Shown here piece by piece: positions 1 through 64,000 of a stretch of DNA of 64,000 nt; within the stretch, counting starts at the first letter, position 1; every line of letters begins with the position of its first letter. Source of the stretch: Candidatus Babeliales bacterium (lineage in GTDB: Bacteria > Babelota > Babeliae > Babelales > RVW-14); NCBI GenBank assembly GCA_019749895.1, contig JAIEPG010000005.1, forward strand, positions 73,371-137,370, given 5' to 3'. A program made the translations under genes and the position numbers. The notes under the pieces are model-generated. The model had not been told where the DNA came from, did not search any database, and worked only from the letters and a program-made list of their open reading frames with translations.

Positions 1-1
1 G

Positions 2-1039
<1,038 letters not shown>

Positions 1040-1047
1040 GAATCATT

Positions 1048-1293
1048 ATGGCAGTTCTTGAATTAGAAATCATTGGCCCCACGTCGGCAAAAAAGCTCAC
1101 CATCAAATGGGTAGAGATCGAAAGCCCCACCGGTAGCTTTTTGGTTGGCCCCGGCCATATTCCGCTCGTTTCCATCATCAAAAAAAAGAGCATTTTGCTC
1201 TACCAGCCGCACGATGCTGAGGCTACAACGCTCGAAGTTGATGGGGGTATTTTTAGCGTTGCTGACAACAAGGCAATTGCTATTCTTGACTAA
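1048..1293 (+). CDS. atpC: F0F1 ATP synthase epsilon subunit, short form (81 aa, N-terminal beta-sandwich only)
   Basis: It lies 8 nt after atpD. The sequence ...SPTGSFLVGPGHIPLVS...LEVDGGIFSV... matches the epsilon N-domain pattern. No C-terminal helical hairpin is encoded before the stop. Confidence 0.8.
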   Translation: MAVLELEIIGPTSAKKLTIKWVEIESPTGSFLVGPGHIPLVSIIKKKSILLYQPHDAEATTLEVDGGIFSVADNKAIAILD

Positions 1294-1334
1294 TTACTTA
1301 AAACTTTCTTATTGAATTTAAAAAAAGACCGTAC

Positions 1335-1362
1335 TTGACTATAAATTTCAATCTGCTAAGAT
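1335..1362 (+). promoter_or_regulatory. Candidate sigma70-type promoter (TTGACT-N16-TAAGAT) upstream of the first NTT gene
   Basis: The hexamers were read directly from the sequence. It sits about 170 nt upstream of the ATG at 1536 in an AT-rich spacer. Confidence 0.3.
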
Positions 1363-1535
1363 GATTCTTTGGCTCATAAAGTCATTTTTCTAAAATATAA
1401 CCGACTTAAAAAAAAACAGGTTCGTTCGTTATTTAATACAACACATTACTGTACGTTTTAATTTACTTTTTAATGAAAAACAAGTACAACTAATGCTTTA
1501 AACGAATTAACCGCTAGAGAGGACGTAATAAAGCC

Positions 1536-2870
1536 ATGTTTCACAAGTTAATTAGGACATTCTGGGGAGACCTCAAGGGGCAAGAACTAACCAAGTTCCT
1601 CCTTCTCGCACTGGGCTTTTTCTTTTTAATAGGCTCATATTGGCCACTAAAAACACTTAAGGACAGCATTTTTGTTAACATTGTTGGTCCTGAGTACATT
1701 CCCATGGCAAAAATTTTGTCACTCACCATCTTCTTTCCGCTCGTTATGATTTATTCAAAGCTGGTGGACGTTTTTGTTAAAGAAAAGATGGTGTACTTAC
1801 TCGTGGGCGTTTACGGCTTTATTGGCCTTATTTTCGTTTACTTCTTTTTCCATCCAACAATCGGCTTACAAAACGCCGTTCCAAGCGCTTCACGCTTACT
1901 TGGTTGGCTCTTCTTTTTGTACGTTGAAAGTTATGTTTCATTAATGATTTCACTCTTCTGGTCATTTACGCACGACATTACCACACCAGAGTCGGCAAAA
2001 AAAGGTTATGGCCTCATTATTTTTGGCACTCAACTTGGCGGCTTTTTGCTCACACTTTTAGGCAACCGATTGTCGGCAGACCCAGAGCTTTACGCCTCTC
2101 GCGCACCACTAATTGCCTTAATCTCAATCTGTTTATTTTTCTTTATCGCTCTGGTAACGTTTATTTTGCATAAAATTGTTGCCAAAGAAATCTTGGAAGG
2201 ATACGAAGATAAAGTTGCACCTGCAACCCTAGAAGAACCAACATCGGTCGGTTTTCTGGATGGTTTAAAACTCTTGCTCACGCATCCGTACGTTGCCGGC
2301 ATCTTCTTTCTTATTTTCTTCCACGAGTTTGTTTCAACGGTCATGAACTTTCAAATGATTATGCAAGCAAAAACAACCTACGTTTCTGCTGGCTTAGTTA
2401 ACAAATTCCTCTTCGACTACGCACTGGCTGTACAAGGCACTGCGTGCTTGTTTGGCTTGCTGGGTACATCATTTTTTCAACGCCGCTTTGGCATACGCTT
2501 TTGTTTAATTGCTTACCCGCTGCTGTTGGGAATCTCAATTATTTACTACCTTGCCAACCCAACATTGCAAAGCATTTTTTATGTGATGATTATTGCAAAA
2601 GCAATCAATTACGCCTTCAACCAGCCGGCAAAAGAGGTTCTGTACATCCCAACCACCAAGAATATAAAATACAAGTCTAAGGCCTGGATCGACATGTTTG
2701 GCATGCGCTTTTCAAAGGCTGCCGGCTCTACCGCTAACACCATTATTGTTACCATGTCGTACCTAACCGGCCCTATTGTTTTGTCGCTTATTGCTATCTG
2801 GGCCATACTGGCAAGCATGATTGGCAAAACGTTTAATACTGCTATTTCAGAAAAAAAGATCATCGATTAA
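1536..2870 (+). CDS. ntt: ATP/ADP translocase family nucleotide transporter (TLC/NTT), paralog 1
   Basis: 444 aa and polytopic. The N-terminus LIRTFWGDLKGQELTKFLLLALGFFFLIGSYWPLKTLKDSIFV and ...AKEVLYIPTTKNIKYKSKAWIDMFG.R.SKA are typical of Rickettsia/Chlamydia Tlc/Npt carriers. Confidence 0.85.
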   Translation: MFHKLIRTFWGDLKGQELTKFLLLALGFFFLIGSYWPLKTLKDSIFVNIVGPEYIPMAKILSLTIFFPLVMIYSKLVDVFVKEKMVYLLVGVYGFIGLIFVYFFFHPTIGLQNAVPSASRLLGWLFFLYVESYVSLMISLFWSFTHDITTPESAKKGYGLIIFGTQLGGFLLTLLGNRLSADPELYASRAPLIALISICLFFFIALVTFILHKIVAKEILEGYEDKVAPATLEEPTSVGFLDGLKLLLTHPYVAGIFFLIFFHEFVSTVMNFQMIMQAKTTYVSAGLVNKFLFDYALAVQGTACLFGLLGTSFFQRRFGIRFCLIAYPLLLGISIIYYLANPTLQSIFYVMIIAKAINYAFNQPAKEVLYIPTTKNIKYKSKAWIDMFGMRFSKAAGSTANTIIVTMSYLTGPIVLSLIAIWAILASMIGKTFNTAISEKKIID

Positions 2871-3045
2871 TACCAATAAATGGTAGCTGAATCAACTATT
2901 TGCAAGAATAGTCGATATGAAATATACTGATTGCTTGTGAAAAACGAAAGGATATAGTGTCTATGAACAAAAGTGGGTAGGTACTTATTCGCAACAAAAT
3001 ACTGAGAGAACAACATTTTAGTAACCTTTTTTAGGAGCTTTTTTT

Positions 3046-4344
3046 ATGCTGAGTAGAATTAAACACGCCCTCTGGGGAGATTTGACCAAAGACGAAGTTA
3101 AAAAATTTGGTATGCTCTCATTCACGTTCTTGTTCATTATTGGTACCTACTGGCTCATGCGTCCACTCAAAGACGGTCTTTTCATGGACTTGGTTGGACC
3201 TGCATCATTGCCTTACGCCAAAATGCTTTCATTCGCGTTCATTGTTCCTTTAATTCTTTTCTATTCCAAGCTTGTTGACTTGGTAGAAAAACAAAAGCTG
3301 TTCTATGTTTTGTGTACTATTTATGGCATTTTATTTGCCGGCGTTGCATTTTTACTTGCACAACCAGCCTTTGCACTTAACGGCCCAAGCACCCCTGCAA
3401 AGCGTATGCTTGGCTGGTGCGTATATTTGGCTATTGAAAGCTTTGGTTCATTGTTGGTTACCCTTTTCTGGTCGTTCGTTGCAAGCTCAACCGACACGAC
3501 TTCAGCAAAAAGAGGCTACGCGCTCATTATTTCAGGCGCGCAAATTGGTTCCATCACCGGACCTTATTTGGCAACAAACGCAGAACACCTTGGTCTTTCA
3601 TTGTTGACCGGCATTGTTGCTGGCGGCATTTTGCTGGTACCTTTGTTGATCAAAATGTTCATCACCATATACCCAAGCTCAGCTGAAAAGAGTGTTTCAA
3701 CCAAGCCAAAAACCGGCGCGTTTGAAGGTTTTAAACTCTTGCTGACCAAGCCATACCTTCTTGGCATACTTGGCGTTGCAACATTGTACGAAGTAATTGG
3801 TACCGTTATCGACTACCAACTCAAATATTTGGCAAAAGAAACCTATGGCAGCGCAGAAAAAGTTACTCAATTCTTGGGCTACTTTGGTTTGACCACCAAC
3901 GCACTTGCTTTGGTATTCTCGTTGATTGGAACAACATTCTTCATCAACCGTTACGGCCTTACCTTCTGCTTGGTTATGTATCCAGTGAGCGTTGCCATTG
4001 TTTTGGTAAACATCTGGGCATTGCCTGGTCTTTGGGTAGTATTTGCGGGCATGGTTGCTATTAAAGGCTTCAGCTACGCATTGAACAACCCTTGCAAAGA
4101 AATTATGTACATCCCAACCAGCAAAGACGTTAAGTTTAAAGCTAAAGGTTGGATCGACATGTTCGGTTCCCGTTCTTCCAAAGCCACAGGTGCCGGTATT
4201 GGTTCTATGTTCTCAAGCATGACCAGCCTTGCGCTCTACGGACCACTCGTTTGTATGGGTATTGTAGGCATCTGGATCATGGTTGCTTTGTACGTTGGCA
4301 GAACCAACAAGAAACTTGTTGATAGCAAAACAATCATTGAGTAA
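3046..4344 (+). CDS. ntt: ATP/ADP translocase family nucleotide transporter (TLC/NTT), paralog 2
   Basis: 432 aa with the same motif set (WGDLTKDEVKKF..., CKEIMYIPTSKDVKFKAKGWIDMFGSRSSKA). A TAGGAG RBS precedes the ATG. Confidence 0.85.
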   Translation: MLSRIKHALWGDLTKDEVKKFGMLSFTFLFIIGTYWLMRPLKDGLFMDLVGPASLPYAKMLSFAFIVPLILFYSKLVDLVEKQKLFYVLCTIYGILFAGVAFLLAQPAFALNGPSTPAKRMLGWCVYLAIESFGSLLVTLFWSFVASSTDTTSAKRGYALIISGAQIGSITGPYLATNAEHLGLSLLTGIVAGGILLVPLLIKMFITIYPSSAEKSVSTKPKTGAFEGFKLLLTKPYLLGILGVATLYEVIGTVIDYQLKYLAKETYGSAEKVTQFLGYFGLTTNALALVFSLIGTTFFINRYGLTFCLVMYPVSVAIVLVNIWALPGLWVVFAGMVAIKGFSYALNNPCKEIMYIPTSKDVKFKAKGWIDMFGSRSSKATGAGIGSMFSSMTSLALYGPLVCMGIVGIWIMVALYVGRTNKKLVDSKTIIE

Positions 4345-4370
4345 TGATTGTTTTCTAAAAAACTACTAAA

Positions 4371-4401
4371 AGGCCGGAGCTTTTTGCTCTGGCCTTTTTT
4401 C
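4371..4401 (+). terminator. Rho-independent terminator after NTT paralog 2
   Basis: aggccggagc-ttttt-gctctggcct forms a 10-bp stem (one G:U pair) with a 5-nt loop, followed by T6. Confidence 0.8.
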
Positions 4402-4480
4402 TTGATATCTTTAAATAAGCGGGGGTAATAAGCTATCGTAAAAATAGTACGTGAAGATATTTAAAACAAAAGGAGACTTA

Positions 4481-5776
4481 ATGCTAAGTTCTATAAAACA
4501 AGCCCTCTGGGGCAAATTAACACGCGAAGAGTTTAAACGGTTTAGTATTTTATCGCTCACGCTCTTGCTCATTTTGGGCACCTACTGGCTCATGAAACCG
4601 CTTAAAGACGCGCTCTTTGCCAAAATGGTAGGCCCCGATTTTTATCCGTACGTAAAAATTCTTTCCTTCTGGTTTACCATCCCACTCATTTTGCTTTATT
4701 CCAAAGCGGTAGACCTATTTGAAAAGCAAAATTTGTTTTATATTTTTTCAGCTTTTTACGGCTCACTCTTTTTCATTATCGCACTCTTACTTGCCCACCC
4801 AACCATTGGCCTGGCCAACACCACGCCAAACAAGTACCGCATTTTAGGCTGGGCGCTGTATGTAACGATTGAAACTTTTGGCTCGCTCATGGTTGCTCTT
4901 TTTTGGGCTTTCGTTGCAAGTTCTACCAACACCGAGGCGGCAAAGCGTGGCTATGCATTAATTATTGCTGGCGCCCAAATTGGCACCATTGCTGGGCCCT
5001 ACATTGCCTTGAGTGCCCCAACCTTAGGTATCCCACTCCTTATGTTTTGCATTTGCGCTGGCGTAACTTTTATACCTGTTCTCATTAAAATTTTCACACA
5101 CTTCAACCCCCGCGCTGCCGAGCACCACGCACCGTCAGAAAAAACTGGGCCCATTGAAGGGCTTAAGTTACTGCTGACCAGGCCCTACCTGCTGGGCGTG
5201 ATGGGCGTTTCGGTTTTATACGACATTGTTGCCACCATTCTTGAATTTCAAATGGTATCGCTTGCCAACACTCAGTTTCATTCAACCGAACACTTGGCAC
5301 GTTTTCTCAGCTACTTTGGTTTAATGACCAACGGCTCAGCATTATTGATCTCACTGATCGGTACCAGCTTTTTAGTGCGCCGCTTTGGCCTGACTTTTTG
5401 TTTGGTTGTCTATCCGGTTATTACCGCGGTTGCTCTGCTGCACATTTTGTGGATACCTGTTTTATGGGTCGTGGTTGGCGCGCTCGTGGTAATAAAAAGT
5501 TTGAATTACGCACTCAATAATCCATGCAAAGAAATGCTCTACATTCCCACCAGCCGCGATATTAAGTTTAAAGCGAAGAGCTGGATTGATATGTTTGGTT
5601 GCCGCTCAGCCAAAGCTGGTGGCGGTTTTTTAAGCACCTTTTTTACACAAATGCATGAGCTGCTTTTTTATGGCCCACTGCTTTCGCTTGGTGTAGTCGG
5701 CGTTTGGATTATTATTGCGCTGTACACGGGCACAACACACCGTGCACTTGAAAAGAGTAATCGAACGATTGAATAA
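4481..5776 (+). CDS. ntt: ATP/ADP translocase family nucleotide transporter (TLC/NTT), paralog 3
   Basis: The ORF opens at GTG 4451. The ATG at 4481 is preceded by AAAGGAGA and aligns with the N-termini of paralogs 1 and 2 (MLSSIKQALWGKLTREEFKRF). Also present: CKEMLYIPTSRDIKFKAKSWIDMFGCRSAKA. Confidence 0.85.
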   Translation: MLSSIKQALWGKLTREEFKRFSILSLTLLLILGTYWLMKPLKDALFAKMVGPDFYPYVKILSFWFTIPLILLYSKAVDLFEKQNLFYIFSAFYGSLFFIIALLLAHPTIGLANTTPNKYRILGWALYVTIETFGSLMVALFWAFVASSTNTEAAKRGYALIIAGAQIGTIAGPYIALSAPTLGIPLLMFCICAGVTFIPVLIKIFTHFNPRAAEHHAPSEKTGPIEGLKLLLTRPYLLGVMGVSVLYDIVATILEFQMVSLANTQFHSTEHLARFLSYFGLMTNGSALLISLIGTSFLVRRFGLTFCLVVYPVITAVALLHILWIPVLWVVVGALVVIKSLNYALNNPCKEMLYIPTSRDIKFKAKSWIDMFGCRSAKAGGGFLSTFFTQMHELLFYGPLLSLGVVGVWIIIALYTGTTHRALEKSNRTIE

Positions 5777-5854
5777 ATCGAATAAAACTTTTCATTCTTA
5801 TTACCCATTTTTTTTGCTATCCTCTCGCACATTAATCACCTTTTTTTCAGGATA

Positions 5855-8419
5855 ATGTTGGTCACGATGGATTACAAAAAACAGTTTAATCATTTCATAA
5901 ACAAAGAGCTCAACAAACCACAGCAAGAGGCAGCAACGCAAAAGTCTGGCGCACTGCTGGTTATTGCTGGCGCAGGCTCAGGAAAAACGCGCGTAATTAC
6001 CGCACGCATTGCCAATTTAATTATTAACGAAAACGTAAGCCCAAAGGCCATTACTGCGCTCACCTTCACCAACAAAGCTGCCGAAGAAATGAAAGAGCGC
6101 TTGCACAAGTTTCTTGATGGCAACCACGAGCTACCGTTTGTTGGCACATTCCATTCATACTGCCTTCTGCTTTTGAGAACCAACCTGCATTATCTTTCAG
6201 CGCCCTACTTTTCAATTCTTGATGGTGACGACCAACTCAGCATCGTGAAACAAATTATAAAAAAAGGTGCTCTTGAAAAGCAGATCACGCCCTCGCAAAT
6301 TATGTACCAGCTATCGCAGTACAAAAATAAGTATTTCATGAATCCGCAAGAGGCTGAAAACACCGTAAGCCCGCTCATAAAAGAAATTTATCATGCGTAT
6401 GAGGCAGAAAAAACAGCCGCTCGCAGCTTTGACTTTGACGACTTGATTCTGGAAGTCTTAAAACTATTTAGAAAGAATAAAACGTTCAAACGCGAGTTCC
6501 AAGCAAAAATTAAGCATGTGCTCGTTGACGAATATCAAGATACCAGCCACACGCAGCACGAGCTGCTACGACAAATGGGCCTTGATGAGGATAAAAAATT
6601 TATTCTGGATTCACTGTGTGCCGTTGGCGATGAAGACCAGTCAATTTATTCATGGCGCGGGGCAACCGTTACCAACATGCTTAAAATTAAGCAGGAGTTT
6701 GCGCCGGTAACCACCGTTAAAATTGAACAAAACTATCGCTCCGTCACCCCGATTTTAGAAACTGCTAACCACGTGATTCAGCATAACACACAGCGAAACC
6801 CTAAAAAGTTGTGGTCGGACAAGCAGGGCAAAAATAGAATTTTATTGCTGACCTGCCGCTCGGGCGAGCAAGAAGCCGATGCCGTAGCGATCTTGTTAAA
6901 AAATTTGCCAGAAAATAAAAAGCTGAGCAACGTAGCCATTTTGTACCGCACACACTATCAATCGCGCTCGTTGGAAGAATCGCTCATTTATCACGCAATC
7001 CCCTACCGCATTATTGGCGGTATCCGCTTTTATGAACGCAAAGAAATTAAAGATGTTTTGGCGTACCTACGCTTGATGGTAAACCCCTTTGACCGCATCA
7101 GCCTGCTGCGCATTGTTAACTATCCGCTGCGCGGCCTTGGGCAAAAGTTTGAAGAACAGCTGATGGAAGCCTGGCAACAAAACCCACTGCTCGACTTTAA
7201 GCAACTAATTACGTATTTGATTTCAAGCGAAGGCGTTAGTTCGGCAAAGCAGCTGGCGCTCAAGCAATTTTTGGCAATCTATGCAACAGCACCACAAAAC
7301 GGCTCTCCGTCAGACTTAGTTGACCATGTGCTGACAAAAATTGATTACCTTAATTATTTGCGCACCACGCTGGACGCACAAGAAGCTGACACAAAAATTG
7401 AAAACGTACGCGAGTTGGTACAATCAATTGCCACGTTTGAAAAGAATTTTGACGGATCGCGCGAGTCGGTTAACCCTAACGACCCTTTTGCCAGTAGCTC
7501 AAACGCACCAACACTTGAAAACTTTTTGTACGAAGTTACGTTGATGCAAGAAAAGAGTGATAACGAAAACCGCGATGACCAGGTCTGTTTAATGACACTG
7601 CACGGATCTAAAGGCCTTGAGTTTGATATGGTTATTATTACCGGCCTTGAAGAAGAAATGCTGCCAAGCGGCAAAGCGCTCAACACCAACGAAGAACTTG
7701 AAGAAGAGCGACGCCTGTTTTATGTGGGCATTACGCGGGCAGAAGAACGCCTGGTACTTACGCACGCTGATTACCGCAACCGCTTTGGCACGATAGTGCA
7801 CCAAATTCCGTCACGCTTTTTGTCTGAACTTAAGCGGCCACTGGTTCAAGAGTTTAATGCGAGCAATGCCCACGCAACACAACTTAAAACACAGTTTAGA
7901 CGCTGGCTTGGTCTTTCTACTCAGTTTGACCAAAACATTCTTACGTTTACCAACTTTATACCACCAGACCGGTTGAGTGGAGAAAATACGGTTGAATCAT
8001 CTCCCCCTTCGAGACGCCTGTCTTCGCTAAAAGCTACGTCAGGCTCCTCAGGGCGAACGGGAAAAAGGATATTCTCCGAAAAACCAGAATACCTGATCCA
8101 TCAATCGACACAAAATAATAACAAGTACACAAGATCACAGGATCCAAATCGCTCGCTAAAGAACAAACAAGTTTCTTCCTCCGTTCGCCCTGAGGAGCAT
8201 GGCGTAGCTCGCAAGAGCTTAGACAGGCGTCTCGAAGGGTCTACAAACAAAACAGCCCCAACGAGCGAATGGTACAAAAACCAATTAGTTGAGCACAGCA
8301 AGTTTGGCAAAGGGATTGTAACGCACGTTGAAAAGGCCGATGGCGATGCGTACCACATTACCGCCATCTTTCAATCTGGGCCTAAAAAGATTCTTTCGAG
8401 TTTTTTGAAGAAGAGTTGA
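5855..8419 (+). CDS. uvrD: UvrD/PcrA/Rep-type superfamily 1 DNA helicase, with a repeat-derived insert in the C-terminal linker
   Basis: Motifs seen: AGAGSGKTRVIT (Walker A), VLVDEYQDTS, YRS, TLHGSKGLEFD, YVGITRAEERL. The C-terminal Tudor-like segment is VEHSKFGKGIVTHVEK. An alternative start is at 5867. Confidence 0.9.
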   Translation: MLVTMDYKKQFNHFINKELNKPQQEAATQKSGALLVIAGAGSGKTRVITARIANLIINENVSPKAITALTFTNKAAEEMKERLHKFLDGNHELPFVGTFHSYCLLLLRTNLHYLSAPYFSILDGDDQLSIVKQIIKKGALEKQITPSQIMYQLSQYKNKYFMNPQEAENTVSPLIKEIYHAYEAEKTAARSFDFDDLILEVLKLFRKNKTFKREFQAKIKHVLVDEYQDTSHTQHELLRQMGLDEDKKFILDSLCAVGDEDQSIYSWRGATVTNMLKIKQEFAPVTTVKIEQNYRSVTPILETANHVIQHNTQRNPKKLWSDKQGKNRILLLTCRSGEQEADAVAILLKNLPENKKLSNVAILYRTHYQSRSLEESLIYHAIPYRIIGGIRFYERKEIKDVLAYLRLMVNPFDRISLLRIVNYPLRGLGQKFEEQLMEAWQQNPLLDFKQLITYLISSEGVSSAKQLALKQFLAIYATAPQNGSPSDLVDHVLTKIDYLNYLRTTLDAQEADTKIENVRELVQSIATFEKNFDGSRESVNPNDPFASSSNAPTLENFLYEVTLMQEKSDNENRDDQVCLMTLHGSKGLEFDMVIITGLEEEMLPSGKALNTNEELEEERRLFYVGITRAEERLVLTHADYRNRFGTIVHQIPSRFLSELKRPLVQEFNASNAHATQLKTQFRRWLGLSTQFDQNILTFTNFIPPDRLSGENTVESSPPSRRLSSLKATSGSSGRTGKRIFSEKPEYLIHQSTQNNNKYTRSQDPNRSLKNKQVSSSVRPEEHGVARKSLDRRLEGSTNKTAPTSEWYKNQLVEHSKFGKGIVTHVEKADGDAYHITAIFQSGPKKILSSFLKKS
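8005..8239. repeat. GC-rich palindromic repeat element, copy A, inside the uvrD reading frame
   Basis: The left arm cccttcgagacgcctgtcttcgct..ctcctcagggcgaacgg (8005-8060) has its inverted copy ccgttcgccctgaggagc..agacaggcgtctcgaaggg at 8181-8239. The same motifs recur at 28107, 60302 and 63882. Confidence 0.8.
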
Positions 8420-8555
8420 GGAGAGCACGAAATTCCAAGTCCGCTTGCGCTTCAATCTCAGCAATCTCTTTTTTAGTAAGCCTCTTTTCAAGGTGTTCTT
8501 GAAAGCTCTTTGTTTTCATAGACATCTTCACTTTAGGCATGTTTCGATTTTTCAT
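8382..8555 (-). CDS. Small hypothetical ORF (57 aa from MKNRN...), possibly a remnant; overlaps the uvrD 3' end
   Basis: The ORF is 8382..8645. The internal ATG at 8555 follows an AGAGAAA purine run. KSFQEHLEKRLTKKEIAEIEAQADLEFRAL resembles the N-terminal leader of some XRE-type antitoxins, but no HTH domain follows. Confidence 0.25.
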   Translation of the reverse strand: MKNRNMPKVKMSMKTKSFQEHLEKRLTKKEIAEIEAQADLEFRALLNSSSKNSKESF

Positions 8556-8688
8556 TTTCTCTTTCAATTTAATTGTTTCTACCCCCAATTTTAGCACATA
8601 GCAAACTAAGAAAGAAGGGCTTGCAATTAATGGTAAAAACCCCAAAACAGAAGGCCATTAAATTTCCACTTGAAACGAATTAAAGCCT

Positions 8689-8717
8689 TTGCAAACCAGC
8701 CAAAAGTGCCTTACAAT
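8689..8717 (+). promoter_or_regulatory. Candidate sigma70-type promoter TTGCAA-N17-TACAAT for the ankyrin gene at 8765
   Basis: The hexamers and 17-nt spacer were read directly. It lies 48 nt upstream of the ATG at 8765, which argues against the ORF-track start at 8717. Confidence 0.45.
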
Positions 8718-8764
8718 TGAACAATTGGGAAAACTTTTTTGGGAACCATTTTGGGGGAATTTTC

Positions 8765-9691
8765 ATGAACCGCAAACTTATTCTATCGCTTGCCATAATG
8801 ACATTGTTTAGTATTTCTCTCGCAGCACAAGAGAGCAGAAAAACCATCCGCTCCTTTGATGCAAGCTGGAAGCTTATATTCCAAGAAGCCCTCAAAAAAC
8901 ATACACCTTCCTGGAAACTCGTAAAAGCAATACGAGCACATGATAATAAAAAACTATCAGAGATTCTTAAAAACCCAACCATCAACGTAAATCCAATCGT
9001 TATGAAGGGAAGTGAAGGTTTCAAAACACAATTGCATCCGCTCGACGAAGCAATTTCTTGCAACAATATTGAAGCAGTTAAACTTTTATTGGCCCACACC
9101 GTTACTTTAGGCACAACAAAAATAAACACTGATGGCTCTATGGCAGGTCACTATTTCGATATCAAAGATATCGACATTAATGCTCCCGGTCTTTGCGGCC
9201 TTACGCCGTTGCACACAGCGGTCTCTCTTGGCAGAACTGAATGCCTTAAGCTCTTACTTGCACACAAAAGAACGATTTGGTATGAAAAACTTCTACCGTT
9301 CGATCGTAAAGAAGCAGCAATCAACCTCAATGCGGCCGAAAAATACGGCAACACCGCCCTTCATTTGGCTGTTTCTCTTGATAAAGCCGACTTAGTAGAA
9401 CTTTTACTTGCACACCCTGGCATTGACGTCAACGCAAAAAACAACGAAGGATGGACACCGCTCCACACTGCTGTTTGGTATGAAACAACTGATTGTATAA
9501 AGCTTTTGCTTGCGCACAAAGAAATCAAACCGATTGATCCAAACCTTATCAACTGGATCAAACAAGAACTTGATACTAGAAAAGAACAAGCTGAACGAGC
9601 TTTCGAAATTTGGCTACTCTTGGAAAATCATGGGCAAATTTTAGATGGCCCTGGCGGCATGAGCCCAACTACGATTGGCGCGGAATTTTAA
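8765..9691 (+). CDS. Ankyrin-repeat protein with N-terminal signal peptide
   Basis: MNRKLILSLAIMTLFSISLAAQE resembles a signal peptide. Repeated TPLHTAV...CLKLLLAH / NTALHLAV..LVELLLAHPGIDVNAKN ankyrin motifs are present. Confidence 0.85.
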   Translation: MNRKLILSLAIMTLFSISLAAQESRKTIRSFDASWKLIFQEALKKHTPSWKLVKAIRAHDNKKLSEILKNPTINVNPIVMKGSEGFKTQLHPLDEAISCNNIEAVKLLLAHTVTLGTTKINTDGSMAGHYFDIKDIDINAPGLCGLTPLHTAVSLGRTECLKLLLAHKRTIWYEKLLPFDRKEAAINLNAAEKYGNTALHLAVSLDKADLVELLLAHPGIDVNAKNNEGWTPLHTAVWYETTDCIKLLLAHKEIKPIDPNLINWIKQELDTRKEQAERAFEIWLLLENHGQILDGPGGMSPTTIGAEF

Positions 9692-9766
9692 TTGGTCCTG
9701 ATACGCTACCTCATTGTCCCTGCGGCCCAATAATGGTTGCATAAATAATTTTGCTGCAAAAAGTTT

Positions 9767-9799
9767 GAGGGGCACCGTTTCTGGTGCCCCTCTTTTTTT
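9767..9799. terminator. Bidirectional rho-independent terminator between convergent ankyrin genes
   Basis: gaggggcacc-gttt-c-tggtgcccctc stem-loop followed by T7. The flank on the other side is A-rich. Confidence 0.75.
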
Positions 9800-9807
9800 A
9801 TAACGAT

Positions 9808-10986
9808 CTAAAGCGTTGCAAGCTGCTGGACCAACGTTACCAACTTTGCTTTCAGTACTTGCAGCGCAGCAGACAAATCATTTAACGATGCAGCAGAAGA
9901 TACTGGTAGAGTTGGTGCCGTTTGAACGCTTGGTCGTATTCTTTTTTTTACTTTTTCAAGCGCTTTTTTAAGCATATCTTTATCTTTATCATCTGCCTTC
10001 TCTAACGGCGTATTGCCCGCACTGTCCTTCACACCAGGATCAGCCCCTGCCGCAAGTAATAATTCAACTATCTCTTGATGCGAATTCAGCCATTCCTTAT
10101 GTCCTGCTCGATTCCTTGGAAACATTGAATGCGTCGCCCACAGATGCAATGGCGTTGATCCAGCATCTTCACTCTTAATATTCACATTGGCACCAGCCTG
10201 AATAAGCTCTTTTGCGCGATTTTGATCCTTGGCTTTCAGCGCAATCAGCAACTCTTTGCCCAGTAATTCCTTAATAAATGTGTATCTGATAGGTGCCTTG
10301 GATAGCGTCAACTTCCCATCGTTCACTGCAGGACTATATTCTTTGTGTAAAAGATCGGGAATCACACCTCCTCCAGCATCAACTAACTGCTTGGCTATAT
10401 CTTCTTCCAAGGCTAATTCCAAGGCAAAGGCGAGCGGCGTACAGTCTTTATACGTAGTAAATGCATAGGAAAACGTATATTTTTTAAACAAACTTTCTTT
10501 TGGTACTGTTTTAAGAAAATCTTGAAACGCCTGCAAATCACTCTCCACTTTTCTATCTAGATCATCCCTGAGCTTAACAAGTTTTTCGCACAATTCTCTA
10601 CCCTTTAACCAGACATCATTATTTGCATCTTGCAATGCATGCAAAACATCTCCACTTCCATCAGAAATGGCAAGTCGAGGATCTGCCCCTGCGGCCAACA
10701 ACAACCTTACAATATCAAGTCTATTCTTCTTCACTGCCACACCAAGAGGCGTATCTTTTTTGAGAAAAAAAGCTTTGGTCCACGAGTGCCATGAATATTC
10801 ATTATTCAAATCGGCAACTTGCTCAATAAGCGTTTTAACAACCTCCATGTCCGGAGAAAGAACACTATCGATCTCAGAACACAACGCACTCCCCAATTGA
10901 TCTTGATTTGACGCTGCACCAAAAACAATGCCCTGCGCGCCCAGCACCAGCAGCCCCACCACCAACCATAATTTTGCAATCTTCAT
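9808..10986 (-). CDS. Ankyrin-repeat protein with signal peptide
   Basis: MKIAKLWLVVGLLVLGAQGIVFGAAS resembles a signal peptide. Ankyrin motifs: TPLGVAVKKNRLDIVRLLLAAGADP, STPLHLWA, NTPLEKA... Confidence 0.85.
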   Translation of the reverse strand: MKIAKLWLVVGLLVLGAQGIVFGAASNQDQLGSALCSEIDSVLSPDMEVVKTLIEQVADLNNEYSWHSWTKAFFLKKDTPLGVAVKKNRLDIVRLLLAAGADPRLAISDGSGDVLHALQDANNDVWLKGRELCEKLVKLRDDLDRKVESDLQAFQDFLKTVPKESLFKKYTFSYAFTTYKDCTPLAFALELALEEDIAKQLVDAGGGVIPDLLHKEYSPAVNDGKLTLSKAPIRYTFIKELLGKELLIALKAKDQNRAKELIQAGANVNIKSEDAGSTPLHLWATHSMFPRNRAGHKEWLNSHQEIVELLLAAGADPGVKDSAGNTPLEKADDKDKDMLKKALEKVKKRIRPSVQTAPTLPVSSAASLNDLSAALQVLKAKLVTLVQQLATL

Positions 10987-11061
10987 AACACACTCCCTCG
11001 TTCTATTTTTTGACCAAAGCTACTTTTGCCAACAAGAGTAGCAAACTGAAAATAAAAAAGA

Positions 11062-11080
11062 GAAGAAGAAGAAGAAGAAG
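11062..11080. repeat. (GAA/AAG)6 trinucleotide microsatellite in a divergent intergenic region
   Basis: Six perfect AAG units were read at 11063-11080, about 76 nt upstream of the minus-strand start at 10986. Confidence 0.9.
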
Positions 11081-11149
11081 TGTTTCCCAAGCGTTTTTAC
11101 AGCACAAGCAACCACGCTTTTAGCCTCCCTGGCTACTTTTTTAAATTAT

Positions 11150-11178
11150 TTACAAGCTGAACAGGCACTGGCTATACT
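11150..11178 (+). promoter_or_regulatory. Candidate sigma70-type promoter TTACAA-N17-TATACT for the ankyrin-RING gene
   Basis: The hexamers and spacer were read directly. It lies 44 nt upstream of the ATG at 11222. Confidence 0.4.
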
Positions 11179-11221
11179 CATAATAAGATAAGATAATTAT
11201 TAAATCGCGAAAGGTTTCTTA

Positions 11222-12760
11222 ATGAAAAAAAGCGCTTTTTTTGCAATTTTATTCACTTTTTTGCTAACCCATAACCTGCATGGCGCCCCAGCAGACCAGC
11301 CAACGCTGACCGTTCCTGCAAGCATGTGGTACGCCGCCATGGGCTCAACCAACTCATTGGCTCAGCTGCCACCAGCAGCATTGGTAGAACCGGACGAAAA
11401 CGGCCAAACACCCCTGCACATTGCAGCTCAGAACGGGCACCCAAATACTATTTTGTTTTTGCTGCAACAAGGCGCACCGGTTAACGTAGCAGACAAACAA
11501 GGTCTAACCGCCTTGCACCTGGCTGCTCAATTTGGCCAAAAGCCATGCGTACAAACGCTGCTCAACCAAAAGGCTGCTATCAACAGTGCTGGTACCACGG
11601 GCATAACACCGCTGCATTTGGCCGCCTTTTACGGCCAACTTGATGTAGTAAAACAGCTTCTTGAATACAAAGAATGTAACATTGAAGCGGTTACCAAAGG
11701 CAAATCTACCCCACTCCATTTTGCGGCTCAAAGCGGACAGACCGTCTGCGTAGAAGCATTGTTGGCAAAAAATGCCAAAGTTGACGTACGAAATACGCTG
11801 GACGAAACACCACTTTTACAAGCAATAAAAAATAATCAGCTAGCTAGCGCACAGCTCTTGCTTAACAAAAATGCTACTGTCAGTATTAGAAACAAACTTG
11901 GCTCAACGCCCCTGCATTATGCCGCTTTAAATAACTTTAACGAAGGAATCACCGCGCTCTTAAAAAAAGGCGCAACGGTAAACGTTAAAGACAAAAACGG
12001 CATGAGCCCACTGCACTACACTGCCGGCAACAATAATCTGGATGGCACCAAACAACTTTTGGAAAAAGGGGCCAGCATTAACACGGCAAACAACAATAAA
12101 AGCACGCCGCTGCACATTGCTGCCACTAACAATGCACTCGACTGCATCCCGCTCTTGCTGGCAAAAGGCGCCGACGTTAACGCGACAGACGCCAACAAAT
12201 CAACACCACTGCACTTGGCAGCCACCAACGGCCACGAGCTGGGCGTACGCTTGCTGCTGAGCAGCAAAGGAACCAAGGCTATTGGCATTGACGCTGTTGA
12301 TGCTGCTGGCGCAACACCGCTGCACCGCGCCGCCCAAAACGGCCACGTGACTGTTTGTTTTATGTTGATCATGAGCGGTGCAAACTTATTAACCCCAACC
12401 ACCAATGCGGCTACTGCAAATGCTAACAAAACAGCACAAACGCTGGCTGCGCAAAACGGGCACTATGCCCTGGCTAATGCCCTGCAGTACACACAAACCA
12501 ATGGCCAGCTGCCAAGCATTGCGGCTGCAGAAAGCGCGTGCACGCTCTGTGCGCAACAGTTCAACATTGCCGAAGTTGGCATGCAACTGCCGTGCGGGCA
12601 CATGATGCACCCAAACTGCCTGCAAACGTTTATTGCCCAACCTACTCAACTTGCCTACCAATGCCCAACCTGCCAAGCAGCTGCACAGGCGCAAGCGCAA
12701 GCAATTGCAGTTTTAATGGTTGCGGCAAGTCCAACCAATGAAGCGGTAGGTAAAAAGTAA
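11222..12760 (+). CDS. Secreted ankyrin-repeat protein with a C-terminal RING-H2 zinc finger (candidate E3 ubiquitin-ligase-like effector)
   Basis: Signal peptide MKKSAFFAILFTFLLTHNLHGAP, then about 10 ankyrin repeats (TPLH.AA..G....V..LL..GA.VN). At aa 440-484 the pattern is C-x2-C-x14-C-x-H-x2-H-x2-C-x14-C-x2-C (CTLC...CGHMMHPNC...CPTC). Confidence 0.85.
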   Translation: MKKSAFFAILFTFLLTHNLHGAPADQPTLTVPASMWYAAMGSTNSLAQLPPAALVEPDENGQTPLHIAAQNGHPNTILFLLQQGAPVNVADKQGLTALHLAAQFGQKPCVQTLLNQKAAINSAGTTGITPLHLAAFYGQLDVVKQLLEYKECNIEAVTKGKSTPLHFAAQSGQTVCVEALLAKNAKVDVRNTLDETPLLQAIKNNQLASAQLLLNKNATVSIRNKLGSTPLHYAALNNFNEGITALLKKGATVNVKDKNGMSPLHYTAGNNNLDGTKQLLEKGASINTANNNKSTPLHIAATNNALDCIPLLLAKGADVNATDANKSTPLHLAATNGHELGVRLLLSSKGTKAIGIDAVDAAGATPLHRAAQNGHVTVCFMLIMSGANLLTPTTNAATANANKTAQTLAAQNGHYALANALQYTQTNGQLPSIAAAESACTLCAQQFNIAEVGMQLPCGHMMHPNCLQTFIAQPTQLAYQCPTCQAAAQAQAQAIAVLMVAASPTNEAVGKK

Positions 12761-12772
12761 GGAACACAAAGC

Positions 12773-13963
12773 TCACTCGCCGTAAATCTCGTTCAACAAA
12801 GCTTCGACTGAGTTCCAACAGAACCCGCGCCCTTCTTTGCGTTGAAGGTTTTCGTTACCGCCATAAACAACGTAAAGCGGCAATGTTTCTTGCTCGGTAA
12901 TCTCTCGCCAGGCAAAAAGCTCTTTAAAAAAGTTATCTGAAAAAGTCATACCTGCTTTAATTTCAACCGGCACAACGTGGTTGTACGATTTTTCAATAAC
13001 CACATCAATTTCATGGCCCTGCACATCGCGCCAGAAATAGATCTGCGGCGTCTTGTTGTGATTGTAATTGTGTTTAAACATTTCACTAATCACAAACGAT
13101 TCAAACAACGCGCCCTTGAGCGGATGCGTATGCAGCTCTTCTGCTGTTCTGATCCCTAGCAACGAACAAACCAATGACGTATCGTTAAAGTAGATTTTGG
13201 GGCTTTTAATTACGCGCTTGTTAAAATTTTTGTAGTACGGTGGAAGCAACTTGATAATGTAACTTGCTTCTAAAATTGCAATCCACGACTTGGCAGTATT
13301 CAAACTGATGCCAGCATCGCGTGCAATGTCGGCATAGTTAAGCAAGTTGCCAACACGCGCAGCACACAACTTTAAAAAGCCTTGAAACGCAATAACATCA
13401 GAGATATTCAGCACTTGCCGCACATCTTTTTCAACGTACGTACTGATATAATTTGAGCACCATGTTTGCACCGGAATTGGCTGAGAATAAAGCCGCGGAT
13501 AACAACCTTTAATGAACAACGAAGCAAAATCTTCAGGCAGCATATTGGCATCATGCAATTCTTGGACCGACAATGGCAACAGCGTAAGCAGGGCTATCCG
13601 ACCTGCCAGCGTTTGAGTTATTTTTTCGTACATAAGAAAATGCTGTGAGCCGGTAATAATAAAATAACCCGGCCGATACGCTTGGTCCACAATCCCTTGC
13701 ATGTACGAAAGCAACTCTGGCACTTCTTGAATTTCATCAATAATTAAACCGATGTGCTGAGCATACGTAGCAAAAAAGCCCCGCGGGTCTTGCTGTGCTG
13801 CACTCCGCTTGTCTAAGTCTTCCAACGTAACATAGGCATAGCCAGCAAAAGTCTCTTTTACCAAGGTGGTCTTGCCAGACTGCCGAGGGCCCATAACTGC
13901 CACCACGGGAAACTGCGTAGCTAATTCTTGCAAATGAGCGGTAATAGTACGCTTAATAATCAT
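12773..13963 (-). CDS. AAA-type ATPase of the AAA_14/DUF4143 kind
   Basis: Walker A VMGPRQSGKTTLV and Walker B LIIDEIQ are present. The C-terminal region resembles the usual DUF4143 architecture. The start was chosen at MIIKRT (the ORF opens at 14005). Confidence 0.7.
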   Translation of the reverse strand: MIIKRTITAHLQELATQFPVVAVMGPRQSGKTTLVKETFAGYAYVTLEDLDKRSAAQQDPRGFFATYAQHIGLIIDEIQEVPELLSYMQGIVDQAYRPGYFIITGSQHFLMYEKITQTLAGRIALLTLLPLSVQELHDANMLPEDFASLFIKGCYPRLYSQPIPVQTWCSNYISTYVEKDVRQVLNISDVIAFQGFLKLCAARVGNLLNYADIARDAGISLNTAKSWIAILEASYIIKLLPPYYKNFNKRVIKSPKIYFNDTSLVCSLLGIRTAEELHTHPLKGALFESFVISEMFKHNYNHNKTPQIYFWRDVQGHEIDVVIEKSYNHVVPVEIKAGMTFSDNFFKELFAWREITEQETLPLYVVYGGNENLQRKEGRGFCWNSVEALLNEIYGE

Positions 13964-14121
13964 CTTTTTTGCCCCTTTTTTAGACTTTTTACAAAACTCG
14001 TACAATCTGCAATCCTATTGCATATTTTACACGATTTGCCAAAAACATCAAACAGATCGTTATTTTCGAGCAGGACAAGTTTTTAAAACCAGGCCTTTCG
14101 AGCCCTCAACCACGCCCCTTT

Positions 14122-14150
14122 TTGACAAAAAAGTGCCCCTTCGGTATGCT
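14122..14150 (+). promoter_or_regulatory. Candidate promoter TTGACA-N17-TATGCT
   Basis: A consensus -35 and 17-nt spacer, with the same TATGCT -10 seen in the ankyrin cassette promoters at 56118-58510. Confidence 0.5.
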
Positions 14151-14209
14151 GGTTGCACGGAAAAACATGATAGATTAAGCAAAATTCTTACCGCTGGGTT
14201 GTGGGCACT

Positions 14210-15259
14210 ATGAAATTTAACACCGCGTTTCGTTCTCTTTCTCTGACACTTGTGTGCGCACTGAGCACCTCTTTTTATGCACACGCTGCCACTCCAGCAA
14301 CTGATTCGGCCCCAGTGGTTTCTGATGACGAAAAAATGGTCCCGGTTGGACCAGTACTCAAAGGCCTTGTTGCCCTTGCCTTCTTGCAACTGTACTATTT
14401 TACCGCCCCAAAGCACACGCAAGAGCGGCTCAAAGAACAGTTCTCGCCAAAAAACCTCGCATTCAACTTTGCCGGAGAATATTCTTCGTATTTCTTAATG
14501 ACGCTCATTCATGAGCTTGGTCACGCGGCCGTTGCCAACTATATCAACAACGACCCAATCAATATTCACATGGGCGGTAATGATAACAGCAAGTTGGACG
14601 ATCCTCTTTTTGCAACCGATCATTTCACGCTCGATGGCTTAAGCCCGCTTGAAGGACTCACTATCTATCGCCTTTCAACTCAAATGACCGATAAACTTTT
14701 GTTTGTTGAATATTTACAAGATTGCTTAAAAAACAACGAGACGCTTGAAACTATTTCTGCTGAAAAATTTGGCACCTTCAAAGAGGCTTTTGTTAACTCG
14801 CCAGCATACCAAGAGCTCTTACAAAAACTTGAAAATAACAAATCAAAAGAAAATCTTATTTTGGCAGCTGGTGGCATTGCTGCCCTTTCAGTCAACACAC
14901 TCTTTAAATTTATGCGCTCAATGGCAAAAAGTTATCAGGAAAATGCTGAAGCTCTTGATGCTCTTAAGGCATCGTTTGGCGCAGCTTTTTCTATCGACAA
15001 AATAGTACTCAATCAAGTGTTGAGTGCCTTCTTGCCATGCAGCAAAAACAGCGATGGCGCCAAATTGTGGCGCAACATTGCAGGCGTGCCCGAAGGCGTG
15101 CTTGAATTTTGCTACACGGCAGCACCATACGTAGACATGCTTGGCGAGTGCTACCTTGCCTACAAAGACCCACGAGCTGAATCAGCCAAACTCCCCGATA
15201 AACTTATGATTGGTTTGATTAACTATTTATTGCGCGGTTATTTGCGTTTTCACGCTTAA
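14210..15259 (+). CDS. Hypothetical secreted protein with an HExxH metalloprotease-like motif
   Basis: Signal-like N-terminus MKFNTAFRSLSLTLVCALSTSFYAHA and the motif LIHELGHAAV. I recognise no other family signature. Confidence 0.5.
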   Translation: MKFNTAFRSLSLTLVCALSTSFYAHAATPATDSAPVVSDDEKMVPVGPVLKGLVALAFLQLYYFTAPKHTQERLKEQFSPKNLAFNFAGEYSSYFLMTLIHELGHAAVANYINNDPINIHMGGNDNSKLDDPLFATDHFTLDGLSPLEGLTIYRLSTQMTDKLLFVEYLQDCLKNNETLETISAEKFGTFKEAFVNSPAYQELLQKLENNKSKENLILAAGGIAALSVNTLFKFMRSMAKSYQENAEALDALKASFGAAFSIDKIVLNQVLSAFLPCSKNSDGAKLWRNIAGVPEGVLEFCYTAAPYVDMLGECYLAYKDPRAESAKLPDKLMIGLINYLLRGYLRFHA

Positions 15260-16488
15260 CGACGCTTTTTCTTAGCTGCACTCAAATACAGCAACCAGCT
15301 GGAAAAGATCATAAACCCAGCAACGCCCACCGGCAATGCGGGGTTAAACATTGCCAAAAAACCACCAAAAAAAGTTCCCAAAACAGTAACCAGCGCCTGC
15401 ATTGCCCAGATCATAGCAATACCTTTTCCTTGCTTGTCATCATCAACTGAGTTGGAAATAATGGCCATCATGTTGGGCAAAATTGAGGCGATACAGCCAA
15501 TGTACAAAACAATAAAAATATAAAGCCCGATGGTTGTTGGCGGCATAAAAACTGCCAAGCTTAAAAAAGCAAGCAGCGGCAATGCCGACAGAACAATAGT
15601 GCGCGGTGCTGCAATGCGCGAAAGTGGACGCACCAGCAGGAGCTGAAGCAATAAATACATCACACCAGCATACACAAACATAGTACCAATTTGTGAAGCG
15701 CCGTAATTAAAAACTTTGAGCAAATAGGTTGAAAAAAATTGCGTACTAAACGTCCAACCAAAAATAAACAAGCTCGCTGCTGCAAAAATACTGCGCAATT
15801 GTGGATAATGAAACATTTGGCCAAGATGGCCAAACGTTATAAAAAATTTCTTTCTTTTAACCGTTTTTTTTGAACGATCACGAAATAGCTGGTAAGCAAC
15901 AAAAAGCAAGTTAAGTACTGTCAGGCCGCCCAAAATTAAGAATGGTATTGCCAAATCATGAGCAACACCCAGCAAGGCATTGGTATATTGACCACCTAAC
16001 AAGCCGCCACCAATAAAACCGCAGGCAACGGCAATTTCCACCATGCTCATGTTGCTCACTTTGTCAGCATTAGTATCATCACTCACATCAGCCATAAACG
16101 ACTGCGCAATAGCAACGTTTGCAGCAAAAAGACCGGCACAAAAACGGCTGGCAAAGAGCAACCAAACACTAGCATAATGTATTGCCAGTGCGGTTAGAAA
16201 CAAACTTACCGTAGCACCAGTAAGCGTTATTATCATCGTAAAACGCCGACCGTACGAATCTGAAATTTGCCCCCAAAGCGGTGACATAAAAAATTGGCCG
16301 GCATAATAAGCTGTCAGTACAAAACCAACAAAGAGCGTACCATAAGCCTGCGTTGTTTGTTCTGACAAAAGCTTATAGTGAGAGTCTGCTAACAAAACAG
16401 GAAACACCACCAGTGATACCACAATGTTAAGATAGTCGAGAAACGCGGCGGACAAAAATGGCGCATACTGCATTATTTTACGGTTCAT
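15256..16488 (-). CDS. MFS transporter
   Basis: About 12 predicted hydrophobic segments and the MFS loop motif GQISDSYGRRF. The start at 16488 (MNRKIMQ) is preceded by AAAGGGGA; the ORF opens at 16569. Confidence 0.8.
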   Translation of the reverse strand: MNRKIMQYAPFLSAAFLDYLNIVVSLVVFPVLLADSHYKLLSEQTTQAYGTLFVGFVLTAYYAGQFFMSPLWGQISDSYGRRFTMIITLTGATVSLFLTALAIHYASVWLLFASRFCAGLFAANVAIAQSFMADVSDDTNADKVSNMSMVEIAVACGFIGGGLLGGQYTNALLGVAHDLAIPFLILGGLTVLNLLFVAYQLFRDRSKKTVKRKKFFITFGHLGQMFHYPQLRSIFAAASLFIFGWTFSTQFFSTYLLKVFNYGASQIGTMFVYAGVMYLLLQLLLVRPLSRIAAPRTIVLSALPLLAFLSLAVFMPPTTIGLYIFIVLYIGCIASILPNMMAIISNSVDDDKQGKGIAMIWAMQALVTVLGTFFGGFLAMFNPALPVGVAGFMIFSSWLLYLSAAKKKRR

Positions 16489-16583
16489 GAAATCCCCTTT
16501 GAAAACCCCTAAAAATATTCCCTTCCTTTCACGCCAGAACGGTACAAAAGGAAGGGCCTGTTCGAACAAATTGTAAGCGTTTG

Positions 16584-17303
16584 TTATAAGCGCTCAATAT
16601 TATTTTTGGTGAAATATTTTGTTTCGTTTTTGGCAAACGGCATTGCATCGTTAAATTCTTTAAGATATTTGTTGGTGCGCTTGAGCGTTTGCTCATCAAT
16701 TTTAACCGGAGAATCCCAATCTCCAACTTTAAAGGTCAATGGGATAGCAAGCTTAATGCCTCGATAATTTAAATGACCATTAACCGCAAGCATTTTTTTC
16801 ATTGATGTTTTTGGCGTAATAGTAAAATCTTTACCAACCACCAAGCCATTAGGCAACTTAACACCATGACCAGGAACAACAAAGTAACCTTCCTGGGTTT
16901 TAATTACCTCAAAGAAACGACCGCTAATACTTGGATTGCGGCTTGCATAAGGCCCGCGCCATTTTTTTGGATACGCCAGATTAAGTCCACCAATAATTGA
17001 ACCTTCAAAACTTTTGGTCGTCAAAAAGTCAACAATCGCATGATCACCGTGAATACTCACAATATTGCAACGTTGGTCGATATCGTGCAATATCGATTCA
17101 ATGTTTTTAAGATTGCCGGTAATCACTGAAGAAACGAAATACGGCTGGTTATAGTACAATTTGCCTAAAAAAGTAAGTAACAAAATTGCCAAAATTGCCG
17201 TACTAAAATAAATGAAATAAGACCTAAAGAATCTAAAAAATGGTCCCATTTTTCGATCAACTCGACGATCGATTGTATCCATAAAATCATCAAGCTTTTT
17301 CAT
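16584..17303 (-). CDS. Hypothetical membrane-anchored protein
   Basis: The ATG at 17303 is preceded by AAAGGAG. There is one N-terminal TM segment (YFIYFSTAILAILLLTFLG). No family was recognised. Confidence 0.6.
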   Translation of the reverse strand: MKKLDDFMDTIDRRVDRKMGPFFRFFRSYFIYFSTAILAILLLTFLGKLYYNQPYFVSSVITGNLKNIESILHDIDQRCNIVSIHGDHAIVDFLTTKSFEGSIIGGLNLAYPKKWRGPYASRNPSISGRFFEVIKTQEGYFVVPGHGVKLPNGLVVGKDFTITPKTSMKKMLAVNGHLNYRGIKLAIPLTFKVGDWDSPVKIDEQTLKRTNKYLKEFNDAMPFAKNETKYFTKNNIERL

Positions 17304-17396
17304 AACACACTCCTTTTTGAGCATTTTTTTGCACTCCCTTAACCTTCCCCAGTGGTTTATTGTATAAAAAAATGCTGGCAAAAATAAATATATTGC

Positions 17397-19280
17397 TTAA
17401 ATGACCTGTGTTGTTTCGGGTTGCAGATGATCGGCCTTAAGAATTGTATATCCTCCTTTTTGGGTATCCCACACCACAAAAACTGTATTTTTTGTTAGCC
17501 ACTTTTTGTCAAAGACAAAGGAAATATCAGTAATAAAACGACCGTCAATGCGCTGATTAATCATAAAAGAGCCCATTGAACATTGGTACCACTCACCCTC
17601 CAGATATGGCTCACTCCGCCACTCATAACCAAAATCACGCGCATTCCACTGCAACGGATGGTTAGAAAACTGCATCCACCAGGCACAATGTTGCGGATCA
17701 TCAGAAATTAAACGAAAGCCACCAGGTATTGGCAACACGCGATATGAAACACCAACAATCTTATAATCACGATCGCAGCCAAAAACACCCTTTTCAGCCA
17801 AACTAGAAAAAAGCTCAAAGGCAACGTTAACAGTCAGATCATTTAAAAAATAATGTACAATGCTTTGAATGTCTGAGACAAACGGCGAACTAAAAAAAAT
17901 ATACTGAGCCTTGGGATCGAGCTTGTTGTTTAAAAAAAATGGTTCGTAGCGCTTTTTGAGTTGATAGGTCTGCTGCCCGGCAATGCGCAAATCGTGCATA
18001 TTTAATAACGCACCCCTACCAATTGAAACCAAGATAAAAAAACTTACCAACAATACGCCGTACTGCCCATACATAAACTTGCGAGCATTAAGCAGCGGAA
18101 TTCCCACCACCACCAATGTTACTACTAACGGGTAGGCCGTTTCTAAATAGCGGGCACAGGGGTAGGCCATAACACCCTGCCAGGCAAAACACCAAAAACC
18201 AACGATAAAAAATAACAAGAGCTTTTTATGATTTTTATAAGCAAGCGAACAAAACAGTATAAGCAAGAACCACAGCGAAATAAGCAAGAAGTGCTTGGTA
18301 TAATCAAACATAAAAATGCAGCTACTCCAGGCGAAAAATTTGGTAAAAAAATAATCAAGCTTTACCAAAAATGGTTCGTACCATGACGCTGCTAAAAAAA
18401 CTGGCTGCGTTGGTACTACTCCAACAGTTGCTGCTGCTGAGTTTGGCAAAATAGGTGCTACGGCAACAATTTTTTTTTGCACCAACGCGGCCAGAAAAGG
18501 GAGCCTGATTAAAAAATTATTCAACGTTCGCTCAAGGGTTGTAATGCCAAAAGCCCACAACCGCCAGACAACGTAAATCATGTGTACAACAAAAAAAATC
18601 CAGGTCATACGGACTGCATAAAGGACCGACTGCCAGCACGTTCGCTGCTCAAGAGCATACAAAAACATGCCAAAAAACAACCACAATGGAAAAAAGATCC
18701 CATTTTCGCGCGCCAGTAGCGAAAGCAAAAAACTAAAGCCTGAAAAAAAATAGTACCACCAACTGCCATGCCGTTGCCAAAAAAAACAAAATAAGAGTCC
18801 TGAAAGCAAAAGAAAAAAGGTTGCAAGCGAGTTATGAAATGTTGCAAGCCAAACAAGCCACGAAATGTCGGGATACAGCCCAAACATAAGCCCGCCCAAT
18901 AGCGAAAGCCACACCGAAAGCCATTGCGAAAAAAGATAAAATAACAAGACAGCATTCAGCGCATGAAAGATAACATGTAAAAGATAATACGCTTTTGCTT
19001 CAAGCCCACAGAGCGCATAGACCACGGTAAAAAAAAAATGCTTTAACGGACGCAAAAAACCTGAAATAAAGTTTGGCTTAGAGCGACGATAGTTCATGGG
19101 CACAATAAACTCACGCTCATCTGCTTTTATAACGCGCAACGCATCTTCTTTGGAAAATATGAGCCCATTAATAATTTGGCCCAAATCATCTTCGCGATAC
19201 CAAATTTTATCAACCGGCAAAGCGCCAATAGAAAAAACGATAATAAAAATTGCCAACGCATACCAATGTTTTGTATTCAT
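17397..19280 (-). CDS. GT-C-fold-like polytopic membrane protein (TMTC/PMT-like), divergent member of a 4-paralog family
   Basis: 627 aa and many TM segments. An EDD motif follows TM1 (IWYREDDLGQIING), and ...HALNAVLLFYLF is shared with the proteins at 49564, 60517 and 62178. It has an ATGA overlap with manC. Confidence 0.6.
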   Translation of the reverse strand: MNTKHWYALAIFIIVFSIGALPVDKIWYREDDLGQIINGLIFSKEDALRVIKADEREFIVPMNYRRSKPNFISGFLRPLKHFFFTVVYALCGLEAKAYYLLHVIFHALNAVLLFYLFSQWLSVWLSLLGGLMFGLYPDISWLVWLATFHNSLATFFLLLSGLLFCFFWQRHGSWWYYFFSGFSFLLSLLARENGIFFPLWLFFGMFLYALEQRTCWQSVLYAVRMTWIFFVVHMIYVVWRLWAFGITTLERTLNNFLIRLPFLAALVQKKIVAVAPILPNSAAATVGVVPTQPVFLAASWYEPFLVKLDYFFTKFFAWSSCIFMFDYTKHFLLISLWFLLILFCSLAYKNHKKLLLFFIVGFWCFAWQGVMAYPCARYLETAYPLVVTLVVVGIPLLNARKFMYGQYGVLLVSFFILVSIGRGALLNMHDLRIAGQQTYQLKKRYEPFFLNNKLDPKAQYIFFSSPFVSDIQSIVHYFLNDLTVNVAFELFSSLAEKGVFGCDRDYKIVGVSYRVLPIPGGFRLISDDPQHCAWWMQFSNHPLQWNARDFGYEWRSEPYLEGEWYQCSMGSFMINQRIDGRFITDISFVFDKKWLTKNTVFVVWDTQKGGYTILKADHLQPETTQVI

Positions 19281-20296
19281 AATGTCAGCTCATTTATTTT
19301 TACTGAAACTTGCTTGACCAACTCTGCTTTATCTTTTTTAACAATTAACAGAGCATCGTCGGTTTCAACAATGCATAAATCATCAACGCCGATACAGGCA
19401 ACAAATTTCTTTTTTGAAAAAGCCATATTGCCCGTTGCATCAACATTAATAACCGCTACATTGTCATGCGCATACGTTTCTTTAAGCTGCAAAAACGTGT
19501 ACACATTGCCAACGTCGTACCATTCTAAATCGGCGGCAAAAACAACCGTATTGTGGCTTTTTTCCATAACCGCATAATCAACTGAAATATTTTCAAGATC
19601 GGCATACGCGCACGCACCGCTCAAATAAGCTTGCATTGCCAAATCAAGCAAGGGCGCACATGTTGTAAATTCTTGTAAAAAAGTGGATACCTTGGCAACA
19701 AAAATGCCCATGTTCCACAACATACCATCACGGTGCGCATATTCTTGAGCAACATCAGGCGATGGTTTTTCGTGAAATTTAGCAACCGGAAAACAGACGT
19801 CATCGTGACGTTTTGGGTTTGTTTGAATGTACCCGTAGCCCGTTGCAGCGTTGCGCGGCTTAAGCCCAAACAGGGCAATTTTGTTGTGCGCAGCAACGTA
19901 GGCAACCGCTTGATTAACGATTGTGCTAAAAGATTGAACATCCGGAATAAAATGATCTGCTGGTAAAAAAACAATCACAGCATTTGGATCCTTTTGAAAC
20001 ACACGATAGCAACCCAGCAACAGCGCTGGTGCGGTATTGCGCCCTTCAGGTTCACTCACTATAAAGCCAATGTTGTTGCCCACAGCATTGTTAATCAATA
20101 GTTCTTGTTCGCAACTGGTAACAACAAAAATGGTTTCTGGCGTTGTAGCAATAGGCATAACACGCTCAATTGCTTGATCAAGCAATGATGAATTATGCAA
20201 AAAGGGAATGAGTTGCTTGGGCCTATTTTTATTGCTCAGCGGCCATAAGCGCGTGCCAATACCGCCTGCCATAATACCGGCGTAGACCGTTGTCAT
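19277..20296 (-). CDS. manC: Mannose-1-phosphate guanylyltransferase-type sugar nucleotidyltransferase
   Basis: GIMAGGIGTRLWPLSNKNRPKQLIPF is the N-terminal signature. The start at 20296 forms an ATGA overlap with the upstream gene's stop. Confidence 0.8.
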   Translation of the reverse strand: MTTVYAGIMAGGIGTRLWPLSNKNRPKQLIPFLHNSSLLDQAIERVMPIATTPETIFVVTSCEQELLINNAVGNNIGFIVSEPEGRNTAPALLLGCYRVFQKDPNAVIVFLPADHFIPDVQSFSTIVNQAVAYVAAHNKIALFGLKPRNAATGYGYIQTNPKRHDDVCFPVAKFHEKPSPDVAQEYAHRDGMLWNMGIFVAKVSTFLQEFTTCAPLLDLAMQAYLSGACAYADLENISVDYAVMEKSHNTVVFAADLEWYDVGNVYTFLQLKETYAHDNVAVINVDATGNMAFSKKKFVACIGVDDLCIVETDDALLIVKKDKAELVKQVSVKINELTL

Positions 20297-21630
20297 ACTT
20301 TTCTCCGCGCCGATTTTTGCACCGGCTTGCGCGTTGCATACATCCACACAATCATAAGCCCTGCCGCAGCAAGCATAATCAAGAGAAATTCAAACATCAT
20401 ACGAAAGCGCGCGCAGCCATCATGCCCGGTAATCAGAGAAAAATAAGCGAGGTAGGAACTGAAAAAATAAAAAAGCACATAGCGTTTTTGACCAAAAATA
20501 AACATAAGCGCAACAAGACACAAGAGATAACGCAGGGGTTGCCAAAGCGCTTCATAACAGGCTATAGCACGCAGCCACCAGCTGTTAGCACCCGCAACGA
20601 TATAGCTTTTTATTTTGTGCCACCACGAGCCCTTCATTTTGAAAAATGAAATGTCGCCACCACGCACTTTTTCGTTAAGAAGCACTTTTAAGTTGGTTGT
20701 ATACAGCCCACAAAAAGTCTTGGCTACGTTGGCAAGCCAGACATACACAAAAAGTTTAAAATTGTCTTTTGCGTCTTCAAAGAATTGGTTTTTAATTTCT
20801 TGCATGCCACCATCTTTTTGCGCATGTTTTTGCAACATCACACGTTCATAATCTGCGGTGGTACCATTTTGCTGCGCGCGGACGTTGGGATAAAACCAAA
20901 AATAAAGATTAATCTCGTTCAGCTCAGTCAAGCGAAAGTTACCAAAAGCATATTTGTTGTGAATCATATGCAACATTATTGGCGCACAAAAACACACAAT
21001 AAAGAGACTCATACAATGAATAGTTACTTGTGTTTTAGCACGTTTTTTAAACAAAACAAAAGCGATAAACGAAAGCGGTATTACAAAATATAACGCTGCT
21101 GCTGGCTTGATAAGCATTGAAAACCCAAGCGCAAGACCACTATGAATCAGGGGTCGCTGGTGCGCAGTTTGTAAAAAAAGCGTAAACCGCTCAAAAAAGA
21201 GCAATAAGAAAAAAGATAAACAAATTTCAGTCAAAATGAATTGCGAAAACGTTAGATAGCCAATATTGCACGCAAAAAGCGCGGCAGAAATTAAAGCAAT
21301 AGTTGGATTAAAAAATCGCCCTGCCACAACAAAAAGTAAGAAGCCAGAAAGTAATGAGAGTAAAATTTGTAACGCAATCAGGGGTAAGGTTGACTGCCCA
21401 AAAATCTTGTAGATAAAACCCATAATGAGCGGATAGCCTAGCGTATAGTACGGCGTATGGTTATTTTTTACTAAAATATTTTCTTGTGCAAAAAGCTGTG
21501 CATGGTGCACGTATGCTTTGGAATCAATGTCTTGATGGGCTTGCGGACCAGCCGGCACGTACTGATACAGCAGGTAGGAACAACCAACAAAAAAACTGGC
21601 AAAAAAAACTAACAGTAAACGCATTTTCAT
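20293..21630 (-). CDS. GT-C membrane glycosyltransferase, ArnT/PMT_2-like (family 39/83 type)
   Basis: Polytopic. DSKAYVHHAQLFAQENILV...YTLGYPLIMGFIYKIFGQS matches the first-loop pattern of the PMT_2 family. The start at 21630 has an ATGA overlap with asnB. Confidence 0.65.
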   Translation of the reverse strand: MKMRLLLVFFASFFVGCSYLLYQYVPAGPQAHQDIDSKAYVHHAQLFAQENILVKNNHTPYYTLGYPLIMGFIYKIFGQSTLPLIALQILLSLLSGFLLFVVAGRFFNPTIALISAALFACNIGYLTFSQFILTEICLSFFLLLFFERFTLFLQTAHQRPLIHSGLALGFSMLIKPAAALYFVIPLSFIAFVLFKKRAKTQVTIHCMSLFIVCFCAPIMLHMIHNKYAFGNFRLTELNEINLYFWFYPNVRAQQNGTTADYERVMLQKHAQKDGGMQEIKNQFFEDAKDNFKLFVYVWLANVAKTFCGLYTTNLKVLLNEKVRGGDISFFKMKGSWWHKIKSYIVAGANSWWLRAIACYEALWQPLRYLLCLVALMFIFGQKRYVLFYFFSSYLAYFSLITGHDGCARFRMMFEFLLIMLAAAGLMIVWMYATRKPVQKSARRKV

Positions 21631-23588
21631 TGGCTCTCCCCTTTTGTTAACGCTAACACATTTTGCACCACCCACAACTGCACGGCGCGCACTGAAGAAG
21701 CGTTATTAAATAATGAATTTATATTTTTTACGCTGTCTGAAAAAAATGGACGTGTTTGCGCATTCAAGCTGGCAAAATAGTTGGGAAAATACTGCCCTGC
21801 ACCAAACCAACGCACTGTTGGTGCAGCAAAGCCAACTTTTTTACGATACACAATTGATGGCGGTAAATACTCTTCAGCTATTTTTTTGAGCAGATATTTG
21901 GTAACACCATCTTTAAATTTCAGCGCTGCCGGAACATGCATCATAAACTCAACAAGCTTATAATCGAGGTACGGCTCGCGCGCTTCAACGCTGGTAGCCA
22001 TGGCCATTTTGTCGGCGCGCATGAGCAACAGCTCAGGCAGGCGCTGCTTAAGCTCGAGATACAGCATTTGTGCGGCAAAGTCGGCGCCACGAACGTTTTT
22101 AATCTTGTTGGCATGAAAGTTAACAATTGCGTAACTGTCAAACTCTTGGCGCGCACCTTTTAAAATTTGGCGCACTACCCAATCTTGGTGTAACGCAGGT
22201 ACATTGAACATGTTTTTTTGTAACATGGTACGCTTTTGATGCTCATTAAATGCAAGCGCACCACCCCAAAAAAGATCGCGGTTGCCAGCCCAGTTGGTCA
22301 TCAGCTCGGCATAGTGAGAATTTTTATCAAAAACAGCATGAGAAAATGTTTTTATACTTCTTTTCAAAAATGCTGGCAGCACTTTTTGTGATGGCCGCCA
22401 CAAACGGTCGTATAATTTTTTGTACTGCGCATACGTGCTATAGCCAAAAAAAAGCTCGTCTGCCCCCTCGCCCACCTGAACCACTTTAACACCATGATCG
22501 TGTGCCAACTTGGCAACATAATAAAAAGGTATGCACACACAATCACCCAGCGGCTCGTCGAGATGGTAGACCATTTTTTCGTAAAAATCGAACGCCTCTT
22601 TTTCCGTGATTACCACTTCGTGGTGCTGTGTACCAAATTGGTTGGCCACTTGGCGCGCCCAGGCAAGTTCGTTAGACTCTGGGCCGTCGGCAAAGGCAAC
22701 GGTAAAGGTTTTTACATTGGGCACAAACTGCGACATCAACGCAACGTTCAAACTTGAATCAAGCCCGCCCGACAAAAAAGCACCAAACGGCGCGTCGGAC
22801 ATCAAGCGCTTTTTTGTTGAATTAATTAATAATGTTTTAATAGTTTCTAAACAAAATTGTTCGTTATTAAACTCTTTGCGCTCTGCTTTGGTTATACTGG
22901 TGATGGGCGAGTACCACTCATGAAACGTTACGGCACGTTGTGCGTCAACTTTAAGATAATAAGCAGCTGGAAGCTTATAAATATCTTGATAAAACGTGTA
23001 AGGTGCTGGTGTAACCATGAACGTTAATGCGTGATAAAGCGCCTGATTGGAAACAACTTTTTTGTTCCAGGGCAACTGCCATAATGCTTTAATTTCTGAT
23101 GCAAAACTGATGATGCCGCCCTGCAACGAAAAATAGAGCGGCTTTATACCAATACGATCGCGCACGAGGTAGAGCTCGTTTTTTATGCGATCAAATAAAG
23201 CAAACGCAAACATACCGTCAATGCGTTGCAAAAAACTAATACCCCACGCTTGGTAGGCGTAGAGCAATGTTTCAGTATCTGAGTTTGAGCGGTAACGGTA
23301 GCCCAGCGCTTCAAGTTCTTTGCGCAGCTCTTGATGATTATAAATTTCGCCGTTAAAGGTAATGACCACGGTTTCTTGCGGGTCAAGCATGGGCTGATTG
23401 CCGGCACTTGAAAGATCAACAATGGCAAGCCGACGGTGAGCAAGCCCCATACCGCGGTCCTGATCTATCCAAACCCCAGCACCATCGGGCCCGCGATGCG
23501 CAATTGCCTCATGCATGCGCACAAGCAGTGATGGCTCAATTGTGTGGCTTTGTTCGCCAAGCTTTCCATAACCGGCAATACCGCACAT
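21627..23588 (-). CDS. asnB: Asparagine synthase (glutamine-hydrolysing)-like amidotransferase
   Basis: N-terminal MCGIAGY (catalytic Cys2), ...SDTE..., and the SGGLDSS PP-loop motif. The start is taken at MCG (23588). Confidence 0.85.
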   Translation of the reverse strand: MCGIAGYGKLGEQSHTIEPSLLVRMHEAIAHRGPDGAGVWIDQDRGMGLAHRRLAIVDLSSAGNQPMLDPQETVVITFNGEIYNHQELRKELEALGYRYRSNSDTETLLYAYQAWGISFLQRIDGMFAFALFDRIKNELYLVRDRIGIKPLYFSLQGGIISFASEIKALWQLPWNKKVVSNQALYHALTFMVTPAPYTFYQDIYKLPAAYYLKVDAQRAVTFHEWYSPITSITKAERKEFNNEQFCLETIKTLLINSTKKRLMSDAPFGAFLSGGLDSSLNVALMSQFVPNVKTFTVAFADGPESNELAWARQVANQFGTQHHEVVITEKEAFDFYEKMVYHLDEPLGDCVCIPFYYVAKLAHDHGVKVVQVGEGADELFFGYSTYAQYKKLYDRLWRPSQKVLPAFLKRSIKTFSHAVFDKNSHYAELMTNWAGNRDLFWGGALAFNEHQKRTMLQKNMFNVPALHQDWVVRQILKGARQEFDSYAIVNFHANKIKNVRGADFAAQMLYLELKQRLPELLLMRADKMAMATSVEAREPYLDYKLVEFMMHVPAALKFKDGVTKYLLKKIAEEYLPPSIVYRKKVGFAAPTVRWFGAGQYFPNYFASLNAQTRPFFSDSVKNINSLFNNASSVRAVQLWVVQNVLALTKGESQ

Positions 23589-23606
23589 ACGCACCTCTTA
23601 GCATTT

Positions 23607-25049
23607 TTACAGCGCGCTTGATCTGATTGTTGCATCAACAGGCCGCACAACAGTTTTTTCTTTTTCAAGTACTTTATCAACAGCAGAAATGGCCGAGAGC
23701 ATTGCAATGTCCATATTGTTATAACGATGCAGACCATTGCGCCCCATGAGCTCGAGATTAGAAAAAGTTCCTAAATAATTAAGAACAGTGGACAAATGTT
23801 CTTTATAATGCTCATCGTACAGGGGATATGCCTCGGCCGTCTTCATTACCATTCCGTCCAACACTTCATCTGCTTTTAGCAAGCCAATTTTTTCAAGTTC
23901 AAGTTTGGCAATGTTAACCAACTCCTGCTCAGTTTTTAACCAAAATGCTTCTCCAACAAAAGCAAAATATTCCAAGCTCAAGGCCGTATGGTTTGGATCG
24001 TCTACCATGGCCATAGAAAAATTGTTCATATTACCAATGCGACCCATTTTTACTTTTTTCTCATGAACATACAGCCAATGGTCCGGACAAATTGCTGTTT
24101 TATTTACAATCAAATTTACGGTAATCAAGCCACGATATTGCAGCGAATTTGCTGCGTTAATAATAATTTCTGGCGGTAATGGATCGAGCGATTTTATAAG
24201 CGTTCTGAGCGGCATAGTTGAAAAAAAATAATCGGCATCGTAACGCACTAATGTTTGCACACCACTAGTTGAACGCTTGTCTTGCGCGTGTACGGCAATA
24301 ATTTTTTTGCCGTCATGCTCAAGCGAAACTACATCTTGGTTAAGATGCACACTACCACCATCAAAGCTTTGTAACCACGTTGCGGCTTTTTCCCACAACG
24401 TGCCAGCACCTTTGGATGGATAATAAAAATCATCGCGAATAGTTCGTGGTTTATTTTTTTTGTAAAAGCGACCAAAGAAAGCAAAAAATATGGCTTTAGA
24501 AAGTGAAAAACCGCTAATTCGTTGAGCTGCCCAGTCTGAAGAAATTTCGGAACATTCAATGCCCCATACTTTTTCGGTGTACGTTTTAAAAAAAATACTG
24601 AAAAGATGATAGCCAAATTTATTAGTTACCCAGTCTTGAAATGACCTAACTTTTTTTATGGGAAAAAGACGATAGCGAATGTAACTGAGCATGCAACGTA
24701 AACATTCCCACAAACTTAAGCCCTCAAGAACGTTAAGCGGCTCAAGCGGGTAGTTAAAAAAATGATTGTTGTAATAAATGCGGGTAAAGCGCTTGTGTTC
24801 AAGAAAGTCACCCTGCATTAAATCTTTCCACCATTTTTCAATTTTTTCTGAGCTGGTTATAAAATGATGAGGCCCAATGTCATAGCGACAGCCACGATAT
24901 TCGGTGGTACGCGCAAGCCCACCAATCACATTGTCGCGCTCTAAAACGGTTGCTTCAAAATTACCGGTTTTAAGAAGTTCAATACCGGCAGTCAAGCCTG
25001 CCGGCCCAGCACCAATGATCAGTGCTTTATTTTTTTTACTACTCACCAT
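23607..25049 (-). CDS. FAD/NAD(P)-binding oxidoreductase (amine-oxidase / UDP-galactopyranose-mutase-like fold)
   Basis: ALIIGAGPAGLTAGIELLK...VLERDNVIGG is a Rossmann dinucleotide motif. Such genes commonly occur in polysaccharide clusters next to asnB-like genes. Confidence 0.7.
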   Translation of the reverse strand: MVSSKKNKALIIGAGPAGLTAGIELLKTGNFEATVLERDNVIGGLARTTEYRGCRYDIGPHHFITSSEKIEKWWKDLMQGDFLEHKRFTRIYYNNHFFNYPLEPLNVLEGLSLWECLRCMLSYIRYRLFPIKKVRSFQDWVTNKFGYHLFSIFFKTYTEKVWGIECSEISSDWAAQRISGFSLSKAIFFAFFGRFYKKNKPRTIRDDFYYPSKGAGTLWEKAATWLQSFDGGSVHLNQDVVSLEHDGKKIIAVHAQDKRSTSGVQTLVRYDADYFFSTMPLRTLIKSLDPLPPEIIINAANSLQYRGLITVNLIVNKTAICPDHWLYVHEKKVKMGRIGNMNNFSMAMVDDPNHTALSLEYFAFVGEAFWLKTEQELVNIAKLELEKIGLLKADEVLDGMVMKTAEAYPLYDEHYKEHLSTVLNYLGTFSNLELMGRNGLHRYNNMDIAMLSAISAVDKVLEKEKTVVRPVDATIRSSAL

Positions 25050-25107
25050 ACGTCCTTTTGTTTAGCAAATAATTGCAAACTCTCAAGATACGATAGTTTA
25101 AAAAGTT

Positions 25108-26085
25108 CTATTTTGCAACGGGCAATTTCATCCGCTCAACGTCGTAGACAAACTTTGGAATGTAGTGCATATGCGGCGAATTATTGTCAAATTTATACAG
25201 ATCGTCAATATCAATTTTAAAGCCAATGTTGAATTCTTCTAAAAGTTCAGTTGTTGAAAAAAATTGCATATTACGCATCTCTTTATTTTCTTGTACTAAG
25301 TTAAGAGGAATGTTAACCATTTTTGAATGTTCATAACAAAGCCCCTTAAAAGCAGGATTAACATGACGAGACCAAGCAGCGTCAAGATAGTTTGGTGTTA
25401 GATAATCAAGTGTTAAAAGCTCAGTAATTACATCGCTCTTTCTAAAAATAGTCATGTCCATGGAATTAGGATAATTCCAATCGTACTCACCTTGGCCAAA
25501 AGCCCATGAAAAAATCCCCTTTTCTACTTCTTGTAATGGCGGATTAGGAAAGTCTGTATGAATTGACAGGGTGTAGCACTGGGTAATATTTTTACCAAGT
25601 CGCAAGTAAAAGCTATAGGCACCATGCTCTTCCATGGCACGCACACAATCTTGTAGATCAACTTCTTCGGTTACCACAATGTCATCAACGCCAAACATGA
25701 GATAAGAATCTTGGGATTCTTCTAATATTTTTTGTAAATGGGGTTTAATACTTGGCACAGCCTCACGTTGCTCAATAAATTGTATCGCTGGATACAGTTG
25801 CTCGAGCTCATGATAGGCACTGGCAAACGCAGGGCTACTGGTGCGATAAATAACATGCGTTTGATGAAGCCCTTTAACACGCTTTTCAATTGATTCTAAA
25901 AAAGCACGCAATTGTAATGGACGATCGTAAGAAAAAGCAATCAAAACAACATCACTATTTTTTTGCACAGAAGCTGCTCGCATGAGCTGGCGAATTTTTT
26001 CAAACTGATGAGCACTTTCTGCAGAACACAAAGAAATACCAGCAAAGATAAACATTACAAAAAGCTTCAAACGTCGCACTACCAT
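25108..26085 (-). CDS. Hypothetical secreted or membrane-anchored protein, possible GT-A glycosyltransferase
   Basis: Hydrophobic N-terminus LKLFVMFIFAGISLCSA. VVLIAFSYDRPLQLRAFLESI and a DxD-like FGVDDIVV resemble GT-A enzymes. This is a weak call. Confidence 0.4.
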   Translation of the reverse strand: MVVRRLKLFVMFIFAGISLCSAESAHQFEKIRQLMRAASVQKNSDVVLIAFSYDRPLQLRAFLESIEKRVKGLHQTHVIYRTSSPAFASAYHELEQLYPAIQFIEQREAVPSIKPHLQKILEESQDSYLMFGVDDIVVTEEVDLQDCVRAMEEHGAYSFYLRLGKNITQCYTLSIHTDFPNPPLQEVEKGIFSWAFGQGEYDWNYPNSMDMTIFRKSDVITELLTLDYLTPNYLDAAWSRHVNPAFKGLCYEHSKMVNIPLNLVQENKEMRNMQFFSTTELLEEFNIGFKIDIDDLYKFDNNSPHMHYIPKFVYDVERMKLPVAK

Positions 26086-26182
26086 CGCCGTCCCTTCTCT
26101 TTTTAATTTTTTTTGATTTTTTAATAACACGTGACTATCATTATCTTGTCAAGAAACAAAGAGAAATCAAGGAGAGAAAATT

Positions 26183-27298
26183 ATGAAGAAACTACTAGCA
26201 CTTATTGTTGCCGTTATTCTGAATAGCTCATGTCACGCACTTTCGCTACCCGACAACGTTACCCTTTCCCTAGACATAATACCTCAAGAAACTCTGCAAA
26301 AATTTATTTCGTGCACTAATCACTATTTTGAACGAGAACGCGCTATGGAATTTCCGGACGATATTGTAAGAGAATTAGCACAAGAAGAGATTGCAGAAAG
26401 CGAATTGGAGCTATGGCAGCTCTATGCACTAGCACATCATTTGGACTATGGCGTTACCGCACATATTTGCGCACGACAACATTTGAATAAAACGGAACAC
26501 CTACCACTTGAACAGCGCTTACAAGCGCCCTTCAACCTACCATCAGATGTTTTGCGTAAGCATTATTTTTTAATGACCAAAGATGCTTCAGTCATGAAAT
26601 ATACGGACGAAAATGGAAAACCCGTCACCCTCAGCATGAATCTTTTTGAATACATTTATGGCCGCCGCCTTGAAATTAACAATTCAATTCTAGAACTTAA
26701 TGGCTTTTTTTTGGACGATATTTCCGGCATTGAAGTTTGTTTGGACGATCCGGCCGCATTAGTTTTTGATTTTAGTGATAACCTTTTAAAAAAAATACCC
26801 GAAGGTATTTCATGCGCACAGCAAGTAACCAGCATCAACTTGTCTAATAACCAACTCACCGGCCTGCCTGAAGGTCTGTGCCAATTAAAAAAACTTGAAA
26901 AACTTGATATCAGAAACAATCACATCACTCACCTACCAAAAAATATTGGTAACTTAACAAACTTGTGGCGTCTTGATGCCGACAACAATGAAATCATTAG
27001 CCTACCCGACAGCATATGCGACTTAGAAAACGCACACTGGCTTTCATTTAGAAATAACAAACTCACCCAACTCCCAAATGATTTGTACAAGCTGGACAAC
27101 CTTGAACGGCTGTGTGTAAGCGACAACAAGATTAGTCGCTTACCAGACAATATCAGCTGGACACAAAAGTTACGGGTTTTTGATGCACACAACAACCCAC
27201 TTGAACAATTACCTAAAGATTATAAGCGCTTAACCAGAGTGCCGATGCTTAATCTTGAACCAACACCAGCACCAGAAGTAACTGGCAACAATAATTAA
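26183..27298 (+). CDS. Leucine-rich-repeat (LRR) protein with signal peptide
   Basis: MKKLLALIVAVILNSSCHA resembles a signal peptide. About seven 23-residue repeats follow the pattern L..L.L..N.L..LP..I..L..L (for example LSNNQLTGLPEGLCQLKKLEKLDIRNNHITHLP). Confidence 0.85.
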   Translation: MKKLLALIVAVILNSSCHALSLPDNVTLSLDIIPQETLQKFISCTNHYFERERAMEFPDDIVRELAQEEIAESELELWQLYALAHHLDYGVTAHICARQHLNKTEHLPLEQRLQAPFNLPSDVLRKHYFLMTKDASVMKYTDENGKPVTLSMNLFEYIYGRRLEINNSILELNGFFLDDISGIEVCLDDPAALVFDFSDNLLKKIPEGISCAQQVTSINLSNNQLTGLPEGLCQLKKLEKLDIRNNHITHLPKNIGNLTNLWRLDADNNEIISLPDSICDLENAHWLSFRNNKLTQLPNDLYKLDNLERLCVSDNKISRLPDNISWTQKLRVFDAHNNPLEQLPKDYKRLTRVPMLNLEPTPAPEVTGNNN

Positions 27299-28687
27299 CA
27301 ACGGTTCTGCCGGCAAGCGCAGGCGCGCATAACCACAGGCAAGCGAGAGCCCCACAAAAAGACCGCCAAACCAGATAGTTATAAAAAATGGTTCGCGTGG
27401 CACACGACCAAGCAGGCACAATAAAGCGTAGCCAACAAAACCCAGCAGCATCAACGCAAACAAAAATATTTCGCTATAAATAACACCATAAATTTTTTTG
27501 TTATTAAGCTGCGGCTTAAGAAAACGCATAAGCAAGTCTGAAACGCTGCGCTTGTGCGAATAAGCTGGCAAAACGCCACCAGAATCTATCACCAGCAATT
27601 CTGAAGAATATAACGCAAAAGTTGTTTTGACCATATTGCGCACAGCATGGACAATGCTATGACATGGATTTTTGAGCATATAATTTTTCGCAATTTGTCC
27701 TGCCACAACAGATTCTTCAACATCCAACAACGGCCGACCGGCCTGAGCACGCTTGAGTTGCAAAGCGGCTGCATACTCGCTTTGAATAATCTCTTGCGCT
27801 TGCTGATAAGAACTATCGTGCTGCTCCATGCACAAGCGCGCGGCAACATGATTTAAAAAATGAACGCCCGAAAGCGTGTGAAAAAAAAGATACCCGGTAA
27901 GTGCGTAGTTACGCCAGAGCCAAGGCAACACAACAGCAAACCAGCTCAGAAATAAAACACACGCATCTCGCACTTTGTGTGCCAGCGGCGCACGTGACAA
28001 AAAGAAAAATAACACAATCGAAGCACATAACGTGAAATGACCAACAGGTCTAATCAGTGAGGCAAGGCCCAAAGCAAGGCCTGCACTCATCCCGAGTGCC
28101 CGGCGTCCTTCGACAAGCTCAGGATGACCGGGTTTTGGCGTCTTGTCGGTCGTAGCCCGTTCTCCCTGAGCCTGTCGAAGGGCGGGCGTAGACGGAAGAT
28201 GGGTGTATCGAGGGACAAAAAACAATAAAAAAAGCGTAAAGAAAATAGCAAATAACGTCTCAGTCATAACCAAGCCAGAAAAAATCAGGTAGCCGGGGTG
28301 TACCGCCCCAACCAACGCAACCACACGCGCAACTAACATATTGCCAGGAAACAGTGTGAGCGATAAAAAAAAGAACAGAATGGGAAGCAAACTTGCAAGA
28401 ACAATTTGCGCACGTAAAACAGCGTACAAGCTTTGACCAAAGAGTTTATAACATAAAGCTAAAAACAAAGAATACCCCGGCAAACGATAAAATTGCGGCG
28501 CACCATCAGCGTGCACAATACCCTGCCCATTGCTCAACGAAAGCGCTAACTCATGATAATGCCCAGCATCAAAAGCAAGCTGACAGGGGTTCTCTTGTAA
28601 AAATGTATTAAAAAAAATAAGACGAATAACTAAAGAAAGAATAAAAATAATCGTTAAAAAAAAACTATGTTGTTTAATGCTGTTCAT
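27230..28687 (-). CDS. GT-C membrane glycosyltransferase, ArnT/PMT_2-like, carrying an in-frame repeat insert
   Basis: FDAGHYHELALSLSNGQGIVHADGAPQFYRLPGYSLFLALCYKLFGQS matches the paralog at 28674. The C-terminus also aligns with that paralog, so the 69-nt convergent overlap with the LRR gene looks real. Confidence 0.7.
   Translation of the reverse strand: MNSIKQHSFFLTIIFILSLVIRLIFFNTFLQENPCQLAFDAGHYHELALSLSNGQGIVHADGAPQFYRLPGYSLFLALCYKLFGQSLYAVLRAQIVLASLLPILFFFLSLTLFPGNMLVARVVALVGAVHPGYLIFSGLVMTETLFAIFFTLFLLFFVPRYTHLPSTPALRQAQGERATTDKTPKPGHPELVEGRRALGMSAGLALGLASLIRPVGHFTLCASIVLFFFLSRAPLAHKVRDACVLFLSWFAVVLPWLWRNYALTGYLFFHTLSGVHFLNHVAARLCMEQHDSSYQQAQEIIQSEYAAALQLKRAQAGRPLLDVEESVVAGQIAKNYMLKNPCHSIVHAVRNMVKTTFALYSSELLVIDSGGVLPAYSHKRSVSDLLMRFLKPQLNNKKIYGVIYSEIFLFALMLLGFVGYALLCLLGRVPREPFFITIWFGGLFVGLSLACGYARLRLPAEPLLIIVASYFWCWCWFKIKHRHSG
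28107..28183. repeat. GC-rich palindromic repeat element, short copy B, in frame inside a GT-C gene
   Basis: ccttcgacaagctcaggatgaccggg and the inverted cccgttctccctgagcctgtcgaagg flank a 24-nt loop. On the minus strand it is translated as ...LRQAQGERATTDKTPKPGHPELVEGR... Confidence 0.75.
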
Positions 28688-30260
28688 GAGAAATGTGCGA
28701 CGTTATAACACCAAAAAAATACAACCAATAATGCCACGCAAAAAGTATGATAAATGGCTCAATAGGCAAGCGCATGCGCGCATAACCCCCAGCCAAGGCA
28801 ATTACTATAAAAAAGGCCATGAACGGCAGCACCCTGCCAGTGACACACACCATTGAAACGCGGCGCCGAAAAACTCCCGTGAGCACAAACAAAACAAAAC
28901 CCAGTAGCATAAACAACATAGTTAAAATTTCTGTAAAAATTACTACGCGCAACCATAATTTGTCAGTCGCTGGAAGTACATAGCGCTTGATCATAGAAAG
29001 CAACGAACGGTCTGGCGCAAAGTAATCAAACTCTGGCCGGCCCGACTCAAGATACAAAAGCTCTGCTGAATATAATGAAAATTTAGTGCGAAACATATCA
29101 GTAAGCCATAACTTGAGCGAAGTCAACGGATACTGCTTAAAGTAGCTTATCGCTAACTTTTCCTGCATTTGGCAATGCTCATATTCGTTTGGTTTTCGGT
29201 GATATTCCTTTTTAAAAGCATGCTCTTTCTTGCGCACTTTTTTATGTACCACTTCGCGCGCACGCTCATATGAAATATGTTGCTCATGCGCAACCACACG
29301 CGCCGCAGAAAAATATAAAAAATGGCCTCCGGGCAGTGAGTGTAAAAAAAGATGGCCCACCAACATATAATTGCGTAACAGCCAAAATGAAACAGGCACA
29401 ATCCAAGCAATCACAAACAAAAGACTCTTCGCACATTTTTCGCGCCAGTAATCATGCGATAAAAAAATCATGATTATAGAAAGAGGCAAAAGATAATGCC
29501 CCACCGGCCGCACCATTGAAGCAACACCTAAAAAAAAACCAGCCCATGCCAAGCGCTGAAACACGTGCTGGCGGCACTCAAAAAGTTTTTTGTCAGCACG
29601 CGTCATGGTGTACATATTTTCAACATCTTGGCCATACATCTTTTCGTAAAGCTCTAAAAAGGAGGCGCCGGTACACGCTGGACGCGGCAAAAACAATGAG
29701 CTCGCAATCTTGTTCATCCAATTTTTTTCAGGTGGCAACGAACCATTTTCAGGGCTCGAGCAAAAAAAGAGGTGATTGACTGGCAAAAAAAATAATACGA
29801 AAAGCAAAAAGAAAAAGAGAAATAATGTTTCGGTCATAAAAAAGCCGGCATACAAAACCAAGCCTAAATGCACCGCGCTATAAAGCGAAGCCACACGCGC
29901 TAGCAATAACATTTTGGGAAAAAGCGCAAGGCTGAGTAAAAAAATAAGCAGGGGCAAAAGACTCGCAATAAAAACCTGAAACCAAAGCGCCGTGGTTTTT
30001 TCTTGTCCAAAAAGAGCATAGTGCACTGCCAAAAAAACTGGGTAACCTGGAACGCGATAAAAAGCTGGCCTGCCATCTGCATTTGCAACACCCTTGCCCG
30101 CTACAATGCTGGTTGCCAACTGGTGGTACGTGGCAGAATCAGCTTGCCAAAAGCGATTCTCTTTGCTCAAATAACAACAAAAAACAAGAGCTCGTACAAT
30201 AAACGAAAACAAAAAAAGAATCGTCAGAAATTTTTTTTCTTTTTTTAATATTCCTATCAT
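28674..30260 (-). CDS. GT-C membrane glycosyltransferase, ArnT/PMT_2-like
   Basis: ADSATYHQLATSIVAGKGVANADGRPAFYRVPGYPVFLAVHYALFGQ. Polytopic. It overlaps the downstream paralog by 14 nt. Confidence 0.7.
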   Translation of the reverse strand: MIGILKKEKKFLTILFLFSFIVRALVFCCYLSKENRFWQADSATYHQLATSIVAGKGVANADGRPAFYRVPGYPVFLAVHYALFGQEKTTALWFQVFIASLLPLLIFLLSLALFPKMLLLARVASLYSAVHLGLVLYAGFFMTETLFLFFFLLFVLFFLPVNHLFFCSSPENGSLPPEKNWMNKIASSLFLPRPACTGASFLELYEKMYGQDVENMYTMTRADKKLFECRQHVFQRLAWAGFFLGVASMVRPVGHYLLPLSIIMIFLSHDYWREKCAKSLLFVIAWIVPVSFWLLRNYMLVGHLFLHSLPGGHFLYFSAARVVAHEQHISYERAREVVHKKVRKKEHAFKKEYHRKPNEYEHCQMQEKLAISYFKQYPLTSLKLWLTDMFRTKFSLYSAELLYLESGRPEFDYFAPDRSLLSMIKRYVLPATDKLWLRVVIFTEILTMLFMLLGFVLFVLTGVFRRRVSMVCVTGRVLPFMAFFIVIALAGGYARMRLPIEPFIILFAWHYWLYFFGVITSHISHEQH

Positions 30261-30281
30261 TGGTCCTCCGTTGTTTTGTTA

Positions 30282-31304
30282 TTACACTACCCCGCACTGT
30301 TCATGAACCTGCTGAGTTGTTGACGCACTCAATGTGCGCATTGTTTCCCACGCGAGAGCCGATGACAAAATAGTTAATAAATCTGAATAGTGCGGCTGCC
30401 AACCCAAAACATTTTTTATTTTTGTTGGATCAGCAAGTAAAACTTCAGCATCTCCCGGGCGGCGATCCAAAACCTGAATATTTGCTTTTTTATTACACAA
30501 AACTTCAGCGGCATCGATAACTTGCTTTACCGTGTAGCCAAGCCCGGTGCCCAGATTAAATACTTCTGATTGGGCGCCGCTCCTTAAATATTTTAGGGCC
30601 AGCACATGAGCTTGCGCAATGTCTGCCACGTGAATGTAGTCACGCAAGCAGGTACCGTCTGGTGTGTTGTAATCGTTACCAAAAACAGTAACTGGTTCAT
30701 TATTTTGAATTGCTTGCAACAAACGCGGAATCAAATGCGTTTCTGGTTGATGATGCTCACCCAAATGCACGTCTGGCAAAGCCCCTGCAGCATTGAAGTA
30801 GCGTAATGAAACGTAGCGTAAGTCGTAAGCGGCGGCATAATCTTGCAACGCCCACTCAACCATGAGCTTGTTACGACCATAAGGACTTACCGGCATGGTT
30901 GGATGCAATTCGTCCATGGGCATGCGCACGGGGTTGCCGTACACAGCACAACTTGAAGAAAAAACAATTTTTTTAATATCATGCTCGAGCATAAGCCTGA
31001 GCAGCTTGAAAACATTGCCAACATTATTTTCATAAAAATCGGCAGGTCGAGTGACCGATTCACCAACTTCAATAAACGCAGCAAAATGCATAACCGCTTC
31101 AATTGCGTACGTTTTAAAGATATTGACAAGAGTTTTTTGATCACTAAAATCAGCCCTCACCACCGTAGCCCAAGAAGGGTCAAAGGTTTGGTGCTGTACA
31201 TATGAATCTACAATAACAACGTGATAACCCTGTTGAGCCAAAAAATACGCTGTGTGAGAACCAATGTATCCCGCCCCACCAGTCAACAAAATTGACTTTT
31301 TCAT
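30282..31304 (-). CDS. galE: UDP-glucose 4-epimerase
   Basis: LLTGGAGYIGSH, the SSSCAVYG / YGRNK (YxxxK) motifs, and a 340-aa SDR-extended architecture. Confidence 0.9.
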   Translation of the reverse strand: MKKSILLTGGAGYIGSHTAYFLAQQGYHVVIVDSYVQHQTFDPSWATVVRADFSDQKTLVNIFKTYAIEAVMHFAAFIEVGESVTRPADFYENNVGNVFKLLRLMLEHDIKKIVFSSSCAVYGNPVRMPMDELHPTMPVSPYGRNKLMVEWALQDYAAAYDLRYVSLRYFNAAGALPDVHLGEHHQPETHLIPRLLQAIQNNEPVTVFGNDYNTPDGTCLRDYIHVADIAQAHVLALKYLRSGAQSEVFNLGTGLGYTVKQVIDAAEVLCNKKANIQVLDRRPGDAEVLLADPTKIKNVLGWQPHYSDLLTILSSALAWETMRTLSASTTQQVHEQCGVV

Positions 31305-31431
31305 TACGCACTCCTTAAACTCTTATCAGAATTAACAACAAAAAGAGCGTACTAGATTTTTTTATAAAGGCATAGGACCCATCATCGAAAAAAAAATATT
31401 CACCTTCTCCCTCCTCCTCTTTTTTACTTTT

Positions 31432-32088
31432 ATGTCTGAGATCGTACTGCCTGCAGCAAATCCAGAACCAAAGGTTAGCCACGTTGACAACCATGAACTA
31501 GCTATGACGTTTATTGAAAAGCTTCTTGAAAATCATGATAAACTTAACCAACTCTACGAAGAAACTTTTTATCTTCCCCCGTTGCATTATGCCACTATTC
31601 AAGGCAAGCAAGATCTGGTAATACAACTTCTTGAACAAGGCGCCAATGCAAACCTACCTGATTCTTACGGCCGAACTCCTTTAATGTGGGCCGCCATGTA
31701 CGCTGAGCATCATATCATCAATCTTCTTATTTTAGATTACCAAGCAGATATGTCGGCAGTTGATAAAATGGGTCTTAGTGCCTTACATTATGCAGCACAT
31801 ACCTTGTCCTTGATAAAGATTCATCAACGATGTGAAACTATTGGTTTATTGATATCATATGGAATTTTAGAAAAAATTTCGCAATCAACACCCCTCTTGC
31901 CCTTTTTAGAAAAAAATAGAGTTCCTCAAGAAATAATAGAGTTCATAAACAACCCTACGCTCCTCATACCCAAAAAGCCCCGCAAATCGAGCAGCTTTAA
32001 GAATCTCAAAAACCTCCTACCAAAGCCACCATTTGGTGGACATAAACGCTCTAAGAGTGGTGCTTTTATCGATGTCGAACCAAAATAG
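31432..32088 (+). CDS. Ankyrin-repeat protein with a basic C-terminal tail
   Basis: PPLHYATIQGKQDLVIQLLEQGANANL, RTPLMWAA and LSALHYAA motifs. There is no clear RBS, so the start is uncertain. Confidence 0.7.
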   Translation: MSEIVLPAANPEPKVSHVDNHELAMTFIEKLLENHDKLNQLYEETFYLPPLHYATIQGKQDLVIQLLEQGANANLPDSYGRTPLMWAAMYAEHHIINLLILDYQADMSAVDKMGLSALHYAAHTLSLIKIHQRCETIGLLISYGILEKISQSTPLLPFLEKNRVPQEIIEFINNPTLLIPKKPRKSSSFKNLKNLLPKPPFGGHKRSKSGAFIDVEPK

Positions 32089-32174
32089 CTAAAACTCCCT
32101 CTTTGAATTTTTTAACGATTTGTAGTACTTTTTATACAAAGTAGGCCCATTAATACGCTTGAACAAGGAATGCT

Positions 32175-33416
32175 ATGATTGCTCGTGTCCGTGGAACCGA
32201 AGATCTTTTAGATCTAACGCTGTACAACTTTATTGTCGGCAAAACACAGGAACATTTTGGTCGTCACAATTTTAACCAAATTAGCACGCCCATTCTTGAA
32301 AATACGCAGCTCTTTGTGCATTCGTTGGGAACAGGAACCGACGTCGTTTCAAAAGAAATGTATATTATTGACGGCGATCAAGACAACAGCATTTGCTTGC
32401 GACCAGAGGTAACGGCAGCCACTATTCGCGCCTGTTTTGAAAACCGCATTGACCGCTTTCCCTGGAAAGTGTTTAACATTGGGCCCATGTTCCGACGCGA
32501 GCGCCCACAAAAAGGTCGCCTGCGTCAATTCCATCAAATTAGCATTGAAGTTATTGGCACCAGCGCAATTGGCCAAGATGCGCAGTTTATAAAAATGCTC
32601 GATACCCTCTTTAGTAATGTTTTCAAATTAGAAAACTATGCGCTCAAGATTAACTTTCTTGGTTGCGCAAGTGACCGTGCAACGCACAAAGAAAAACTAA
32701 TCGTTTTTTTGAACAGCCTGATCGACCAGATTTGCCCAACCTGTATTGAGCGCAAAGATAAAAATACGCTGAGAGTTTTTGATTGCAAAAACGAAACATG
32801 CAAAAACTTGTACACAAAAGCGCCACGCTTAACCGATTGCTTATGCAGCACCTGCGATCAAGAATGGCAAACGCTACAAACATTGCTCCAATTTACCAGC
32901 GTTAATTATATTATCGACACCAATTTGGTACGCGGTTTAGATTATTATAACCGCACCGTCTTTGAATTCTTTTCTAAAGACCTGGGCGCGCAAGATACCT
33001 TTTGCGGTGGGGGGCGCTACAGCCTGGGCCGAGAAGTTGGCGCAAAAGAAGATTATGAATCAATTGGCGCTGCAATGGGCATTGAGCGCCTGCTCTTGCT
33101 TCTTGAGCCATTACAACACCAACTCGCACTTACTCAACCACCGGTTCTGCATGTTATTTTGCCGTTGGCAAATGAGCAAGATGCACTCGCACTGTTGCTC
33201 GCAAATACGCTCCAACAAAATAAATTGGCTACTGACATTATTTTTGAAAAAGCCTCAATGACCAACATGCTCAAAAAAGCAAATCGTACGGGCGCTAAAT
33301 ATGTATTGGTATTGGGAGAACAAGAACAACAAGATGGCACTGTCACCATAAAAAACATGATGACAGGCCAAACTGAAACCGTTAAACAAGCCGAAGCTGT
33401 CAATTTTTTAAAATAA
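32175..33416 (+). CDS. hisS: Histidine--tRNA ligase
   Basis: RGTEDLL, RPEVTAATIRA, FRRERPQKGRLRQFHQ (motif 2) and GGGRY (motif 3), plus a C-terminal anticodon-binding-like domain. Confidence 0.9.
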   Translation: MIARVRGTEDLLDLTLYNFIVGKTQEHFGRHNFNQISTPILENTQLFVHSLGTGTDVVSKEMYIIDGDQDNSICLRPEVTAATIRACFENRIDRFPWKVFNIGPMFRRERPQKGRLRQFHQISIEVIGTSAIGQDAQFIKMLDTLFSNVFKLENYALKINFLGCASDRATHKEKLIVFLNSLIDQICPTCIERKDKNTLRVFDCKNETCKNLYTKAPRLTDCLCSTCDQEWQTLQTLLQFTSVNYIIDTNLVRGLDYYNRTVFEFFSKDLGAQDTFCGGGRYSLGREVGAKEDYESIGAAMGIERLLLLLEPLQHQLALTQPPVLHVILPLANEQDALALLLANTLQQNKLATDIIFEKASMTNMLKKANRTGAKYVLVLGEQEQQDGTVTIKNMMTGQTETVKQAEAVNFLK

Positions 33417-33422
33417 AAAAAT

Positions 33423-34082
33423 TTATTTCTTACTTTGTTTGAGATAACTTTGAATGTAAAGAATCTTTTTGAGCTGGTTGTCAAAACCAAAGCAATAACG
33501 CGAGAAACTCACATTAAGATCACGCGTAATGTCTTTGACGTATTTTTTAACAAATTTTATCTTTTTTTCAATCAGCTCTAAAACGTTATCTGAATCTGAT
33601 TTTTCAACGATGACTTTTGAGTTGGCATCATCAGACAAGAAATACAAAAGTTGAGAAGCTTCGTGCTCAATCTCTTGAATCAACATATCAAGGCTTGCGG
33701 TATACTGCGCAATACTTTGCTCAGAACGTTCATACTCTTCTTGATCAACTTTAACCGTGCCAGCTTTAATGAGTTCGTTAACTTTAGTTTTGATCAATTC
33801 ACTTTTTTCTAAAGCTAGATTCTTTTTTTCAATCACTTCTTCATGCAAACCATGCAGCGCCGTAAGCGCTTCAATAATTTTTACACGAAGTGGCTCTGCA
33901 AGAGCACTTTCCATAGTCAAAAGCTTCTTGCCTTCTTGTTCTAAACGAGCCAAAAAAGCTTCGCGTTCTGCTTTTTTTTCTTCATCTGTTTTGGGGTTCT
34001 TATCATGGTCAGCATTCTGGTCCAGAAGATTAGTACCCTGCTCAAGATTCTTTTTTTCAGTATCAATCATGATATCGTCCAA
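33423..34082 (-). CDS. Hypothetical coiled-coil protein
   Basis: 219 aa and rich in E/K/L with heptad-like stretches. No family was recognised. Confidence 0.55.
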   Translation of the reverse strand: MDDIMIDTEKKNLEQGTNLLDQNADHDKNPKTDEEKKAEREAFLARLEQEGKKLLTMESALAEPLRVKIIEALTALHGLHEEVIEKKNLALEKSELIKTKVNELIKAGTVKVDQEEYERSEQSIAQYTASLDMLIQEIEHEASQLLYFLSDDANSKVIVEKSDSDNVLELIEKKIKFVKKYVKDITRDLNVSFSRYCFGFDNQLKKILYIQSYLKQSKK

Positions 34083-34657
34083 TTGTCCAAAAAATTAACA
34101 AAAAATATCTCCCAATTTGCAACACAAACTAGTCTAACTTTTCAATCAAAAAATAGCAAAGGCCATAACACATTAAATTAAGGCATTTTTAGCCAAAAAA
34201 TCGATTCCTTGATTTTATCAAAAGATTTCAGTCATACTAACTGTAAATTCAAAAAACAGGAGCAAATATGGTTAGTTTACTTGACTAGATCAACAAAATT
34301 ACTCAGAAAAAACCTTTACTTGAAACGTTTAACTAAAAAAAAAGATTTACTCCAAACTGTCACAAAAACAATTACATCAAAAGAGCCAAACAGCCTGTTA
34401 AACTAAGGTTTTTTAGACAATAACGCAACACTTACCCACAAAGGTGTTAGTAAGTACCCTCCACGCATGCTCATATGTTCGTACTGAACCCATTAAGAAC
34501 ACATTGTTCCAATTTAGGACAAGGCCAAAAAGAGCGTCTCAATGATCATTTAGCGCAAGTTAACATAATATACAAAGTTGCGACGCAAATTTTTGCGATC
34601 TTTAATTGTGCGAAAAGAGTCAAAAAAGCAACTTTCTAAAAGAAAAAAATGTTTTTC

Positions 34658-34686
34658 TTGGCAAGAAGAATTTATCTTCTTGCCAA
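34658..34686. other. Perfect 12-bp hairpin (ttggcaagaaga-attta-tcttcttgccaa) just upstream of a candidate promoter
   Basis: Read directly from the sequence. No T-run follows on either strand, so it is not a classical terminator. Confidence 0.6.
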
Positions 34687-34688
34687 CC

Positions 34689-34716
34689 TTGACGCACAGC
34701 CGCACCTTGCTACACT
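34689..34716 (+). promoter_or_regulatory. Candidate promoter TTGACG-N16-TACACT for the M16 peptidase gene
   Basis: The hexamers were read directly. It lies 67 nt upstream of the ATG at 34783. Confidence 0.35.
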
Positions 34717-34782
34717 TTTACTAGGGTCGTTCAGCATTTTCTTGCATTGCATAGCAATAAAAATTTGTTAGGGATAAAAACC

Positions 34783-37566
34783 ATGAATCTACGCTTTTTA
34801 CTATTTTCATTAGTTTTATTAGCACAAGTACCACTTTTTGCGGCGTTAACTACTGAATCTGAATCTCAACAATCAGTTGATGCGTGGCTAGAAAAAGCAA
34901 AAGCAAAGATTTCTAAACAAGTTTTGCCCAACGGCCTTACGGCAATCCACTACCCACTGCCCAACAGCAACAAGGTTTATGTCAGCGTTACCTACAATGC
35001 CGGCGCAAAAAATGAGTTACCAACCGAGCATGGCTTGGCACACATGGTTGAGCATATGATTTTTAAAGGCACTGAAAAAATGTCTGAACGAGACTTAGAT
35101 GCCATTGCCGAAAAATTTTGCATCGGTGGTGTTGGGACTGGCTTTAACGCTGGAACTTATTATGATATCACTAACTATTACTTTAAGACGGACAAAAACA
35201 ACTGGCCCGTTTTTGTTGACTTGCTTGCTGATTGCATGGCAAACGCTTGTTTTAAAGAACACCATTTTGCTTCAGAAGTAAAAGCTGTTGCCCAAGAAAT
35301 AAAAATGCGTAATGCTCGCCCTTCTACGTATGTTTTTGATATTTTGGGGCAAGAGCTTTTGCCGCCAAATCATCCGTACAACCACTCACTTGGCGGTGAT
35401 TTAAAAACATTACTTAATGCAAACGCACAGGACCTAACAAAGTTTTATCAACGCCACTACGCGCCAGCCAATGCCCTGGTTACTATTGTAGGCGATTGCA
35501 AGGCAGATGAAGCTTTTGCACACATTCAAGCCGCTTTTGGTGCAATTGAAAACCCACATTTCAAACAAGAGGCTCCTGCCATCAACCCTGTCCAAACCGA
35601 CTTTGTTCAAAAAAGCACAACTATCTATAAACCAATTCCCAACCCATTAGTCCGCTACTGTTGGATTATCCCGGGTGATTTATATAAAAACGAAATAGCA
35701 GCTCATGCACTCAGCTACGCCCTTTCACTGCGTTTTGAAAAAAAAATAAAAGATCAAAAAGATCTTGTTTATTCAATTGACACAAGCCCAATAACATTTA
35801 ATGAAGTTGGCTATTTTATGATCAGCTTCGAGCCCAAAGAAAATGCCAATGGCCTGCAAACTAAACGTTGCAAAGAGGCAATTGAACACGAGCTACACAA
35901 AATTATGACCAAAGGGATTACCCAAGAAGAACTTGCGTGCTTTAAAAAAATTTCGATAACATCGGCACTTAAAGCTTTTGATAGTGCTCAAAGTGTAGCA
36001 AACCTGTTTGAACACAATTTTTTTAAGTGCCGTAATGAGTTTGAAGTTTTTAATGACATTGCCGCTATCGAAAATTTGACACAAGACGCCATCAAAGAGT
36101 TTTGTACAAACCATTTGCAAACGTATCGTATGCATACCTTTAGCGTTATGCCACTTCTTGAGGAACAAAAAGAAACCTGGCAAGCTTTGCAAACTGCTTT
36201 GGATACGTATGAACAAGCTTCACTGGCGCACAAAATACGCGACAGCGAAGTTGAACAACCCCGCCTTTCAGACCAATTGCCAGAACCCAAACTGTTAACG
36301 TTAACGTACGAACATCCCGACAAAAAAATTACCCTTTCAAACGGCCTGGACGTTTATATAAAATATCGCGATACCAGCCCATTTGTTTATGCAAGCCTAA
36401 GTTTTAAAAATAGTGAGGAGCTTGCAATTGCACTGCAATACAACAATCAGATGAACGCTGCGCAATTTGCAGTAAATCTACTCAGTGAAGGAAGCCAAGG
36501 GTACTCAAAACAAGACCACCAAGCGTTCTTTGATTTGCTAGGAGCATCATGGAATATGAGTTATGGTCGCGGTTCTTTTTCATGCCTACCGGAAGATTTA
36601 ATAGCGGTAGCCAACCGTTTTGTGCATATTTTAACTCAGCCAACCTATCCAGAAAATATCTTTACTCAAGAGCAAGCAAGCGCCATTGACCGGATTAAAC
36701 AAGCACAAGAAAGCAGCTTTTATCTAGCACAAAGCACCTTGCAACAGCACTTGTTCCAAGAGTATCCATGGATAAAAACTGATGAGCAAACCATGCAAGA
36801 ACTGGCAGGTATTCAGCGTGATGATCTATTTGCTTTGCATAAACGCTTTGTAAACCCAACGCTTATGTTTTTAACCGTTGTTGGTAATTTTGACAACGCA
36901 ACAATTATTGAACAACTGGAACAAGCCTTTAGTTCTTGGCAACCAATTCAAACGATTGATGTAACAGCAGAAACCCCAAGCGTGCCAGATATCAACAACC
37001 CACCAGCAACGTCGCTTCATAAATTTTTACCAAAAGAACAAGTTGCCCTGGTTGCCGGACGCATTACCACTACATTTGATACCGACGACCGTTTTTGCCT
37101 AAAATTACTCGAACTTTATTTAAATAAATGTCTTTATGAAATTCGCGAAAGAACAGGGATTTTTTATTCTTGCAGTGGATCGTTAAGTTCAACTTCATAC
37201 CTAACCAAAGGTAACAGCTGCATTGGTACCCTTGTTTCAATCGATAATGTTGAATTAGCACAAGAAGCAATCAAAAATGTTTTACAAACAATTTCTACCA
37301 ACGGCATCGACGAAAAAAATCTTGCAGTTGCAAAACAAAATTATCAAGTTACTCTAGCTAAAGGCTTCTCTACTAACGTTTCGTTAGCCGAAAGCTATGC
37401 GTCGCTGATACAAATAAACATGCCGTGGACACATTATGACGATTGCATTGAACGCGTACACCGTCTTTCATGTGATGACGTTAATCGCGTTGCAAAGGAA
37501 TACTTAGATCCGGCAACTTGGAGTTTTATTACCGTAGGAAGGATTTACAACAATGCTCGTGCCTAA
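34783..37566 (+). CDS. M16 (pitrilysin/insulinase) family zinc peptidase, double-unit, secreted
   Basis: An inverted zincin HxxEH motif is present (HGLAHMVEHMIFKGT). Signal peptide MNLRFLLFSLVLLAQVPLFA. The length of about 927 aa fits two M16 halves. The ORF opens at 34747. Confidence 0.85.
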   Translation: MNLRFLLFSLVLLAQVPLFAALTTESESQQSVDAWLEKAKAKISKQVLPNGLTAIHYPLPNSNKVYVSVTYNAGAKNELPTEHGLAHMVEHMIFKGTEKMSERDLDAIAEKFCIGGVGTGFNAGTYYDITNYYFKTDKNNWPVFVDLLADCMANACFKEHHFASEVKAVAQEIKMRNARPSTYVFDILGQELLPPNHPYNHSLGGDLKTLLNANAQDLTKFYQRHYAPANALVTIVGDCKADEAFAHIQAAFGAIENPHFKQEAPAINPVQTDFVQKSTTIYKPIPNPLVRYCWIIPGDLYKNEIAAHALSYALSLRFEKKIKDQKDLVYSIDTSPITFNEVGYFMISFEPKENANGLQTKRCKEAIEHELHKIMTKGITQEELACFKKISITSALKAFDSAQSVANLFEHNFFKCRNEFEVFNDIAAIENLTQDAIKEFCTNHLQTYRMHTFSVMPLLEEQKETWQALQTALDTYEQASLAHKIRDSEVEQPRLSDQLPEPKLLTLTYEHPDKKITLSNGLDVYIKYRDTSPFVYASLSFKNSEELAIALQYNNQMNAAQFAVNLLSEGSQGYSKQDHQAFFDLLGASWNMSYGRGSFSCLPEDLIAVANRFVHILTQPTYPENIFTQEQASAIDRIKQAQESSFYLAQSTLQQHLFQEYPWIKTDEQTMQELAGIQRDDLFALHKRFVNPTLMFLTVVGNFDNATIIEQLEQAFSSWQPIQTIDVTAETPSVPDINNPPATSLHKFLPKEQVALVAGRITTTFDTDDRFCLKLLELYLNKCLYEIRERTGIFYSCSGSLSSTSYLTKGNSCIGTLVSIDNVELAQEAIKNVLQTISTNGIDEKNLAVAKQNYQVTLAKGFSTNVSLAESYASLIQINMPWTHYDDCIERVHRLSCDDVNRVAKEYLDPATWSFITVGRIYNNARA

Positions 37567-38947
37567 AAACTTTCCCGTAACGTGCCACACCAACAACGTA
37601 GGCCCTGGCTCAACCTTTGTTGCCATTAACGGCAAAACTACCAACGGTAATACTTTTATTGAGCAAGCGCTTGAGCAAGGTGCCACCGCCCTAGTGGTTG
37701 AACATCCATTTAAAGCCTGCGAATTTTTAACTAAGCATCACAATACAACTATTACCATTTCTATGGTTCCCAACGCGCGCAAAGCGCTGGCAACGATGAG
37801 CAGTAATGCGCTTGGCAACCCTGCTTCTCAGCTAAAAATTATTGGCGTTACTGGCACCAAAGGTAAAACAACAACAACGTATCTGATTGAACACATGCTG
37901 CGCACCAGCGGCTACAAAACCGCCATGCTTTCCGGCGTTGTTAACAAAATTTTAGATCGCGAAGAGCCAAGCACACTGACCACACCAGAAAGCGATTACC
38001 TGCATATGTTTTTTGCCGAATGCGTAAAACAAGGTGTTGACTATGTGGTTATGGAAGTTTCTTCTCACGCGCTCAGCCTGTTCCGCACACACGGCATTAC
38101 GTTTGAAGCAGCAGCATTTACCAACTTAGCAATTGAGCACATGGATTTTCACCAAACGCTTGAAGATTATTTTGCAGCAAAAATGATGCTCTTTGAGCAG
38201 ATAAAACCAAACGGCACTATTGTTATTAACGCCGATAATGAGTGGGGCATAAAAGCCCTTGAACAACTCGCTGGTAAAAATCCTGTTACAAGCTCACTAC
38301 AAAACGTCACTATTGCGAACAACAACCTTGATGGGCTTGCAGTTACGCTTGATGGAATCACGCTGGCAACAACCATGCTTTTTGGCACGTTTAACGCACA
38401 AAATATTTGCCAAGCGTACACGCTGTGCAAACAGTTGGGCGTCAACACGCAAACCATGCAACGAGCACTAGCAAGCTTTCCTGGCGTACCAGGCAGACTG
38501 CAAGGACATAAACTTGCCAACGGCGCTTACGCGTTTGTTGATTATGCACATAACGGTTCGTCATTTGAAGCAGTGCTGAGCACGCTACGCCCACTCACCA
38601 AGCATTTGATTGTGGTGTTTGGCTGTGGCGGCAACCGCGACAAAACGCGCCGCACACTGCTGGGCCAACGCGCAGCTGAGTATGCCGACAGCATAATTTT
38701 GACTGACGATAACCCTCGCTTTGAAAAAAGCGAAGCAATTATTAACGATATTGTACAAGCAATTCCTGTTGAAAAACGTGATCGCGTTGTGTGTGAGCCA
38801 AACAGACACTTAGCACTGGCCCGTGCAGCCGCTCAAGCAACACCAGAAAGCATTATTGCTATTTTGGGCAAGGGGCATGAAACTTCATATATCGTTGAAG
38901 GAACAAATTATTCCTTCAACGATTTTAAAGAAATCCAGCAATTCTAA
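37553..38947 (+). CDS. murE: UDP-N-acetylmuramoyl-L-alanyl-D-glutamate--2,6-diaminopimelate ligase
   Basis: GVTGTKGKTTT P-loop, the DNPR motif (LTDDNPRFE), and a Mur ligase three-domain length. It overlaps the preceding gene by 14 nt. Confidence 0.85.
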   Translation: MLVPKNFPVTCHTNNVGPGSTFVAINGKTTNGNTFIEQALEQGATALVVEHPFKACEFLTKHHNTTITISMVPNARKALATMSSNALGNPASQLKIIGVTGTKGKTTTTYLIEHMLRTSGYKTAMLSGVVNKILDREEPSTLTTPESDYLHMFFAECVKQGVDYVVMEVSSHALSLFRTHGITFEAAAFTNLAIEHMDFHQTLEDYFAAKMMLFEQIKPNGTIVINADNEWGIKALEQLAGKNPVTSSLQNVTIANNNLDGLAVTLDGITLATTMLFGTFNAQNICQAYTLCKQLGVNTQTMQRALASFPGVPGRLQGHKLANGAYAFVDYAHNGSSFEAVLSTLRPLTKHLIVVFGCGGNRDKTRRTLLGQRAAEYADSIILTDDNPRFEKSEAIINDIVQAIPVEKRDRVVCEPNRHLALARAAAQATPESIIAILGKGHETSYIVEGTNYSFNDFKEIQQF

Positions 38948-38952
38948 AAATG

Positions 38953-40989
38953 CTAACTTGTTGAATCGTAAAAAAGCTGGCCAGCCAAGTTAACGGTAGC
39001 ACCGCTCAAAACGTAGGCATCCAAATCGAAACTTGAACCAAGAGATGAATTACCAAGCGTAAGACCATTGGTCAGTGCTTGACTAGCTGATTCTGTGGTA
39101 TAAGCAACATCAAAAACTAATATTTCATTTGGTGAAGATGCTACTCCTGCCAAAAGTTTTTTACCGTCAGCAGAAAAACGAAGATCTGTTACGTTCACAA
39201 GACCAACATTGTACGTGTAAACCGACGTCAGTGATGTACCATTAAATTCAAAAATTCTGATATTGTTGACACCTCCACCTTGAGCCCCTCCAACAGCAAC
39301 ATAACGACCATCTGGAGACCAATCTACCGCGTAGTAAAGGGTGGTATTAAACGAATTAGATGCACTAGCAATCAAATTTTGTGTAAAACCGTTAAAAGAA
39401 TACACCATTAATGCAGGATCTGAACCAGCCGAGCTATTATAGGTTGTTATAGCAAAAAATAACCCATCAGAACGCCAAGCAACCTGACTAGATATTGCAA
39501 ATGCAGCAGAAAAAGTTACGGAATGACTACTTTGCTGCGTAAGAGATGTCCCATCAAACAAGTAAGTCTTGCTTGTTGTTGTTGGCGAAAAGCTACCGTA
39601 ATAAAGAGCTAAATATCTACCATTTGGACTCCACATAAGGGCTCTTCCTGCACTAAAGTTCCCTGCTCCTGGGGCCACTGTTGCAATTGCTGTAAGACTA
39701 TAACCACTAAACGAATAAACCGTCAAAGAACCAGTATTCATACCAGCAAGATAGTTACCACAAGGACTCCACGCTACTATGAATTGTCCACCAACCGAAG
39801 CAATTGGAGTCAAGCTTGCACCATCAAACCTGAAAACAGTTATGCCCGTGGCCCCAATAACACCAACAGCAATAAACCGACCAGTTGGATCCCAGTCAAC
39901 TGAGTAAACACCGGTACCACCCAGAACATAAGAAGCAACTAATTCTAATCCAGTAGCAGTAACTTTCAAAACACGAAAATTTGCATTAAGATAAGAAATA
40001 GTTGCAACATAACGAGCATTTGGGCTAAAAACACATTCAGCAAAACTTGATCCACTCGTAAGCAAAGAACTTGTCTCTGTTAAACTCAAAAATTTCGTTG
40101 TAGGTTTTGTCTCGATATCAATTTTATTGTCTAACCACAAGCGACCCTTGGTCAACCGCATGCCGGTAAATGTTGTTTGCAATGTGGTTCCGGAACCTTT
40201 GAGATAGATCCCCGAAGATTTGTCGTTCAGTTGCAATAAATCTTTATCGGTGGTGCTTGGATAGTAGTACAACGTAGTGCCAGGGTCGAAAGTCAACAGT
40301 GATTTTGGCGCAACATAACTTTGCATAACTGATTGATAAATAAATTGTGAAGTTCCGGTAAAGCGCACGTCATTAAAACAGAACATGCGCCCCGTTCTAA
40401 AAGCAAAATCATCTGCCAACGCCAGCTCAACATTATCAAGTGTCACATGCCCCTTTTGGTCAAAACAACGAATGATGGGAATATTGGAGCTGTTGCGCGT
40501 TGTTTGAATAGTCATATTTTTGAGCGTCAACGAAACATCTGAAGCAAGCAACAATTGTGCGTGCGCACCCAGCGTTAACGTATGGCCATGACCATCAATA
40601 ATTGTGTTGTCAATAAATTCTACAATCGTATCAGTTGGCAGACTCAATGAACCCCCAAGATGTATTGTGTTGCCACGCCCGTAAATTTTACCACTGCTTG
40701 ACCAGGTCAATTTTGAATCAAGATACAAATCTCCACGCAGATCTAACGAGCCTGTGGTACGCAAATCTATTGAACCAGAAACGGTATAAAACGTGTCTAG
40801 CGCTGCCGACTGGCCGGCTAAAATAGTAAAACCGTTATTTAACCGCACATAACCTTTTGCCGTGTTAAAGTTACGAAATACATAATGCTTGTCTTGATAC
40901 ACAATGCTTGCAGTACCATTCAAACTTGTTGCTTGCGCGAGCTCTGGACACAACGCAAGTAACACTAATAATTTTACAACTTGCTTCAT
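38953..40989 (-). CDS. Secreted modular protein, array paralog 1 of 5 (signal peptide, conserved N-module, 7-bladed propeller, conserved C-module)
   Basis: MKQVVKLLVLLALCPELAQA|TSLNGT. The N-module is shared with the other four copies. There are seven WSPxGxY-type blades. The C-terminus is ...ALTNGLTLGNSSLGSSFDLDAYVLSGATVNLAGQLFYDSTS. Confidence 0.85.
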   Translation of the reverse strand: MKQVVKLLVLLALCPELAQATSLNGTASIVYQDKHYVFRNFNTAKGYVRLNNGFTILAGQSAALDTFYTVSGSIDLRTTGSLDLRGDLYLDSKLTWSSSGKIYGRGNTIHLGGSLSLPTDTIVEFIDNTIIDGHGHTLTLGAHAQLLLASDVSLTLKNMTIQTTRNSSNIPIIRCFDQKGHVTLDNVELALADDFAFRTGRMFCFNDVRFTGTSQFIYQSVMQSYVAPKSLLTFDPGTTLYYYPSTTDKDLLQLNDKSSGIYLKGSGTTLQTTFTGMRLTKGRLWLDNKIDIETKPTTKFLSLTETSSLLTSGSSFAECVFSPNARYVATISYLNANFRVLKVTATGLELVASYVLGGTGVYSVDWDPTGRFIAVGVIGATGITVFRFDGASLTPIASVGGQFIVAWSPCGNYLAGMNTGSLTVYSFSGYSLTAIATVAPGAGNFSAGRALMWSPNGRYLALYYGSFSPTTTSKTYLFDGTSLTQQSSHSVTFSAAFAISSQVAWRSDGLFFAITTYNSSAGSDPALMVYSFNGFTQNLIASASNSFNTTLYYAVDWSPDGRYVAVGGAQGGGVNNIRIFEFNGTSLTSVYTYNVGLVNVTDLRFSADGKKLLAGVASSPNEILVFDVAYTTESASQALTNGLTLGNSSLGSSFDLDAYVLSGATVNLAGQLFYDSTS

Positions 40990-41041
40990 TACTACTCCCT
41001 TCTTTTACTTCTCACTCTTTTTTATAAATTTTTTTTATTTC

Positions 41042-43132
41042 CTAGCTTGTTGAATCGTAAAACAACTGGCCCGCCAAGTTAACGGTGGCACCGCTCAAAA
41101 CGTAGGCATCCAAATCGAATGAAGAGCCGGAAGCTGAGTTACCCAACGTAAGCCCGTTAGTAAGAGCTTGTGTTGTCGTGTCAAAGCGATAAGACACTGA
41201 ATAAACTTCAATTTGTGCATGGCCACCGGCAGGACCTTGACCACAAAGCGCTAGATATTTGCCATCTTTTGACCAACTTGTGTCTGCATGTCCATTGGAA
41301 TTACTACCATAATTGGAACTCGTTACCAGCGTTAAAGAAGAACCATTAAACTGAAAAATTTGAAACTCATTACTATTAGTCGGTGCTCTACCGCTCAGAG
41401 AGATGTATCTGCCGGTTGAATCCCACTGCACACTGTTAGGTCCAATTTGTAATCCATAATCTTTACTATCAACAAGCGTGCACGTTGTTCCATTAAAACT
41501 ATAAACTTGCAGTTCATTGCCATTAGTTGGAGAATTGCCCCCGACTGCCAAAAAATTACCATCCGGACTAAATTTCACTGCTAGAACAGAACTTGACCCA
41601 TACGTAACACTGGTAACTAATGTTAATGATGATCCATTGAATGAATAAACTTTAAATGTGCCATCACCTACACCAACAGCAACAAGGGCACTATTAATTG
41701 GATGCCATGAGAAACTAAACGGTGGACTCGATGGTCCAGCTATATTAAGACCGGTAACAAACGTAAGACTTGCAGCGAGAGGAGTCCCACTAAAACGATA
41801 CACTTGCAATCCATCACCAGTCGGCACCGGTGTTGGATTATAGGTACCAACAATAATATATTGCTGATCAAAAGACCATGCTAACCCAAACGCATTACCA
41901 ATATCAACCACCGAGCTTAATGAAACAGCAGCAAGTAACGTCAAACTTGTCCCATTAAAACTATAAACCTTAACGTTATTAGGATAACCACCAACTACCG
42001 CAAGATACTGACCGTCGATGCTCCATCGCGTGCAAAAAGCTTTGTTTTCAGTACCTCCAAAATTAGCGGTTGCTACCGAAGTAAGAGCTGCCCCGTCAAA
42101 GCGATAAACCTGTACCGAAGTAGCTCCGCCCCCTTCTCCAACTACCGCCACAAAGCGACCATTCGGAGAAAAATCGATTGAATAGGCACCAGTTGCCCCG
42201 TAACTTGCTGTGTCCACTTGGGTAATACTCGTTAATGTTGTTGCCGCGCGGGTACTCACCGTAACTTTATTGTCAAACCACAACCGACCTTTGCTCAAAC
42301 GCATACCGGTATGCGTTGTTTGGAGCGTTGTTGCAGCACCTTTAAAATAAACTCCTGCTGACTTGTCTTGCAGCTGTAATAAACTTTTTGCTGTTGTGCT
42401 TGGATAATAATACAATGTAGTACCAGGATCGAAGGTCAAAAGTGACTGTGAAGCAACATAGCTTTGCATCACCGATTGATATATAAAACACGAAGTGCCA
42501 GTCACAATAACATCGTTATTAAAGAACATGCGACCATTACGAAATGGAAAGTCATCTGCCAATGCCAACTCAACATCGTCCAACGTCACATGACCTTTTT
42601 GATCAAAACAGCGAATGATAGGAATGTTTGAACTATTGCGCGTTGTTTGAATGGTCATATTTTTGAGCGTCAACGAAACGTCTGAAGCAAGCAACAACTG
42701 CGCATGCGCCCCAAGCGTTAACGTGTGCCCATCACCATCAACAATGGTATCATCAATAAATTGTAAAACCGTGTCCGTTGGCAAACTCAATGAACCCCCA
42801 AGATGTATTGTATTGCCACGTCCATAAATTTTGCCGCTGCTTGACCACGTCACATGTGCATCTAAAAATAGATCGCTGCGCAAATCAAGCGAACCGGTGG
42901 TGCGCAAATCAATAGCACCAGAAACTGTTACAAAGGTATCTAAACCTGCCGACTGGCCAGCCAAAATGGTAAAGCCGTTGTTTAAACGTACATAGCCAGT
43001 TGCCGTATTAAAATTACGAAAAACATAATGCTTGTCTTGATACACAATGCTTGCGGTACCATTCAAACTTGTTGCACGCGCCAGCACTGGGCAGAACGCA
43101 AGCACCAATAATAATTTTAGAACGCGCTTCAT
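41042..43132 (-). CDS. Secreted modular protein, array paralog 2 of 5
   Basis: Same N- and C-modules. The propeller sequence is unrelated in detail to the other copies but again has seven blades (FSPNGRF, WSIDGQY, WSFDQQY, WHPINSA, FSPDGNF, WDSTGRY, WSKDGKY). Confidence 0.85.
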   Translation of the reverse strand: MKRVLKLLLVLAFCPVLARATSLNGTASIVYQDKHYVFRNFNTATGYVRLNNGFTILAGQSAGLDTFVTVSGAIDLRTTGSLDLRSDLFLDAHVTWSSSGKIYGRGNTIHLGGSLSLPTDTVLQFIDDTIVDGDGHTLTLGAHAQLLLASDVSLTLKNMTIQTTRNSSNIPIIRCFDQKGHVTLDDVELALADDFPFRNGRMFFNNDVIVTGTSCFIYQSVMQSYVASQSLLTFDPGTTLYYYPSTTAKSLLQLQDKSAGVYFKGAATTLQTTHTGMRLSKGRLWFDNKVTVSTRAATTLTSITQVDTASYGATGAYSIDFSPNGRFVAVVGEGGGATSVQVYRFDGAALTSVATANFGGTENKAFCTRWSIDGQYLAVVGGYPNNVKVYSFNGTSLTLLAAVSLSSVVDIGNAFGLAWSFDQQYIIVGTYNPTPVPTGDGLQVYRFSGTPLAASLTFVTGLNIAGPSSPPFSFSWHPINSALVAVGVGDGTFKVYSFNGSSLTLVTSVTYGSSSVLAVKFSPDGNFLAVGGNSPTNGNELQVYSFNGTTCTLVDSKDYGLQIGPNSVQWDSTGRYISLSGRAPTNSNEFQIFQFNGSSLTLVTSSNYGSNSNGHADTSWSKDGKYLALCGQGPAGGHAQIEVYSVSYRFDTTTQALTNGLTLGNSASGSSFDLDAYVLSGATVNLAGQLFYDSTS

Positions 43133-43187
43133 TACTACTCCCTTTTTCTGCTTTCTACTTCTCTTTTTTTATTCTCTAAATTTTTTT

Positions 43188-45248
43188 CTAACTTGTTGAG
43201 TCGTACATCAGCTGTCCTGCCAAATTAATGGTGGCATCACTCAGAACGTAGGTATCCAAATCAAACGAAGAACCAGCAGTTGAATTGCCAAGCACAAGAC
43301 CGTTTGTCAATGCTTGTGTAGTTGTGTCAAAACGATACGAAACGGTCCAGACTTCTATCTCGTCGTGGCCACCGTCAGGGCCCTCACCGCCAATAGCTAT
43401 ATACTTTCCATCAGAGCTCCATGCAACACCGTTGATTGACGTTCCAAAATTATAACTGGCAAGTTCAGTTAAAGTTCCTGGCCGCGTAAACTGATAAAGT
43501 TTAAGCTCACTACCATTGGTCGGAGTTGTTCCTCCACCAACCAAATATTGCCCATCAGGGCTCCAACGGGCCTCAAGAAAACTATCATTATTGCCGCTAT
43601 AAATAATGCTTGCAACGAGAGAAAAGGAACCCCCAGGATTAACAGAAAGTATGTTCAATCGTGAATCACCACCACCAATTTGATTGATCGTTTCAGAAAC
43701 ATACAAACCATCTTGAGTAAATTCTGCAGAACGACCAGATTGTCCAGCGTTAGTCGCTTGAATCAATGTTAATATTGATCCGTTAAAACTATAAGTACGC
43801 GTTTCAGTACTTGGCCCAGCACTCCCGCTAGAACAAAAAAAACGCGCACTTGGATGCCACGAAAGACCTCTAACATTACCTTGCCCAATTCCATTCCCAT
43901 CAATAAATGTTAATTTTTGACCATCAAATCTATAGATTTGCAACTGTTCAATTGTTGCGTCATCAGTAGATCCAAACAAAACATATTCTCCTGAAGGGCT
44001 CCACGCAATTCCTTTAACATTATCCGTTGCAGTAAGATCAGTTGCAGCAATGGTAGTAAGCGTTGTACCATTAAAACTGTAAATTCTCACATCGTTAGTT
44101 GCATCACCAACTGCACCTACAAATCTTCCACTTGGATGCCAGCGCACACGCCACACTTCAGCACCACCGCCAGTCCAATTATCACCGGTAACGTACGTCA
44201 GCGTTGAGCCGTTGAAACGGTAAACTTGAAATTCCATACCATTTGTTGGTCCAAAACCACCCACCGCTAAATACCTACCATCGGGGCTCCAATCTACCGA
44301 TTGTACCCGCGTACCATAACTTGCCGTGGTGAGTTGCACAAGGCCATTGGCAACCGTATTTGCCCGTGTAGTCAATGTTACTTTGTTATCCAACCAGAAG
44401 CGGCCCTTGCTCAAACGCATCCCGGTATGCGTTGTTTGCAACGTTGTTGCAGAACCGTTCAAATAAATACCTGCCGATTTGTCTTGCAGCTGAATCAAGT
44501 CTTTATCTGTTGAACTTGGGTAGTAATAAAGCGTAGTACCAGGATCGAACGTTAACAGCGATTGTGGCATCACATAACTTTGCATCCACGATTGATAAAT
44601 AAAACATGAAGTACCGGTCATTACAACATCATTACCAAAAAACATACGACCAGTTCGAAACGGAAAGTCATCTGCCAAAGCCAACTCAACATTGTCCAAC
44701 GTCACATGCCCTGTTTGGTCAAAGCAGCGAATAATAGGGATGTGTGCACTGTTGCGCGTTGTTTGAATGGTCATATTTTTGAGCGTCAACGAAACATCTG
44801 AAGCAAGCAACAATTGTGCATGCGCACCCAGCGTTAAGGTGTTGCCATGACCGTCAATAACGGTATCGTCAATAAATTGTACAATCGTATCAGTTGGCAA
44901 GCTCAAAGAACCGCCAAGGTGTATTGCATTGCCACGCCCATAAATTTTGCCGCTACTGGACCACGTTGCATGAGCGTCTAAAAATAAATCACCACGCAAA
45001 TCGAGCGAACCGGTGGTGCGCAAATCAATGGCACCCGAAACGGTTACAAAGGTATCTAAACCGGCAGACTGACCCGCCAAAATAGTAAAACCGTTATTTA
45101 AACGCACATAGCCTTTTGCCGTATTAAAATTACGAAAGACATAATGTTTGTCTTGGTACACAATGCTTGCCGTGCCGTTTAAACTTGTTGCCTGAATGAA
45201 TGTTGGGCACAGCACTAGCACCGCTAATAATTTTATAAGTCGCTTCAT
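43188..45248 (-). CDS. Secreted modular protein, array paralog 3 of 5
   Basis: Same architecture. Blades 1-2 and 6-7 are nearly shared with paralogs 4 and 5. Confidence 0.85.
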   Translation of the reverse strand: MKRLIKLLAVLVLCPTFIQATSLNGTASIVYQDKHYVFRNFNTAKGYVRLNNGFTILAGQSAGLDTFVTVSGAIDLRTTGSLDLRGDLFLDAHATWSSSGKIYGRGNAIHLGGSLSLPTDTIVQFIDDTVIDGHGNTLTLGAHAQLLLASDVSLTLKNMTIQTTRNSAHIPIIRCFDQTGHVTLDNVELALADDFPFRTGRMFFGNDVVMTGTSCFIYQSWMQSYVMPQSLLTFDPGTTLYYYPSSTDKDLIQLQDKSAGIYLNGSATTLQTTHTGMRLSKGRFWLDNKVTLTTRANTVANGLVQLTTASYGTRVQSVDWSPDGRYLAVGGFGPTNGMEFQVYRFNGSTLTYVTGDNWTGGGAEVWRVRWHPSGRFVGAVGDATNDVRIYSFNGTTLTTIAATDLTATDNVKGIAWSPSGEYVLFGSTDDATIEQLQIYRFDGQKLTFIDGNGIGQGNVRGLSWHPSARFFCSSGSAGPSTETRTYSFNGSILTLIQATNAGQSGRSAEFTQDGLYVSETINQIGGGDSRLNILSVNPGGSFSLVASIIYSGNNDSFLEARWSPDGQYLVGGGTTPTNGSELKLYQFTRPGTLTELASYNFGTSINGVAWSSDGKYIAIGGEGPDGGHDEIEVWTVSYRFDTTTQALTNGLVLGNSTAGSSFDLDTYVLSDATINLAGQLMYDSTS

Positions 45249-45304
45249 TACTACTCCCTTTTTCTACCTTCTACTTTCTCTTTTTTTATTCTCTAAATTT
45301 TTTT

Positions 45305-47368
45305 CTAACTTGTTGAGTCGTAAAACAACTGCCCAGCCAAGTTGACGGTTGCATCACTCAGCACATACGTATCTAAATCAAACGAAGAGCCAGCAGTTGA
45401 ACTGCCAAGCACAAGACCGTTTGTCAATGCTTGTGTAGTTGTGTCAAAACGATACGAAATGGTCCATACTTCAATTTCGTCATGCCCTCCGTCAGGCCCT
45501 TCACCGCCAATAGCTACATATTTTCCATCAGAGCTCCATGCAACACCATTAATTGCGGTTCCATAGTTGTAACTCGCAACTTCTGTTAATGTTGCTGGCC
45601 GCGTAAACTGATAAAGTTTAAGCTCGCTGCCATTACTTGGCGAGTTTCCACCACCAACCAAATACTGTCCATCAGGACTCCAACGAACTTCAAGAAAATT
45701 ATCATTGCCACCGCTGTAAACAATATGCTCCACAACACTAAATGAGGCTCCAGTAAATGAACACATAGTCAACCTTGAATCTCCACCACCTATTGTGTTC
45801 ATTGCTATCGCAAAATAAAGCCCATCCTGACTAAATTCAGCAGAACGACCTGATTGCCCGGCATTTGAAGCTTGAACAACAGAAATAGACGTTCCATTAA
45901 AACTATACACACGCGTTTCAATACTCAGCGCTCCCGCATTGCCCGCAACACAAAAAAACTTGCCACTGGGATGCCACGAAAGACCGCGAGCTGAAGCTGA
46001 AGTCACATTCATATCCGCACTATCAACAAATGTTAACGAGTTACCATCAAATCGATAAACTCGAATTTCGTCAGACGCATTCTCGTTATCAATACCAAAC
46101 AAAATAAATTCTCCTGATGGGCTCCAAGCAAGACCACGAACATCGCCAGTTGTAATATTTATTGCATCAAGCGTTATTAACGTTGAGCCATCAAAGCTAT
46201 AAATTCTCACGTCATTGGTTGCATCACCAACAGCAGCCACAAAACGACCATTTGGGTGCCAACGAACACGCCACACTTCAGCACCCCCACCAGTCCAATT
46301 ATCACCAGTAACGTACGTCAGCGTTGAACCGTTAAAGCGATAGACCTGAAATTCGAAAGTATTGGTTGGCCCAGTACCACCAACGGCCAAATATCTACCA
46401 TCTGGACTCCAATCTACCGAACGCACACGCGTGCCATAACTTGCCGTAGTGAGTTGCACAAATCCATTAGCAACCGTATTTGCCCGTGTAGTCAATGTTA
46501 CTTTGTTATCCAACCACAATCTACCTTTACTCAAACGCATGCCAGTATGCGTTGTTTGAAGCGTTGTTGCAGCACCTTTAAAATAAACTCCTGCTGACTT
46601 GTCTTGCAGCTGAACCAAATCTTTGTCCGTCGAGCTTGGGTAGTAATACAGCGTAGTGCCTGGATCGAACGTTAAAAGCGAATGTGGCACAACATAACTT
46701 TGCATAACCGATTGATAAACAAAACATGAAGTGCCGGTCACCACCACATCGTTTTCAAAAAACATACGGCCAGTTCGAAACGGAAAGTCATCTGCCAAAG
46801 CCAACTCAACATTGTCCAACGTTACATGCCCTGTTTGGTCAAAGCAGCGAATAATAGGAATATGTACGCTGTTGCGCGTTGTTTTGAGCGTCATATTTTT
46901 GAGCGTCAACGAAACATCTGAAGCAAGCAACAATTGTGCATGCGCACCAAGCGTTAACGTATGGCCATGGCCGTCAATAACGGTATCATCAATAAATTGT
47001 ACAATCGTATCGGTTGGCAAACTCAAAGAGCCACTAAGATGTATGGCATTGCCACGGCCATAAATTTTGCCGCTACTGGACCACGTTACATGAGCGTCTA
47101 AAAATAAATCACCACGCAAATCGAGCGAACCAGTGGTGCGCAAATCTATAGCACCAGAAACGGTTACAAACGTGTCCAGCCCTGCAGACTGGCCAGCCAA
47201 AATAGTAAAACCATTGTTCAAACGCACATAGCCTTTTGCCGTGTCAAAATTACGAAAAACATAATGCTTGTCTTGGTACACAATGCTTGCCGTACCATTC
47301 AAACTTGTTGCACCTGCGAGCGTTGGGCACAGCGCAAGCACCGCTAATAATTTTACAAAACGGTTCAT
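45305..47368 (-). CDS. Secreted modular protein, array paralog 4 of 5
   Basis: Same architecture. By my count the N-module is aa 1-295 (nt about 46484-47368), the propeller is aa about 305-638, and the C-module is aa 639-687. Confidence 0.85.
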   Translation of the reverse strand: MNRFVKLLAVLALCPTLAGATSLNGTASIVYQDKHYVFRNFDTAKGYVRLNNGFTILAGQSAGLDTFVTVSGAIDLRTTGSLDLRGDLFLDAHVTWSSSGKIYGRGNAIHLSGSLSLPTDTIVQFIDDTVIDGHGHTLTLGAHAQLLLASDVSLTLKNMTLKTTRNSVHIPIIRCFDQTGHVTLDNVELALADDFPFRTGRMFFENDVVVTGTSCFVYQSVMQSYVVPHSLLTFDPGTTLYYYPSSTDKDLVQLQDKSAGVYFKGAATTLQTTHTGMRLSKGRLWLDNKVTLTTRANTVANGFVQLTTASYGTRVRSVDWSPDGRYLAVGGTGPTNTFEFQVYRFNGSTLTYVTGDNWTGGGAEVWRVRWHPNGRFVAAVGDATNDVRIYSFDGSTLITLDAINITTGDVRGLAWSPSGEFILFGIDNENASDEIRVYRFDGNSLTFVDSADMNVTSASARGLSWHPSGKFFCVAGNAGALSIETRVYSFNGTSISVVQASNAGQSGRSAEFSQDGLYFAIAMNTIGGGDSRLTMCSFTGASFSVVEHIVYSGGNDNFLEVRWSPDGQYLVGGGNSPSNGSELKLYQFTRPATLTEVASYNYGTAINGVAWSSDGKYVAIGGEGPDGGHDEIEVWTISYRFDTTTQALTNGLVLGSSTAGSSFDLDTYVLSDATVNLAGQLFYDSTS

Positions 47369-47423
47369 TACTACTCCTTTTTTCTACTTTCTACTTTCTC
47401 TTTTTTTATTTTCTAAATTTTTT

Positions 47424-49505
47424 TTAACTTGTTGAGTCGTAAAACAACTGCCCAGCCAAGTTGAGGGTTGCACCACTCAAAACGTAGGTATCCAAATCAA
47501 ACGAAGCGCCAGCAGTTGAGTTGCCAAGCGTAAGACCGTTGGTGAGTGCTTGGGTTGATGTGTCGAAGCGATACGAGACCGTCCACACTTCAAGCTCATC
47601 GTGCCCACCACCAGCACCGTTACCACCAATCGCTATATACTTGCCATCACGGCTCCACGCAACACCGTTGATTGCAGTCCCATAGTTGTAGCTTGCAACT
47701 TGGGCAATGGTGCTTGGCCGAACAAACTGGTAAAGCTTCAGCTCATTACCATCATCGGGACCCGTCCCTCCACCAACCAAATAGTTGCCATCGGGACTCC
47801 ATCGTATTTCAAAAGTCGATTGGTCTGCAGAAGAGTTATACGTCGTTGTGTCAACATCCTGAAAACTCCCACCAGGGTTAATTTCTTGTATTTTAAAGCG
47901 ACTCGTCGTATGCCCCGCGTTACTTAAGGCAGTAGCAAAAAACAATCCATCCGGAGTAAATTCTAACGAACGACCATCTGCACCAAGCCCACTATCTTGA
48001 ATAAGCGTAAGCGTACTGCCATCAAAAAGATACGTCCTCGTTTCTTGTAAATTATTTGCCGTACCACACAAGCCAAGGTACATACCATCAGGATGCCACC
48101 CCAAACCAGTCCCTCGTGCAAACGAAGCACCTAAATCAATACCATAAATAAAAGTCAGGCTTGCACCATCAAAATGGTAGAGTTGTAGCTCTGTCGATGG
48201 CAAATCATCATCAATCCCACATACCAGATAATGACCCGTTGGATGCCAAGCAAGCCCCTTCACTTCACCGGCTGACGTGAGATCAGTCACATCAAGCGTT
48301 ATTAAGGTTGTTCCATCAAAACTGTAAACCCTGACATCGTTGGTTGCATCACCAACAGCTGCCACAAAGCGACCGCTTGGGTGCCAACGCACGCGCCACA
48401 CTTCTGCACCACCACCAGTCCAATTATCACCGGTAACATACGTCAGCGTCGAGCCATTGAAACGGTAAATTTGAAATTCCATACCATTTGTTGGGCCTGT
48501 ACCACCAACGGCCAAATACCTACCATCTGGGCTCCAATCTACCGAACGCACACGCGTGCCATAACTTGCCGTAGTGAGTTGCACAAATCCATTCGCAACG
48601 GTGCTTGCTCGTGTACTGACCGTTACTTTGTTATCCAACCAGAAGCGACCCTTACTCAAGCGCATGCCGGTATGCGTTGTTTGCAACGTCGTTGAACTGC
48701 CGTTCAAATAAATTCCTGCCGATTTGTCTTGCTGCTGAATCAAACTTTTTGTTGTTGAACTTGGGTAGTAATACAGCGTAGTGCCTGGATCGAAGGTCAA
48801 AAGCGAATGTGGCAGAACATAACTTTGCATGACCGATTGATATACAAAACATGAAGTGCCGGTCACCACCACATCGTTTTCAAAAAACATACGACCAGTT
48901 CGAAACGGAAAGTCATCTGCCAAAGCCAACTCAACATTGTCCAACGTCACATGACCTTTTTGATCAAAGCAGCGAATAATAGGAATATGAGAACTGTTGC
49001 GCGTTGTTTTGAGCGTCATATTTTTAAGCGTTAATGAAACGTCTGAAGCAAGCAAGAGCTGCGCATGCGCCCCAAGCGTTAACGTGTGCCCATGGCCGTT
49101 AATAACGGTATCGTCAATAAATTGTACAATCGTATCGGTTGGCAAACTCAAAGAGCCACTAAGATGTATGGCATTGCCACGGCCATAAATTTTGCCGCTA
49201 CTGGACCACGTTGCATGAGCGTCTAAAAATAAATCACCACGCAAATCCAACGAACCAGTAGTACGCAAATCGATAGCGCCAGAAACGGTTACAAACGTAT
49301 CAAGCCCTGCAGACTGGCCAGCCAAAATAGTAAAGCCATTGTTCAAACGTACAAATCCTTTTGCCGTATCAAAATTACGAAAAACGTAATGCTTGTCTTG
49401 ATAAACAGGAGTCACCGTACCGTTTAAACTTGTTGCTTGAACAAGCCAGGAACAGCTTAATAAAACCAACAAAAAAAAGATAAAAAGCAGTACTTTCTTA
49501 CTCAT
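47424..49505 (-). CDS. Secreted modular protein, array paralog 5 of 5 (first in transcription order)
   Basis: MSKKVLLFIFFLLVLLSCSWLVQA|TSLNGT and the same architecture. An AAAGGAGAGAG RBS precedes the ATG. Confidence 0.85.
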   Translation of the reverse strand: MSKKVLLFIFFLLVLLSCSWLVQATSLNGTVTPVYQDKHYVFRNFDTAKGFVRLNNGFTILAGQSAGLDTFVTVSGAIDLRTTGSLDLRGDLFLDAHATWSSSGKIYGRGNAIHLSGSLSLPTDTIVQFIDDTVINGHGHTLTLGAHAQLLLASDVSLTLKNMTLKTTRNSSHIPIIRCFDQKGHVTLDNVELALADDFPFRTGRMFFENDVVVTGTSCFVYQSVMQSYVLPHSLLTFDPGTTLYYYPSSTTKSLIQQQDKSAGIYLNGSSTTLQTTHTGMRLSKGRFWLDNKVTVSTRASTVANGFVQLTTASYGTRVRSVDWSPDGRYLAVGGTGPTNGMEFQIYRFNGSTLTYVTGDNWTGGGAEVWRVRWHPSGRFVAAVGDATNDVRVYSFDGTTLITLDVTDLTSAGEVKGLAWHPTGHYLVCGIDDDLPSTELQLYHFDGASLTFIYGIDLGASFARGTGLGWHPDGMYLGLCGTANNLQETRTYLFDGSTLTLIQDSGLGADGRSLEFTPDGLFFATALSNAGHTTSRFKIQEINPGGSFQDVDTTTYNSSADQSTFEIRWSPDGNYLVGGGTGPDDGNELKLYQFVRPSTIAQVASYNYGTAINGVAWSRDGKYIAIGGNGAGGGHDELEVWTVSYRFDTSTQALTNGLTLGNSTAGASFDLDTYVLSGATLNLAGQLFYDSTS

Positions 49506-49563
49506 CTCTCTCCTTTATTTTTAAAAAACTTAGCAAAAGTATGCTTGTAGCTTGTATAAAAAA

Positions 49564-51216
49564 TCAAACAATCAGAAATTTTTGTAGCTGATAGTCCCAC
49601 GAAACCAAAACGGGATTATCTTTTTTCAACAATGCTTCAATAACAATCGAAATAGCCGTTGGTTCTCCTCTACTATTTTTTTCAAGAACAGTTAAAGAGC
49701 TCACTGAATTTTGTGTTGAAATATTTTTCGGAAAATAAAGATGTTCTGGATCGCAAGAACGCAGCTCAACCATCCCATTTTTTAGCTCAACCGTCATATG
49801 ATGCGGCTTTATCTCATAAAACGGCTCTGATTTAAAAGCAAAGGTATTAATGGTATAAAACACGGACATGCGCTTGGCACTACCACCCAACAGCCACAAG
49901 GCTTGGGCATTGCTACTACCAAACCAGTGCATGGGCAAGCCAACAAACCAAACCGCTCGATCATGAATTTTTTGATCAGCAACCAAGCCTTTAAAGGCTG
50001 TGATGATCGTGTTCAAAACACGCTCTTTGGTGCGCTGTCGGTAAAAAAAACTGGTAGCATTTACTGCTAAAAGAATAAATAAAAAAGGGTACAAGCCCCA
50101 CGCGGGTACAGAAAAACGAGATGTGTAATAAGAAACTGCATACAAAATAATACCAAACAAAAACGGCAAACCAACGTACAAATAGCGCGGTTGATAGTAC
50201 AAAAGCAAAGCCGGCCAAGTAAAAAGAATTATACTGCCAACAAGAAAGCACAGCTCTTTGTACTGCCTGCGCGCAAAAAACGGCCACACTAAACAACTGA
50301 GTAGTAACACAACCAAACTACCCTTGAGCAAACGATTGCCACTGGGAATAAGACCAACGTACAGATAATCGCAGACATAGCTGATCCAATCTCCTAAACG
50401 CTCTTTTTGACGTGCAACAAACACATCAAACGTTTGCTTAAAATTCCCACCCAAAACCTTTATCTGCAACGGAAACAGCCACAAGCGCACTACCAAATAA
50501 AAAAAAGCACCTGCCCAATAACCAAGCGACACACGTAGTGCCCGGCCAGCATACTGCCACAGAGCCCCACCCTGCGTAAACGAACAGTAAAACATGGTCG
50601 CCGCAAAGGCCCAGACGGGAAAAACAATTAATGTTTCTTTTGCAAAAATGCTCAGTGTCATAATGCTGCACGAGAGCAAATACCACAGACATTTTTTGCT
50701 GTCTAAATAGCGTTTTAAACAATACGCAGCGCCCAACAAATACAACACATCAACAATATAAATTTGACAGGTAAAAACGCCAATCCAATGCTCAAGGCTG
50801 GGGTGCAGCGCAAAAAACATGGCACCAAAAAAGGCCAGTGGTAAGCCAAAAAAAGTAAAAAATATGTTAAATAGCACAACCGAAATTAATGCGTGAAGCG
50901 TAATAACACAGATCAGCAAAGCGTACGGATTGATACCAAAAAACCAGCTTTCTAAACCAAAGAGCACAAATTGCATGGGCCGGTACAAAACCGAAGCAAA
51001 CGTTAACGGTATTGCCGGATAATTTGAAGGATTAAAAGCATGACCAATATCGTGTGGCGCAAAAAATGAAAAGAGATCAGAAAGTTTGTGTAGTTGAGCA
51101 TGCAACAAAAAACCACAATCGTCATTAATAAACCCCCAATTAAAAAATGGTAAGGCAAGAATTGCCAAAATGCTCACAAAAATAAACACCGAAAAAAAGA
51201 GTCTTTTTTTCTCCAT
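49564..51216 (-). CDS. GT-C-fold-like polytopic membrane protein (TMTC/PMT-like), paralog family member, immediately upstream of the array
   Basis: WGFINDDCGFLLHA follows TM1. LYRPMQFVLFGLE and LHALISVVLFNIFF are shared with the proteins at 60517 and 62178. The start at 51216 lies 8 nt after GAAAGG. Confidence 0.65.
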   Translation of the reverse strand: MEKKRLFFSVFIFVSILAILALPFFNWGFINDDCGFLLHAQLHKLSDLFSFFAPHDIGHAFNPSNYPAIPLTFASVLYRPMQFVLFGLESWFFGINPYALLICVITLHALISVVLFNIFFTFFGLPLAFFGAMFFALHPSLEHWIGVFTCQIYIVDVLYLLGAAYCLKRYLDSKKCLWYLLSCSIMTLSIFAKETLIVFPVWAFAATMFYCSFTQGGALWQYAGRALRVSLGYWAGAFFYLVVRLWLFPLQIKVLGGNFKQTFDVFVARQKERLGDWISYVCDYLYVGLIPSGNRLLKGSLVVLLLSCLVWPFFARRQYKELCFLVGSIILFTWPALLLYYQPRYLYVGLPFLFGIILYAVSYYTSRFSVPAWGLYPFLFILLAVNATSFFYRQRTKERVLNTIITAFKGLVADQKIHDRAVWFVGLPMHWFGSSNAQALWLLGGSAKRMSVFYTINTFAFKSEPFYEIKPHHMTVELKNGMVELRSCDPEHLYFPKNISTQNSVSSLTVLEKNSRGEPTAISIVIEALLKKDNPVLVSWDYQLQKFLIV

Positions 51217-51296
51217 ACCCATCACCTTTCTCTCGATTGGATCTTTACTCCTTTGGTTAATGCTATAGTATTTAGGCAGAGAAAGAAAGGAGTAGC

Positions 51297-53360
51297 GTGC
51301 TGAAAAATTTTCATAAATTTAAGATCCAATACCTCTTAATAATTGGAATTTTTACTCTTAAAATTATTGCGCTCATTCTCTTTTCTTCAGACTACATGGA
51401 GCAACTTTTTGTCCCATTTATTGAGCACTTTGTACAAAGCTTTGGTAACCCCTGGCAATATTTTTTTGACTGTCAGTCGGCCGTAGAGTTTCCTTACCAC
51501 CCGCTCATGCTTTATCTTTTATCGCTGTGCTACCTACCACTCAAACTTTTGGGTATTAACAGGCAAGCACTTGCAACCATTGCGCTCAAACTACCAACGC
51601 TGTGTGCTGACGTAAGCATTACCTACCTGCTACTTAAAACGTTTCCAACGCGAACTCAAGAAGTAGCTCTTTTTTATTACGCATCGCCCATAATTTTTTA
51701 CGCAGCCTACCTGCATTCACAACTCGACCTGATACCAACTGCTATCCTGTTTTTGAGTATTTACTTGCTCAAACAAGACAAAGTTTTTTTTGCATCGCTC
51801 ATACTGGGCTGCGCCCTGAGCACGAAGCTACACGTTATTGCAGCGGCACCAATCATGGCTATTTATGTACTCAAAAATTATTCGTTTAAAAAAATGATTA
51901 CGTTTAGCGCTACTGTGCTGACCGTTTATTGTTTTTTTGTAGCTCCATTTATTTTGAGCACCGGCTACTATCATTTGGTGCTCACCCACCCCAAACAAAT
52001 GCTGCTGTTTGATGTCTTTGCACAATTTGGGACCCTCAAGCTCTACCTGCCGGTGTGCGCCCTGCTTACGCTGTATGGCCGATTTTTTACGTACGAAAAA
52101 ATTAACAACGATCTCATGGACGCATTTTTAGGCATCGTCTTTTCGTTTTTTGTGCTACTCATTATACCCGCGCCAGCGTGGTATATGTGGATGCTGCCAT
52201 TTTTAAGCACGGTTTTAATTAAACAATCAGACAACAACCACAACATGCTCTGGACCTATGCAGGCTTGAACAGCTTGTATTTCATATTTTTTATCTTTTT
52301 TTATCAATCCACCTGTAACGATTTATTGTTTTTAGGCACCCCCGTCAACTTTAAAATATCGCATCAAACGTTATGCAACATCACCTTTACGCTGCTTGAG
52401 GCAACGCTGCTCTTGCTGATTTATTGCATGTACAAATTTGGCGTGCGCAGCAATGCCATTTATAAAAAAACACACAGCCTGATTATTGGGATTGGTGGCG
52501 ACAGCGGTGCGGGCAAAAGTACGTTTATGCACGACTTACACGTTATTTTGGGCGCCAAAGCAACCATGCTTGAAGGCGATGGCGACCACCGCTGGGAGCG
52601 AAACGACCAGCACTGGCAAGAATTTACACACTTGGACCCAAAAGCCAACTACCTACACCGGCAAGCCGAAAACCTTTTAAGTTTAAAAATGGGTCAGGCA
52701 ATTAAACGTACTGATTACAACCACACCAGCGGCACCTTTGACCCAGCACGCTTAATTAAACCAACTGATTTTATTTGCTTGAGCGGCCTGCATCCACTCT
52801 ACCTGCCCAAAATGCGTAAACTAATCGACGTCAAAATTTATTTAGACCCGGCCCCAGATATTCGCGCGCATTGGAAAATTGTACGTGATATGCACAAGCG
52901 CGGATACTCAAAAGAAAAAGTAATCGAACAACTCAACAAACGCGCCATTGACGGCCAAAAATATATTGAACCGCAAAAAAATTTTAGCGATTTAATTGTT
53001 CATTATTTCACCGACCAACCATTTGAAATTGGCAACCCACACGAACATCCACACATCAAACTCAAAATCACGCTCGATTCAAGCGTACGCCTTGATCAAT
53101 TAATTCAAGAACTTACCAAAGCAAACATCAACTTTGTGTGGGATTACGCAGCAGATTTAAGATCGCAATACCTAATATTATCACAACCAATTGCGCACAC
53201 AGTGTTACCAACAATCGCTCAAAACATTTTAGTAAATATTGAAGAGTTAACCGTACAAAACAACTTGTGGGCGCAGGGTTATCGCGGTTTTTTGCAATTG
53301 ATAACTCTGCTCATTATGAGCGAAAAAATGAGAGAAAAGGATATTTATGAACGAGCTTAA
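51297..53360 (+). CDS. Fusion protein: N-terminal polytopic membrane domain (about 380 aa) plus a C-terminal PRK/uridine-kinase-family P-loop kinase domain
   Basis: The GTG start is preceded by GAAAGGAG. Hydrophobic segments run through about aa 380. Then come IIGIGGDSGAGKSTF (P-loop at about nt 52488-52523), ...GDGDHRWERND..., ...LSGLHPLY..., ...DVKIYLDP....IRAHWKIVRDM.KRGYS, typical of the phosphoribulokinase/uridine kinase family. Confidence 0.7.
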   Translation: MLKNFHKFKIQYLLIIGIFTLKIIALILFSSDYMEQLFVPFIEHFVQSFGNPWQYFFDCQSAVEFPYHPLMLYLLSLCYLPLKLLGINRQALATIALKLPTLCADVSITYLLLKTFPTRTQEVALFYYASPIIFYAAYLHSQLDLIPTAILFLSIYLLKQDKVFFASLILGCALSTKLHVIAAAPIMAIYVLKNYSFKKMITFSATVLTVYCFFVAPFILSTGYYHLVLTHPKQMLLFDVFAQFGTLKLYLPVCALLTLYGRFFTYEKINNDLMDAFLGIVFSFFVLLIIPAPAWYMWMLPFLSTVLIKQSDNNHNMLWTYAGLNSLYFIFFIFFYQSTCNDLLFLGTPVNFKISHQTLCNITFTLLEATLLLLIYCMYKFGVRSNAIYKKTHSLIIGIGGDSGAGKSTFMHDLHVILGAKATMLEGDGDHRWERNDQHWQEFTHLDPKANYLHRQAENLLSLKMGQAIKRTDYNHTSGTFDPARLIKPTDFICLSGLHPLYLPKMRKLIDVKIYLDPAPDIRAHWKIVRDMHKRGYSKEKVIEQLNKRAIDGQKYIEPQKNFSDLIVHYFTDQPFEIGNPHEHPHIKLKITLDSSVRLDQLIQELTKANINFVWDYAADLRSQYLILSQPIAHTVLPTIAQNILVNIEELTVQNNLWAQGYRGFLQLITLLIMSEKMREKDIYERA

Positions 53361-54423
53361 CAATTTTGTACATTTATCCAAATATGCCGGCCAACGCTTC
53401 GATCTGGTGCAAGCGGGCGGAGGCAACAGCTCCGTCAAACTAAAAGACGGCTCGTTGCTCATAAAAGCTTCAGGCTTTTCACTTTCTGAAGTTGAAACAA
53501 CAACCGGGTATGCTATTGTTGATAACCAAAAACTTGTAGCAACGGCCTTTGATCCAAAAATTTTTACTATTGCCGACAAATATGAACGCGAGCAAGCAGC
53601 AAAAAAAAGAGTCGATCAAGCACTTATTCAAGCAACCCACCGTCCATCAATTGAAACATTATTACACTCGCTACTCGACAAATACACGCTACACACCCAC
53701 CCCATCGCGTTAAACAGCCTTGCCTGCAAAGCAAACTGGAAAGAGTTATTTTTTTCATTACTGCCCGATGCTTTACTGGTTGATTATCACACACCCGGCA
53801 TTGATTTGGCCCTGGCACTCAAGCAGGGAATTATCGATCTGGGAATCTCGCCAAATATTATTATCTTACAAAATCATGGCTTAATTGTTACAGCAGCAAC
53901 AGCCGAAGAAGTGATTTTTTTAACCGAACAAACGTTGGCAATTGTTGAAGAGTTTTTGGATATTAGCTTCGAGCCCTACAAGTTTACCACGCAGATATCT
54001 AAGCTCTGCAACACACTAGCCAATAACGTTAGTACGGTTGCTTACCTTTCGCGAGATCGCGAACTTACCAGCCTAGCACTTAACAACAAAGAGATTCTTT
54101 TCTTGCCACCTTTTTGTCCCGACGCATTAGTTTATTGCGGGGCCAGCGCTCTGGAACTGGCAAACCTCAACGATACACAACCAGTATCTGATTATTTTTT
54201 GCAATATCATGAACTACCCAAAGTTATCGTGTATCAAAACCATCTGTTTTTTATTGCTCATAACATAAAAAAAGCAAAAGAAATTGAAGAAGTCTATAAG
54301 TTTCATATACTCGCACTTCACGCAGCCTACCAAATTCCTGGCCCGGTTAATTATCTTTCACCACAAGAGCTGAGTTATTTGAATAACTGGGAAGCCGAAA
54401 AATATCGACAAAAAAGGGCATAA
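53347..54423 (+). CDS. Class II aldolase/adducin-domain protein (rhamnulose-1-phosphate-aldolase-like N-domain type)
   Basis: GGGNSSVK near the N-terminus and LHTHP metal-binding-like histidines. It overlaps the kinase fusion gene by 14 nt. Confidence 0.6.
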   Translation: MNELNNFVHLSKYAGQRFDLVQAGGGNSSVKLKDGSLLIKASGFSLSEVETTTGYAIVDNQKLVATAFDPKIFTIADKYEREQAAKKRVDQALIQATHRPSIETLLHSLLDKYTLHTHPIALNSLACKANWKELFFSLLPDALLVDYHTPGIDLALALKQGIIDLGISPNIIILQNHGLIVTAATAEEVIFLTEQTLAIVEEFLDISFEPYKFTTQISKLCNTLANNVSTVAYLSRDRELTSLALNNKEILFLPPFCPDALVYCGASALELANLNDTQPVSDYFLQYHELPKVIVYQNHLFFIAHNIKKAKEIEEVYKFHILALHAAYQIPGPVNYLSPQELSYLNNWEAEKYRQKRA

Positions 54424-54427
54424 AAAA

Positions 54428-54461
54428 AGCGCCGCATTGTTTTAAATTCGGCGCTTTTTTT
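54428..54461. terminator. Bidirectional rho-independent terminator between convergent genes
   Basis: An A7 run, then the stem agcgccg / cggcgct with a 14-nt loop, then T7. Confidence 0.65.
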
Positions 54462-54478
54462 ATACATTTAAAAAATTA

Positions 54479-55891
54479 TTAATTGGCTGTTTGATCAGCA
54501 ACACCTGTTTTTGCTTGTTTACGAGCAGCTTGACGTTTATACCTGCGAGCCTGACGTTGCTGCTTACGAGCAGCTTGACGTTTTTGCTTACGAACTTGGC
54601 GTTTAGTAACTTTCTGATCTGATACAGCAGAGGCTTGTGTTTCAGCTGCTGCTGGCATTACTGTGGTTGTTACGGTTGCTGCTGCAGGAACTGAAACAAC
54701 AGTTGCTGGCACAGCAGCCGGTTCGGCTGGCGCCATTGTTAGATCAGTATCCACCAAACCAGCTATTGTTGTAACGGTTGGCGTTGTTGAAGTAGTTACA
54801 ACTACTGGCGTTGCTGTAGCAGGTGTTGTAACCGTTGTAGTTGTAGCTGGTGTAGCAGCCGGTTTTGTAGCACGGGCTGGTAATGCTTGGCTATAACGGC
54901 CTCTAAAACCAGGCCTATCCAGAAACAAACGACTACGACTACCAAATTTCTGCAATAAATCATCGATATATTGATCAATTTTCGTTTTATTCTCAACGCT
55001 CACTAAATTATTATTCGAAAGATTAATCAAAAGAGCTTGAAAAATCATACTTTCTGAACGAGAACTATTGGCTTCTTCACGTATCTTTTCTTTATCAATC
55101 AAGATCATTAACTGAAGTTGATCTGGATCTGATAAAACTTTACCTTGAGCATTTTTTATTAATGCTGCAATAGTAACCAAGTTTTCTACTCCATCACGAC
55201 TTTGAAGCTTTTTCTGAATATCGTCAATGCTCATATTACCCAAGAAATTACGCGCAGCTGATTGCATTCTTGCTTGATTCCAAGTTTCAATAGCAGCCTG
55301 AAGTTTTGCTTGTTTCTCTTGAGTAAGAAGTTTTTTGCTAAAAATATACCCAAAAACTGGAAGCGCGCCTCGAACATGCGTACCGGCTTTAAGTACCGTT
55401 ACTTTAGCATTCATCACTTGTGTCAAAAGATCTACAACCTTATCTTGGTCTGCAGCCGCTAAAGCTTTATCACCAGCCGCTTCAAGAATAGCTAAAACTT
55501 GACTCAAAGAATCACCCTGCGACTTAGTTTCATCAAGCCATTTACTTATACCATCTTTAATTTGTGCCACGGTAAAATTTTGACTCAATAATGCTTGCAT
55601 GGCACCAGGCCCCGCAACACCCCAACGGCCAGCTCGAACACCCTTAAATGCACGATGATAGGGAGATTGAGGGCTCATAGAGTCACGTGATGATCGACTT
55701 TGACCCCAACGGCCAGCTTGGCGCTTGTAACCACCGCGTGAACCACCTCGGCGCTTTGAAGCCTGTGCTGACGGCTCAGCAATCTTCTCAGCTGATGCAG
55801 TATCGGCAGCTTCTGCCGCATGCATAAAATTGGCGAAAAGCACAAAACTGGCAAGCAGTGCCAACAAGAACATTTGTCTCGAAATCTTCAT
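54479..55891 (-). CDS. Secreted protein with a Thr/Pro/Ala/Val-rich mucin-like region and a basic KRQ-repeat tail
   Basis: Signal peptide MKISRQMFLLALLASFVLFANFMHAAEA. A low-complexity stretch reads ATKPAATPATTTTVTTPATATPVVVTTSTTPTVTT. The C-terminus is KRQVRKQKRQAARKQQRQARRYKRQAARKQ. Confidence 0.75.
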   Translation of the reverse strand: MKISRQMFLLALLASFVLFANFMHAAEAADTASAEKIAEPSAQASKRRGGSRGGYKRQAGRWGQSRSSRDSMSPQSPYHRAFKGVRAGRWGVAGPGAMQALLSQNFTVAQIKDGISKWLDETKSQGDSLSQVLAILEAAGDKALAAADQDKVVDLLTQVMNAKVTVLKAGTHVRGALPVFGYIFSKKLLTQEKQAKLQAAIETWNQARMQSAARNFLGNMSIDDIQKKLQSRDGVENLVTIAALIKNAQGKVLSDPDQLQLMILIDKEKIREEANSSRSESMIFQALLINLSNNNLVSVENKTKIDQYIDDLLQKFGSRSRLFLDRPGFRGRYSQALPARATKPAATPATTTTVTTPATATPVVVTTSTTPTVTTIAGLVDTDLTMAPAEPAAVPATVVSVPAAATVTTTVMPAAAETQASAVSDQKVTKRQVRKQKRQAARKQQRQARRYKRQAARKQAKTGVADQTAN

Positions 55892-56117
55892 AAAACTCCC
55901 TTTTTGATTACTTTTAGGCTTTTAATACACTCTACAACCTAATTTGAGAATAGCCATTTTGATTTCTATTTGTCAATTTAATTACTAAGATTTTTAAATT
56001 ATGAAGCTCTGTCGTTATTTTTAGCAAAACATTCGCAAATCAACAACCTTTCAAACATAAAGAAAATTTGTAAACTGCATTTTTATACGCAGCCCTTTTT
56101 CTAAACGCCATCCATTC

Positions 56118-56145
56118 TTGACCAATCCTTCCCACAAGTTATGCT
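56118..56145 (+). promoter_or_regulatory. Conserved promoter cassette P1 (TTGACC-N16-TATGCT)
   Basis: One of four near-identical copies of the pattern TTGA(C/T)C-N16(..CCCAC/TCACC..AG.)-TATGCT(G/A)C, each upstream of a gene in the 56.1-58.6 kb block. Confidence 0.6.
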
Positions 56146-56208
56146 GCTTGCAACTGCAAAACCAGGGTAAAAATAGTTCATTTTAAATCAAATAGAGAAA
56201 GTTTTATT

Positions 56209-56679
56209 ATGACCATAAAAAGTATAATTTTTCTCATGATTACTCTCACACTCACAACAAAGACTATGCCAGCGGCACTACGGACTGATATTAATGCCGT
56301 TGATAGTAGCGGCTGGACACGATTACACCTTGCTGCCAGCAATGGCAATGAGAGAGAAGTAGAATTACTCATTGCAGCTGGCGCATATGTTGATGCTCAA
56401 AACTATGCCGGCTGTACACCTCTTCTTTTTGCTGCCATGCATGGCTATGACAAAATTGTAGCATTACTTCTTACCAAAGCAGATCTCAGCACGTATGTCG
56501 GCTGGACACCACTGCATACTGCTGCTCTCAATGGCCACCTTGCCTGCGTACAATTGCTTGTTGGCGCTGGCGCAGACATTCATGCTAAAGACAGACATGA
56601 TCGAACACCACTTGATTGCGCTCGTGAAAATGGTCATACCAAAATTGTAGAATTACTTGAAGCTGCAAGAGTTTCTTGA
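56209..56679 (+). CDS. Ankyrin-repeat protein with signal peptide
   Basis: MTIKSIIFLMITLTLTTKTMPAA, then WTRLHLAASNGNEREVELLIAAGAYVDAQN and similar repeats. Confidence 0.85.
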   Translation: MTIKSIIFLMITLTLTTKTMPAALRTDINAVDSSGWTRLHLAASNGNEREVELLIAAGAYVDAQNYAGCTPLLFAAMHGYDKIVALLLTKADLSTYVGWTPLHTAALNGHLACVQLLVGAGADIHAKDRHDRTPLDCARENGHTKIVELLEAARVS

Positions 56680-56703
56680 TCTATTTTTTTCACCAGCTAT
56701 GCT
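56676..56703 (+). promoter_or_regulatory. Conserved promoter cassette P2 (TTGATC-N16-TATGCT), overlapping the upstream stop codon
   Basis: See P1. The TTGATC contains the TGA stop of the gene ending at 56679. Confidence 0.55.
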
Positions 56704-56742
56704 GCTTGCAATTAAAAAACCAGCACGGATAAGAAAGTTTTT

Positions 56743-57564
56743 ATGACAAATATACCCACCACACTCACGCTTCATGAAGCTGCCAAGATTGGCGATATCA
56801 AAGCTCTCCAAGAACTTATTGCCACAGGCGCTGATGTTAACAGTCCTGATGAAGAAGACTGGACACCCCTGCATTTTGCTGCCCTGGAAGGTCATGCCGC
56901 ATGCGTAGCATTGCTCATTGCTGCCGGCGCGCAGGTGAATGCCCGCAATGAAAATAGCGAAACACCACTTAATTTTGCTTGCCAAGAAGGCCATGCAGAA
57001 ATTGTAACATTACTTATTGCTGCCAATGCGGATGTTAATATCACTGACAACACCAGCTGGATGCCACTTCATGATGCTGTTTACAATGGCTACCCTGCAT
57101 GCGTACAATTACTTATTGCTGCTGGCGCACATGTTAACACAGCAGACAACCAACAAAGCCAAACCCTACTTCATGGAGCTGCACAATTCGGCCATGCCGG
57201 AGTAGTAGAATTACTTCTTGGCGCTGGCGCAGATGTTGATGCTCGTAACGGTGACCATGCCACACCTCTTCATCTGGCCGCTGACCAAGGTCACACAACT
57301 TGCGTGGAATTACTTATTGGCGCTGGAGCAACTCTTGATGCTTGTGATAATGATGGCGCCACGCCACTTCATTTCGCAGCCACCAATGGCCACATCAGCG
57401 TTGTAACAGTACTTGTTGACGCACTCTCCAACGCAGGGAAAAGTGTTAATACACGCACTAAAACAGGCAATACACCACTTGCTTTGGCAATTCAAAACCG
57501 CAATTCAAAAACCGTAAAATTACTGCTCACATTGTCTGAAACTACATCAGAACTCATACACTGA
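56743..57564 (+). CDS. Ankyrin-repeat protein (273 aa)
   Basis: MTNIPTTLTLHEAAKIGDIKALQELIATGADVN, followed by about seven repeats. Confidence 0.85.
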   Translation: MTNIPTTLTLHEAAKIGDIKALQELIATGADVNSPDEEDWTPLHFAALEGHAACVALLIAAGAQVNARNENSETPLNFACQEGHAEIVTLLIAANADVNITDNTSWMPLHDAVYNGYPACVQLLIAAGAHVNTADNQQSQTLLHGAAQFGHAGVVELLLGAGADVDARNGDHATPLHLAADQGHTTCVELLIGAGATLDACDNDGATPLHFAATNGHISVVTVLVDALSNAGKSVNTRTKTGNTPLALAIQNRNSKTVKLLLTLSETTSELIH

Positions 57565-57583
57565 GTACTAAAAAGAGAATTTT

Positions 57584-57976
57584 ATGGCCAACATGCCCAC
57601 CACACTAATGCTGCATGAAGCTGCCAAGATTGGCGATATCAAAGCTCTCCAAGAACTCATTGCCGCAGGCGCCAATGTTAATGCTCATGACAAACGAGGC
57701 TGGACACCGTTGCACGAAGCTACTGTCTATGATTTTAAAGAATGTGTACAATTGCTTCTGGCCGCTGGTGCAAACGTTAACGCTGGTAACAATTTTGACG
57801 TCACGGCACTTCATTGGGCCGCCGTCCACGGCTACGCCGAACTGGTACAACTACTCATTGCTGCCGGAGCAAAAGTTGATGCTGTCACTAAAACAGACGA
57901 AACTCCACTGAGCTTGGCTGCTTCTCATAACTACACCGCCGTTGTAGAAATACTCAAAGCCGCTGGAGCTTCTTGA
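57584..57976 (+). CDS. Ankyrin-repeat protein (130 aa)
   Basis: MANMPTTLMLHEAAKIGDIKALQELIAAGANVN. The N-terminus is nearly identical to that of the gene at 56743. Confidence 0.85.
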   Translation: MANMPTTLMLHEAAKIGDIKALQELIAAGANVNAHDKRGWTPLHEATVYDFKECVQLLLAAGANVNAGNNFDVTALHWAAVHGYAELVQLLIAAGAKVDAVTKTDETPLSLAASHNYTAVVEILKAAGAS

Positions 57977-58000
57977 TCTATTTTTCCCACTAGTTATGCT
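57973..58000 (+). promoter_or_regulatory. Conserved promoter cassette P3 (TTGATC-N16-TATGCT), overlapping the upstream stop codon
   Basis: See P1. The context gcttcttgatctattttt is shared with P2 and P4. Confidence 0.55.
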
Positions 58001-58055
58001 ACGCAGGCAACATAAAACTAGGACATCAACAACACAAACAGGAAATTTTTTTATC

Positions 58056-58448
58056 ATGAACATAAAATTTCTCACTTCACTCATGCTTGCTTTTACGCTA
58101 ACAACAAGCGCCATGCCTGCTGCATCAAGCACAACTTTTGGCAAAAAAGAAAGAGCTCTAGGCCATGCTGCCAAAACTGGTAATAGCAAAAGGCTAAAAA
58201 GGCTTATTGCTCAGAAAGCACCTATTAATGCTTATGACAATTTGGGCAGGACAGCTCTTCATCATGCTGCCGACTGCGGTCATATCGAAATCGTAAAATT
58301 ACTTATTAAAGCCAAAGCAGATGTTGATGCTCGCGATAACTACGGCTTGGCACCAATTAATTTGGCCGCCTTTCATCGCCACAAAGCAATCGTAAAATTA
58401 CTTAAAACTGCAATGTCACAGTCTATCTCCTATAATCTCACCGACTAG
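58056..58448 (+). CDS. Ankyrin-repeat protein with signal peptide
   Basis: The ATG at 58056 gives MNIKFLTSLMLAFTLTTSAMPAA, parallel to the N-terminus of the gene at 56209. The ORF opens at 57996. Confidence 0.8.
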   Translation: MNIKFLTSLMLAFTLTTSAMPAASSTTFGKKERALGHAAKTGNSKRLKRLIAQKAPINAYDNLGRTALHHAADCGHIEIVKLLIKAKADVDARDNYGLAPINLAAFHRHKAIVKLLKTAMSQSISYNLTD

Positions 58449-58482
58449 ATTCCAAAGCCCTGACAATCACCGCCAGGGCTTC

Positions 58483-58510
58483 TTGACCAAATTTGCCCAC
58501 GAGCTATGCT
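58483..58510 (+). promoter_or_regulatory. Conserved promoter cassette P4 (TTGACC-N16-TATGCT) upstream of the nucleotidyltransferase gene
   Basis: See P1. AAAAGGAGAG and the ATG at 58550 follow. Confidence 0.55.
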
Positions 58511-58549
58511 ACGCCTGGAACATAAAACCAGAGCAAAAAAGGAGAGACT

Positions 58550-60238
58550 ATGCTCATAATAATCCCCATGTCTGGGGTTGGAAATCGGTTTATGCAAGCA
58601 GGCTATAGCGACCCAAAGCCACTCATCAACGTTGACGGCAAGCCAATTATTGAGCACGTGGTCAACCTCTTTCCCGGCGAACACAATTTTATTTTTATCT
58701 GCAACCAAGAACATTTACAAACAACAGAAATGTACAATGTACTGCGGCGCATAGCCCCTTCCGGCACTATTGTGAGTATTCCCAAGCACAAAAACGGACC
58801 AGTTTACGCCGTCTCAAAAGTTTTTAATCTGATCGACAATGATGAAGAAGTAATCGTTAATTATTGCGATTTTTCAATGTACTGGGACTATAACAACTTT
58901 TTGCACCACACGCGCACGCGCAATGCCGATGGTGCCATTCCTGCCTACAAAGGTTTTCATCCGCACATGTTGCACGATCCAAATTATGCATTTATAAAAG
59001 ACCAAAACCAGTGGCTGCTGGAAATAAAAGAAAAGGCTCCATTTACCACCAATAAAACGAATGAGTATGCGTCGACTGGCGCGTACTATTTTAAGCGCGG
59101 TTCTTTACTAAAAAAATATTTTCCAGAACTAATTGAACGTGATATTAACGTTAACGGCGAGTACTACGTAAGTTTAATTTACAACCTGCTCAAACGCGAT
59201 GGGCTCAATGTTTCGGTATACGAAGTACAGCATATGCTGCAGTGGGGAACTCCTGAAGATCTTGAAGAATATGTTGGCTGGTCAGCGTATTTCAAACGTG
59301 CTGCAGAGCAAGTAGAACAAAAAAAAATAACACACGACCTCATGCTCATACCTTTGGCGGGGCGCGGACAACGCTTTGTACAAGACGGCTACGCCGACCC
59401 CAAGCCACTTATTCCTGTCAGCGGCAAACCAATGATTGTGCAGGCGGCAGCAAGCTTGCCAGCAACAACCGAACAGATTTTTGTTTGTTTGAACGAACAT
59501 TGCCAACGCTACCCGCTCGAGCACGCCATTAAAGAAACGTATCCACATGCTGAGATAAAAAAACTGGATCACGTGACTGAAGGCCAGGCATGCACCTGCG
59601 AATTTGGTTTACAAAACATTGATCCAGAAAAATCACTGGTTATTGGCGCATGCGATAACGGCATGCTGTGGAACCAGCAGAAATATCAAGACCTGGTCGA
59701 CGACAAAAGTGTTGATGTTATTGCCTGGAGCTTTAGAAATCATCCATCAAGCAACAAAAACCCACAGATGTACGGCTGGCTGGCCGTTGACCACAATAAC
59801 GTTGTTACCAACGTTTCGGTAAAGGTCCCACTCTCAGCAAACCCATCACACGACCATGCAATTGTGGGCACGTTCACGTTCAAAAAAGCGGCCTACTTTT
59901 TGCAAGCGGCGCAAAACTTGCGCGCCAAAAATATTCGCGTGAACAATGAATTTTATGTGGACAGCTGTATTAACCAAGCTCTGGCAATGGGCCTCACGGT
60001 AAAAGTTTTTGAGGTGGATCACTATGTCTGCTGGGGCACACCCAACGACTTGCGCACCTTTGAATATTGGCAAAGTTTCTTTCACAAATGCACGTGGCAC
60101 CCGTACCGCTTAGAAAAAGACGCAACGGTAGCACCGGAAAAGATTGCAGAGCTTGATATGAAATATCGTATGTTTACACAACCAAACCGCGAACCATTGG
60201 TAACAGGCAAACAGCAGCAGGTTAGCCAAGCATTGTAA
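58550..60238 (+). CDS. Tandem double-domain sugar-nucleotidyltransferase-like (GT-A/NTP_transferase fold) protein
   Basis: There are two homologous halves. Half 1: IIIPMSGVGNRFMQAGYSDPKPLINVDGKPIIEHV ... QWGTPEDLEEY. Half 2: LMLIPLAGRGQRFVQDGYADPKPLIPVSGKPMIVQ ... CWGTPNDLRTFEYW. Confidence 0.65.
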   Translation: MLIIIPMSGVGNRFMQAGYSDPKPLINVDGKPIIEHVVNLFPGEHNFIFICNQEHLQTTEMYNVLRRIAPSGTIVSIPKHKNGPVYAVSKVFNLIDNDEEVIVNYCDFSMYWDYNNFLHHTRTRNADGAIPAYKGFHPHMLHDPNYAFIKDQNQWLLEIKEKAPFTTNKTNEYASTGAYYFKRGSLLKKYFPELIERDINVNGEYYVSLIYNLLKRDGLNVSVYEVQHMLQWGTPEDLEEYVGWSAYFKRAAEQVEQKKITHDLMLIPLAGRGQRFVQDGYADPKPLIPVSGKPMIVQAAASLPATTEQIFVCLNEHCQRYPLEHAIKETYPHAEIKKLDHVTEGQACTCEFGLQNIDPEKSLVIGACDNGMLWNQQKYQDLVDDKSVDVIAWSFRNHPSSNKNPQMYGWLAVDHNNVVTNVSVKVPLSANPSHDHAIVGTFTFKKAAYFLQAAQNLRAKNIRVNNEFYVDSCINQALAMGLTVKVFEVDHYVCWGTPNDLRTFEYWQSFFHKCTWHPYRLEKDATVAPEKIAELDMKYRMFTQPNREPLVTGKQQQVSQAL

Positions 60239-60301
60239 AGACACAAATTCGATAATTTGAAGAACACCTATCAACTTGTATAATGGTCGATTTGTTTAGT
60301 A

Positions 60302-60468
60302 CCCGTTCGTCCTGACTCTTCGGCAGGCTCAGAGCTAAAGGCCCTTCCCGCCTGCCCTGAGGAAGAACTCGCAGAGTTCTGTCTCGAAGGGTCGAAGGGT
60401 CGGGTACGAAAATGGCAACCAACAACACCCGCTTCGCCCTATCCTTCGACAAGCTCAGGACGAACGGG
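60302..60468. repeat. GC-rich palindromic repeat element, composite copy C, between convergent genes
   Basis: cccgttcgtcctga at 60302 pairs with tcaggacgaacggg at 60455-60468. Internal modules are ccctgaggaag..gtctcgaagggtcgaaggg and ccttcgacaagctcagga. Confidence 0.75.
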
Positions 60469-60516
60469 CTACGCGGGCTCATCACACCCTCGCCAAAATT
60501 ACGAGAAGAAGTTTGA

Positions 60517-62181
60517 TTAAGTTAATACCTTGAACCTAAACTGTTGATAATCCCACGTTACAAAAACAATATCGTTGGCCAGCCATTGTTGATCAAGTAC
60601 AAACGTAATAGCGCACGGCAAACCATCTGCATTCGTTTGATTTACTATGCGCCGGCCTAACGATACGTTTTCGGTTTCCATTTTTTCAAAAAATAACTGT
60701 TCTGGCTGGTGTGAAACAATATGCACGCCACCATCAACACGCTCAACACTCACATTGTACGAATCTTGATAATAACCGTGCCACGGCAAAGAACCTTCAT
60801 ACTCCCTCACCAAAAAAGTTTTGATATCATAATAAACTTTGTTCTTTTGACCACGAGACAGTAACCACACGGCCTGAGCGGTACCAGCAGCAAACCAGCG
60901 CAGCGGCAAGCCAGCAAAGATGATCGTTTTATTCTCACAACGCGTATCGTTAACCAGATTTGCAAACGCTGTTGTGGTCATGTGAAATACTGCTTCTTTT
61001 TTCTTTTGATGCACAGCAAACATTGTCCCACTGACAGCTATTGCTAAGAAAAAAGCCATGCTCATTGGCACACGCAGCCAACAGTATTTTTGCACGTAAA
61101 AATCTGTTGCATACGCAACTATAAACATCAAGAATGGCAAACCAATGTACAGATACCGAAACTGATGAAAGAGCAACACCGACGGCCAGGTAAAGAGGAG
61201 CATGCTCAAAACCAAAAAGACAAAAAATATAATTTTTTTTCGCGCAACAAACGGCCACAGCAACAAGCTTATCAACACAACAAGCAAGCCCGTTTTTAAA
61301 ACTTTGCCATGCGCAACCACAAACGAAATGCCAAAACTATCACAGGCGTATGTTACCCACACAAAAAAGCGTTCTTTTTGTCCAACCAAAAAAGCTATAA
61401 ATTTGGTGCTTAAACTTTCTGCCGGCTGGGCAGTCACCATGCTTGAAAATACCCACCAACGAAAGGCAAAGTAGGTTACCAACGCACACCAGTAGCCACA
61501 TGAAAGTAGTAAAGCATGCTTGAACTTGTCAGCGATGCTGGTTCTGTTGCGCTCACACACTTGCCACACAAAGCTCACCATAACTACCCAGAGCGGCAAG
61601 ACCACGAGCGTCTCTTTTGCAAACAGCTGCATAAAAAAAATAGAACACGAAAGCACATAGCACCACCAACTTCCCAAGCGCATAAACCGCCAGAGCAGGA
61701 GCCCGCACAGCAACAAATACAATAGATCGATCAAATAAATTTGATTAAACAAAATGCCCATATCTTTAAAAATCGTTGGATGAAAAGCAAAGAGCAGCGT
61801 TGCGCCATAAGCAGCGGAGCAGCTGACAACTGATGCAAAAACGTTAAAAATAATAACACTGTTGAGCGCATGCAACCCCACCATGAACAGTAAAAAACAA
61901 TAGGGCTGAATACCAAATATCATTTCTTCAAATGCAAAGTAAACAAACTGCATGGGCCGATACAATGCTGCCAGCCAGGAGGGGCAGCTAACAGAAAAAT
62001 TTGGTGGAAAAAAGGTTTGTGCAATATCGTGCGCCATAAAAAGATTAGTAATGTCCGTAGTTTTTGCATGATATAAAAAACCAAAGTCATCTAAAATAAA
62101 GCCCCATGAAGTAAACGGCAGCGCCAAAAAGCACATAACTAAAACAACAATACTTACCGAACACCAAAATTTTTTATTCAT
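60517..62181 (-). CDS. GT-C-fold-like polytopic membrane protein (TMTC/PMT-like), paralog
   Basis: WGFILDDFGFLYHA, LYRPMQFVYFAFE and LHALNSVIIFNVF. It has an ATGA overlap with the upstream paralog. Confidence 0.65.
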   Translation of the reverse strand: MNKKFWCSVSIVVLVMCFLALPFTSWGFILDDFGFLYHAKTTDITNLFMAHDIAQTFFPPNFSVSCPSWLAALYRPMQFVYFAFEEMIFGIQPYCFLLFMVGLHALNSVIIFNVFASVVSCSAAYGATLLFAFHPTIFKDMGILFNQIYLIDLLYLLLCGLLLWRFMRLGSWWCYVLSCSIFFMQLFAKETLVVLPLWVVMVSFVWQVCERNRTSIADKFKHALLLSCGYWCALVTYFAFRWWVFSSMVTAQPAESLSTKFIAFLVGQKERFFVWVTYACDSFGISFVVAHGKVLKTGLLVVLISLLLWPFVARKKIIFFVFLVLSMLLFTWPSVLLFHQFRYLYIGLPFLMFIVAYATDFYVQKYCWLRVPMSMAFFLAIAVSGTMFAVHQKKKEAVFHMTTTAFANLVNDTRCENKTIIFAGLPLRWFAAGTAQAVWLLSRGQKNKVYYDIKTFLVREYEGSLPWHGYYQDSYNVSVERVDGGVHIVSHQPEQLFFEKMETENVSLGRRIVNQTNADGLPCAITFVLDQQWLANDIVFVTWDYQQFRFKVLT

Positions 62182-63842
62182 GAGTTAAGCATTCTCAGTT
62201 GATTTTTTTGATAATCCCACGTTATAAACAATGGGTTTTGAGCAAGCAGCTCTTGATCAAGCGTAATTGAAACTTCGACAGGAAAGCCGTCGCTATTCAC
62301 GGCGTGCACCGTAAACGTACCAAAACAACCACACGCTCCTAATTCTTTAAAAAAATAGGGGCCATCTAAAACTTTGATACTAATCATGCCCTGTTCCAAC
62401 ACAACCTCAACATTGCCCAGCACCGGAGAAAACTCAACAAGACGATTCGCATCATACGCCATTAAAAAATCACGCGCATCGTAACACACGTCAATCGGCT
62501 GACCGGCATAAAGCTCAAGCGCCTGAGCGGTACCTGAACAAAAGCGCTGCAAAGGCAGGCCAACAAAACAAACCTTGCGATTTTTTATTGATGCGTGCGT
62601 ACTTAACACCTGCAACTGCCTAGTAATTGAAGCAAGTCCTTCACGCTTTGCTTTGTGGTAACGAGTAAACCGAACGGCACACAACACAACAACAACCGTC
62701 AAAACACAATTAATAAAAAAACGAACTCGTGGCCTGCGTTCAAAAAAATCAAGTGAATACGCAATCAAGCAGCAAAAAAACGGCAAGCCGGCATACAGAT
62801 AACAAAACTGATGAAAAACAATAAGAGACGGCCAGGTAAAAAGAAGCGTACTGAAAACCAAAAACAAACCAAACATTTTTTGTTTGCGCATCCAAAACGG
62901 GTAGAACAACAAGAAACTTATCCCTGCCAAAAGTATGCCCTTGAGGACACGATTATTGCCGGGAACCAGGGAGATTGCCGTCACATCACACAAGTACGTT
63001 ACGTACATAAAAACACGTTCTTTTACAACCACAAGCAAGCGACCAACATCAACCGATGCCGGGGAAAAAGCAGGCGCTGGCAAAACATAAAAACGTATGA
63101 GCATGTACATTATCGCGCACAAGCCATAACCCAACGCGTTTAAAAAAGCTTTTTTAAACGCTTCGTAATCCCAATACTTTTTTTTCTCATACGCAGCATA
63201 AAAATAAACAGCAACAAAAGCCCACGCAGGAAACACAATTAATGTCTCTTTTACCAGCAGTTGCACCAAAAAGAGCAGACACGAAAAAAAATAATAGATA
63301 ACACGTTGCGACCGCAAAAATTGCCACAACAGCAAACTAATCACGAGCAAGAAAAAAAGATCAATCACATAAATTTGGTTAAAAAAAATACCAAACCAGC
63401 GAGCAAGGCTGTAGTGAAAGGCAAAAAATAACGAAGCCCACCAAGCCGCCCACACAGCCAGAAACGAACATAAAATATTAAAAATGAGCACGGCATTGAG
63501 CGCATGCAGTGCAACGGTAAACTGATAATACCACAGAGGCTCTAAACCAAACGCCCATCGCTGCAAACCAAAAAAAATATACTGCATGGGCCGATACAAT
63601 GCCGACAGCGCATCACTGGGGCCAATTTCAAGATTGGGTGGGTAGTAGGTCAGCTTGATATCACGAATCAGAAAAATGCGCTTCAGATCAACAAAACTTT
63701 CAAGTTTGCTGTGCAAAATAAAGCCAAAGTCGTCAAAATAAAAACCCCAGCTTGTCTGCGACAATCCAAAGAAACCAATGATCAGCCCAAACAAGATGCC
63801 GGAAAAGATAAAACGTTTGAAGGCACCAACTTGATAATTCAC
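62178..63842 (-). CDS. GT-C-fold-like polytopic membrane protein (TMTC/PMT-like), paralog
   Basis: WGFYFDDFGFILHS, LYRPMQYIFFGLQ and LHALNAVLIFNIL. Its length (554 aa) equals that of its neighbour. Confidence 0.65.
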   Translation of the reverse strand: MNYQVGAFKRFIFSGILFGLIIGFFGLSQTSWGFYFDDFGFILHSKLESFVDLKRIFLIRDIKLTYYPPNLEIGPSDALSALYRPMQYIFFGLQRWAFGLEPLWYYQFTVALHALNAVLIFNILCSFLAVWAAWWASLFFAFHYSLARWFGIFFNQIYVIDLFFLLVISLLLWQFLRSQRVIYYFFSCLLFLVQLLVKETLIVFPAWAFVAVYFYAAYEKKKYWDYEAFKKAFLNALGYGLCAIMYMLIRFYVLPAPAFSPASVDVGRLLVVVKERVFMYVTYLCDVTAISLVPGNNRVLKGILLAGISFLLFYPFWMRKQKMFGLFLVFSTLLFTWPSLIVFHQFCYLYAGLPFFCCLIAYSLDFFERRPRVRFFINCVLTVVVVLCAVRFTRYHKAKREGLASITRQLQVLSTHASIKNRKVCFVGLPLQRFCSGTAQALELYAGQPIDVCYDARDFLMAYDANRLVEFSPVLGNVEVVLEQGMISIKVLDGPYFFKELGACGCFGTFTVHAVNSDGFPVEVSITLDQELLAQNPLFITWDYQKNQLRMLNS

Positions 63843-63881
63843 ATTGCCCTTTGAATTTGAATGTTTTGCTTTTCTCTTACT

Positions 63882-63993
63882 CCGTTCTCCCTGAGGAGCC
63901 CGTAGGGCGTCTCGAAGGGCTAGAGATTTATTTTGTTTTTCATGCCCGACCCTTCGAGACGCCCGTCTTTGCCGGGCTCCTCAGGGAGAACGG
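63882..63993. repeat. GC-rich palindromic repeat element, copy D, 40 nt upstream of a GT-C gene start
   Basis: ccgttctccctgaggagcccgtagggcgtctcgaaggg (63882-63919) has the inverted copy cccttcgagacgcccgtctttgccgggctcctcagggagaacgg at 63950-63993, with an AT-rich loop of about 30 nt between them. Confidence 0.8.
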
Positions 63994-64000
63994 GTATTTT

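Follow-up and report, generated by a model that had tools for sequence, protein, structure and literature searches.

The window (the whole 64,000-nt stretch of DNA analysed here) carries a UvrD/PcrA-type SF1 helicase gene. The encoded protein comprises a UvrD-helicase domain (Pfam PF00580, residues 19-282, 7e-76) followed by a UvrD_C domain (PF13361, residues 289-638, 3e-71), and matches the PcrA structure 1pjr over residues 17-674 (E 2.6e-132). Both domains and the similarity to a solved structure place it among the UvrD/PcrA/Rep SF1A helicases. The core extends to about residue 690, and a disordered linker (residues 705-803) connects it to a conserved C-terminal beta-domain (residues 811-847). 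The linker is hypervariable, with length and sequence differing among 30 orthologs, and AlphaFold2 models it with a pLDDT below 50 and no secondary structure. A 235-nt palindromic block (positions 8005-8239), accounting for about residues 718-795, lies inside this segment predicted to be disordered. A preliminary description made from the sequence alone had placed the block between the helicase core and the C-terminal segment, in a linker able to tolerate insertions, with the frame unbroken. Our analysis agrees on each count, since the UvrD_C and PcrA matches end at residues 638 and 674, ahead of the beta-domain, the linker is variable and poorly ordered in the prediction, and the block lies inside the ORF with exactly the translation given there.

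Table 1. Positions, in window coordinates, of the helicase gene and of the repeat units discussed in the text.
Feature	Position	Strand	Description
UvrD/PcrA-type SF1 helicase gene	5855..8419	+	854 aa ORF, host of the repeat pair
Left unit, 56 nt, long subtype	8005..8060	+	CCCTTCGAGAC-[GCCTGTCTTCGCTAAAAGCTACGTCAGGC]-TCCTCAGGGCGAACGG; peptide PSRRLSSLKATSGSSGRT
Spacer between units, AT-rich (GC 0.37)	8061..8180	+	120 nt, unique, probably translated in frame
Right unit, 59 nt, same family reversed	8181..8239	-	+ strand CCGTTCGCCCTGAGGAGC-[ATGGCGTAGCTCGCAAGAGCTTAGACAG]-GCGTCTCGAAGGG; peptide VRPEEHGVARKSLDRRLEG
Short-form inverted dimer	28106..28182 (28106-28131, 28157-28182, 25-nt spacer)	-	in frame in GT39-like gene
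Cluster, at least 4 whole or degenerate units	60303..60467		between convergent genes 58550-60238(+) and 60517-62181(-)
Inverted dimer, opposite arm order	63882..63993 (63882-63919 reverse, 30-nt spacer, 63950-63993 forward)		near window end

The two inverted arms, previously put at 55-59 nt, measure 56 nt and 59 nt and are separated by 120 nt. They are GC-rich, as had been described (GC 0.61 and 0.63), whereas the spacer is not (GC 0.37). Aligned with each other, the arms are identical at 49 of 59 positions, with a 3-nt indel in the inner part and a common CTGTCT...AGCTACG inner motif, and a repeat search splits them into a 24-nt and a 29-nt sub-block, 92% and 93% complementary, respectively. 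The RNA fold of the 235 nt reaches -113.3 kcal/mol (z = -13.4 against 200 shuffles), and the 19-nt arm motifs have no match in 100 dinucleotide-preserving shuffles of the window. The length of the block is not a multiple of three, and no clear target duplication is seen at 8004/8240.

Arm motifs had also been noted at three other sites of the window, all of which we recovered (Table 1), and the four sites hold at least ten units. The dimer in the GT39-like membrane protein gene (27230-28687, minus strand) encodes ...ALRQAQGERATTDKTPKPGHPELVEGRR...; GT39-like orthologs lack this insert of roughly 35 residues, and in a distant Babeliales homolog (P0143) that loop is occupied by a different insert, likewise derived from this family. 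At the place of the 60.3-kb cluster, a JAIERW relative has no intergenic DNA because its genes overlap, and CP064957 has a short-form inverted dimer. A minus-strand gene (62178-63842) has its GTG start 40 nt downstream of the dimer at 63.9 kb, a site that runs into the window end; in both relatives, the corresponding genes are separated by a short gap only.

The repeat unit follows the formula CCGTTCG-CCC-TGAGGAGC-[variable hairpin]-GCGTCTCGAA-GGG and spans 26-59 nt, the short form measuring 26 nt. Of 234 units, 223 leave the conserved 7-nt tail, CCGTTCG, unpaired. Stem 1 comprises 3-4 bp of covarying triplets (CCC/GGG, TGG/CCA, TGC/GCA and others); Watson-Crick triplets of eight types are present in 132 of 146 short units, compared with 57.5 +/- 4 in shuffles, within a sample that is biased by the CCC/GGG-type search patterns used to gather the loci. 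The short form has a conserved 13-nt loop (TGAGCYTGTCGAA); in the extended form (TGAGGAG...CGTCTCGAA), an additional hairpin splits this loop, with a stem that varies among lineages yet stays paired. Of 107 distinct middles, 64 pair perfectly over 5 bp or more in this inner hairpin, using 40 different stem sequences; among shuffles the share is about 2.5%. Stem 2 is always GAGG/TCTC, forming a G.T pair on one strand and an A.C mismatch on the other, so that the fold is strand-specific. As single units fold only marginally above shuffles (z -0.4 to -1.9), the case for structure rests on covariation and not on energy; the folds are consistent from unit to unit. Five of the six reading frames of the short unit are open. 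A dependence of inner-hairpin GC on host GC was considered and dropped, the weak trend (Pearson 0.29, Spearman 0.14) being due to the lowest-GC genomes only.

Neighbouring units no more than 250 nt apart are predominantly inverted (55 inverted and 12 direct), and those more than 1 kb apart number 17 and 18, respectively. Heterotypic dimers, with a long arm beside a short arm, are also found. In Rfam, neither the window nor any of four unit-rich loci gave a match at the gathering threshold, and the sole sub-threshold match, with a permissive scan of 7950-8300 included, was a chance L31-leader (E 0.41). A hammerhead-like core, suggested by eye from the resemblance of CUGAGGAG...CGUCUCGAA to CUGAUGAG...CGAAA, was rejected because the GAA does not directly follow stem II and Rfam detects no ribozyme.

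Helicase orthologs in syntenic loci share 89% and 80% identity with the host protein. The closest relative (L001) has a solo 44-nt unit at the right-arm position, the next (L002) has a helicase linker without any unit, and the left unit is absent from both. The 30 nt 3' of the right unit are orthologous to L001 (p < 0.0005); the right unit and the L001 unit are identical over their outer 20 and 16 nt and differ in the inner hairpin, at a dS of 0.8. The earlier suggestion of a lineage-specific insertion holds, as the ortholog P0002 (80% identity) lacks it, a unit-derived peptide of any kind is found in only 2 of 120 orthologs, and no repeat-free ortholog carries a homologous segment at the same place. 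A UvrD ortholog of 54% identity harbors an independent dimer of another subclass in its linker, and unit presence or absence differs between close relatives at every site examined. No clean pair of filled and empty sites was found, the helicase linker being too diverged and the 60.3-kb site having either overlapping genes or an occupied relative.

The right unit is the older of the two, since it is shared with L001. Its greater age, the inner motif common to both arms and the dominance of inverted dimers would be accounted for if the left arm were a local inverted duplication of the right unit, through fold-back or template switching. We regard such an origin as very improbable: the left arm is identical at 54 of 56 positions to a copy inside the BacA gene of another Babeliales genome (L083, 6575-6630) and at 52 of 56 to a copy in L119, against only 49 of 59 to its partner, and many dimers combine unrelated inner hairpins or even different unit types.

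The preliminary description had taken the 235-nt block as the repeat. We identify instead the single arm (26-59 nt) as the repeat unit, because the spacers of the dimers are unrelated and the nearest relative has a solo right unit. Across 12 dimers, the spacers range from 8 to about 190 nt and are mutually dissimilar; the helicase spacer resembles none of the other 11 and nothing in 1.7 Mb of related loci, and neither these loci nor the window contain a second copy of it. It cannot be aligned to the linkers of L001 (p 0.79) and L002 (p 0.22), although these can be aligned to each other (p 0.006). This observation would suit a single 235-nt MITE- or RPE-like element, with terminal inverted repeats and its own interior, that transposed whole into the helicase gene. 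Such an element would also explain the resemblance of the arms to terminal inverted repeats and the inner-hairpin subtype that both arms share and the L001 unit lacks. The lengths fit whole-block insertion or replacement as well, as deletion of the block leaves a linker of 56 nt, compared with 138-139 nt in the relatives, and the block may have taken the place of about 80 nt of the ancestral linker. We nevertheless consider transposition as one element improbable in view of the spacer that recurs nowhere, the different spacers of all other dimers, the existence of heterotypic dimers, the solo L001 unit exactly at the right-arm position beside an orthologous right flank, the length that is not a multiple of three and the lack of an evident target duplication. 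Derivation of the spacer from the host linker by homology was likewise set aside, being without statistical support and the length comparison being ambiguous, as was an invertible coding segment, the inverted block gaining a stop codon.

Over the 59 codons downstream of the block, comparison of the window with L001 gives a dS of 0.80, a dN of 0.029 and an omega of 0.036. Such strong purifying selection on the domain 3' of the block argues that the insert is read through, and an intact helicase under purifying selection implies that units and spacer are probably translated, adding about 78 disordered residues to the protein. Other sequencing runs provide three assemblies, located via a neighbouring gene, that are 100% identical to the window from 8006 on (8006-8419 and beyond), both arms and the spacer included. 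All three break at the outer edge of the left arm, and the left junction (8004/8005) is supported by the source assembly only. The exact full-length insert-bearing helicase is absent, with either start codon, from the called products of the other assemblies. The stop of short-read assemblies at the left arm, this missing product and the evidently metagenomic source are compatible with a repeat-induced chimera or mis-join that would have created an apparent in-frame insert in a metagenome-assembled genome. We deem this extremely improbable given the identity of the three independent assemblies, the continuous frame, the orthologous flanks, the strong downstream purifying selection and the unit that L001 independently has at the same position.

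Taken as a whole, the explanation that we favor, with good confidence, is that two REP-like hairpin units, paired as an inverted dimer around a unique 120-nt spacer, make up the 235-nt feature in the disordered linker of a UvrD/PcrA helicase. The idea that a dispersed palindromic repeat has colonised a coding region is thereby borne out, as the frame is kept and further copies exist both in and out of the window, several of them in frame. The units are dispersed and multi-copy, occur mostly as inverted dimers and are open in most frames. Many units of small Babeliales-like genomes lie in frame within real proteins, where they occupy loops and linkers; the hosts include UvrA, FtsK (in its linker), BacA, a DegT aminotransferase, CcmF and a GT39-like protein, and UvrD is a host in three lineages. 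Several unit loci per genome are present in JAIERW01, JBDRFY01, CAZMGV01 and Legionella metagenome-assembled genomes. The outer segments are identical at 31 of 31 specified bases in Babeliales, Legionellales, Sphingomonadales, Binatia, Methylomirabilis and phage contigs, and about 30 outer nucleotides are alike across genomes of 30% to 70% GC. Judged by these sequence matches, the family is not lineage-specific and spans several phyla. A metagenome scan for the long arm subtype returned one contig, and a plasmid collection returned three unannotated sphingomonad matches. Full-text literature searches with the signature peptides and DNA strings of the family matched only unrelated primers, and the family motif is absent from the Coxiella QMITE and RepRanger papers. 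This repeat sequence family was found in neither Rfam nor the searchable literature, protein-decorating repeats as such being already known.

Conservation of this kind could instead reflect function, with the units acting as cis-elements under selection, as mRNA stability or processing hairpins, binding sites for proteins (as E. coli REP is for gyrase or IHF) or sequences resembling uptake signals, that would modulate helicase expression. The lack of variation in the outer segments across phyla, and between L001 and the window at a dS of 0.8, is consistent with this proposal, as are the strand-specific structure with its fixed G.T pair, the likely consequences of a -113 kcal/mol hairpin in an mRNA and the intergenic copies between convergent or co-directional genes, an arrangement typical of REPs (PMC3733652). 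Against it stand the variable presence of units among close relatives at all examined sites, copies in unrelated proteins and phage genomes, the occurrence of units in both orientations relative to the host gene, and a distribution too uneven for a general function, a reasoning also used by Di Nocera et al. (PMC3733652). On balance we find selected cis-elements unlikely and retain the REP-like dimer.

The closest parallel is found in the GTAG/CGTC super-families of REPs, a subset of which lies wholly inside ORFs, in frame, adding 7-80 residues (Di Nocera, De Gregorio & Rocco 2013, BMC Genomics 14:522; PMC3733652). These intragenic REPs hit a UvrD/REP helicase (R. palustris RPE_2137), uvrA, uvrB, uvrC, dnaE2, polA and recB; in CGTC-1 to CGTC-4, the CGTC tag is combined with a stem of 8-9 bp that begins with A/T, a loop of 4-5 nt and a CCA tail; the peptides encoded by CGTC-1 are VIPAKAGI and SFPRKRES; and RPE-4 and RPE-6 correspond to CGTC-4 and CGTC-1, respectively (PMC3733652). 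None of the signature peptides of the present family appears in the intragenic-REP tables of that study, whose survey lay outside the Dependentiae, the present host phylum (PMC3733652). Both sets of repeats are short hairpins with an unpaired conserved end, arranged mostly as inverted (head-to-head) dimers; both are mainly intergenic, between convergent or co-directional genes, with an in-frame genic subset; and in both, genome-maintenance genes are often hit (here UvrD, UvrA and FtsK). The CGTC families and the present units also have in common that no dedicated transposase was found nearby, here with RAYT/TIRYT queries in 1.71 Mb. Unlike CGTC repeats, the present units have a CCGTTCG tail, a 3-4 bp stem 1, a conserved 13-nt loop and an optional nested hairpin. 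Members of the super-families are marked by an unpaired terminal GTAG or CGTC beside a stem of 5-13 bp, and by a CCA-type tail in the CGTC families. The conserved unpaired end of the present units is not such a tag: CGTC/TGTC occurs inside the conserved loop, and GTAG/CTAC adjoins only some units.

RPEs occupy segments that tolerate extra residues, their host genes staying functional, and RPE-1, with a length of about 100-150 bp, forms a single element. To our knowledge, RPEs are confined to Rickettsia and its relatives. In the account reportedly given by Ogata et al. in 2000/2002, they are in-frame palindromes in many unrelated genes of a small-genome obligate intracellular bacterium. The likeness to RPEs drawn in the preliminary description is behavioural only: here too, dispersed palindromes are inserted in frame in genes that remain intact (helicase, GT39-like, UvrA, FtsK, BacA, DegT and CcmF), but no homology to RPE-4 or RPE-6 peptides was detected. 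Those peptides (WIPWSNHGMT, VIPAKAGI, SFPRKRES and others) differ from the PSRR..SSGRT and VRPEE..RLEG peptides found here, in a comparison limited to RPE-4 and RPE-6. Nor is there a single repeated element of about 100-150 bp, the unit measuring 26-59 nt and the dimer interiors being unrelated, and the restriction of RPEs to Rickettsia and relatives contrasts with a family found across several phyla.

REPINs are extragenic, and since it is the doublet that replicates, members of one family have conserved spacers. Their movement is believed to proceed via single-stranded DNA, with an HUH tyrosine transposase acting in trans. A cognate RAYT with the repeats on its flanks is expected, and REP/RAYT systems are usually species-specific and vertically inherited. 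REPINs are said to consist of an inverted REP doublet forming a long hairpin, in work on REPINs and RAYTs attributed to Bertels & Rainey (2011), Nunvar (2010) and Ton-Hoang (2012). The present units resemble REPs, imperfect palindromes of about 20-40 nt, in being hairpins with maintained pairing, both in stem 1 and in the inner hairpin (extended forms reaching 59 nt), and in their predominance of inverted dimers. They resemble REPINs in that two inverted units form a long hairpin and differ in having unrelated spacers, so that no doublet with a conserved spacer exists; a unit alike across phyla also contrasts with the usual species specificity of REP/RAYT systems. The arms are inverted as in MITEs, but the interiors differ among copies. 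The Coxiella burnetii QMITE1 and QMITE2 are 150-400 bp long with terminal direct repeats of 2-11 nt, some overlap or extend ORFs in frame (for example enhC), and QMITE2 contains a REP (Wachter et al. 2018; PMC5896051). QMITEs and the present units are alike in being small non-autonomous repeats, and the QMITE host is an intracellular Legionellales bacterium.

An association with RAYTs found no support in the window and 200 loci (1.71 Mb, 311 units), where 12 RAYT/TIRYT queries, rebuilt from a published alignment, gave no tblastn match at E <= 1e-3. Nor was there a sign of a parent IS in the inverted unit pairs 0.4-3.5 kb apart, between which lie capsid and other structural genes of phages, or else ordinary genes; pairs 1.2 kb apart have phage structural genes inside and no transposases. 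We suggest that the units are non-autonomous selfish elements, which would spread as single-stranded hairpins recognised in trans by a putative enzyme through their invariant outer segments, a REP/RAYT-like HUH mechanism providing the best analogy. Genic copies would be survivors that chanced to keep the frame in insertion-tolerant segments, and copies at a site would be renewed through re-insertion or gene conversion, not passively inherited. A more far-reaching and tentative proposal, to which we give limited credence, is that the family represents uncatalogued, promiscuous nested-hairpin replicators, whose invariant outer segments would be the recognition code of a non-RAYT activity shared horizontally (for example by phages or inside amoebae). 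Nested forms would then arise because units insert into each other's loops, and the units would preferentially end up in genome-maintenance proteins (UvrD, UvrA and FtsK).

Fixed outer nucleotides around a freely varying, paired inner stem are the expected appearance of a sequence-and-structure code recognised by a trans-acting enzyme, and the family could help to identify how transposase-less REPs spread. Dependentiae (TM6) would be the third setting, after Rickettsia RPEs and proteobacterial REPs, for selfish hairpin repeats within proteins. The repair-gene bias reported in 2013 can now be tested in an independent lineage, with targeting weighed against tolerance of long disordered linkers. 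The units also give rise to spurious ORFs and odd peptides (LRQAQGER, PFxLSLSK, VRPExxEG and SSGRT) that pollute protein databases, and they break short-read assemblies exactly at unit edges, as at 8006. The source organism belongs to the amoeba-associated Dependentiae and is an intracellular bacterium with a reduced genome, in which repair proteins are hit once again.

The 235 nt at window positions 8005-8239 (hereafter the block) lie within an ORF encoding a UvrD/PcrA-type helicase (Pfam UvrD-helicase, residues 19-282; UvrD_C, residues 289-638), of which residues 17-674 align with PcrA 1pjr (E 2.6e-132). Annotation of the best helicase orthologs places the source organism in the Dependentiae/Babeliales (TM6), and the gene is neighbored by ATP/ADP translocases and ankyrin-repeat proteins. 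The block consists of two arms separated by a 120-nt spacer, and its translation in the preliminary description matches the reading of this ORF. Each arm is identical to the reverse complement of the other at 49 of 59 aligned positions, the differences being a 3-nt indel and a few substitutions that are confined to the inner part. The GC content is 0.61 and 0.63 in the arms, 0.37 in the spacer and 0.45 across the whole helicase gene. None of 100 shuffles of the window with its dinucleotide composition preserved contained the 19-nt terminal and subterminal arm motifs, and the block folds as RNA into one long hairpin (-113.3 kcal/mol; shuffle mean -52.5, z = -13.4).

Helicase gene, its arms and further sites that carry the repeat unit
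Feature	Source	Position	Strand	Size	Basis or context
Helicase ORF hosting the block	window	5855-8419	+	854 aa	
Left arm	window	8005-8060		56 nt	inverted-repeat comparison
Right arm	window	8181-8239		59 nt	inverted-repeat comparison
Short-form dimer	window	28106-28182			in frame in GT39-like membrane protein
Unit cluster	window	60303-60467			between convergent genes
Dimer, arm order opposite to helicase block	window	63882-63993			upstream of a gene
Dimer	JBDRFY01				UvrA
In-frame unit	JAIERW01				FtsK linker
Dimer	JAIERW01			56-nt arms, 103-nt spacer	BacA/UppP
In-frame unit					DegT-family aminotransferase
In-frame unit	a gammaproteobacterium				CcmF

An alignment of 30 orthologs revealed hypervariability, both of length and of sequence, in the linker running from the last helicase motifs to the conserved C-terminal segment. 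Synteny with the window at the helicase is seen in two relatives: CP064957 (locus L002; helicase P0002, 80% identity), in which both arms are absent, and JAIERW01 (locus L001; helicase P0001, 89% identity), in which a single 44-nt unit takes the place of the right arm and no other arm is present. The 30 nt located 3' of the right unit are orthologous in the window and L001 (p < 0.0005), and no clean empty site was found among the relatives compared. Peptides derived from units are present in the helicase tail of 2 of 120 orthologs, P0001 and the Dependentiae protein P0010, and in the core of none. Comparison of the window with L001 over the 59 codons downstream of the block yielded dS 0.80, dN 0.029 and omega 0.036, and the frame running through the block is therefore the frame under selection. 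AlphaFold2, provided with a 40-sequence alignment, modeled the core with confidence and likewise a five-stranded C-terminal domain (residues 811-847), and gave a pLDDT below 50 and no secondary structure for residues 705-803; the block encodes approximately residues 718-795. We interpret the block as a lineage-specific insertion that is read through.

An assembly artefact does not account for the block. No called gene on record matches the window helicase exactly over its full length. Contigs from three other sequencing runs, retrieved via a neighboring gene, show 100% identity with the window from position 8006 on. Both arms and the spacer are present in all three independent contigs, each of which ends where the left arm has its outer edge. 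At an inverted repeat, this is the point where a short-read assembly graph forks. The junction 8004/8005 is therefore supported by the source assembly alone.

Our comparisons indicate that the repeating entity is the arm (hereafter the unit) and not the 235-nt block. The spacers of 12 dimers from the window and related loci range from 8 to about 190 nt and share no mutual similarity, the helicase spacer has no match in 1.7 Mb of fetched DNA, and heterotypic dimers pairing a long arm with a short arm exist. Neighboring units within 250 nt of each other are inverted in 55 cases and direct in 12, versus 17 and 18 beyond 1 kb. The helicase spacer does not align significantly with the linkers of L001 and L002 (p 0.79 and 0.22), which align with each other (p 0.006). 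The window linker measures 291 nt, or 176 nt without the arms and 56 nt without the whole block, and the linkers of the two relatives, counted free of units, measure 139 and 138 nt. Inversion of the block introduces a stop codon.

Two regions of the window harbor adjacent paralogous genes, encoding GT39-like membrane proteins of 485 and 528 aa (27230-30260) and membrane proteins of 554 aa each (60517-63842), and in both regions units are found on one paralog only, or on one of its flanks. Translated units (PFVLSLSKD..., ...LALSLPKSQDER) make up almost the whole of an 87-aa ORF on the minus strand (60222-60485), for which Pfam gave no match; such an ORF is likely a source of spurious hypothetical proteins.

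On the best-folding strand, the 26-nt short form of the unit reads CCGTTCG-xxx-TGAGCYTGTCGAA-x'x'x', with the xxx and x'x'x' triplets complementary in 132 of 146 units (57.5 +/- 4 in shuffles) through eight pair types. In the extended form, which reaches 59 nt and is the one found in the helicase, an extra hairpin splits the conserved loop (TGAGGAG ... CGTCTCGAA). In 64 of 107 distinct inner segments the ends pair perfectly over 5 bp or more (about 2.5% in shuffles), and the stems of these inner hairpins comprise 40 different sequences. The 7-nt tail is unpaired in 223 of 234 units. On one strand the second stem is always GAGG/TCTC and includes a G.T pair; the opposite strand has an A.C mismatch instead. 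From this asymmetry it follows that the structure belongs to one strand, as single-stranded DNA or RNA. Single units fold only slightly better than shuffles, and it is covariation, not energy, that argues for the structure of the unit. The short unit is open in five of six reading frames and each long arm in three of six. In sphingomonad extended units (at loci among L084-L201), the loop of the inner hairpin is the 13-nt loop of the short unit, GCCRT-TTCGACAAGCTCA-AYGGC; units are therefore nested, as though the loop of one unit had been the insertion site of another.

With a synonymous divergence of 0.8 between the window and L001, their right units have the same outer 20 + 16 nt and unrelated inner hairpins; overall, 37 of 59 positions are identical. 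The left arm matches the copy in the BacA gene of the other genome at 54 of 56 positions, and its own partner at 49 of 59. The 60.3-kb site is occupied by a cluster in the window, by a short-form dimer in the 80% relative and by no unit in the 89% relative. These patterns fit an ongoing turnover in which units are replaced, lost and gained and the sequence of their outer segments is strongly constrained, and do not fit passive inheritance.

In low-GC loci, 17 of 64 units lie within open frames of at least 200 codons; this holds for most units of Babeliales-like genomes and for almost none of Legionella. The host proteins were identified using Pfam. The GT39-like protein of the window has an insert of about 35 aa that is absent from orthologs, and a 43%-identical Babeliales homolog carries, in the same loop, a different insert of the same repeat family. 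The linker of P0010 (54% identical to the window helicase) contains an independent dimer that belongs to a different subclass (triplets TGG/CCA, tail CCGCTCG). In-frame colonization of proteins by units is recurrent.

The general unit pattern was detected at no fewer than 80 loci in viral and prophage contigs (45-73% GC), and in phage contigs units are located between structural genes. The extended pattern (31 specified bases) gave at least 120 matches in contigs representing one genome per species, and the matches listed come from Babeliales, Legionella, Legionellaceae, Coxiellaceae, Binatia, Methylomirabilis, Lysobacteraceae and several MAGs, as well as from cultured Sphingomonas, Sphingopyxis and Novosphingobium. 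The most interesting point is that the outer segments of the unit are invariant across phyla. Legionella and Legionellaceae MAGs (loci L094, L118, L127, L129, L138, L158 and others) share a 42-nt unit with the inner stem GCGTGC/GCACGC, located inside a larger repeat whose flanks are conserved (...ctttagctgcttagaaag [unit] attagggaaaaatggctaaactcgag...). This arrangement suggests a composite element, MITE-like, with the unit as its core. Viral and prophage loci with units include L013 (5490-5655), L081 (6000-8585) and L074 (374-1650); one such locus holds a tandem array with a 70-nt period, made of two different unit types and an identical 18-nt spacer, and other units form inverted pairs around single phage structural genes such as that of an HK97-type capsid.

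REPs have been sorted into GTAG- and CGTC-tagged super-families, form mostly inverted dimers and may sit in frame within ORFs; Rickettsia RPE-4 and RPE-6 belong to the CGTC families, which lack an associated transposase, and intragenic REPs are conspicuously frequent in genes for genome maintenance, one of which encodes a UvrD/REP helicase (Di Nocera et al. 2013, PMC3733652). The window units behave like these intragenic REPs but differ from them in sequence, as their tag, stem, loop and tail are all other than those of the CGTC families. The signature peptides of the repeat family are absent from the intragenic-REP tables of that study, Rfam holds no model for it, and full-text literature searches with the unit motif and its peptides returned nothing relevant. 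Since the sequence is unlike the CGTC families and has neither an Rfam model nor a literature match, we treat the units as a REP-like family for which the sources searched have no entry and which may have been described elsewhere. The units are dispersed, structured and dimer-forming, and those of the block are translated in frame within the predicted disordered linker of an intact, selected helicase gene. The palindromic repeat recognized here in the preliminary description is real, and its RPE-like reading there is broadly right; a more fitting description is that two REP-like units form an inverted dimer within the UvrD linker. The sequence family and the host phylum are new here; intragenic REPs and RPEs were already known as a phenomenon.

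We propose that the units are non-autonomous and would be mobilized in trans as single-stranded hairpins. Recognition would occur through the invariant tail and the split loop, with the inner stem needing only to pair, and genic copies would be the survivors of selection for frame and insert tolerance. Searches with 12 RAYT/TIRYT queries for a mobilizing enzyme gave no match in 1.71 Mb, and no parent IS was seen in the loci examined.

The window and its relatives show several other features. A second 87-aa ORF (8382-8645, minus strand) runs toward the helicase gene and shares 38 nt with the 3' end of that gene. The cargo at the junction between the last TLC (ATP/ADP-translocase) gene and the helicase differs among the three genomes: the window has a 79-nt gap without cargo (5776-5855), JAIERW01 a Pol-beta nucleotidyltransferase/HEPN pair (L001 9229-9913) and CP064957 GIY-YIG and PD-(D/E)XK genes (L002 6929-9454). 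Ankyrin-repeat gene clusters, which are typical for amoeba-associated bacteria, are the source of many direct-repeat families (11400-12350 and 56340-58380). A sequence of about 2.1 kb is repeated five times in tandem across 38950-48930; the copies, with a mutual identity of 65-89%, look like a minus-strand array of paralogous genes. Finally, Paenibacillus, Bacteroidota and Nitrospiraceae have homologs of a two-domain NTP-transferase (58550-60238) that are 63-64% identical to it, nearly the closeness found among many Dependentiae proteins. This is a hint that the surface-polysaccharide gene region here was horizontally transferred.

Follow-up and report, generated by a model that had tools for sequence, protein, structure and literature searches.

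An ankyrin-repeat protein with a predicted signal peptide and a eukaryote-type RING-H2 finger in a Babeliales bacterium: a candidate host-directed E3 ubiquitin-ligase mimic

The Dependentiae are a phylum of protist parasites whose typical predicted host effectors are ankyrin (ANK) proteins with signal peptides (PMC4378268, PMC6561590). Signal peptides are carried by 79 of the 126 ANK proteins of Babela (PMC4378268) and by 78% of the 98 ANK proteins of Chromulinavorax (PMC6561590), and in both cases secretion into the host has been predicted. Components of the type II secretion system (T2SS) are core genes in TM6, and the comparative-genomics paper which reports this makes no mention of RING or ubiquitin (PMC4776705). 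In Babela massiliensis, a RING-finger protein was named a potential E3 by Pagnier et al., in whose paper ankyrin repeats are not mentioned for it (PMC4378268). This 'RING finger domain protein' belongs to the same phylum and order as the protein described here, with which it is compared by its description only.

RING proteins have also been reported from other intracellular bacteria. CAHE_p0026 of Cardinium, likewise an intracellular bacterium, has a hydrophobic N-terminus, followed by ankyrin repeats and then a RING-H2 finger (PMC5698495). Unlike the protein described here, it is plasmid-borne, has extra ANK repeats after the RING, and belongs to a member of the Bacteroidota with an insect host. 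Simkania negevensis, an amoeba-capable bacterium with an obligate intracellular life, has a RING-type E3, SneRING (SNE_A12920), for which E2-dependent autoubiquitination has been shown experimentally (PMC12591485), and the likeness to our protein would extend to such activity under the reading preferred below. The RING of SneRING is N-terminal, with ligands that are atypical (a His in third place at Zn1, NxxC) and a Ser at the E2-contact position; a domain whose function is unknown comes after it, and there are no ankyrin repeats. The RING described here, in contrast, is C-terminal, and its C3H2C3 ligands are canonical throughout. The strategy of joining a repeat-based substrate binder to a host-ubiquitination module is also found in Legionella AnkB (ANK plus F-box) and LubX/GobX (U-box), and in the poxvirus ANK/PRANC proteins (PMC7830128, PMC4378268). 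The ligase modules of the Legionella effectors differ from our RING, as the F-box needs SCF and the U-box works without zinc, and these effectors are delivered by the Dot/Icm type IV system, as opposed to the Sec signal peptide predicted here.

In eukaryotes, Mind bomb 1/2 and the plant XB3/XBAT family join substrate-binding ankyrin repeats to one or more RING fingers, those of Mind bomb being of the C3HC4 type and accompanied by additional domains. The 'ubiquitin ligase/ankyrin repeat protein' of Feldmannia virus combines ankyrin and RING as our protein does, a likeness which holds at the domain level. We know of no Sec signal peptide in the Mind bomb, XBAT or Feldmannia virus ANK-RING proteins.

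The ANK-RING gene which is the focus of this work lies in a 64-kb stretch of DNA, called the window here (features in Table 1). The genes around it are of the sort that an energy parasite with an obligate intracellular life typically has, and form a Babeliales-type context: the window holds a tandem array of three TLC ATP/ADP translocases as well as five WD40 paralogs with signal peptides, and two more ANK genes, both with hydrophobic signal-peptide-like N-termini, adjoin the ANK-RING gene. Rfam and tRNA scans of the 64-kb window found nothing. Ahead of the ATG, the promoter-like site lies 44 nt 5' and a Shine-Dalgarno-like element, GAAAGG, at about -13 to -8, both being weak and pattern matches only. 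By inspection, the product begins with a putative signal peptide composed of an n-region (MKK), an h-region (SAFFAILFTFLL) and a c-region (THNLHG) before AP; positions -3 and -1 are taken by L and G, respectively. In the ortholog alignment, this segment has diverged far more than the mature part and has retained its hydrophobicity.

Table 1. Features of the ANK-RING locus, in coordinates of the window.
Feature	Coordinates	Strand	Basis or remark
Promoter-like site, TTTACA-18-TATACT	11149..11178	+	Consensus scan; weak, pattern match only
ANK-RING-H2 gene	11222..12760	+	512 codons plus stop, product 512 aa
Predicted Sec signal peptide, aa 1-21 (MKKSAFFAILFTFLLTHNLHG, then AP)	11222..11284	+	n/h/c regions and -3/-1 rule, by inspection
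Ankyrin-repeat solenoid, aa 33-427	11318..12502	+	Pfam Ank, E = 2.7e-73; AF2 model
Flexible linker, aa 428-439	12503..12538	+	AF2 pLDDT
RING-H2 finger, aa 440-484	12539..12673	+	Motif, Pfam, PDB matches, AF2 model, ortholog
Ala/Gln-rich C-terminal helix, aa 482-502 (…CQAAAQAQAQAIAVLMVAAS)	12665..12727	+	AF2 models, ortholog conservation
Q485, linchpin position directly after the last Cys	12674..12676	+	Alignment A2; Q in the ortholog too

Residues 440-484 (CTLCAQQFNIAEVGMQLPCGHMMHPNCLQTFIAQPTQLAYQCPTC) are a genuine RING-H2 finger of the eukaryotic type. The RING-H2 class is defined by the ligands C-C-C-H-H-C-C-C in the pattern C-x2-C-x9-39-C-x1-3-H-x2-3-H-x2-C-x4-48-C-x2-C, and both this order and a spacing within these ranges are found here, namely C-x2-C-x14-C-x-H-x2-H-x2-C-x14-C-x2-C (2/14/1/2/2/14/2), which is identical in the ortholog and which an earlier note on this DNA had read correctly. 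Six of the 11 Cys of the protein fall within these 45 residues. A RING regular expression has a single match across the six-frame translation of the whole 64-kb window, and it found none when the protein was shuffled 200,000 times or when all six-frame ORFs were shuffled 300 times. The Pfam family zf-RING_2 (PF13639), proposed in the earlier note as a check, matches residues 439-485 of the full protein at 30.2 bits, a small margin of about 3 bits over the gathering cut-off of 27.3, and reaches 33.9 bits against the same cut-off when the C-terminus is scanned alone. Prok-RING_4 stays below threshold in the Pfam scan (12.8-16.3 bits, cut-off 27), and the other Prok-RING families (Prok-RING_1 to Prok-RING_4 were tested) are absent from the Pfam matches. 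With zf-RING_2 above and Prok-RING_4 below its cut-off, a prokaryote-specific RING family is ruled out. A U-box E3 is likewise ruled out, by the full Cys/His ligand set and by the Pfam matches, which include no U-box family (zf-RING_UBOX at 13.5-20.5 bits, cut-off 25.2).

In the cross-brace, ligands 1, 2, 5 and 6 are paired, as are ligands 3, 4, 7 and 8. By homology, C440, C443, H463 and C466 are the putative ligands of Zn1, and C458, H460, C481 and C484 those of Zn2. The canonical contacts to the E2 are an Ile, Leu or Val between the first and second Cys, a Trp, or else some other hydrophobic residue of large size, within the central helix, and a Pro after the seventh ligand; according to alignment A2 and an alignment with gp78, these positions hold L442, F470 and P482.

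Structure prediction, which used an alignment of 44 RING-only proteins as input, also models this region as a RING fold, with a hairpin followed by a helix (464-472) and pLDDT values of 76-87 for the RING blocks of the AF2 domain model. In Foldseek, the PDB entries which match the model best are crystal structures of RNF165, its RING being bound to UbcH5b~Ub (47-48 columns superposed at an rmsd of 1.8-2.4 Å, TM 0.64-0.72, probability 1.0), at E-values of only about 5e-3, which are modest because the domain is so small. In a phmmer search of PDB sequences, the RING of gp78/AMFR was the best match (2.9e-6), followed by Pirh2, RNF126, RNF165/Arkadia and HRD1, all of them RING-H2 E3s. Eukaryotic RING-H2 E3s are the best matches in both sequence and structure, at identities of 25-43%; RNF165/Ark2C, gp78/AMFR, Pirh2/RCHY1, RNF126, HRD1 and small plant RING-H2 ligases agree with the window RING in fold, in the pattern and spacing class of the ligands and in the types of E2-contact residues. 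The window RING differs from these in having Q rather than the linchpin R, F rather than W, a longer second loop (14 residues) and a predicted bacterial signal peptide ahead of it. The eukaryotic type of the domain, claimed in the earlier note, is upheld by the Pfam scores and by the best solved relatives, and the structure prediction, which the note had called for, shows the RING fold.

The full-length AF2 model (pLDDT 89.9, pTM 0.80) shows an ankyrin solenoid which is linked flexibly to the RING. Nearly all 10-residue blocks of the solenoid have mean pLDDT values of 91-98, with one at 84, and in the linker the block of residues 431-440 averages 58, falling below 50 at residues 434-437. The count of about 10 ankyrin repeats given in the earlier note holds for Pfam, which finds 10 stretches, and falls short of the model, in which about 12 helix-pair units can be counted. 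The solenoid is presumed to be the substrate-recognition module. At the C-terminal side, both models place a helix (residues 58-77 of the domain model and 482-502 of the full-length one), which may be a dimerisation or activity-modulating tail. A hydrophobic stretch near the C-terminus, AIAVLMVAA, was considered as a tail anchor and rejected, being too short and having flanks that are too polar.

An exhaustive HMMER search of 1.84 billion proteins returned no close homolog and 253 matches at E <= 1e-3, all at the level of the RING domain; the best of these comes from a plant and has several RINGs, its eight domains inflating the score, and the named single-domain matches are plant RING-H2 or RING-type E3s. 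Among the best 150 of the 253 matches, ANK repeats besides the RING occur in one (P0153). Together with P0125 and P0135, P0153 is a metagenomic signal-peptide protein with two or three RING-H2 modules, and the three have the signature 'CGHxxHPxC' in common with the window protein. Word-index searches gave no matches for the C-terminal 122 aa, results swamped by ankyrin proteins and uninformative on the RING for the full-length protein, and, for a profile of the window and metagenomic RINGs (A1), only the 44 short, unnamed RING-only proteins mentioned above. The Cardinium protein passes zf-RING_2 as well (34.2 bits), and its second loop, ahead of the final two Cys, is unusually long too. Its RING is 25% identical to ours over 52 residues (E = 9e-6), which speaks for a shared domain type, not for the same family or for orthology.

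The ANK-RING ORF is a real gene under purifying selection. Exact copies are found on 4 independent Logan assemblies, and the sole related genomic locus is a syntenic ortholog, 87% identical, in the 'Candidatus Babeliales bacterium' MAG JAIERW010000001.1. Between the two orthologs, dN/dS is 0.11 for the whole gene (dS 0.58), 0.06 for the RING (dS 0.67) and 0.04 for the C-terminal tail, and the ortholog retains eight of eight zinc-ligand positions as well as L442, F470 and P482. An artefact, be it a chance pattern of Cys and His, a pseudogene remnant or mis-assembled DNA of a eukaryote or giant virus, might be suspected from the GC content of the gene, which at 0.50, against 0.425, is the highest in the window, and from the occurrence of RING domains, which are typical of eukaryotes and giant viruses. 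For practical purposes it is refuted by the shuffles, by the intact ORF and its low dN/dS, and by a bacterial neighbourhood in which the gene recurs in four independent assemblies and the second MAG. Furthermore, GC3 is 0.50 and thus near that of the housekeeping genes (0.44-0.49), so that composition gives no clear signal of recent transfer. A metagenome scan and a giant-virus/IMG-VR scan returned generic RING-H2 domains only, at identities of at most 42%, and none of the metagenomic, giant-virus or eukaryotic sequences searched exceeds about 45% RING identity. The donor lineage, host or giant virus, cannot be named from these scans, and a domain of 45 residues is too short for a meaningful phylogeny.

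An Arg or Lys directly after the last Cys, the linchpin, primes E2~Ub and is typical of highly active RINGs without strictly defining them. In alignment A2, which sets the window RING against 44 RING-H2 relatives, this position (R61 in the query frame) is nearly invariant, with Arg in more than 90% of the relatives; both orthologs carry Gln instead, whereas the Cardinium protein has Arg (CPNCR). F470 of the central helix stands where more than 90% of the relatives have Trp, and M462 replaces Phe at another nearly invariant position. The Gln at 485 argues for a low intrinsic activity or a different mode of activation. These three substitutions, together with a Pfam score barely over the cut-off and a conserved C-terminal helix that could mediate dimerisation, would also suit a RING-H2 which folds but is non-catalytic, sequestering or redirecting host E2s or RING partners or heterodimerising with a host RING, with the ankyrin array as a scaffold. 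We consider this unlikely, since the eight ligands and L442, F470 and P482 are held by strong purifying selection and Phe for Trp is a conservative change. Moreover, a number of active RING E3 ligases lack the Arg linchpin. SneRING is atypical and active nonetheless (PMC12591485).

We therefore favour, with a probability of roughly 0.6, the reading that the gene product mimics an E3 ubiquitin ligase and would be directed at the host by this Dependentiae (Babeliales) bacterium, which lives as an obligate intracellular parasite. From sequence and models we infer a course which runs from export and signal-peptide cleavage to zinc binding, E2 recruitment, ligase activity and the substrate. The signal peptide would take the unfolded protein through the Sec translocon, and exit from the bacterium could follow via the phylum-conserved type II secretion system or via vesicles. 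In the host cytosol, the C-terminal RING-H2 would fold around two zinc ions in a cross-brace and dock a host E2~ubiquitin via L442, F470 and P482, while the solenoid of about 12 repeats would grip a host substrate. With the substrate gripped in this way, the E2 would, as we propose, transfer its ubiquitin directly onto the substrate or onto the ANK-RING protein itself. The logic of a secreted ANK-RING effector fits, as the organism is a Babeliales (Dependentiae) relative, has three tandem ATP/ADP translocases and comes from a phylum whose typical predicted effectors are signal-peptide ANK proteins. Against delivery to the host stands the fact that Sec and the T2SS release proteins outside the bacterium, where any host-derived membrane would still have to be crossed.

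Alternatively, the protein might act at the bacterial envelope, either in the periplasm or at the surface via an uncleaved N-terminal helix, and its Cys/His cluster might have a structural role, as a zinc or disulfide module that has nothing to do with host ubiquitin. The N-terminal segment, which the full-length AF2 model renders at low pLDDT as a helix of residues 3-17, could be a signal anchor, and no dedicated system for translocation into the host cytosol is known for the phylum, Sec export being the only route described in PMC6561590. We regard an envelope function as improbable all the same: the domain matches eukaryotic RING-H2 E3s in sequence and fold rather than the prokaryote-specific RING families, no periplasmic role is known for ANK plus RING, and the signal-peptide ANK proteins of the phylum are generally read as secreted host modulators (PMC4378268, PMC6561590). 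A broader and distinctly speculative extension of the favoured ligase-mimic reading is that Dependentiae and other uncultured intracellular bacteria deliver RING-H2 ligases of the canonical eukaryotic type via the general Sec/type II route, without type III, IV or VI injection, and that these make up a class of RING effectors with signal peptides which has gone unrecognised. Candidates for this class would be the Gln-linchpin ANK-RING protein with its conserved C-terminal helix and the metagenomic proteins P0125, P0135 and P0153.

The kind of finding is already known, as earlier reports describe comparable genes in bacteria; the earlier note overestimated the novelty, given the published RING protein of Babela massiliensis, the Cardinium ANK-RING gene and the active RING E3 of Simkania. 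Since the Cardinium gene and the RING-finger protein from the order to which our bacterium belongs were reported first, the gain is incremental. If active, the protein would join the small number of known bacterial RING E3s as one whose RING is of the fully canonical C3H2C3 type. The Dependentiae are widespread and almost uncultured, and their many ankyrin proteins have no assigned biochemical function. An active RING on the ankyrin array would give the repeats a readable output, the ubiquitination of whatever they bind, and would thereby provide a concrete, testable host-manipulation factor for this phylum.

The open reading frame of the ankyrin protein is real, and translation and regular-expression matching bear out what the earlier note had claimed of its C-terminus, a RING-H2 finger reading CTLC-x14-CGH-MM-H-PN-C-x14-CPTC, in coordinates, spacing and C3H2C3 ligand order. 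Across all six reading frames of the 64-kb window the pattern has a single match, and neither shuffling the six-frame ORFs 300 times nor shuffling the protein 200,000 times reproduced it; 6 of the protein's 11 cysteines fall within the 45-residue motif. Four independent Logan assemblies contain the exact gene, and we regard an artefact as scarcely credible. When GTDB was scanned with one genome for each species, one related locus came up, on contig JAIERW010000001.1 of a 'Candidatus Babeliales bacterium' MAG (L005), whose syntenic ortholog has 513 residues, is 87% identical to the window protein and keeps all eight ligands together with L442, F470, P482 and Q485. Between the two orthologs purifying selection is evident: dN/dS (Nei-Gojobori) is 0.11 over the whole gene, 0.06 in the RING region, where dS is 0.67, and 0.04 in the C-terminal tail. 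Upstream of the ATG lie a putative promoter-like site and a putative ribosome-binding-like element, GAAAGG, which count as weak evidence. The convergent layout with the AAA_14/DUF4143 ATPase gene is identical in L005 and the Logan contigs.

In Pfam, zf-RING_2 scores 30.2 bits on the window protein against a gathering cut-off of 27.3 (33.9 bits when the C-terminus is scanned alone) and outscores every other RING-type model; the prokaryote-specific Prok-RING_4 falls far under threshold. Among sequences of solved structures, the top matches of the C-terminal 88 residues are RING-H2 E3 domains only, headed by gp78/AMFR (2.9e-6) and including Pirh2/RCHY1, RNF126, RNF165/Arkadia and synoviolin/HRD1. 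An AlphaFold2 model of residues 425-512, built from a 45-sequence alignment, reaches pLDDT 76-87 across the RING, and its best PDB matches in Foldseek are RING E3 structures, led by RNF165 bound to UbcH5b~Ub (rmsd 1.8-2.4 Å over 47-48 columns, TM 0.64-0.72, probability 1.0), with E-values of about 5e-3 that are modest because the domain is tiny. Profile search and structure prediction both agree with the assignment made in the earlier note, and by homology ligands 1, 2, 5 and 6 would hold Zn1 and ligands 3, 4, 7 and 8 Zn2.

Set against 44 aligned RING-H2 relatives, the window protein departs from them at three nearly invariant positions, the main caveat to a ligase role: M462 stands in place of Phe, F470 in place of Trp, and Q485 in place of the linchpin Arg directly after the last RING cysteine. 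The first two replacements are conservative. Q485 could mean low intrinsic activity or another mode of E2~Ub priming, perhaps involving the conserved C-terminal helix. A RING that binds without catalysing is unlikely in our estimate, and the possible low activity implied by Q485 keeps that explanation alive. Atypical ligands do not prevent SneRING of Simkania negevensis from being an active, E2-dependent RING E3 (PMC12591485).

The full-length model (pLDDT 89.9, pTM 0.80) resolves the parts listed in the table, and Pfam reports ten ankyrin stretches, in line with the roughly ten repeats counted previously. On inspection, the N-terminus (MKK, SAFFAILFTFLL, THNLHG|AP) shows the tripartite layout of a Sec signal peptide and obeys the -3/-1 rule; it is the least conserved segment between the two orthologs and still hydrophobic, as would be expected of a signal peptide. 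We favour, with a probability of roughly 0.6, the reading that the protein is a ligase effector. Exported by Sec with probable cleavage of the signal peptide, it would leave the bacterium via a type II system or vesicles; L442, F470 and P482 of its RING-H2 would make the contact with host E2~ubiquitin, and the ankyrin array would hold out a host substrate for direct ubiquitin transfer. A role in the envelope seems distinctly improbable.

Features of the window and of related loci (window coordinates unless stated)
Feature	Location	Strand	Remarks
ANK-RING gene	11222..12760	+	512 residues
N-terminal helix	residues 3-17		low confidence in full-length model; predicted signal peptide
Ankyrin solenoid	residues 33-427		unbroken, about twelve helix pairs; block-mean pLDDT mostly 91-98
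Linker	residues 428-439		low confidence in full-length model
zf-RING_2 match	residues 439-485		Pfam
RING-H2 motif	12539-12673	+	residues 440-484
Tail helix	residues 482-502		conserved Ala/Gln-rich tail after RING; full-length model
(GAA)6 microsatellite	11062-11079		divergent intergenic region upstream of ANK-RING gene
AAA_14/DUF4143 ATPase gene	12773-14005	-	convergent with ANK-RING gene, ends 12 bp apart
Two further ankyrin genes	directly upstream of ANK-RING gene		hydrophobic signal-peptide-like N-termini
Three tandem paralogous TLC ATP/ADP translocase genes	1536-5776	+	444, 432, 441 aa
Five tandem WD40 paralogs	38953-49505	-	678-696 aa
Helix-like tail carriers	9808-10986; L005 4313-7075, 7283-7864, 8007-8579	-	L..L..AL.ALKAKL.TL...L
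HELGH protein	14201-15259	+	352 aa; signal-peptide-like N-terminus
Two neighbouring ORFs	60517-63842	-	554 aa each; 4 bp overlap
P0125	L006 (metagenomic locus) 3891-5312		RING-type modules

The gene content of the window, which includes a V/A-type ATPase subunit and a PcrA/UvrD helicase, and the Babeliales ortholog place the sequence in the Dependentiae (TM6); the tandem TLC translocases, a hallmark of energy parasitism, are consistent with this origin. Cultured Dependentiae live as obligate intracellular parasites in amoebae and flagellates. Published genomes encode 98-126 ankyrin proteins each, the majority of which have a signal peptide and are predicted to reach the host by secretion (PMC4378268, PMC6561590), and type II secretion components are among the core genes (PMC4776705). 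As far as sequence, fold, conservation and biological context go, the earlier interpretation, a secreted effector that hijacks host ubiquitination, is supported.

All five WD40 paralogs carry a C-terminal WD40 beta-propeller, adjacent copies are 55-82% identical, and the N-termini read start with near-identical signal peptides (MK..KLL..L..CP...ATSLNGTASIVYQDKHYVFRN), so that they look like an expanded secreted family. Signal-peptide neighbours of the ANK-RING gene, several with ankyrin repeats, have in common a helix-like tail of about 25 residues, 10-12 residues from the C-terminus, which may serve them all as a signal for sorting, anchoring or oligomerisation; it is missing from the ANK-RING protein. 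The HELGH protein, with its HExxH metalloprotease-type motif, gives only a faint Peptidase_M50 match and is conserved and syntenic in L005, and the two 554-aa ORFs (37% mutual identity) match no Pfam or NCBIfam family.

As to origin, the nearest named single-domain sequence relatives come from plants, small RING-type E3s with about 40-43% identity across some 55 residues; for giant-virus MAGs and metagenomic contigs the figure is 42% at most. Among viral models, Foldseek matched numerous RING proteins of giant viruses, one of them a Feldmannia virus 'ubiquitin ligase/ankyrin repeat protein'. No donor stands out among plant, giant-virus and metagenomic relatives, and a domain this short cannot give a reliable tree. 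The GC content of the gene (0.50) is the highest in the window, and its GC3 (0.50) lies near that of housekeeping genes, which argues that any transfer was not recent.

The published Cardinium protein CAHE_p0026 (PMC5698495) likewise combines a hydrophobic N-terminus, ANK repeats and a RING-H2 (34.2 bits on zf-RING_2), but its RING is only 25% identical to that of the window protein, and the two thus share an architecture while belonging to different families. Metagenomic proteins (P0125, P0135 and P0153) whose N-termini resemble signal peptides and which carry two or three RING-H2 modules hint at a possible wider class of RING-H2 effectors that uncultured intracellular bacteria would deliver by the Sec/type II route. 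In P0125 and P0135 each of the three RING-type modules, bar the last of P0135, is followed by a repeated 'LAKIYDS..VPGY' element; P0153 is laid out as RING-ANK-RING, and its gene adjoins a Legionella_OMP-family gene. The P0125 contig looks bacterial (NupC and CYTH neighbours, GC 0.43), and a CGHxxHPxC signature, in its longer form 'RVGxLxCGHxFHPxC', is common to all three and the window RING.

The TM6 comparative-genomics paper mentions neither RING nor ubiquitin (PMC4776705), and a full-text literature search for Dependentiae, ankyrin and RING jointly returned nothing relevant; the ANK-RING fusion therefore seems new to the Dependentiae literature. The protein will not surprise specialists and brings no new mechanism; among the ankyrin effectors of Dependentiae it is a good and clean candidate to be the first with an assignable biochemical function.

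What the first reader, a model, noticed from the sequence alone, without database searches (positions are those of the whole stretch)
28107..28183. Second in-frame repeat insertion, in a GT-C glycosyltransferase loop
A short (about 77 nt) version of the same element has 26-nt inverted arms ccttcgacaagctcaggatgaccggg / cccgttctccctgagcctgtcgaagg. It lies inside 27230..28687 and is read through as ...PALRQAQGERATTDKTPKPGHPELVEGRRALG...

This hydrophilic stretch has no counterpart of similar sequence in the adjacent paralog (28674..30260). At the equivalent position between hydrophobic blocks, that paralog has a different, longer loop.

Two independent in-frame insertions within 64 kb suggest either selection for frame-preserving copies or a real tendency of the element to land in coding DNA.
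Basis: partly seen in the sequence, partly recalled or inferred. Interest (0 to 1): 0.65.

Follow-up and report, generated by a model that had tools for sequence, protein, structure and literature searches.

The report
Hairpin repeat translated inside glycosyltransferase loop
A GC-rich DNA hairpin repeat has landed in frame in a floppy loop of a membrane sugar-transferase gene of an amoeba-associated (Dependentiae) bacterium; such protein-decorating repeats are known, but this family's coding partner is a small nuclease gene found with the same arms in many phyla.

Summary
Two 26-nt arms (28107-28132 and 28156-28181, 22/26 complementary) lie in frame inside the 485-aa GT-C glycosyltransferase gene 27230..28687(-).

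The palindrome is only the inner layer of a 130-nt nested insert (28086-28215). This insert encodes residues about 159-201.

The insert is not ancestral:
- A same-genus genome and more than 100 homologues lack it.
- An 85%-identical relative shares only the outer layer.
- Four other Babeliales lineages carry different hairpin repeats in the same loop.

AlphaFold2 models the protein confidently (pLDDT 93.6) except for the insert (60-65). The loop probably faces the cytoplasm.

Genome-wide I found 84 repeat loci. 56% are intergenic although only about 9% of the genome is non-coding, and 21 sit in frame in about 17 genes (UvrA, FtsK, DnaX, FabF and others). In-frame copies are therefore survivors of a stop-poor element, not evidence that it prefers coding DNA.

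The arms are the inverted ends that bracket a 96-aa GIY-YIG nuclease gene in Dependentiae, Chloroflexota, Actinomycetota, Bacteroidota and Alphaproteobacteria. The architecture resembles Ssn/SRM. However, the published SRM motif does not match, and the nuclease clade is separate.

Verdict: an RPE-like insertion of moderate interest.

The parts
27230..28687 (-). Host gene: a 485-aa GT-C (PMT_2/ArnT-like) membrane glycosyltransferase. It is one of two adjacent paralogues.
   Evidence: The ORF was found. Homologues carry PF13231. The AF2 model has pLDDT 93.6 and pTM 0.92. Foldseek top hits are ArnT 5ezm, AglB 3wak and Pmt4. All 13 family-invariant residues are kept.
28086..28215 (-). The whole repeat-derived composite insert (130 nt). 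It encodes roughly P159-S201: PRYTHLPSTPALRQAQGERATTDKTPKPGHPELVEGRRALGMS.
   Evidence: A repeated-k-mer island marks it. GC is 0.625 against 0.43 for the rest of the gene. It is absent from G041, P0002 and more than 100 homologues. AF2 pLDDT is 60-65 for residues 161-190.
28205..28215 (-). 5' end of the outer (D-type) hairpin element, TCCCTCGATAC.
   Evidence: CCCTCGATAC occurs 15 times in the genome. In about ten copies ACTCGGGATGAGCG follows within 20-40 nt. The 85%-identical relative L001 shares it at the same site.
28086..28101 (-). 3' end of the outer (D-type) element, GGGCACTCGGGATGAG. It supplies codons L198-G199-M200 and part of S201.
   Evidence: ACTCGGGATGA occurs 9 times in the genome, each time as the 3' end of a D element. 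It aligns with L001 and four genomic D copies.
28156..28181 (+). Right arm on the + strand, CCCGTTCTCCCTGAGCCTGTCGAAGG. On the gene strand it reads LRQAQGER.
   Evidence: Seen. It is 90% complementary to the copy at 60443-60473 (I3).
28107..28132 (+). Left arm on the + strand, CCTTCGACAAGCTCAGGATGACCGGG. On the gene strand it reads HPELVEG.
   Evidence: Seen. The arms are 22/26 complementary.
28133..28155 (.). 23-nt spacer between the arms. It is unique sequence, not repeated elsewhere in the genome.
   Evidence: K-mer counts are 1-5 across it. Only the arms are shared in the blastn census.
28674..30260 (-). Adjacent paralogue (528 aa) with an unrelated loop of roughly 80 aa at the same position. 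It is shown for comparison and is not part of the element.
   Evidence: It is 35% identical by BLASTP. The long-loop group of orthologues has 84-112 aa between the anchors.

Best explanation
The segment is a gene-less copy of a dispersed GC-rich hairpin repeat family, and it became lodged in a permissive loop of a GT-C glycosyltransferase.

**Two layers.** The outer layer is a D-type hairpin (TCCCTCGATAC...ACTCGGGATGAG). It entered after the split from the same-genus species G041 and before the split from an 85%-identical relative. The inner layer is a pair of inverted A-type arms (core CCTGAGCYTGTCGAAGG) sitting in the loop of that hairpin in this lineage only.

**Why it persists.** The total length keeps the frame, and the sequence is stop-free in the frame used. 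The ribosome therefore reads it as a hydrophilic stretch of about 42 residues. This stretch is predicted to be disordered and replaces a 14-residue loop between two transmembrane helices. The loop is most likely on the cytoplasmic face, away from the periplasmic active site, so the enzyme tolerates it. These points on tolerance and topology are inferred.

**Frame preservation.** It is a filter, not a property of the element. Insertions that break genes are lost. What remains is intergenic copies plus in-frame copies in linkers and loops.

**The coding partner.** The arms are the same sequences that, as inverted repeats, bracket a 96-aa single-domain GIY-YIG nuclease gene in this genome and across several phyla. 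I infer that this nuclease, acting on the hairpin in single-stranded DNA as the Ssn nucleases do on their repeats, generates or spreads the gene-less copies. That step is not shown.
For: **Insertion, not ancestral.**
- G041 (same genus, 66-69% identical) and P0002 have a 14-aa loop where the window has 44 aa.
- Short-loop orthologues have 27-47 aa between the anchors, against 64 here.

**Nesting and relative age.**
- L001 (85% aa identity) has the D ends at the same site with a different interior. That interior is nearly identical to the intergenic copy at C14:179952.

**Permissive or recurrent site.** Orthologues in other Babeliales carry other hairpin repeats in the same loop:
- P0023 has A-type arms.
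- P0106 has B-like arms.
- P0073 and P0105 have GTCAT-tagged hairpins resembling the published NTS.
- In three of these four (P0023, P0106, P0105) the insert is more GC-rich than the rest of the gene; in P0073 it is not (0.45 against 0.44). All four fold stably.

**Tolerated.**
- AF2 pLDDT is 93.6 overall but 60-65 at residues 161-190.
- All invariant residues are retained.
- The near-identical strain in other metagenomes keeps the element.

**Cytoplasmic side.** Net charge over 106 homologues is positive for the N-terminus, this loop, 231-241, 426-431 and the C-terminus, and negative for the D40 loop and 138-142.

**Census.** There are 84 loci. 47 are intergenic and 21 are internal to about 17 genes, among them UvrA, FtsK, DnaX, FabF, the CCA-adding enzyme, KdtA, BirA, BacA, NurA and MVD.

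**Nuclease link.**
- The arrangement arm-giy1-inverted arm is seen in the own genome, in G055, G076, G075 and G041, and in Dehalococcoidia, Chloroflexota, Microbacterium, an Actinomycetota MAG, Ferruginibacter and Sphingomonas.
- Across 151 Dependentiae genomes, presence of giy1 and presence of the arm core give a 34/14/15/88 table (odds ratio 14, p = 1.4e-11).
- No RAYT gene is present.
Against: - No empty-site/filled-site pair between close strains was found. No target-site duplication is visible, so mobility is inferred from distribution only.
- The genome's own two giy1 genes are flanked by B-type arms, not by the A-type arms of this insert.
- 14 Dependentiae genomes have arm cores without a strong giy1 hit, and 15 have giy1 without cores. 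MAG incompleteness and phylogenetic non-independence weaken the statistic.
- No GIY-YIG gene lay within 8 kb of 119 random arm copies in other phyla.
- The insert adds only 30 aa net although about 42 aa look repeat-derived. Part of the old loop was therefore lost, or the boundaries are less sharp than drawn.
- Topology rests on the positive-inside rule and on reading helix 70-83 as juxtamembrane. A plain helix count would place the loop in the periplasm.
- There is no RNA or protein evidence that the insert is translated. Several PMT_2 paralogues could mask loss of function.
Confidence: 0.8

Rival explanations
1. The hydrophilic loop is an ancestral or lineage-specific native loop of this glycosyltransferase. 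On this view it only resembles the repeats by chance or through GC-rich composition.
For: Loops at this position vary in length across the family, from 27 to 112 aa between the anchors. The net length gain is only 30 aa.
Against: - Exact 17-nt cores and both D ends match dozens of dispersed copies.
- GC is 0.625 against 0.43 for the rest of the gene.
- The same-genus orthologue lacks it.
- The relative L001 has another repeat variant there.
Confidence: 0.02
2. It is a REP/REPIN-type element, or a classical MITE, mobilised by a RAYT (HUH Y1) transposase or an IS transposase. On this view the GIY-YIG association is incidental.
For: It has a palindromic arm pair, many dispersed copies, and both head-to-head and tail-to-tail arrangements. 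Intragenic REPs are documented (PMC3733652).
Against: - PF01797 (Y1 transposase) has no hit in a genome estimated 95% complete.
- No target-site duplication is seen.
- The only gene found bracketed by the arms, in five phyla, is the GIY-YIG gene.
- Di Nocera et al. themselves note that CGTC-type REPs lack a dedicated transposase.
Confidence: 0.07
3. The insert has been exapted. Either the extra cytoplasmic loop or the -58.7 kcal/mol mRNA hairpin has a selected function, such as partner binding, translational pausing for membrane insertion, or mRNA stability. That would explain why this loop repeatedly holds repeats in different lineages.
For: - Five or six independent occupancies of the same loop occur in Babeliales.
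- The mRNA hairpin is strong, with z = -4.8.
- The insert is retained in strains from five habitats.
Against: - The occupants belong to at least three unrelated repeat families and encode unrelated peptides.
- The same-genus species does without any insert.
- The predicted structure is disordered.
- Similar inserts sit in about 17 unrelated genes.
- Together these fit tolerance, or a mutational hotspot, better than selected function.
Confidence: 0.08
4. The gene is decaying, and the insertion is one step in losing a redundant paralogue.
For: Several PMT_2-like paralogues lie in the same island. In the relative L001, the reading frame of the D 5' end differs from that of the window, and the upstream part is unassembled.
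Against: - The 485-codon frame is intact.
- All 13 invariant and most near-invariant residues are present.
- The AF2 model is confident.
- The sequence is identical in strains from several metagenomes.
Confidence: 0.05

Closest known systems
Rickettsia palindromic elements (RPE; Ogata et al. 2000, Science; cited as refs 13-14 in PMC3733652)
   Same: Both are GC-richer palindromic repeats in a reduced genome of an intracellular bacterium. Many copies are inserted in frame in functional, often housekeeping, genes and are read through as surface loops.
   Different: The sequence family differs, although I made no sequence comparison with RPEs here. The host phylum is Dependentiae. This copy is nested, with one repeat inside another. 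The arms here also bracket a GIY-YIG gene.
Intragenic REPs of the GTAG/CGTC super-families (Di Nocera, De Gregorio & Rocco 2013, PMC3733652)
   Same: Both are short stem-loop repeats, often as inverted dimers and mostly intergenic. A minority lie inside genes, notably replication and repair genes such as uvrA, uvrB and recB, and encode 20-30 aa. CGTC REPs have no known transposase.
   Different: The arms here do not start with a terminal GTAG or CGTC tag. CGTC and GTAG occur only inside the B-type hairpin. The genome has no RAYT.
Ssn single-strand nucleases with NTS/SRM hairpin repeats (Chenal et al. 2025, PMC11893778)
   Same: Both show the architecture repeat, then a roughly 100-aa single-domain GIY-YIG gene, then the inverted repeat. 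Both have hundreds of gene-less hairpins, are enriched in symbionts and are distributed across phyla.
   Different: - The published SRM search pattern has 0 hits in this genome, against 3-6 in shuffles.
- In the same foreign genomes, GIY-YIG genes flanked by SRM hits form a separate clade with 100/99 support from the arm-flanked ones, and the two repeat types never co-occur at a locus.
- The best solved relative of giy1 is UPF0213 BH0048, PDB 1zg2.
- NTS is rarely intragenic (2%), whereas about 25% of loci here are internal to ORFs.
Coxiella burnetii MITEs (PMC5896051; title and abstract only)
   Same: These are small inverted-repeat elements in an intracellular bacterium that alter protein-coding sequences.
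   Different: They are described as IS-derived MITEs. I did not read the details, and no GIY-YIG partner is mentioned in the abstract.
Mitochondrial GC clusters and double-hairpin elements of yeasts and chytrids (own knowledge, not checked here)
   Same: These are GC-rich hairpin elements in AT-rich genomes that insert into coding regions in frame.
   Different: They are organellar, unrelated in sequence, and have no associated nuclease gene of this type.

Membership tests
Ssn / SRM system (Chenal 2025) | The repeat matches the SRM degenerate motif HGTCWYN(0-2)YYVSBRHN(0-5)WNVSBRGN(0-2)RNCYNB. | tested here: not met
   The regex has 0 hits in the whole genome, against 3-6 in shuffles. It was verified on the NTS consensus, and the A, B and D units do not match.
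Ssn / SRM system (Chenal 2025) | A small single-domain GIY-YIG gene is flanked on both sides by inverted hairpin repeats. | tested here: met
   This is seen at own-genome C14:163466 and C14:218744, in G055, G076 and G075, and in five other phyla.
Ssn / SRM system (Chenal 2025) | The nuclease belongs to the Ssn clade (cd10448; blastp to SsnA CAX49033.1 below 1e-10). | tested here: inconclusive
   CDD and SsnA were not available. Indirectly, SRM-flanked GIY-YIGs form a clade with 100/99 support that contains no arm-flanked protein. The best PDB match of giy1 is UPF0213.
Ssn / SRM system (Chenal 2025) | The nuclease cleaves single-stranded DNA site-specifically next to the hairpin. | not testable with these tools
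   This needs a biochemical assay.
REP / REPIN with RAYT | A RAYT (HUH Y1 transposase) gene is present in the genome and flanked by the repeats. | tested here: not met
   PF01797 has no match in the own genome, which is estimated 95% complete.
REP / REPIN with RAYT | A conserved GTAG (or CGTC) tetranucleotide sits at one end of the stem-loop. | tested here: not met
   The A-type arms begin CCGTTCG... and end ...TCGAAGG(G). GTAG and CGTC occur only internally, in B-type units.
RPE-like in-frame palindromic elements | A dispersed palindromic repeat is read through in frame in otherwise conserved genes and is absent from orthologues. | tested here: met
   For this gene. Genome-wide, 21 internal loci lie in about 17 genes.
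RPE-like in-frame palindromic elements | The sequence is related to the Rickettsia RPE-1 to RPE-9 families. | not tested
   No Rickettsia sequence was compared.
MITE | Terminal inverted repeats plus a target-site duplication, and a related autonomous IS encoding a transposase. | tested here: inconclusive
   Inverted arms are present. No duplication is visible at this or at the D-element copies. The only coding relative carries a GIY-YIG gene, not a known transposase.
GT-C glycosyltransferase, PMT_2/ArnT-like (host gene) | The GT-C fold, with a conserved acidic residue in the first extracytoplasmic loop. | tested here: met
   Foldseek hits include ArnT 5ezm (E = 2.8e-5), AglB and Pmt4. D40 and Y44 are invariant in 107 sequences.
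GT-C glycosyltransferase, PMT_2/ArnT-like (host gene) | Pfam PF13231 matches above threshold. | tested here: inconclusive
   The protein itself gives no Pfam hit at E <= 0.01. Many homologues have a precomputed PF13231 assignment.

The most novel reading that the evidence does not exclude
The A/B/D hairpins and the 96-aa UPF0213-like GIY-YIG gene together form a cross-phylum, nuclease-only mobile element. It would be distinct from the Ssn/SRM pairs.

Its arms (CCGTTCG-CCTGAGCYTGTCGAAGG) stay almost letter-perfect from Actinomycetota to Dependentiae because the nuclease reads them in single-stranded DNA.

Gene-less hairpins would be copied into nicked or stalled DNA, including into each other's loops, which gives the nesting. 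Some coding loops, like this GT-C loop with five or six independent occupants, would be true insertion hotspots rather than merely tolerant sites.
Probability: 0.3. Interest if true: 0.75.

Novelty: new variant of a known kind. Interest (0 to 1): 0.45.

Why it matters
For this gene alone the result is modest. It is one more case of selfish DNA being written into a protein without killing it. It also shows a loop of a GT-C enzyme that accepts 30-40 extra residues, which could be useful for engineering or tagging.

The wider picture is more interesting:
- In a 1.56-Mb parasite genome about 17 genes, including core replication and repair genes, carry translated hairpin repeats.
- The same loop has been occupied independently by different repeat families in different lineages.
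- The repeat's arms are the ends of a tiny GIY-YIG nuclease cassette that recurs with nearly identical arms in at least five phyla.
- The cassette falls outside the published SRM motif and outside the SRM-flanked nuclease clade.

If the nuclease is shown to act on these arms, this extends the Ssn idea to a second nuclease/repeat lineage. It would also give a concrete candidate enzyme for repeats of the 'CGTC REP / RPE' kind, for which no transposase has been found.

Tried and rejected
- **Rfam.** A search of 27900-28400 at E <= 10 gave only chance-level hits, mir-2766 (13.7 bits) and CrcZ.
- **Literature.** Exact arm sequences gave 0 papers. Peptide words such as PELVEG, LSLSKG and FDKLR gave only unrelated papers. 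'Dependentiae' plus 'palindromic' gave nothing relevant.
- **RAYT.** Absent from the genome.
- **SRM pattern.** 0 hits.
- **NCBIfam.** No family matched the two GIY-YIG proteins.
- **Conserved-loop hairpin idea.** I tested whether each arm is a hairpin with a conserved 11-nt loop and covarying flanks. This is only partly true. In other phyla the flanks pair better than shuffled controls (4.47 against 3.74 of 8 positions), but only 22% have an uninterrupted run of 4 bp or more. In the own genome they are no better than control. I dropped it as a general model.
- **GIY-YIG genes near random arm copies.** None was found in 861 kb around 119 copies in other phyla. The link appears only when starting from the nuclease genes.
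- **Empty-site alleles.** Contigs break at the repeats and no informative joint was seen in other metagenomes.
- **De novo repeat islands from 11-mers.** These were too unspecific, because coding repeats contaminated them. I replaced them with six curated motifs.
- **Mod-3 test.** It is not meaningful on core-to-core spans, because the true insertion boundaries lie in variable flanks.
Full report
**Context.** The window is C12:73371-137370 of a 1.56-Mb, 42% GC, 16-contig genome. Homologues of the host protein come from Candidatus Babeliales / Dependentiae MAGs. The organism is near-identical in drinking-water, aquatic, biofilm, wetland and wastewater metagenomes.

**Observation.**
- The arms are CCTTCGACAAGCTCAGGATGACCGGG (28107-28132) and CCCGTTCTCCCTGAGCCTGTCGAAGG (28156-28181). 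They are 22/26 complementary and separated by 23 nt.
- They lie in ORF 27230..28687(-), which reads through them as ...PALRQAQGERATTDKTPKPGHPELVEGRRALG....
- The 18-nt core has 4 matches in the window against 0.02 expected. The 17-nt core CCTGAGCYTGTCGAAGG occurs 37 times in the genome against 0 for the reversed control.
- An independent Logan contig reproduces 27700-28600 exactly. A contig from an unrelated wetland run spans the element with 2 differences. It is therefore not an assembly artefact.

**Anatomy.**
- K-mer counts show further repeated modules outside the 75-nt palindrome: TCCCTCGATAC (28215-28205) and ACTCGGGATGAG (28097-28086).
- Elsewhere in the genome these two modules are the ends of a short hairpin element of about 40-50 nt, CCCTCGATAC-[stem-loop]-ACTCGGGATGAGCG. 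I call this type D.
- One D variant, CCCTCGATACACCCTACGGGCACTCGGGACGAGCG (C15:104396), matches the window's outer sequence on both sides. The A-type palindrome with its flanks sits where that hairpin's loop would be.
- The repeat-derived stretch is thus 28086-28215 (130 nt). Its GC is 0.625 against 0.43 for the rest of the gene. It encodes about P159-S201, including the M200 and S201 codons.
- The sense RNA folds to -58.7 kcal/mol (z = -4.8). The + strand DNA folds to -29.9 kcal/mol (z = -3.4).

**Is it ancestral? No.**
- The protein has more than 150 homologues.
- In an 18-sequence and a 107-sequence alignment the segment has no counterpart.
- Between the anchors (S/T)E.LF and (L/I)(I/V)RPVG, the short-loop orthologues have 27-47 residues. 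The window has 64. The orthologues of the neighbouring paralogue have 84-112.
- The same-genus genome G041 encodes a 459-aa orthologue (66-69% identical) whose loop is ITSLRDYSLRIIIG. P0002 (60%) has IKSLRDYSVRMIVG.
- The window has 44 residues there, a net gain of 30.

**Relative age.** The closest relative is P0003/L001, at 85% aa identity, on a Logan contig that begins inside the loop. It has TCGATAC...TCGGGATGAGCGG at the same place. Its interior differs (atttttcctgcggaaaaac plus a 32-nt nested piece) and is almost identical to the intergenic copy at own-genome C14:179952. The outer D layer therefore predates that split, and the interiors diverged afterwards. In L001 the D 5' end is read in a different frame from the window, and the upstream part is unassembled. 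I cannot say whether that copy of the gene is intact.

**The same loop is occupied repeatedly.** Four other Babeliales orthologues with unusually long loops carry hairpin repeats there.

| Orthologue (locus) | Repeat in the loop | GC of insert vs rest of gene |
|---|---|---|
| P0023 (L127) | A-type arms CCCTTCGACAGGCTC...GAGCTTGTCGAA | 0.57 vs 0.33 |
| P0106 (L189) | CCCGTTCTCCCTG...GTCGAAGGG...CGAACGGG | 0.53 vs 0.30 |
| P0073 (L128) | Two hairpins, GTCATTCCTGCGAAAGCAGGAATC and its inverted partner; close to the published NTS | 0.45 vs 0.44 |
| P0105 (L190) | GGATCCTCACGACCGCCCAAGGCGGTCTCAGGATGAC | 0.53 vs 0.45 |

Together with the window and L001 this gives five or six occupancies by at least three repeat families.

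**Host protein and side of the membrane.**
- AlphaFold2 on the 107-sequence alignment gives pLDDT 93.6 and pTM 0.92. The only internal low-confidence block is at residues 161-190 (60-65).
- Foldseek finds ArnT, AglB/STT3 and Pmt enzymes, so the GT-C assignment holds. The protein itself gives no Pfam hit.
- All 13 invariant residues of the family are present: D40, Y44, R68, P70, Y72, F146, R213, R259, G274, H276, G452, R455 and R457.
- Over 106 homologues, net charge is positive for the N-terminus (+0.96), this loop (+0.86), 231-241 (+2.5), 426-431 (+0.89) and the C-terminus (+1.63). It is negative for the D40 loop (-0.25) and 138-142 (-1.0).
- If helix 70-83 is the second juxtamembrane helix of the first periplasmic loop, as in ArnT (own knowledge), this gives a 10-TM, N-in/C-in topology. 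The insert loop is then cytoplasmic, opposite the active site.
- This is an inference, with odds of about 0.7. Counting 70-83 as a transmembrane helix would put the loop in the periplasm.

**Census.**
- Six curated motifs give 233 hits against 5 in a shuffled genome. The hits cluster into 84 loci.
- I made my own gene calls from ORFs scored by codon usage: 1312 genes covering 91% of the genome.
- With these calls, 47 loci are intergenic, 21 are internal to ORFs with at least 30 well-scoring codons on both sides, 12 are at gene edges and 4 overlap a gene end.
- Intergenic DNA is thus enriched about six-fold (p = 5e-28).
- Internal copies lie in UvrA, FtsK, UvrD/PcrA (the window's other case), DnaX, FabF, the CCA-adding enzyme, KdtA, BirA, BacA/UppP, NurA, a diphosphomevalonate decarboxylase-kinase fusion (three loci) and others.
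- The consensus A arm is open in 5 of 6 frames, B and D in 4 of 6, and this composite in 3 of 6. All reading frames are used among the internal copies.
- Core-to-core spans of the seven intragenic palindromes are 0 mod 3 in only two cases (coordinates).
- In-frame copies are therefore what purifying selection leaves, not a property or preference of the element.

**Partner gene.**
- The genome has no Y1/RAYT transposase. It has four small GIY-YIG genes.
- Two near-identical 96-aa copies (giy1: C14:163466 and C14:218744) are bracketed by inverted B-type arms. The upstream arm is CCGTTCTCCCTGAGGAGC...GGCGTCTCGAAGGG and its complement lies downstream. An A-type arm lies beside the second copy.
- B arms share both ends with A arms (CCGTTCNCCCTGAG...TCGAAGGG) and differ by an expanded central hairpin.
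- In other Dependentiae the giy1 orthologue is bracketed directly by A-type arms. In G055 these are 32-nt perfect inverted repeats, GCGCTCGTCCTGAGCTTGTCGAAGGATACGAG. In G076 D-type hairpins form a further outer layer.
- Across 151 Dependentiae genomes, a strong giy1 hit (E <= 1e-20) and presence of the arm core give a 34/14/15/88 table (odds ratio 14, p = 1.4e-11). This is not corrected for phylogeny.
- The core's distribution is patchy even within the family (0 to 112 copies).

**Beyond the phylum.**
- Exact 17-nt cores occur in genomes of more than ten phyla. About 140 chance matches are expected in 596 Gb. However, the hits share the upstream CCGTTCG, form clusters and have inverted partners, which chance does not give.
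- Starting from GIY-YIG genes in 14 of those genomes, 8 or 9 of 30 loci show arm-gene-inverted arm. These are in Dehalococcoidia, Chloroflexota, Microbacterium mangrovi, an Actinomycetota MAG, Ferruginibacter and Sphingomonas gilva.
- In S. gilva the flank is a D-type hairpin whose loop contains TCGACAAGCTC. This ties D and A together.

**Relation to Ssn/SRM.**
- Chenal et al. (PMC11893778) describe NTS/SRM hairpins flanking ssnA, a roughly 100-aa GIY-YIG nuclease that cuts single-stranded DNA next to the hairpin.
- The architecture here is the same.
- Their SRM search pattern has no hit in this genome.
- In the foreign genomes, loci with SRM hits have no arm cores, and loci with arm cores have no SRM hits.
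- In a maximum-likelihood tree the SRM-flanked proteins (PCVYILAS...NGTLYIGVT...NPxWxDLY type) sit in a 13-row clade with 100/99 support that contains no arm-flanked protein.
- The best solved relative of giy1 is the UPF0213 protein BH0048 (1zg2, E = 4.5e-18).
- I therefore treat this as a sister system that probably works like Ssn, not as a member of it. Cleavage activity and any role in spreading the repeats are inferred, not shown.

**Verdict.** The finding is real. Its core reading, a non-ancestral in-frame repeat insertion in a GT-C loop, is correct. The phenomenon is of a known kind (RPEs; intragenic REPs, PMC3733652). The suggested preference for coding DNA is not supported. New here are the nested anatomy, the recurrent occupancy of one loop by different repeat families, and the link of this unpublished arm family to a distinct clade of small GIY-YIG nucleases across phyla. 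Earlier notes of this scan pointed me to the Ssn paper and report similar cassettes elsewhere. I re-derived the link from this genome's own data.

Noticed in passing
own genome C13:72990-73202 and C16:386711-386926 (outside the window): A second type of small GIY-YIG gene (MLYVYILKS...YTAKYKPW...) lies directly beside tRNA genes. It is flanked by a different repeat (CACTCCGTCTACGC...GTAGCTACGACGGACAGGCAGCC). The C16 copy has an in-frame TAG.
   Followed up: partly
window 60300-60480 and 63882-63993: Intergenic composites of the same repeat super-family lie at the two outer flanks of a pair of adjacent paralogous 554-aa membrane-protein genes (60517..62181 and 62178..63842). One lies just downstream of the first gene's 3' end and the other just upstream of the second gene's 5' end. 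The second is a 21-nt perfect inverted pair of B-type arms.
   Followed up: partly
own genome C12:1-2256 (upstream of the window): A fused diphosphomevalonate decarboxylase and GHMP-kinase ORF carries three separate repeat loci in frame. One lies in the linker between the two enzymes, so the repeats may have helped create or pad the fusion.
   Followed up: no
L173 (Dehalococcoidia MAG, G154:C2:613112-616324): Beside a GIY-YIG gene the A-type arm forms a tandem array with a 33-nt period, at least nine copies of CCTTCGACAGGCTCAGG. A second array with a period of about 14 nt lies on the other side.
   Followed up: no
window 27230-27298: The 3' end of the glycosyltransferase ORF and the 3' end of the convergent LRR-protein ORF (26183..27298) overlap by 69 nt. 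The same overlap is kept in the relative L001.
   Followed up: no
L001:1-66: In the 85%-identical relative, the D element's 5' end is read in a different frame from the window's. The contig ends there, so that copy may be frameshifted or may have compensating changes upstream.
   Followed up: partly
metagenome runs X5-X8 laid on window 60100-64000: Contigs with 0 differences to the window occur in aquatic, biofilm, wetland and wastewater metagenomes from different studies. Essentially one clone of this Babeliales species appears to be widespread.
   Followed up: no
paralogue 28674..30260 and its orthologues: The roughly 80-aa loop of the long-loop paralogue group has conserved cysteines (FFC...C.EP.C) and a conserved F..(L/F)YE motif. 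This suggests a small folded module at the position where the short-loop group collects repeats.
   Followed up: no
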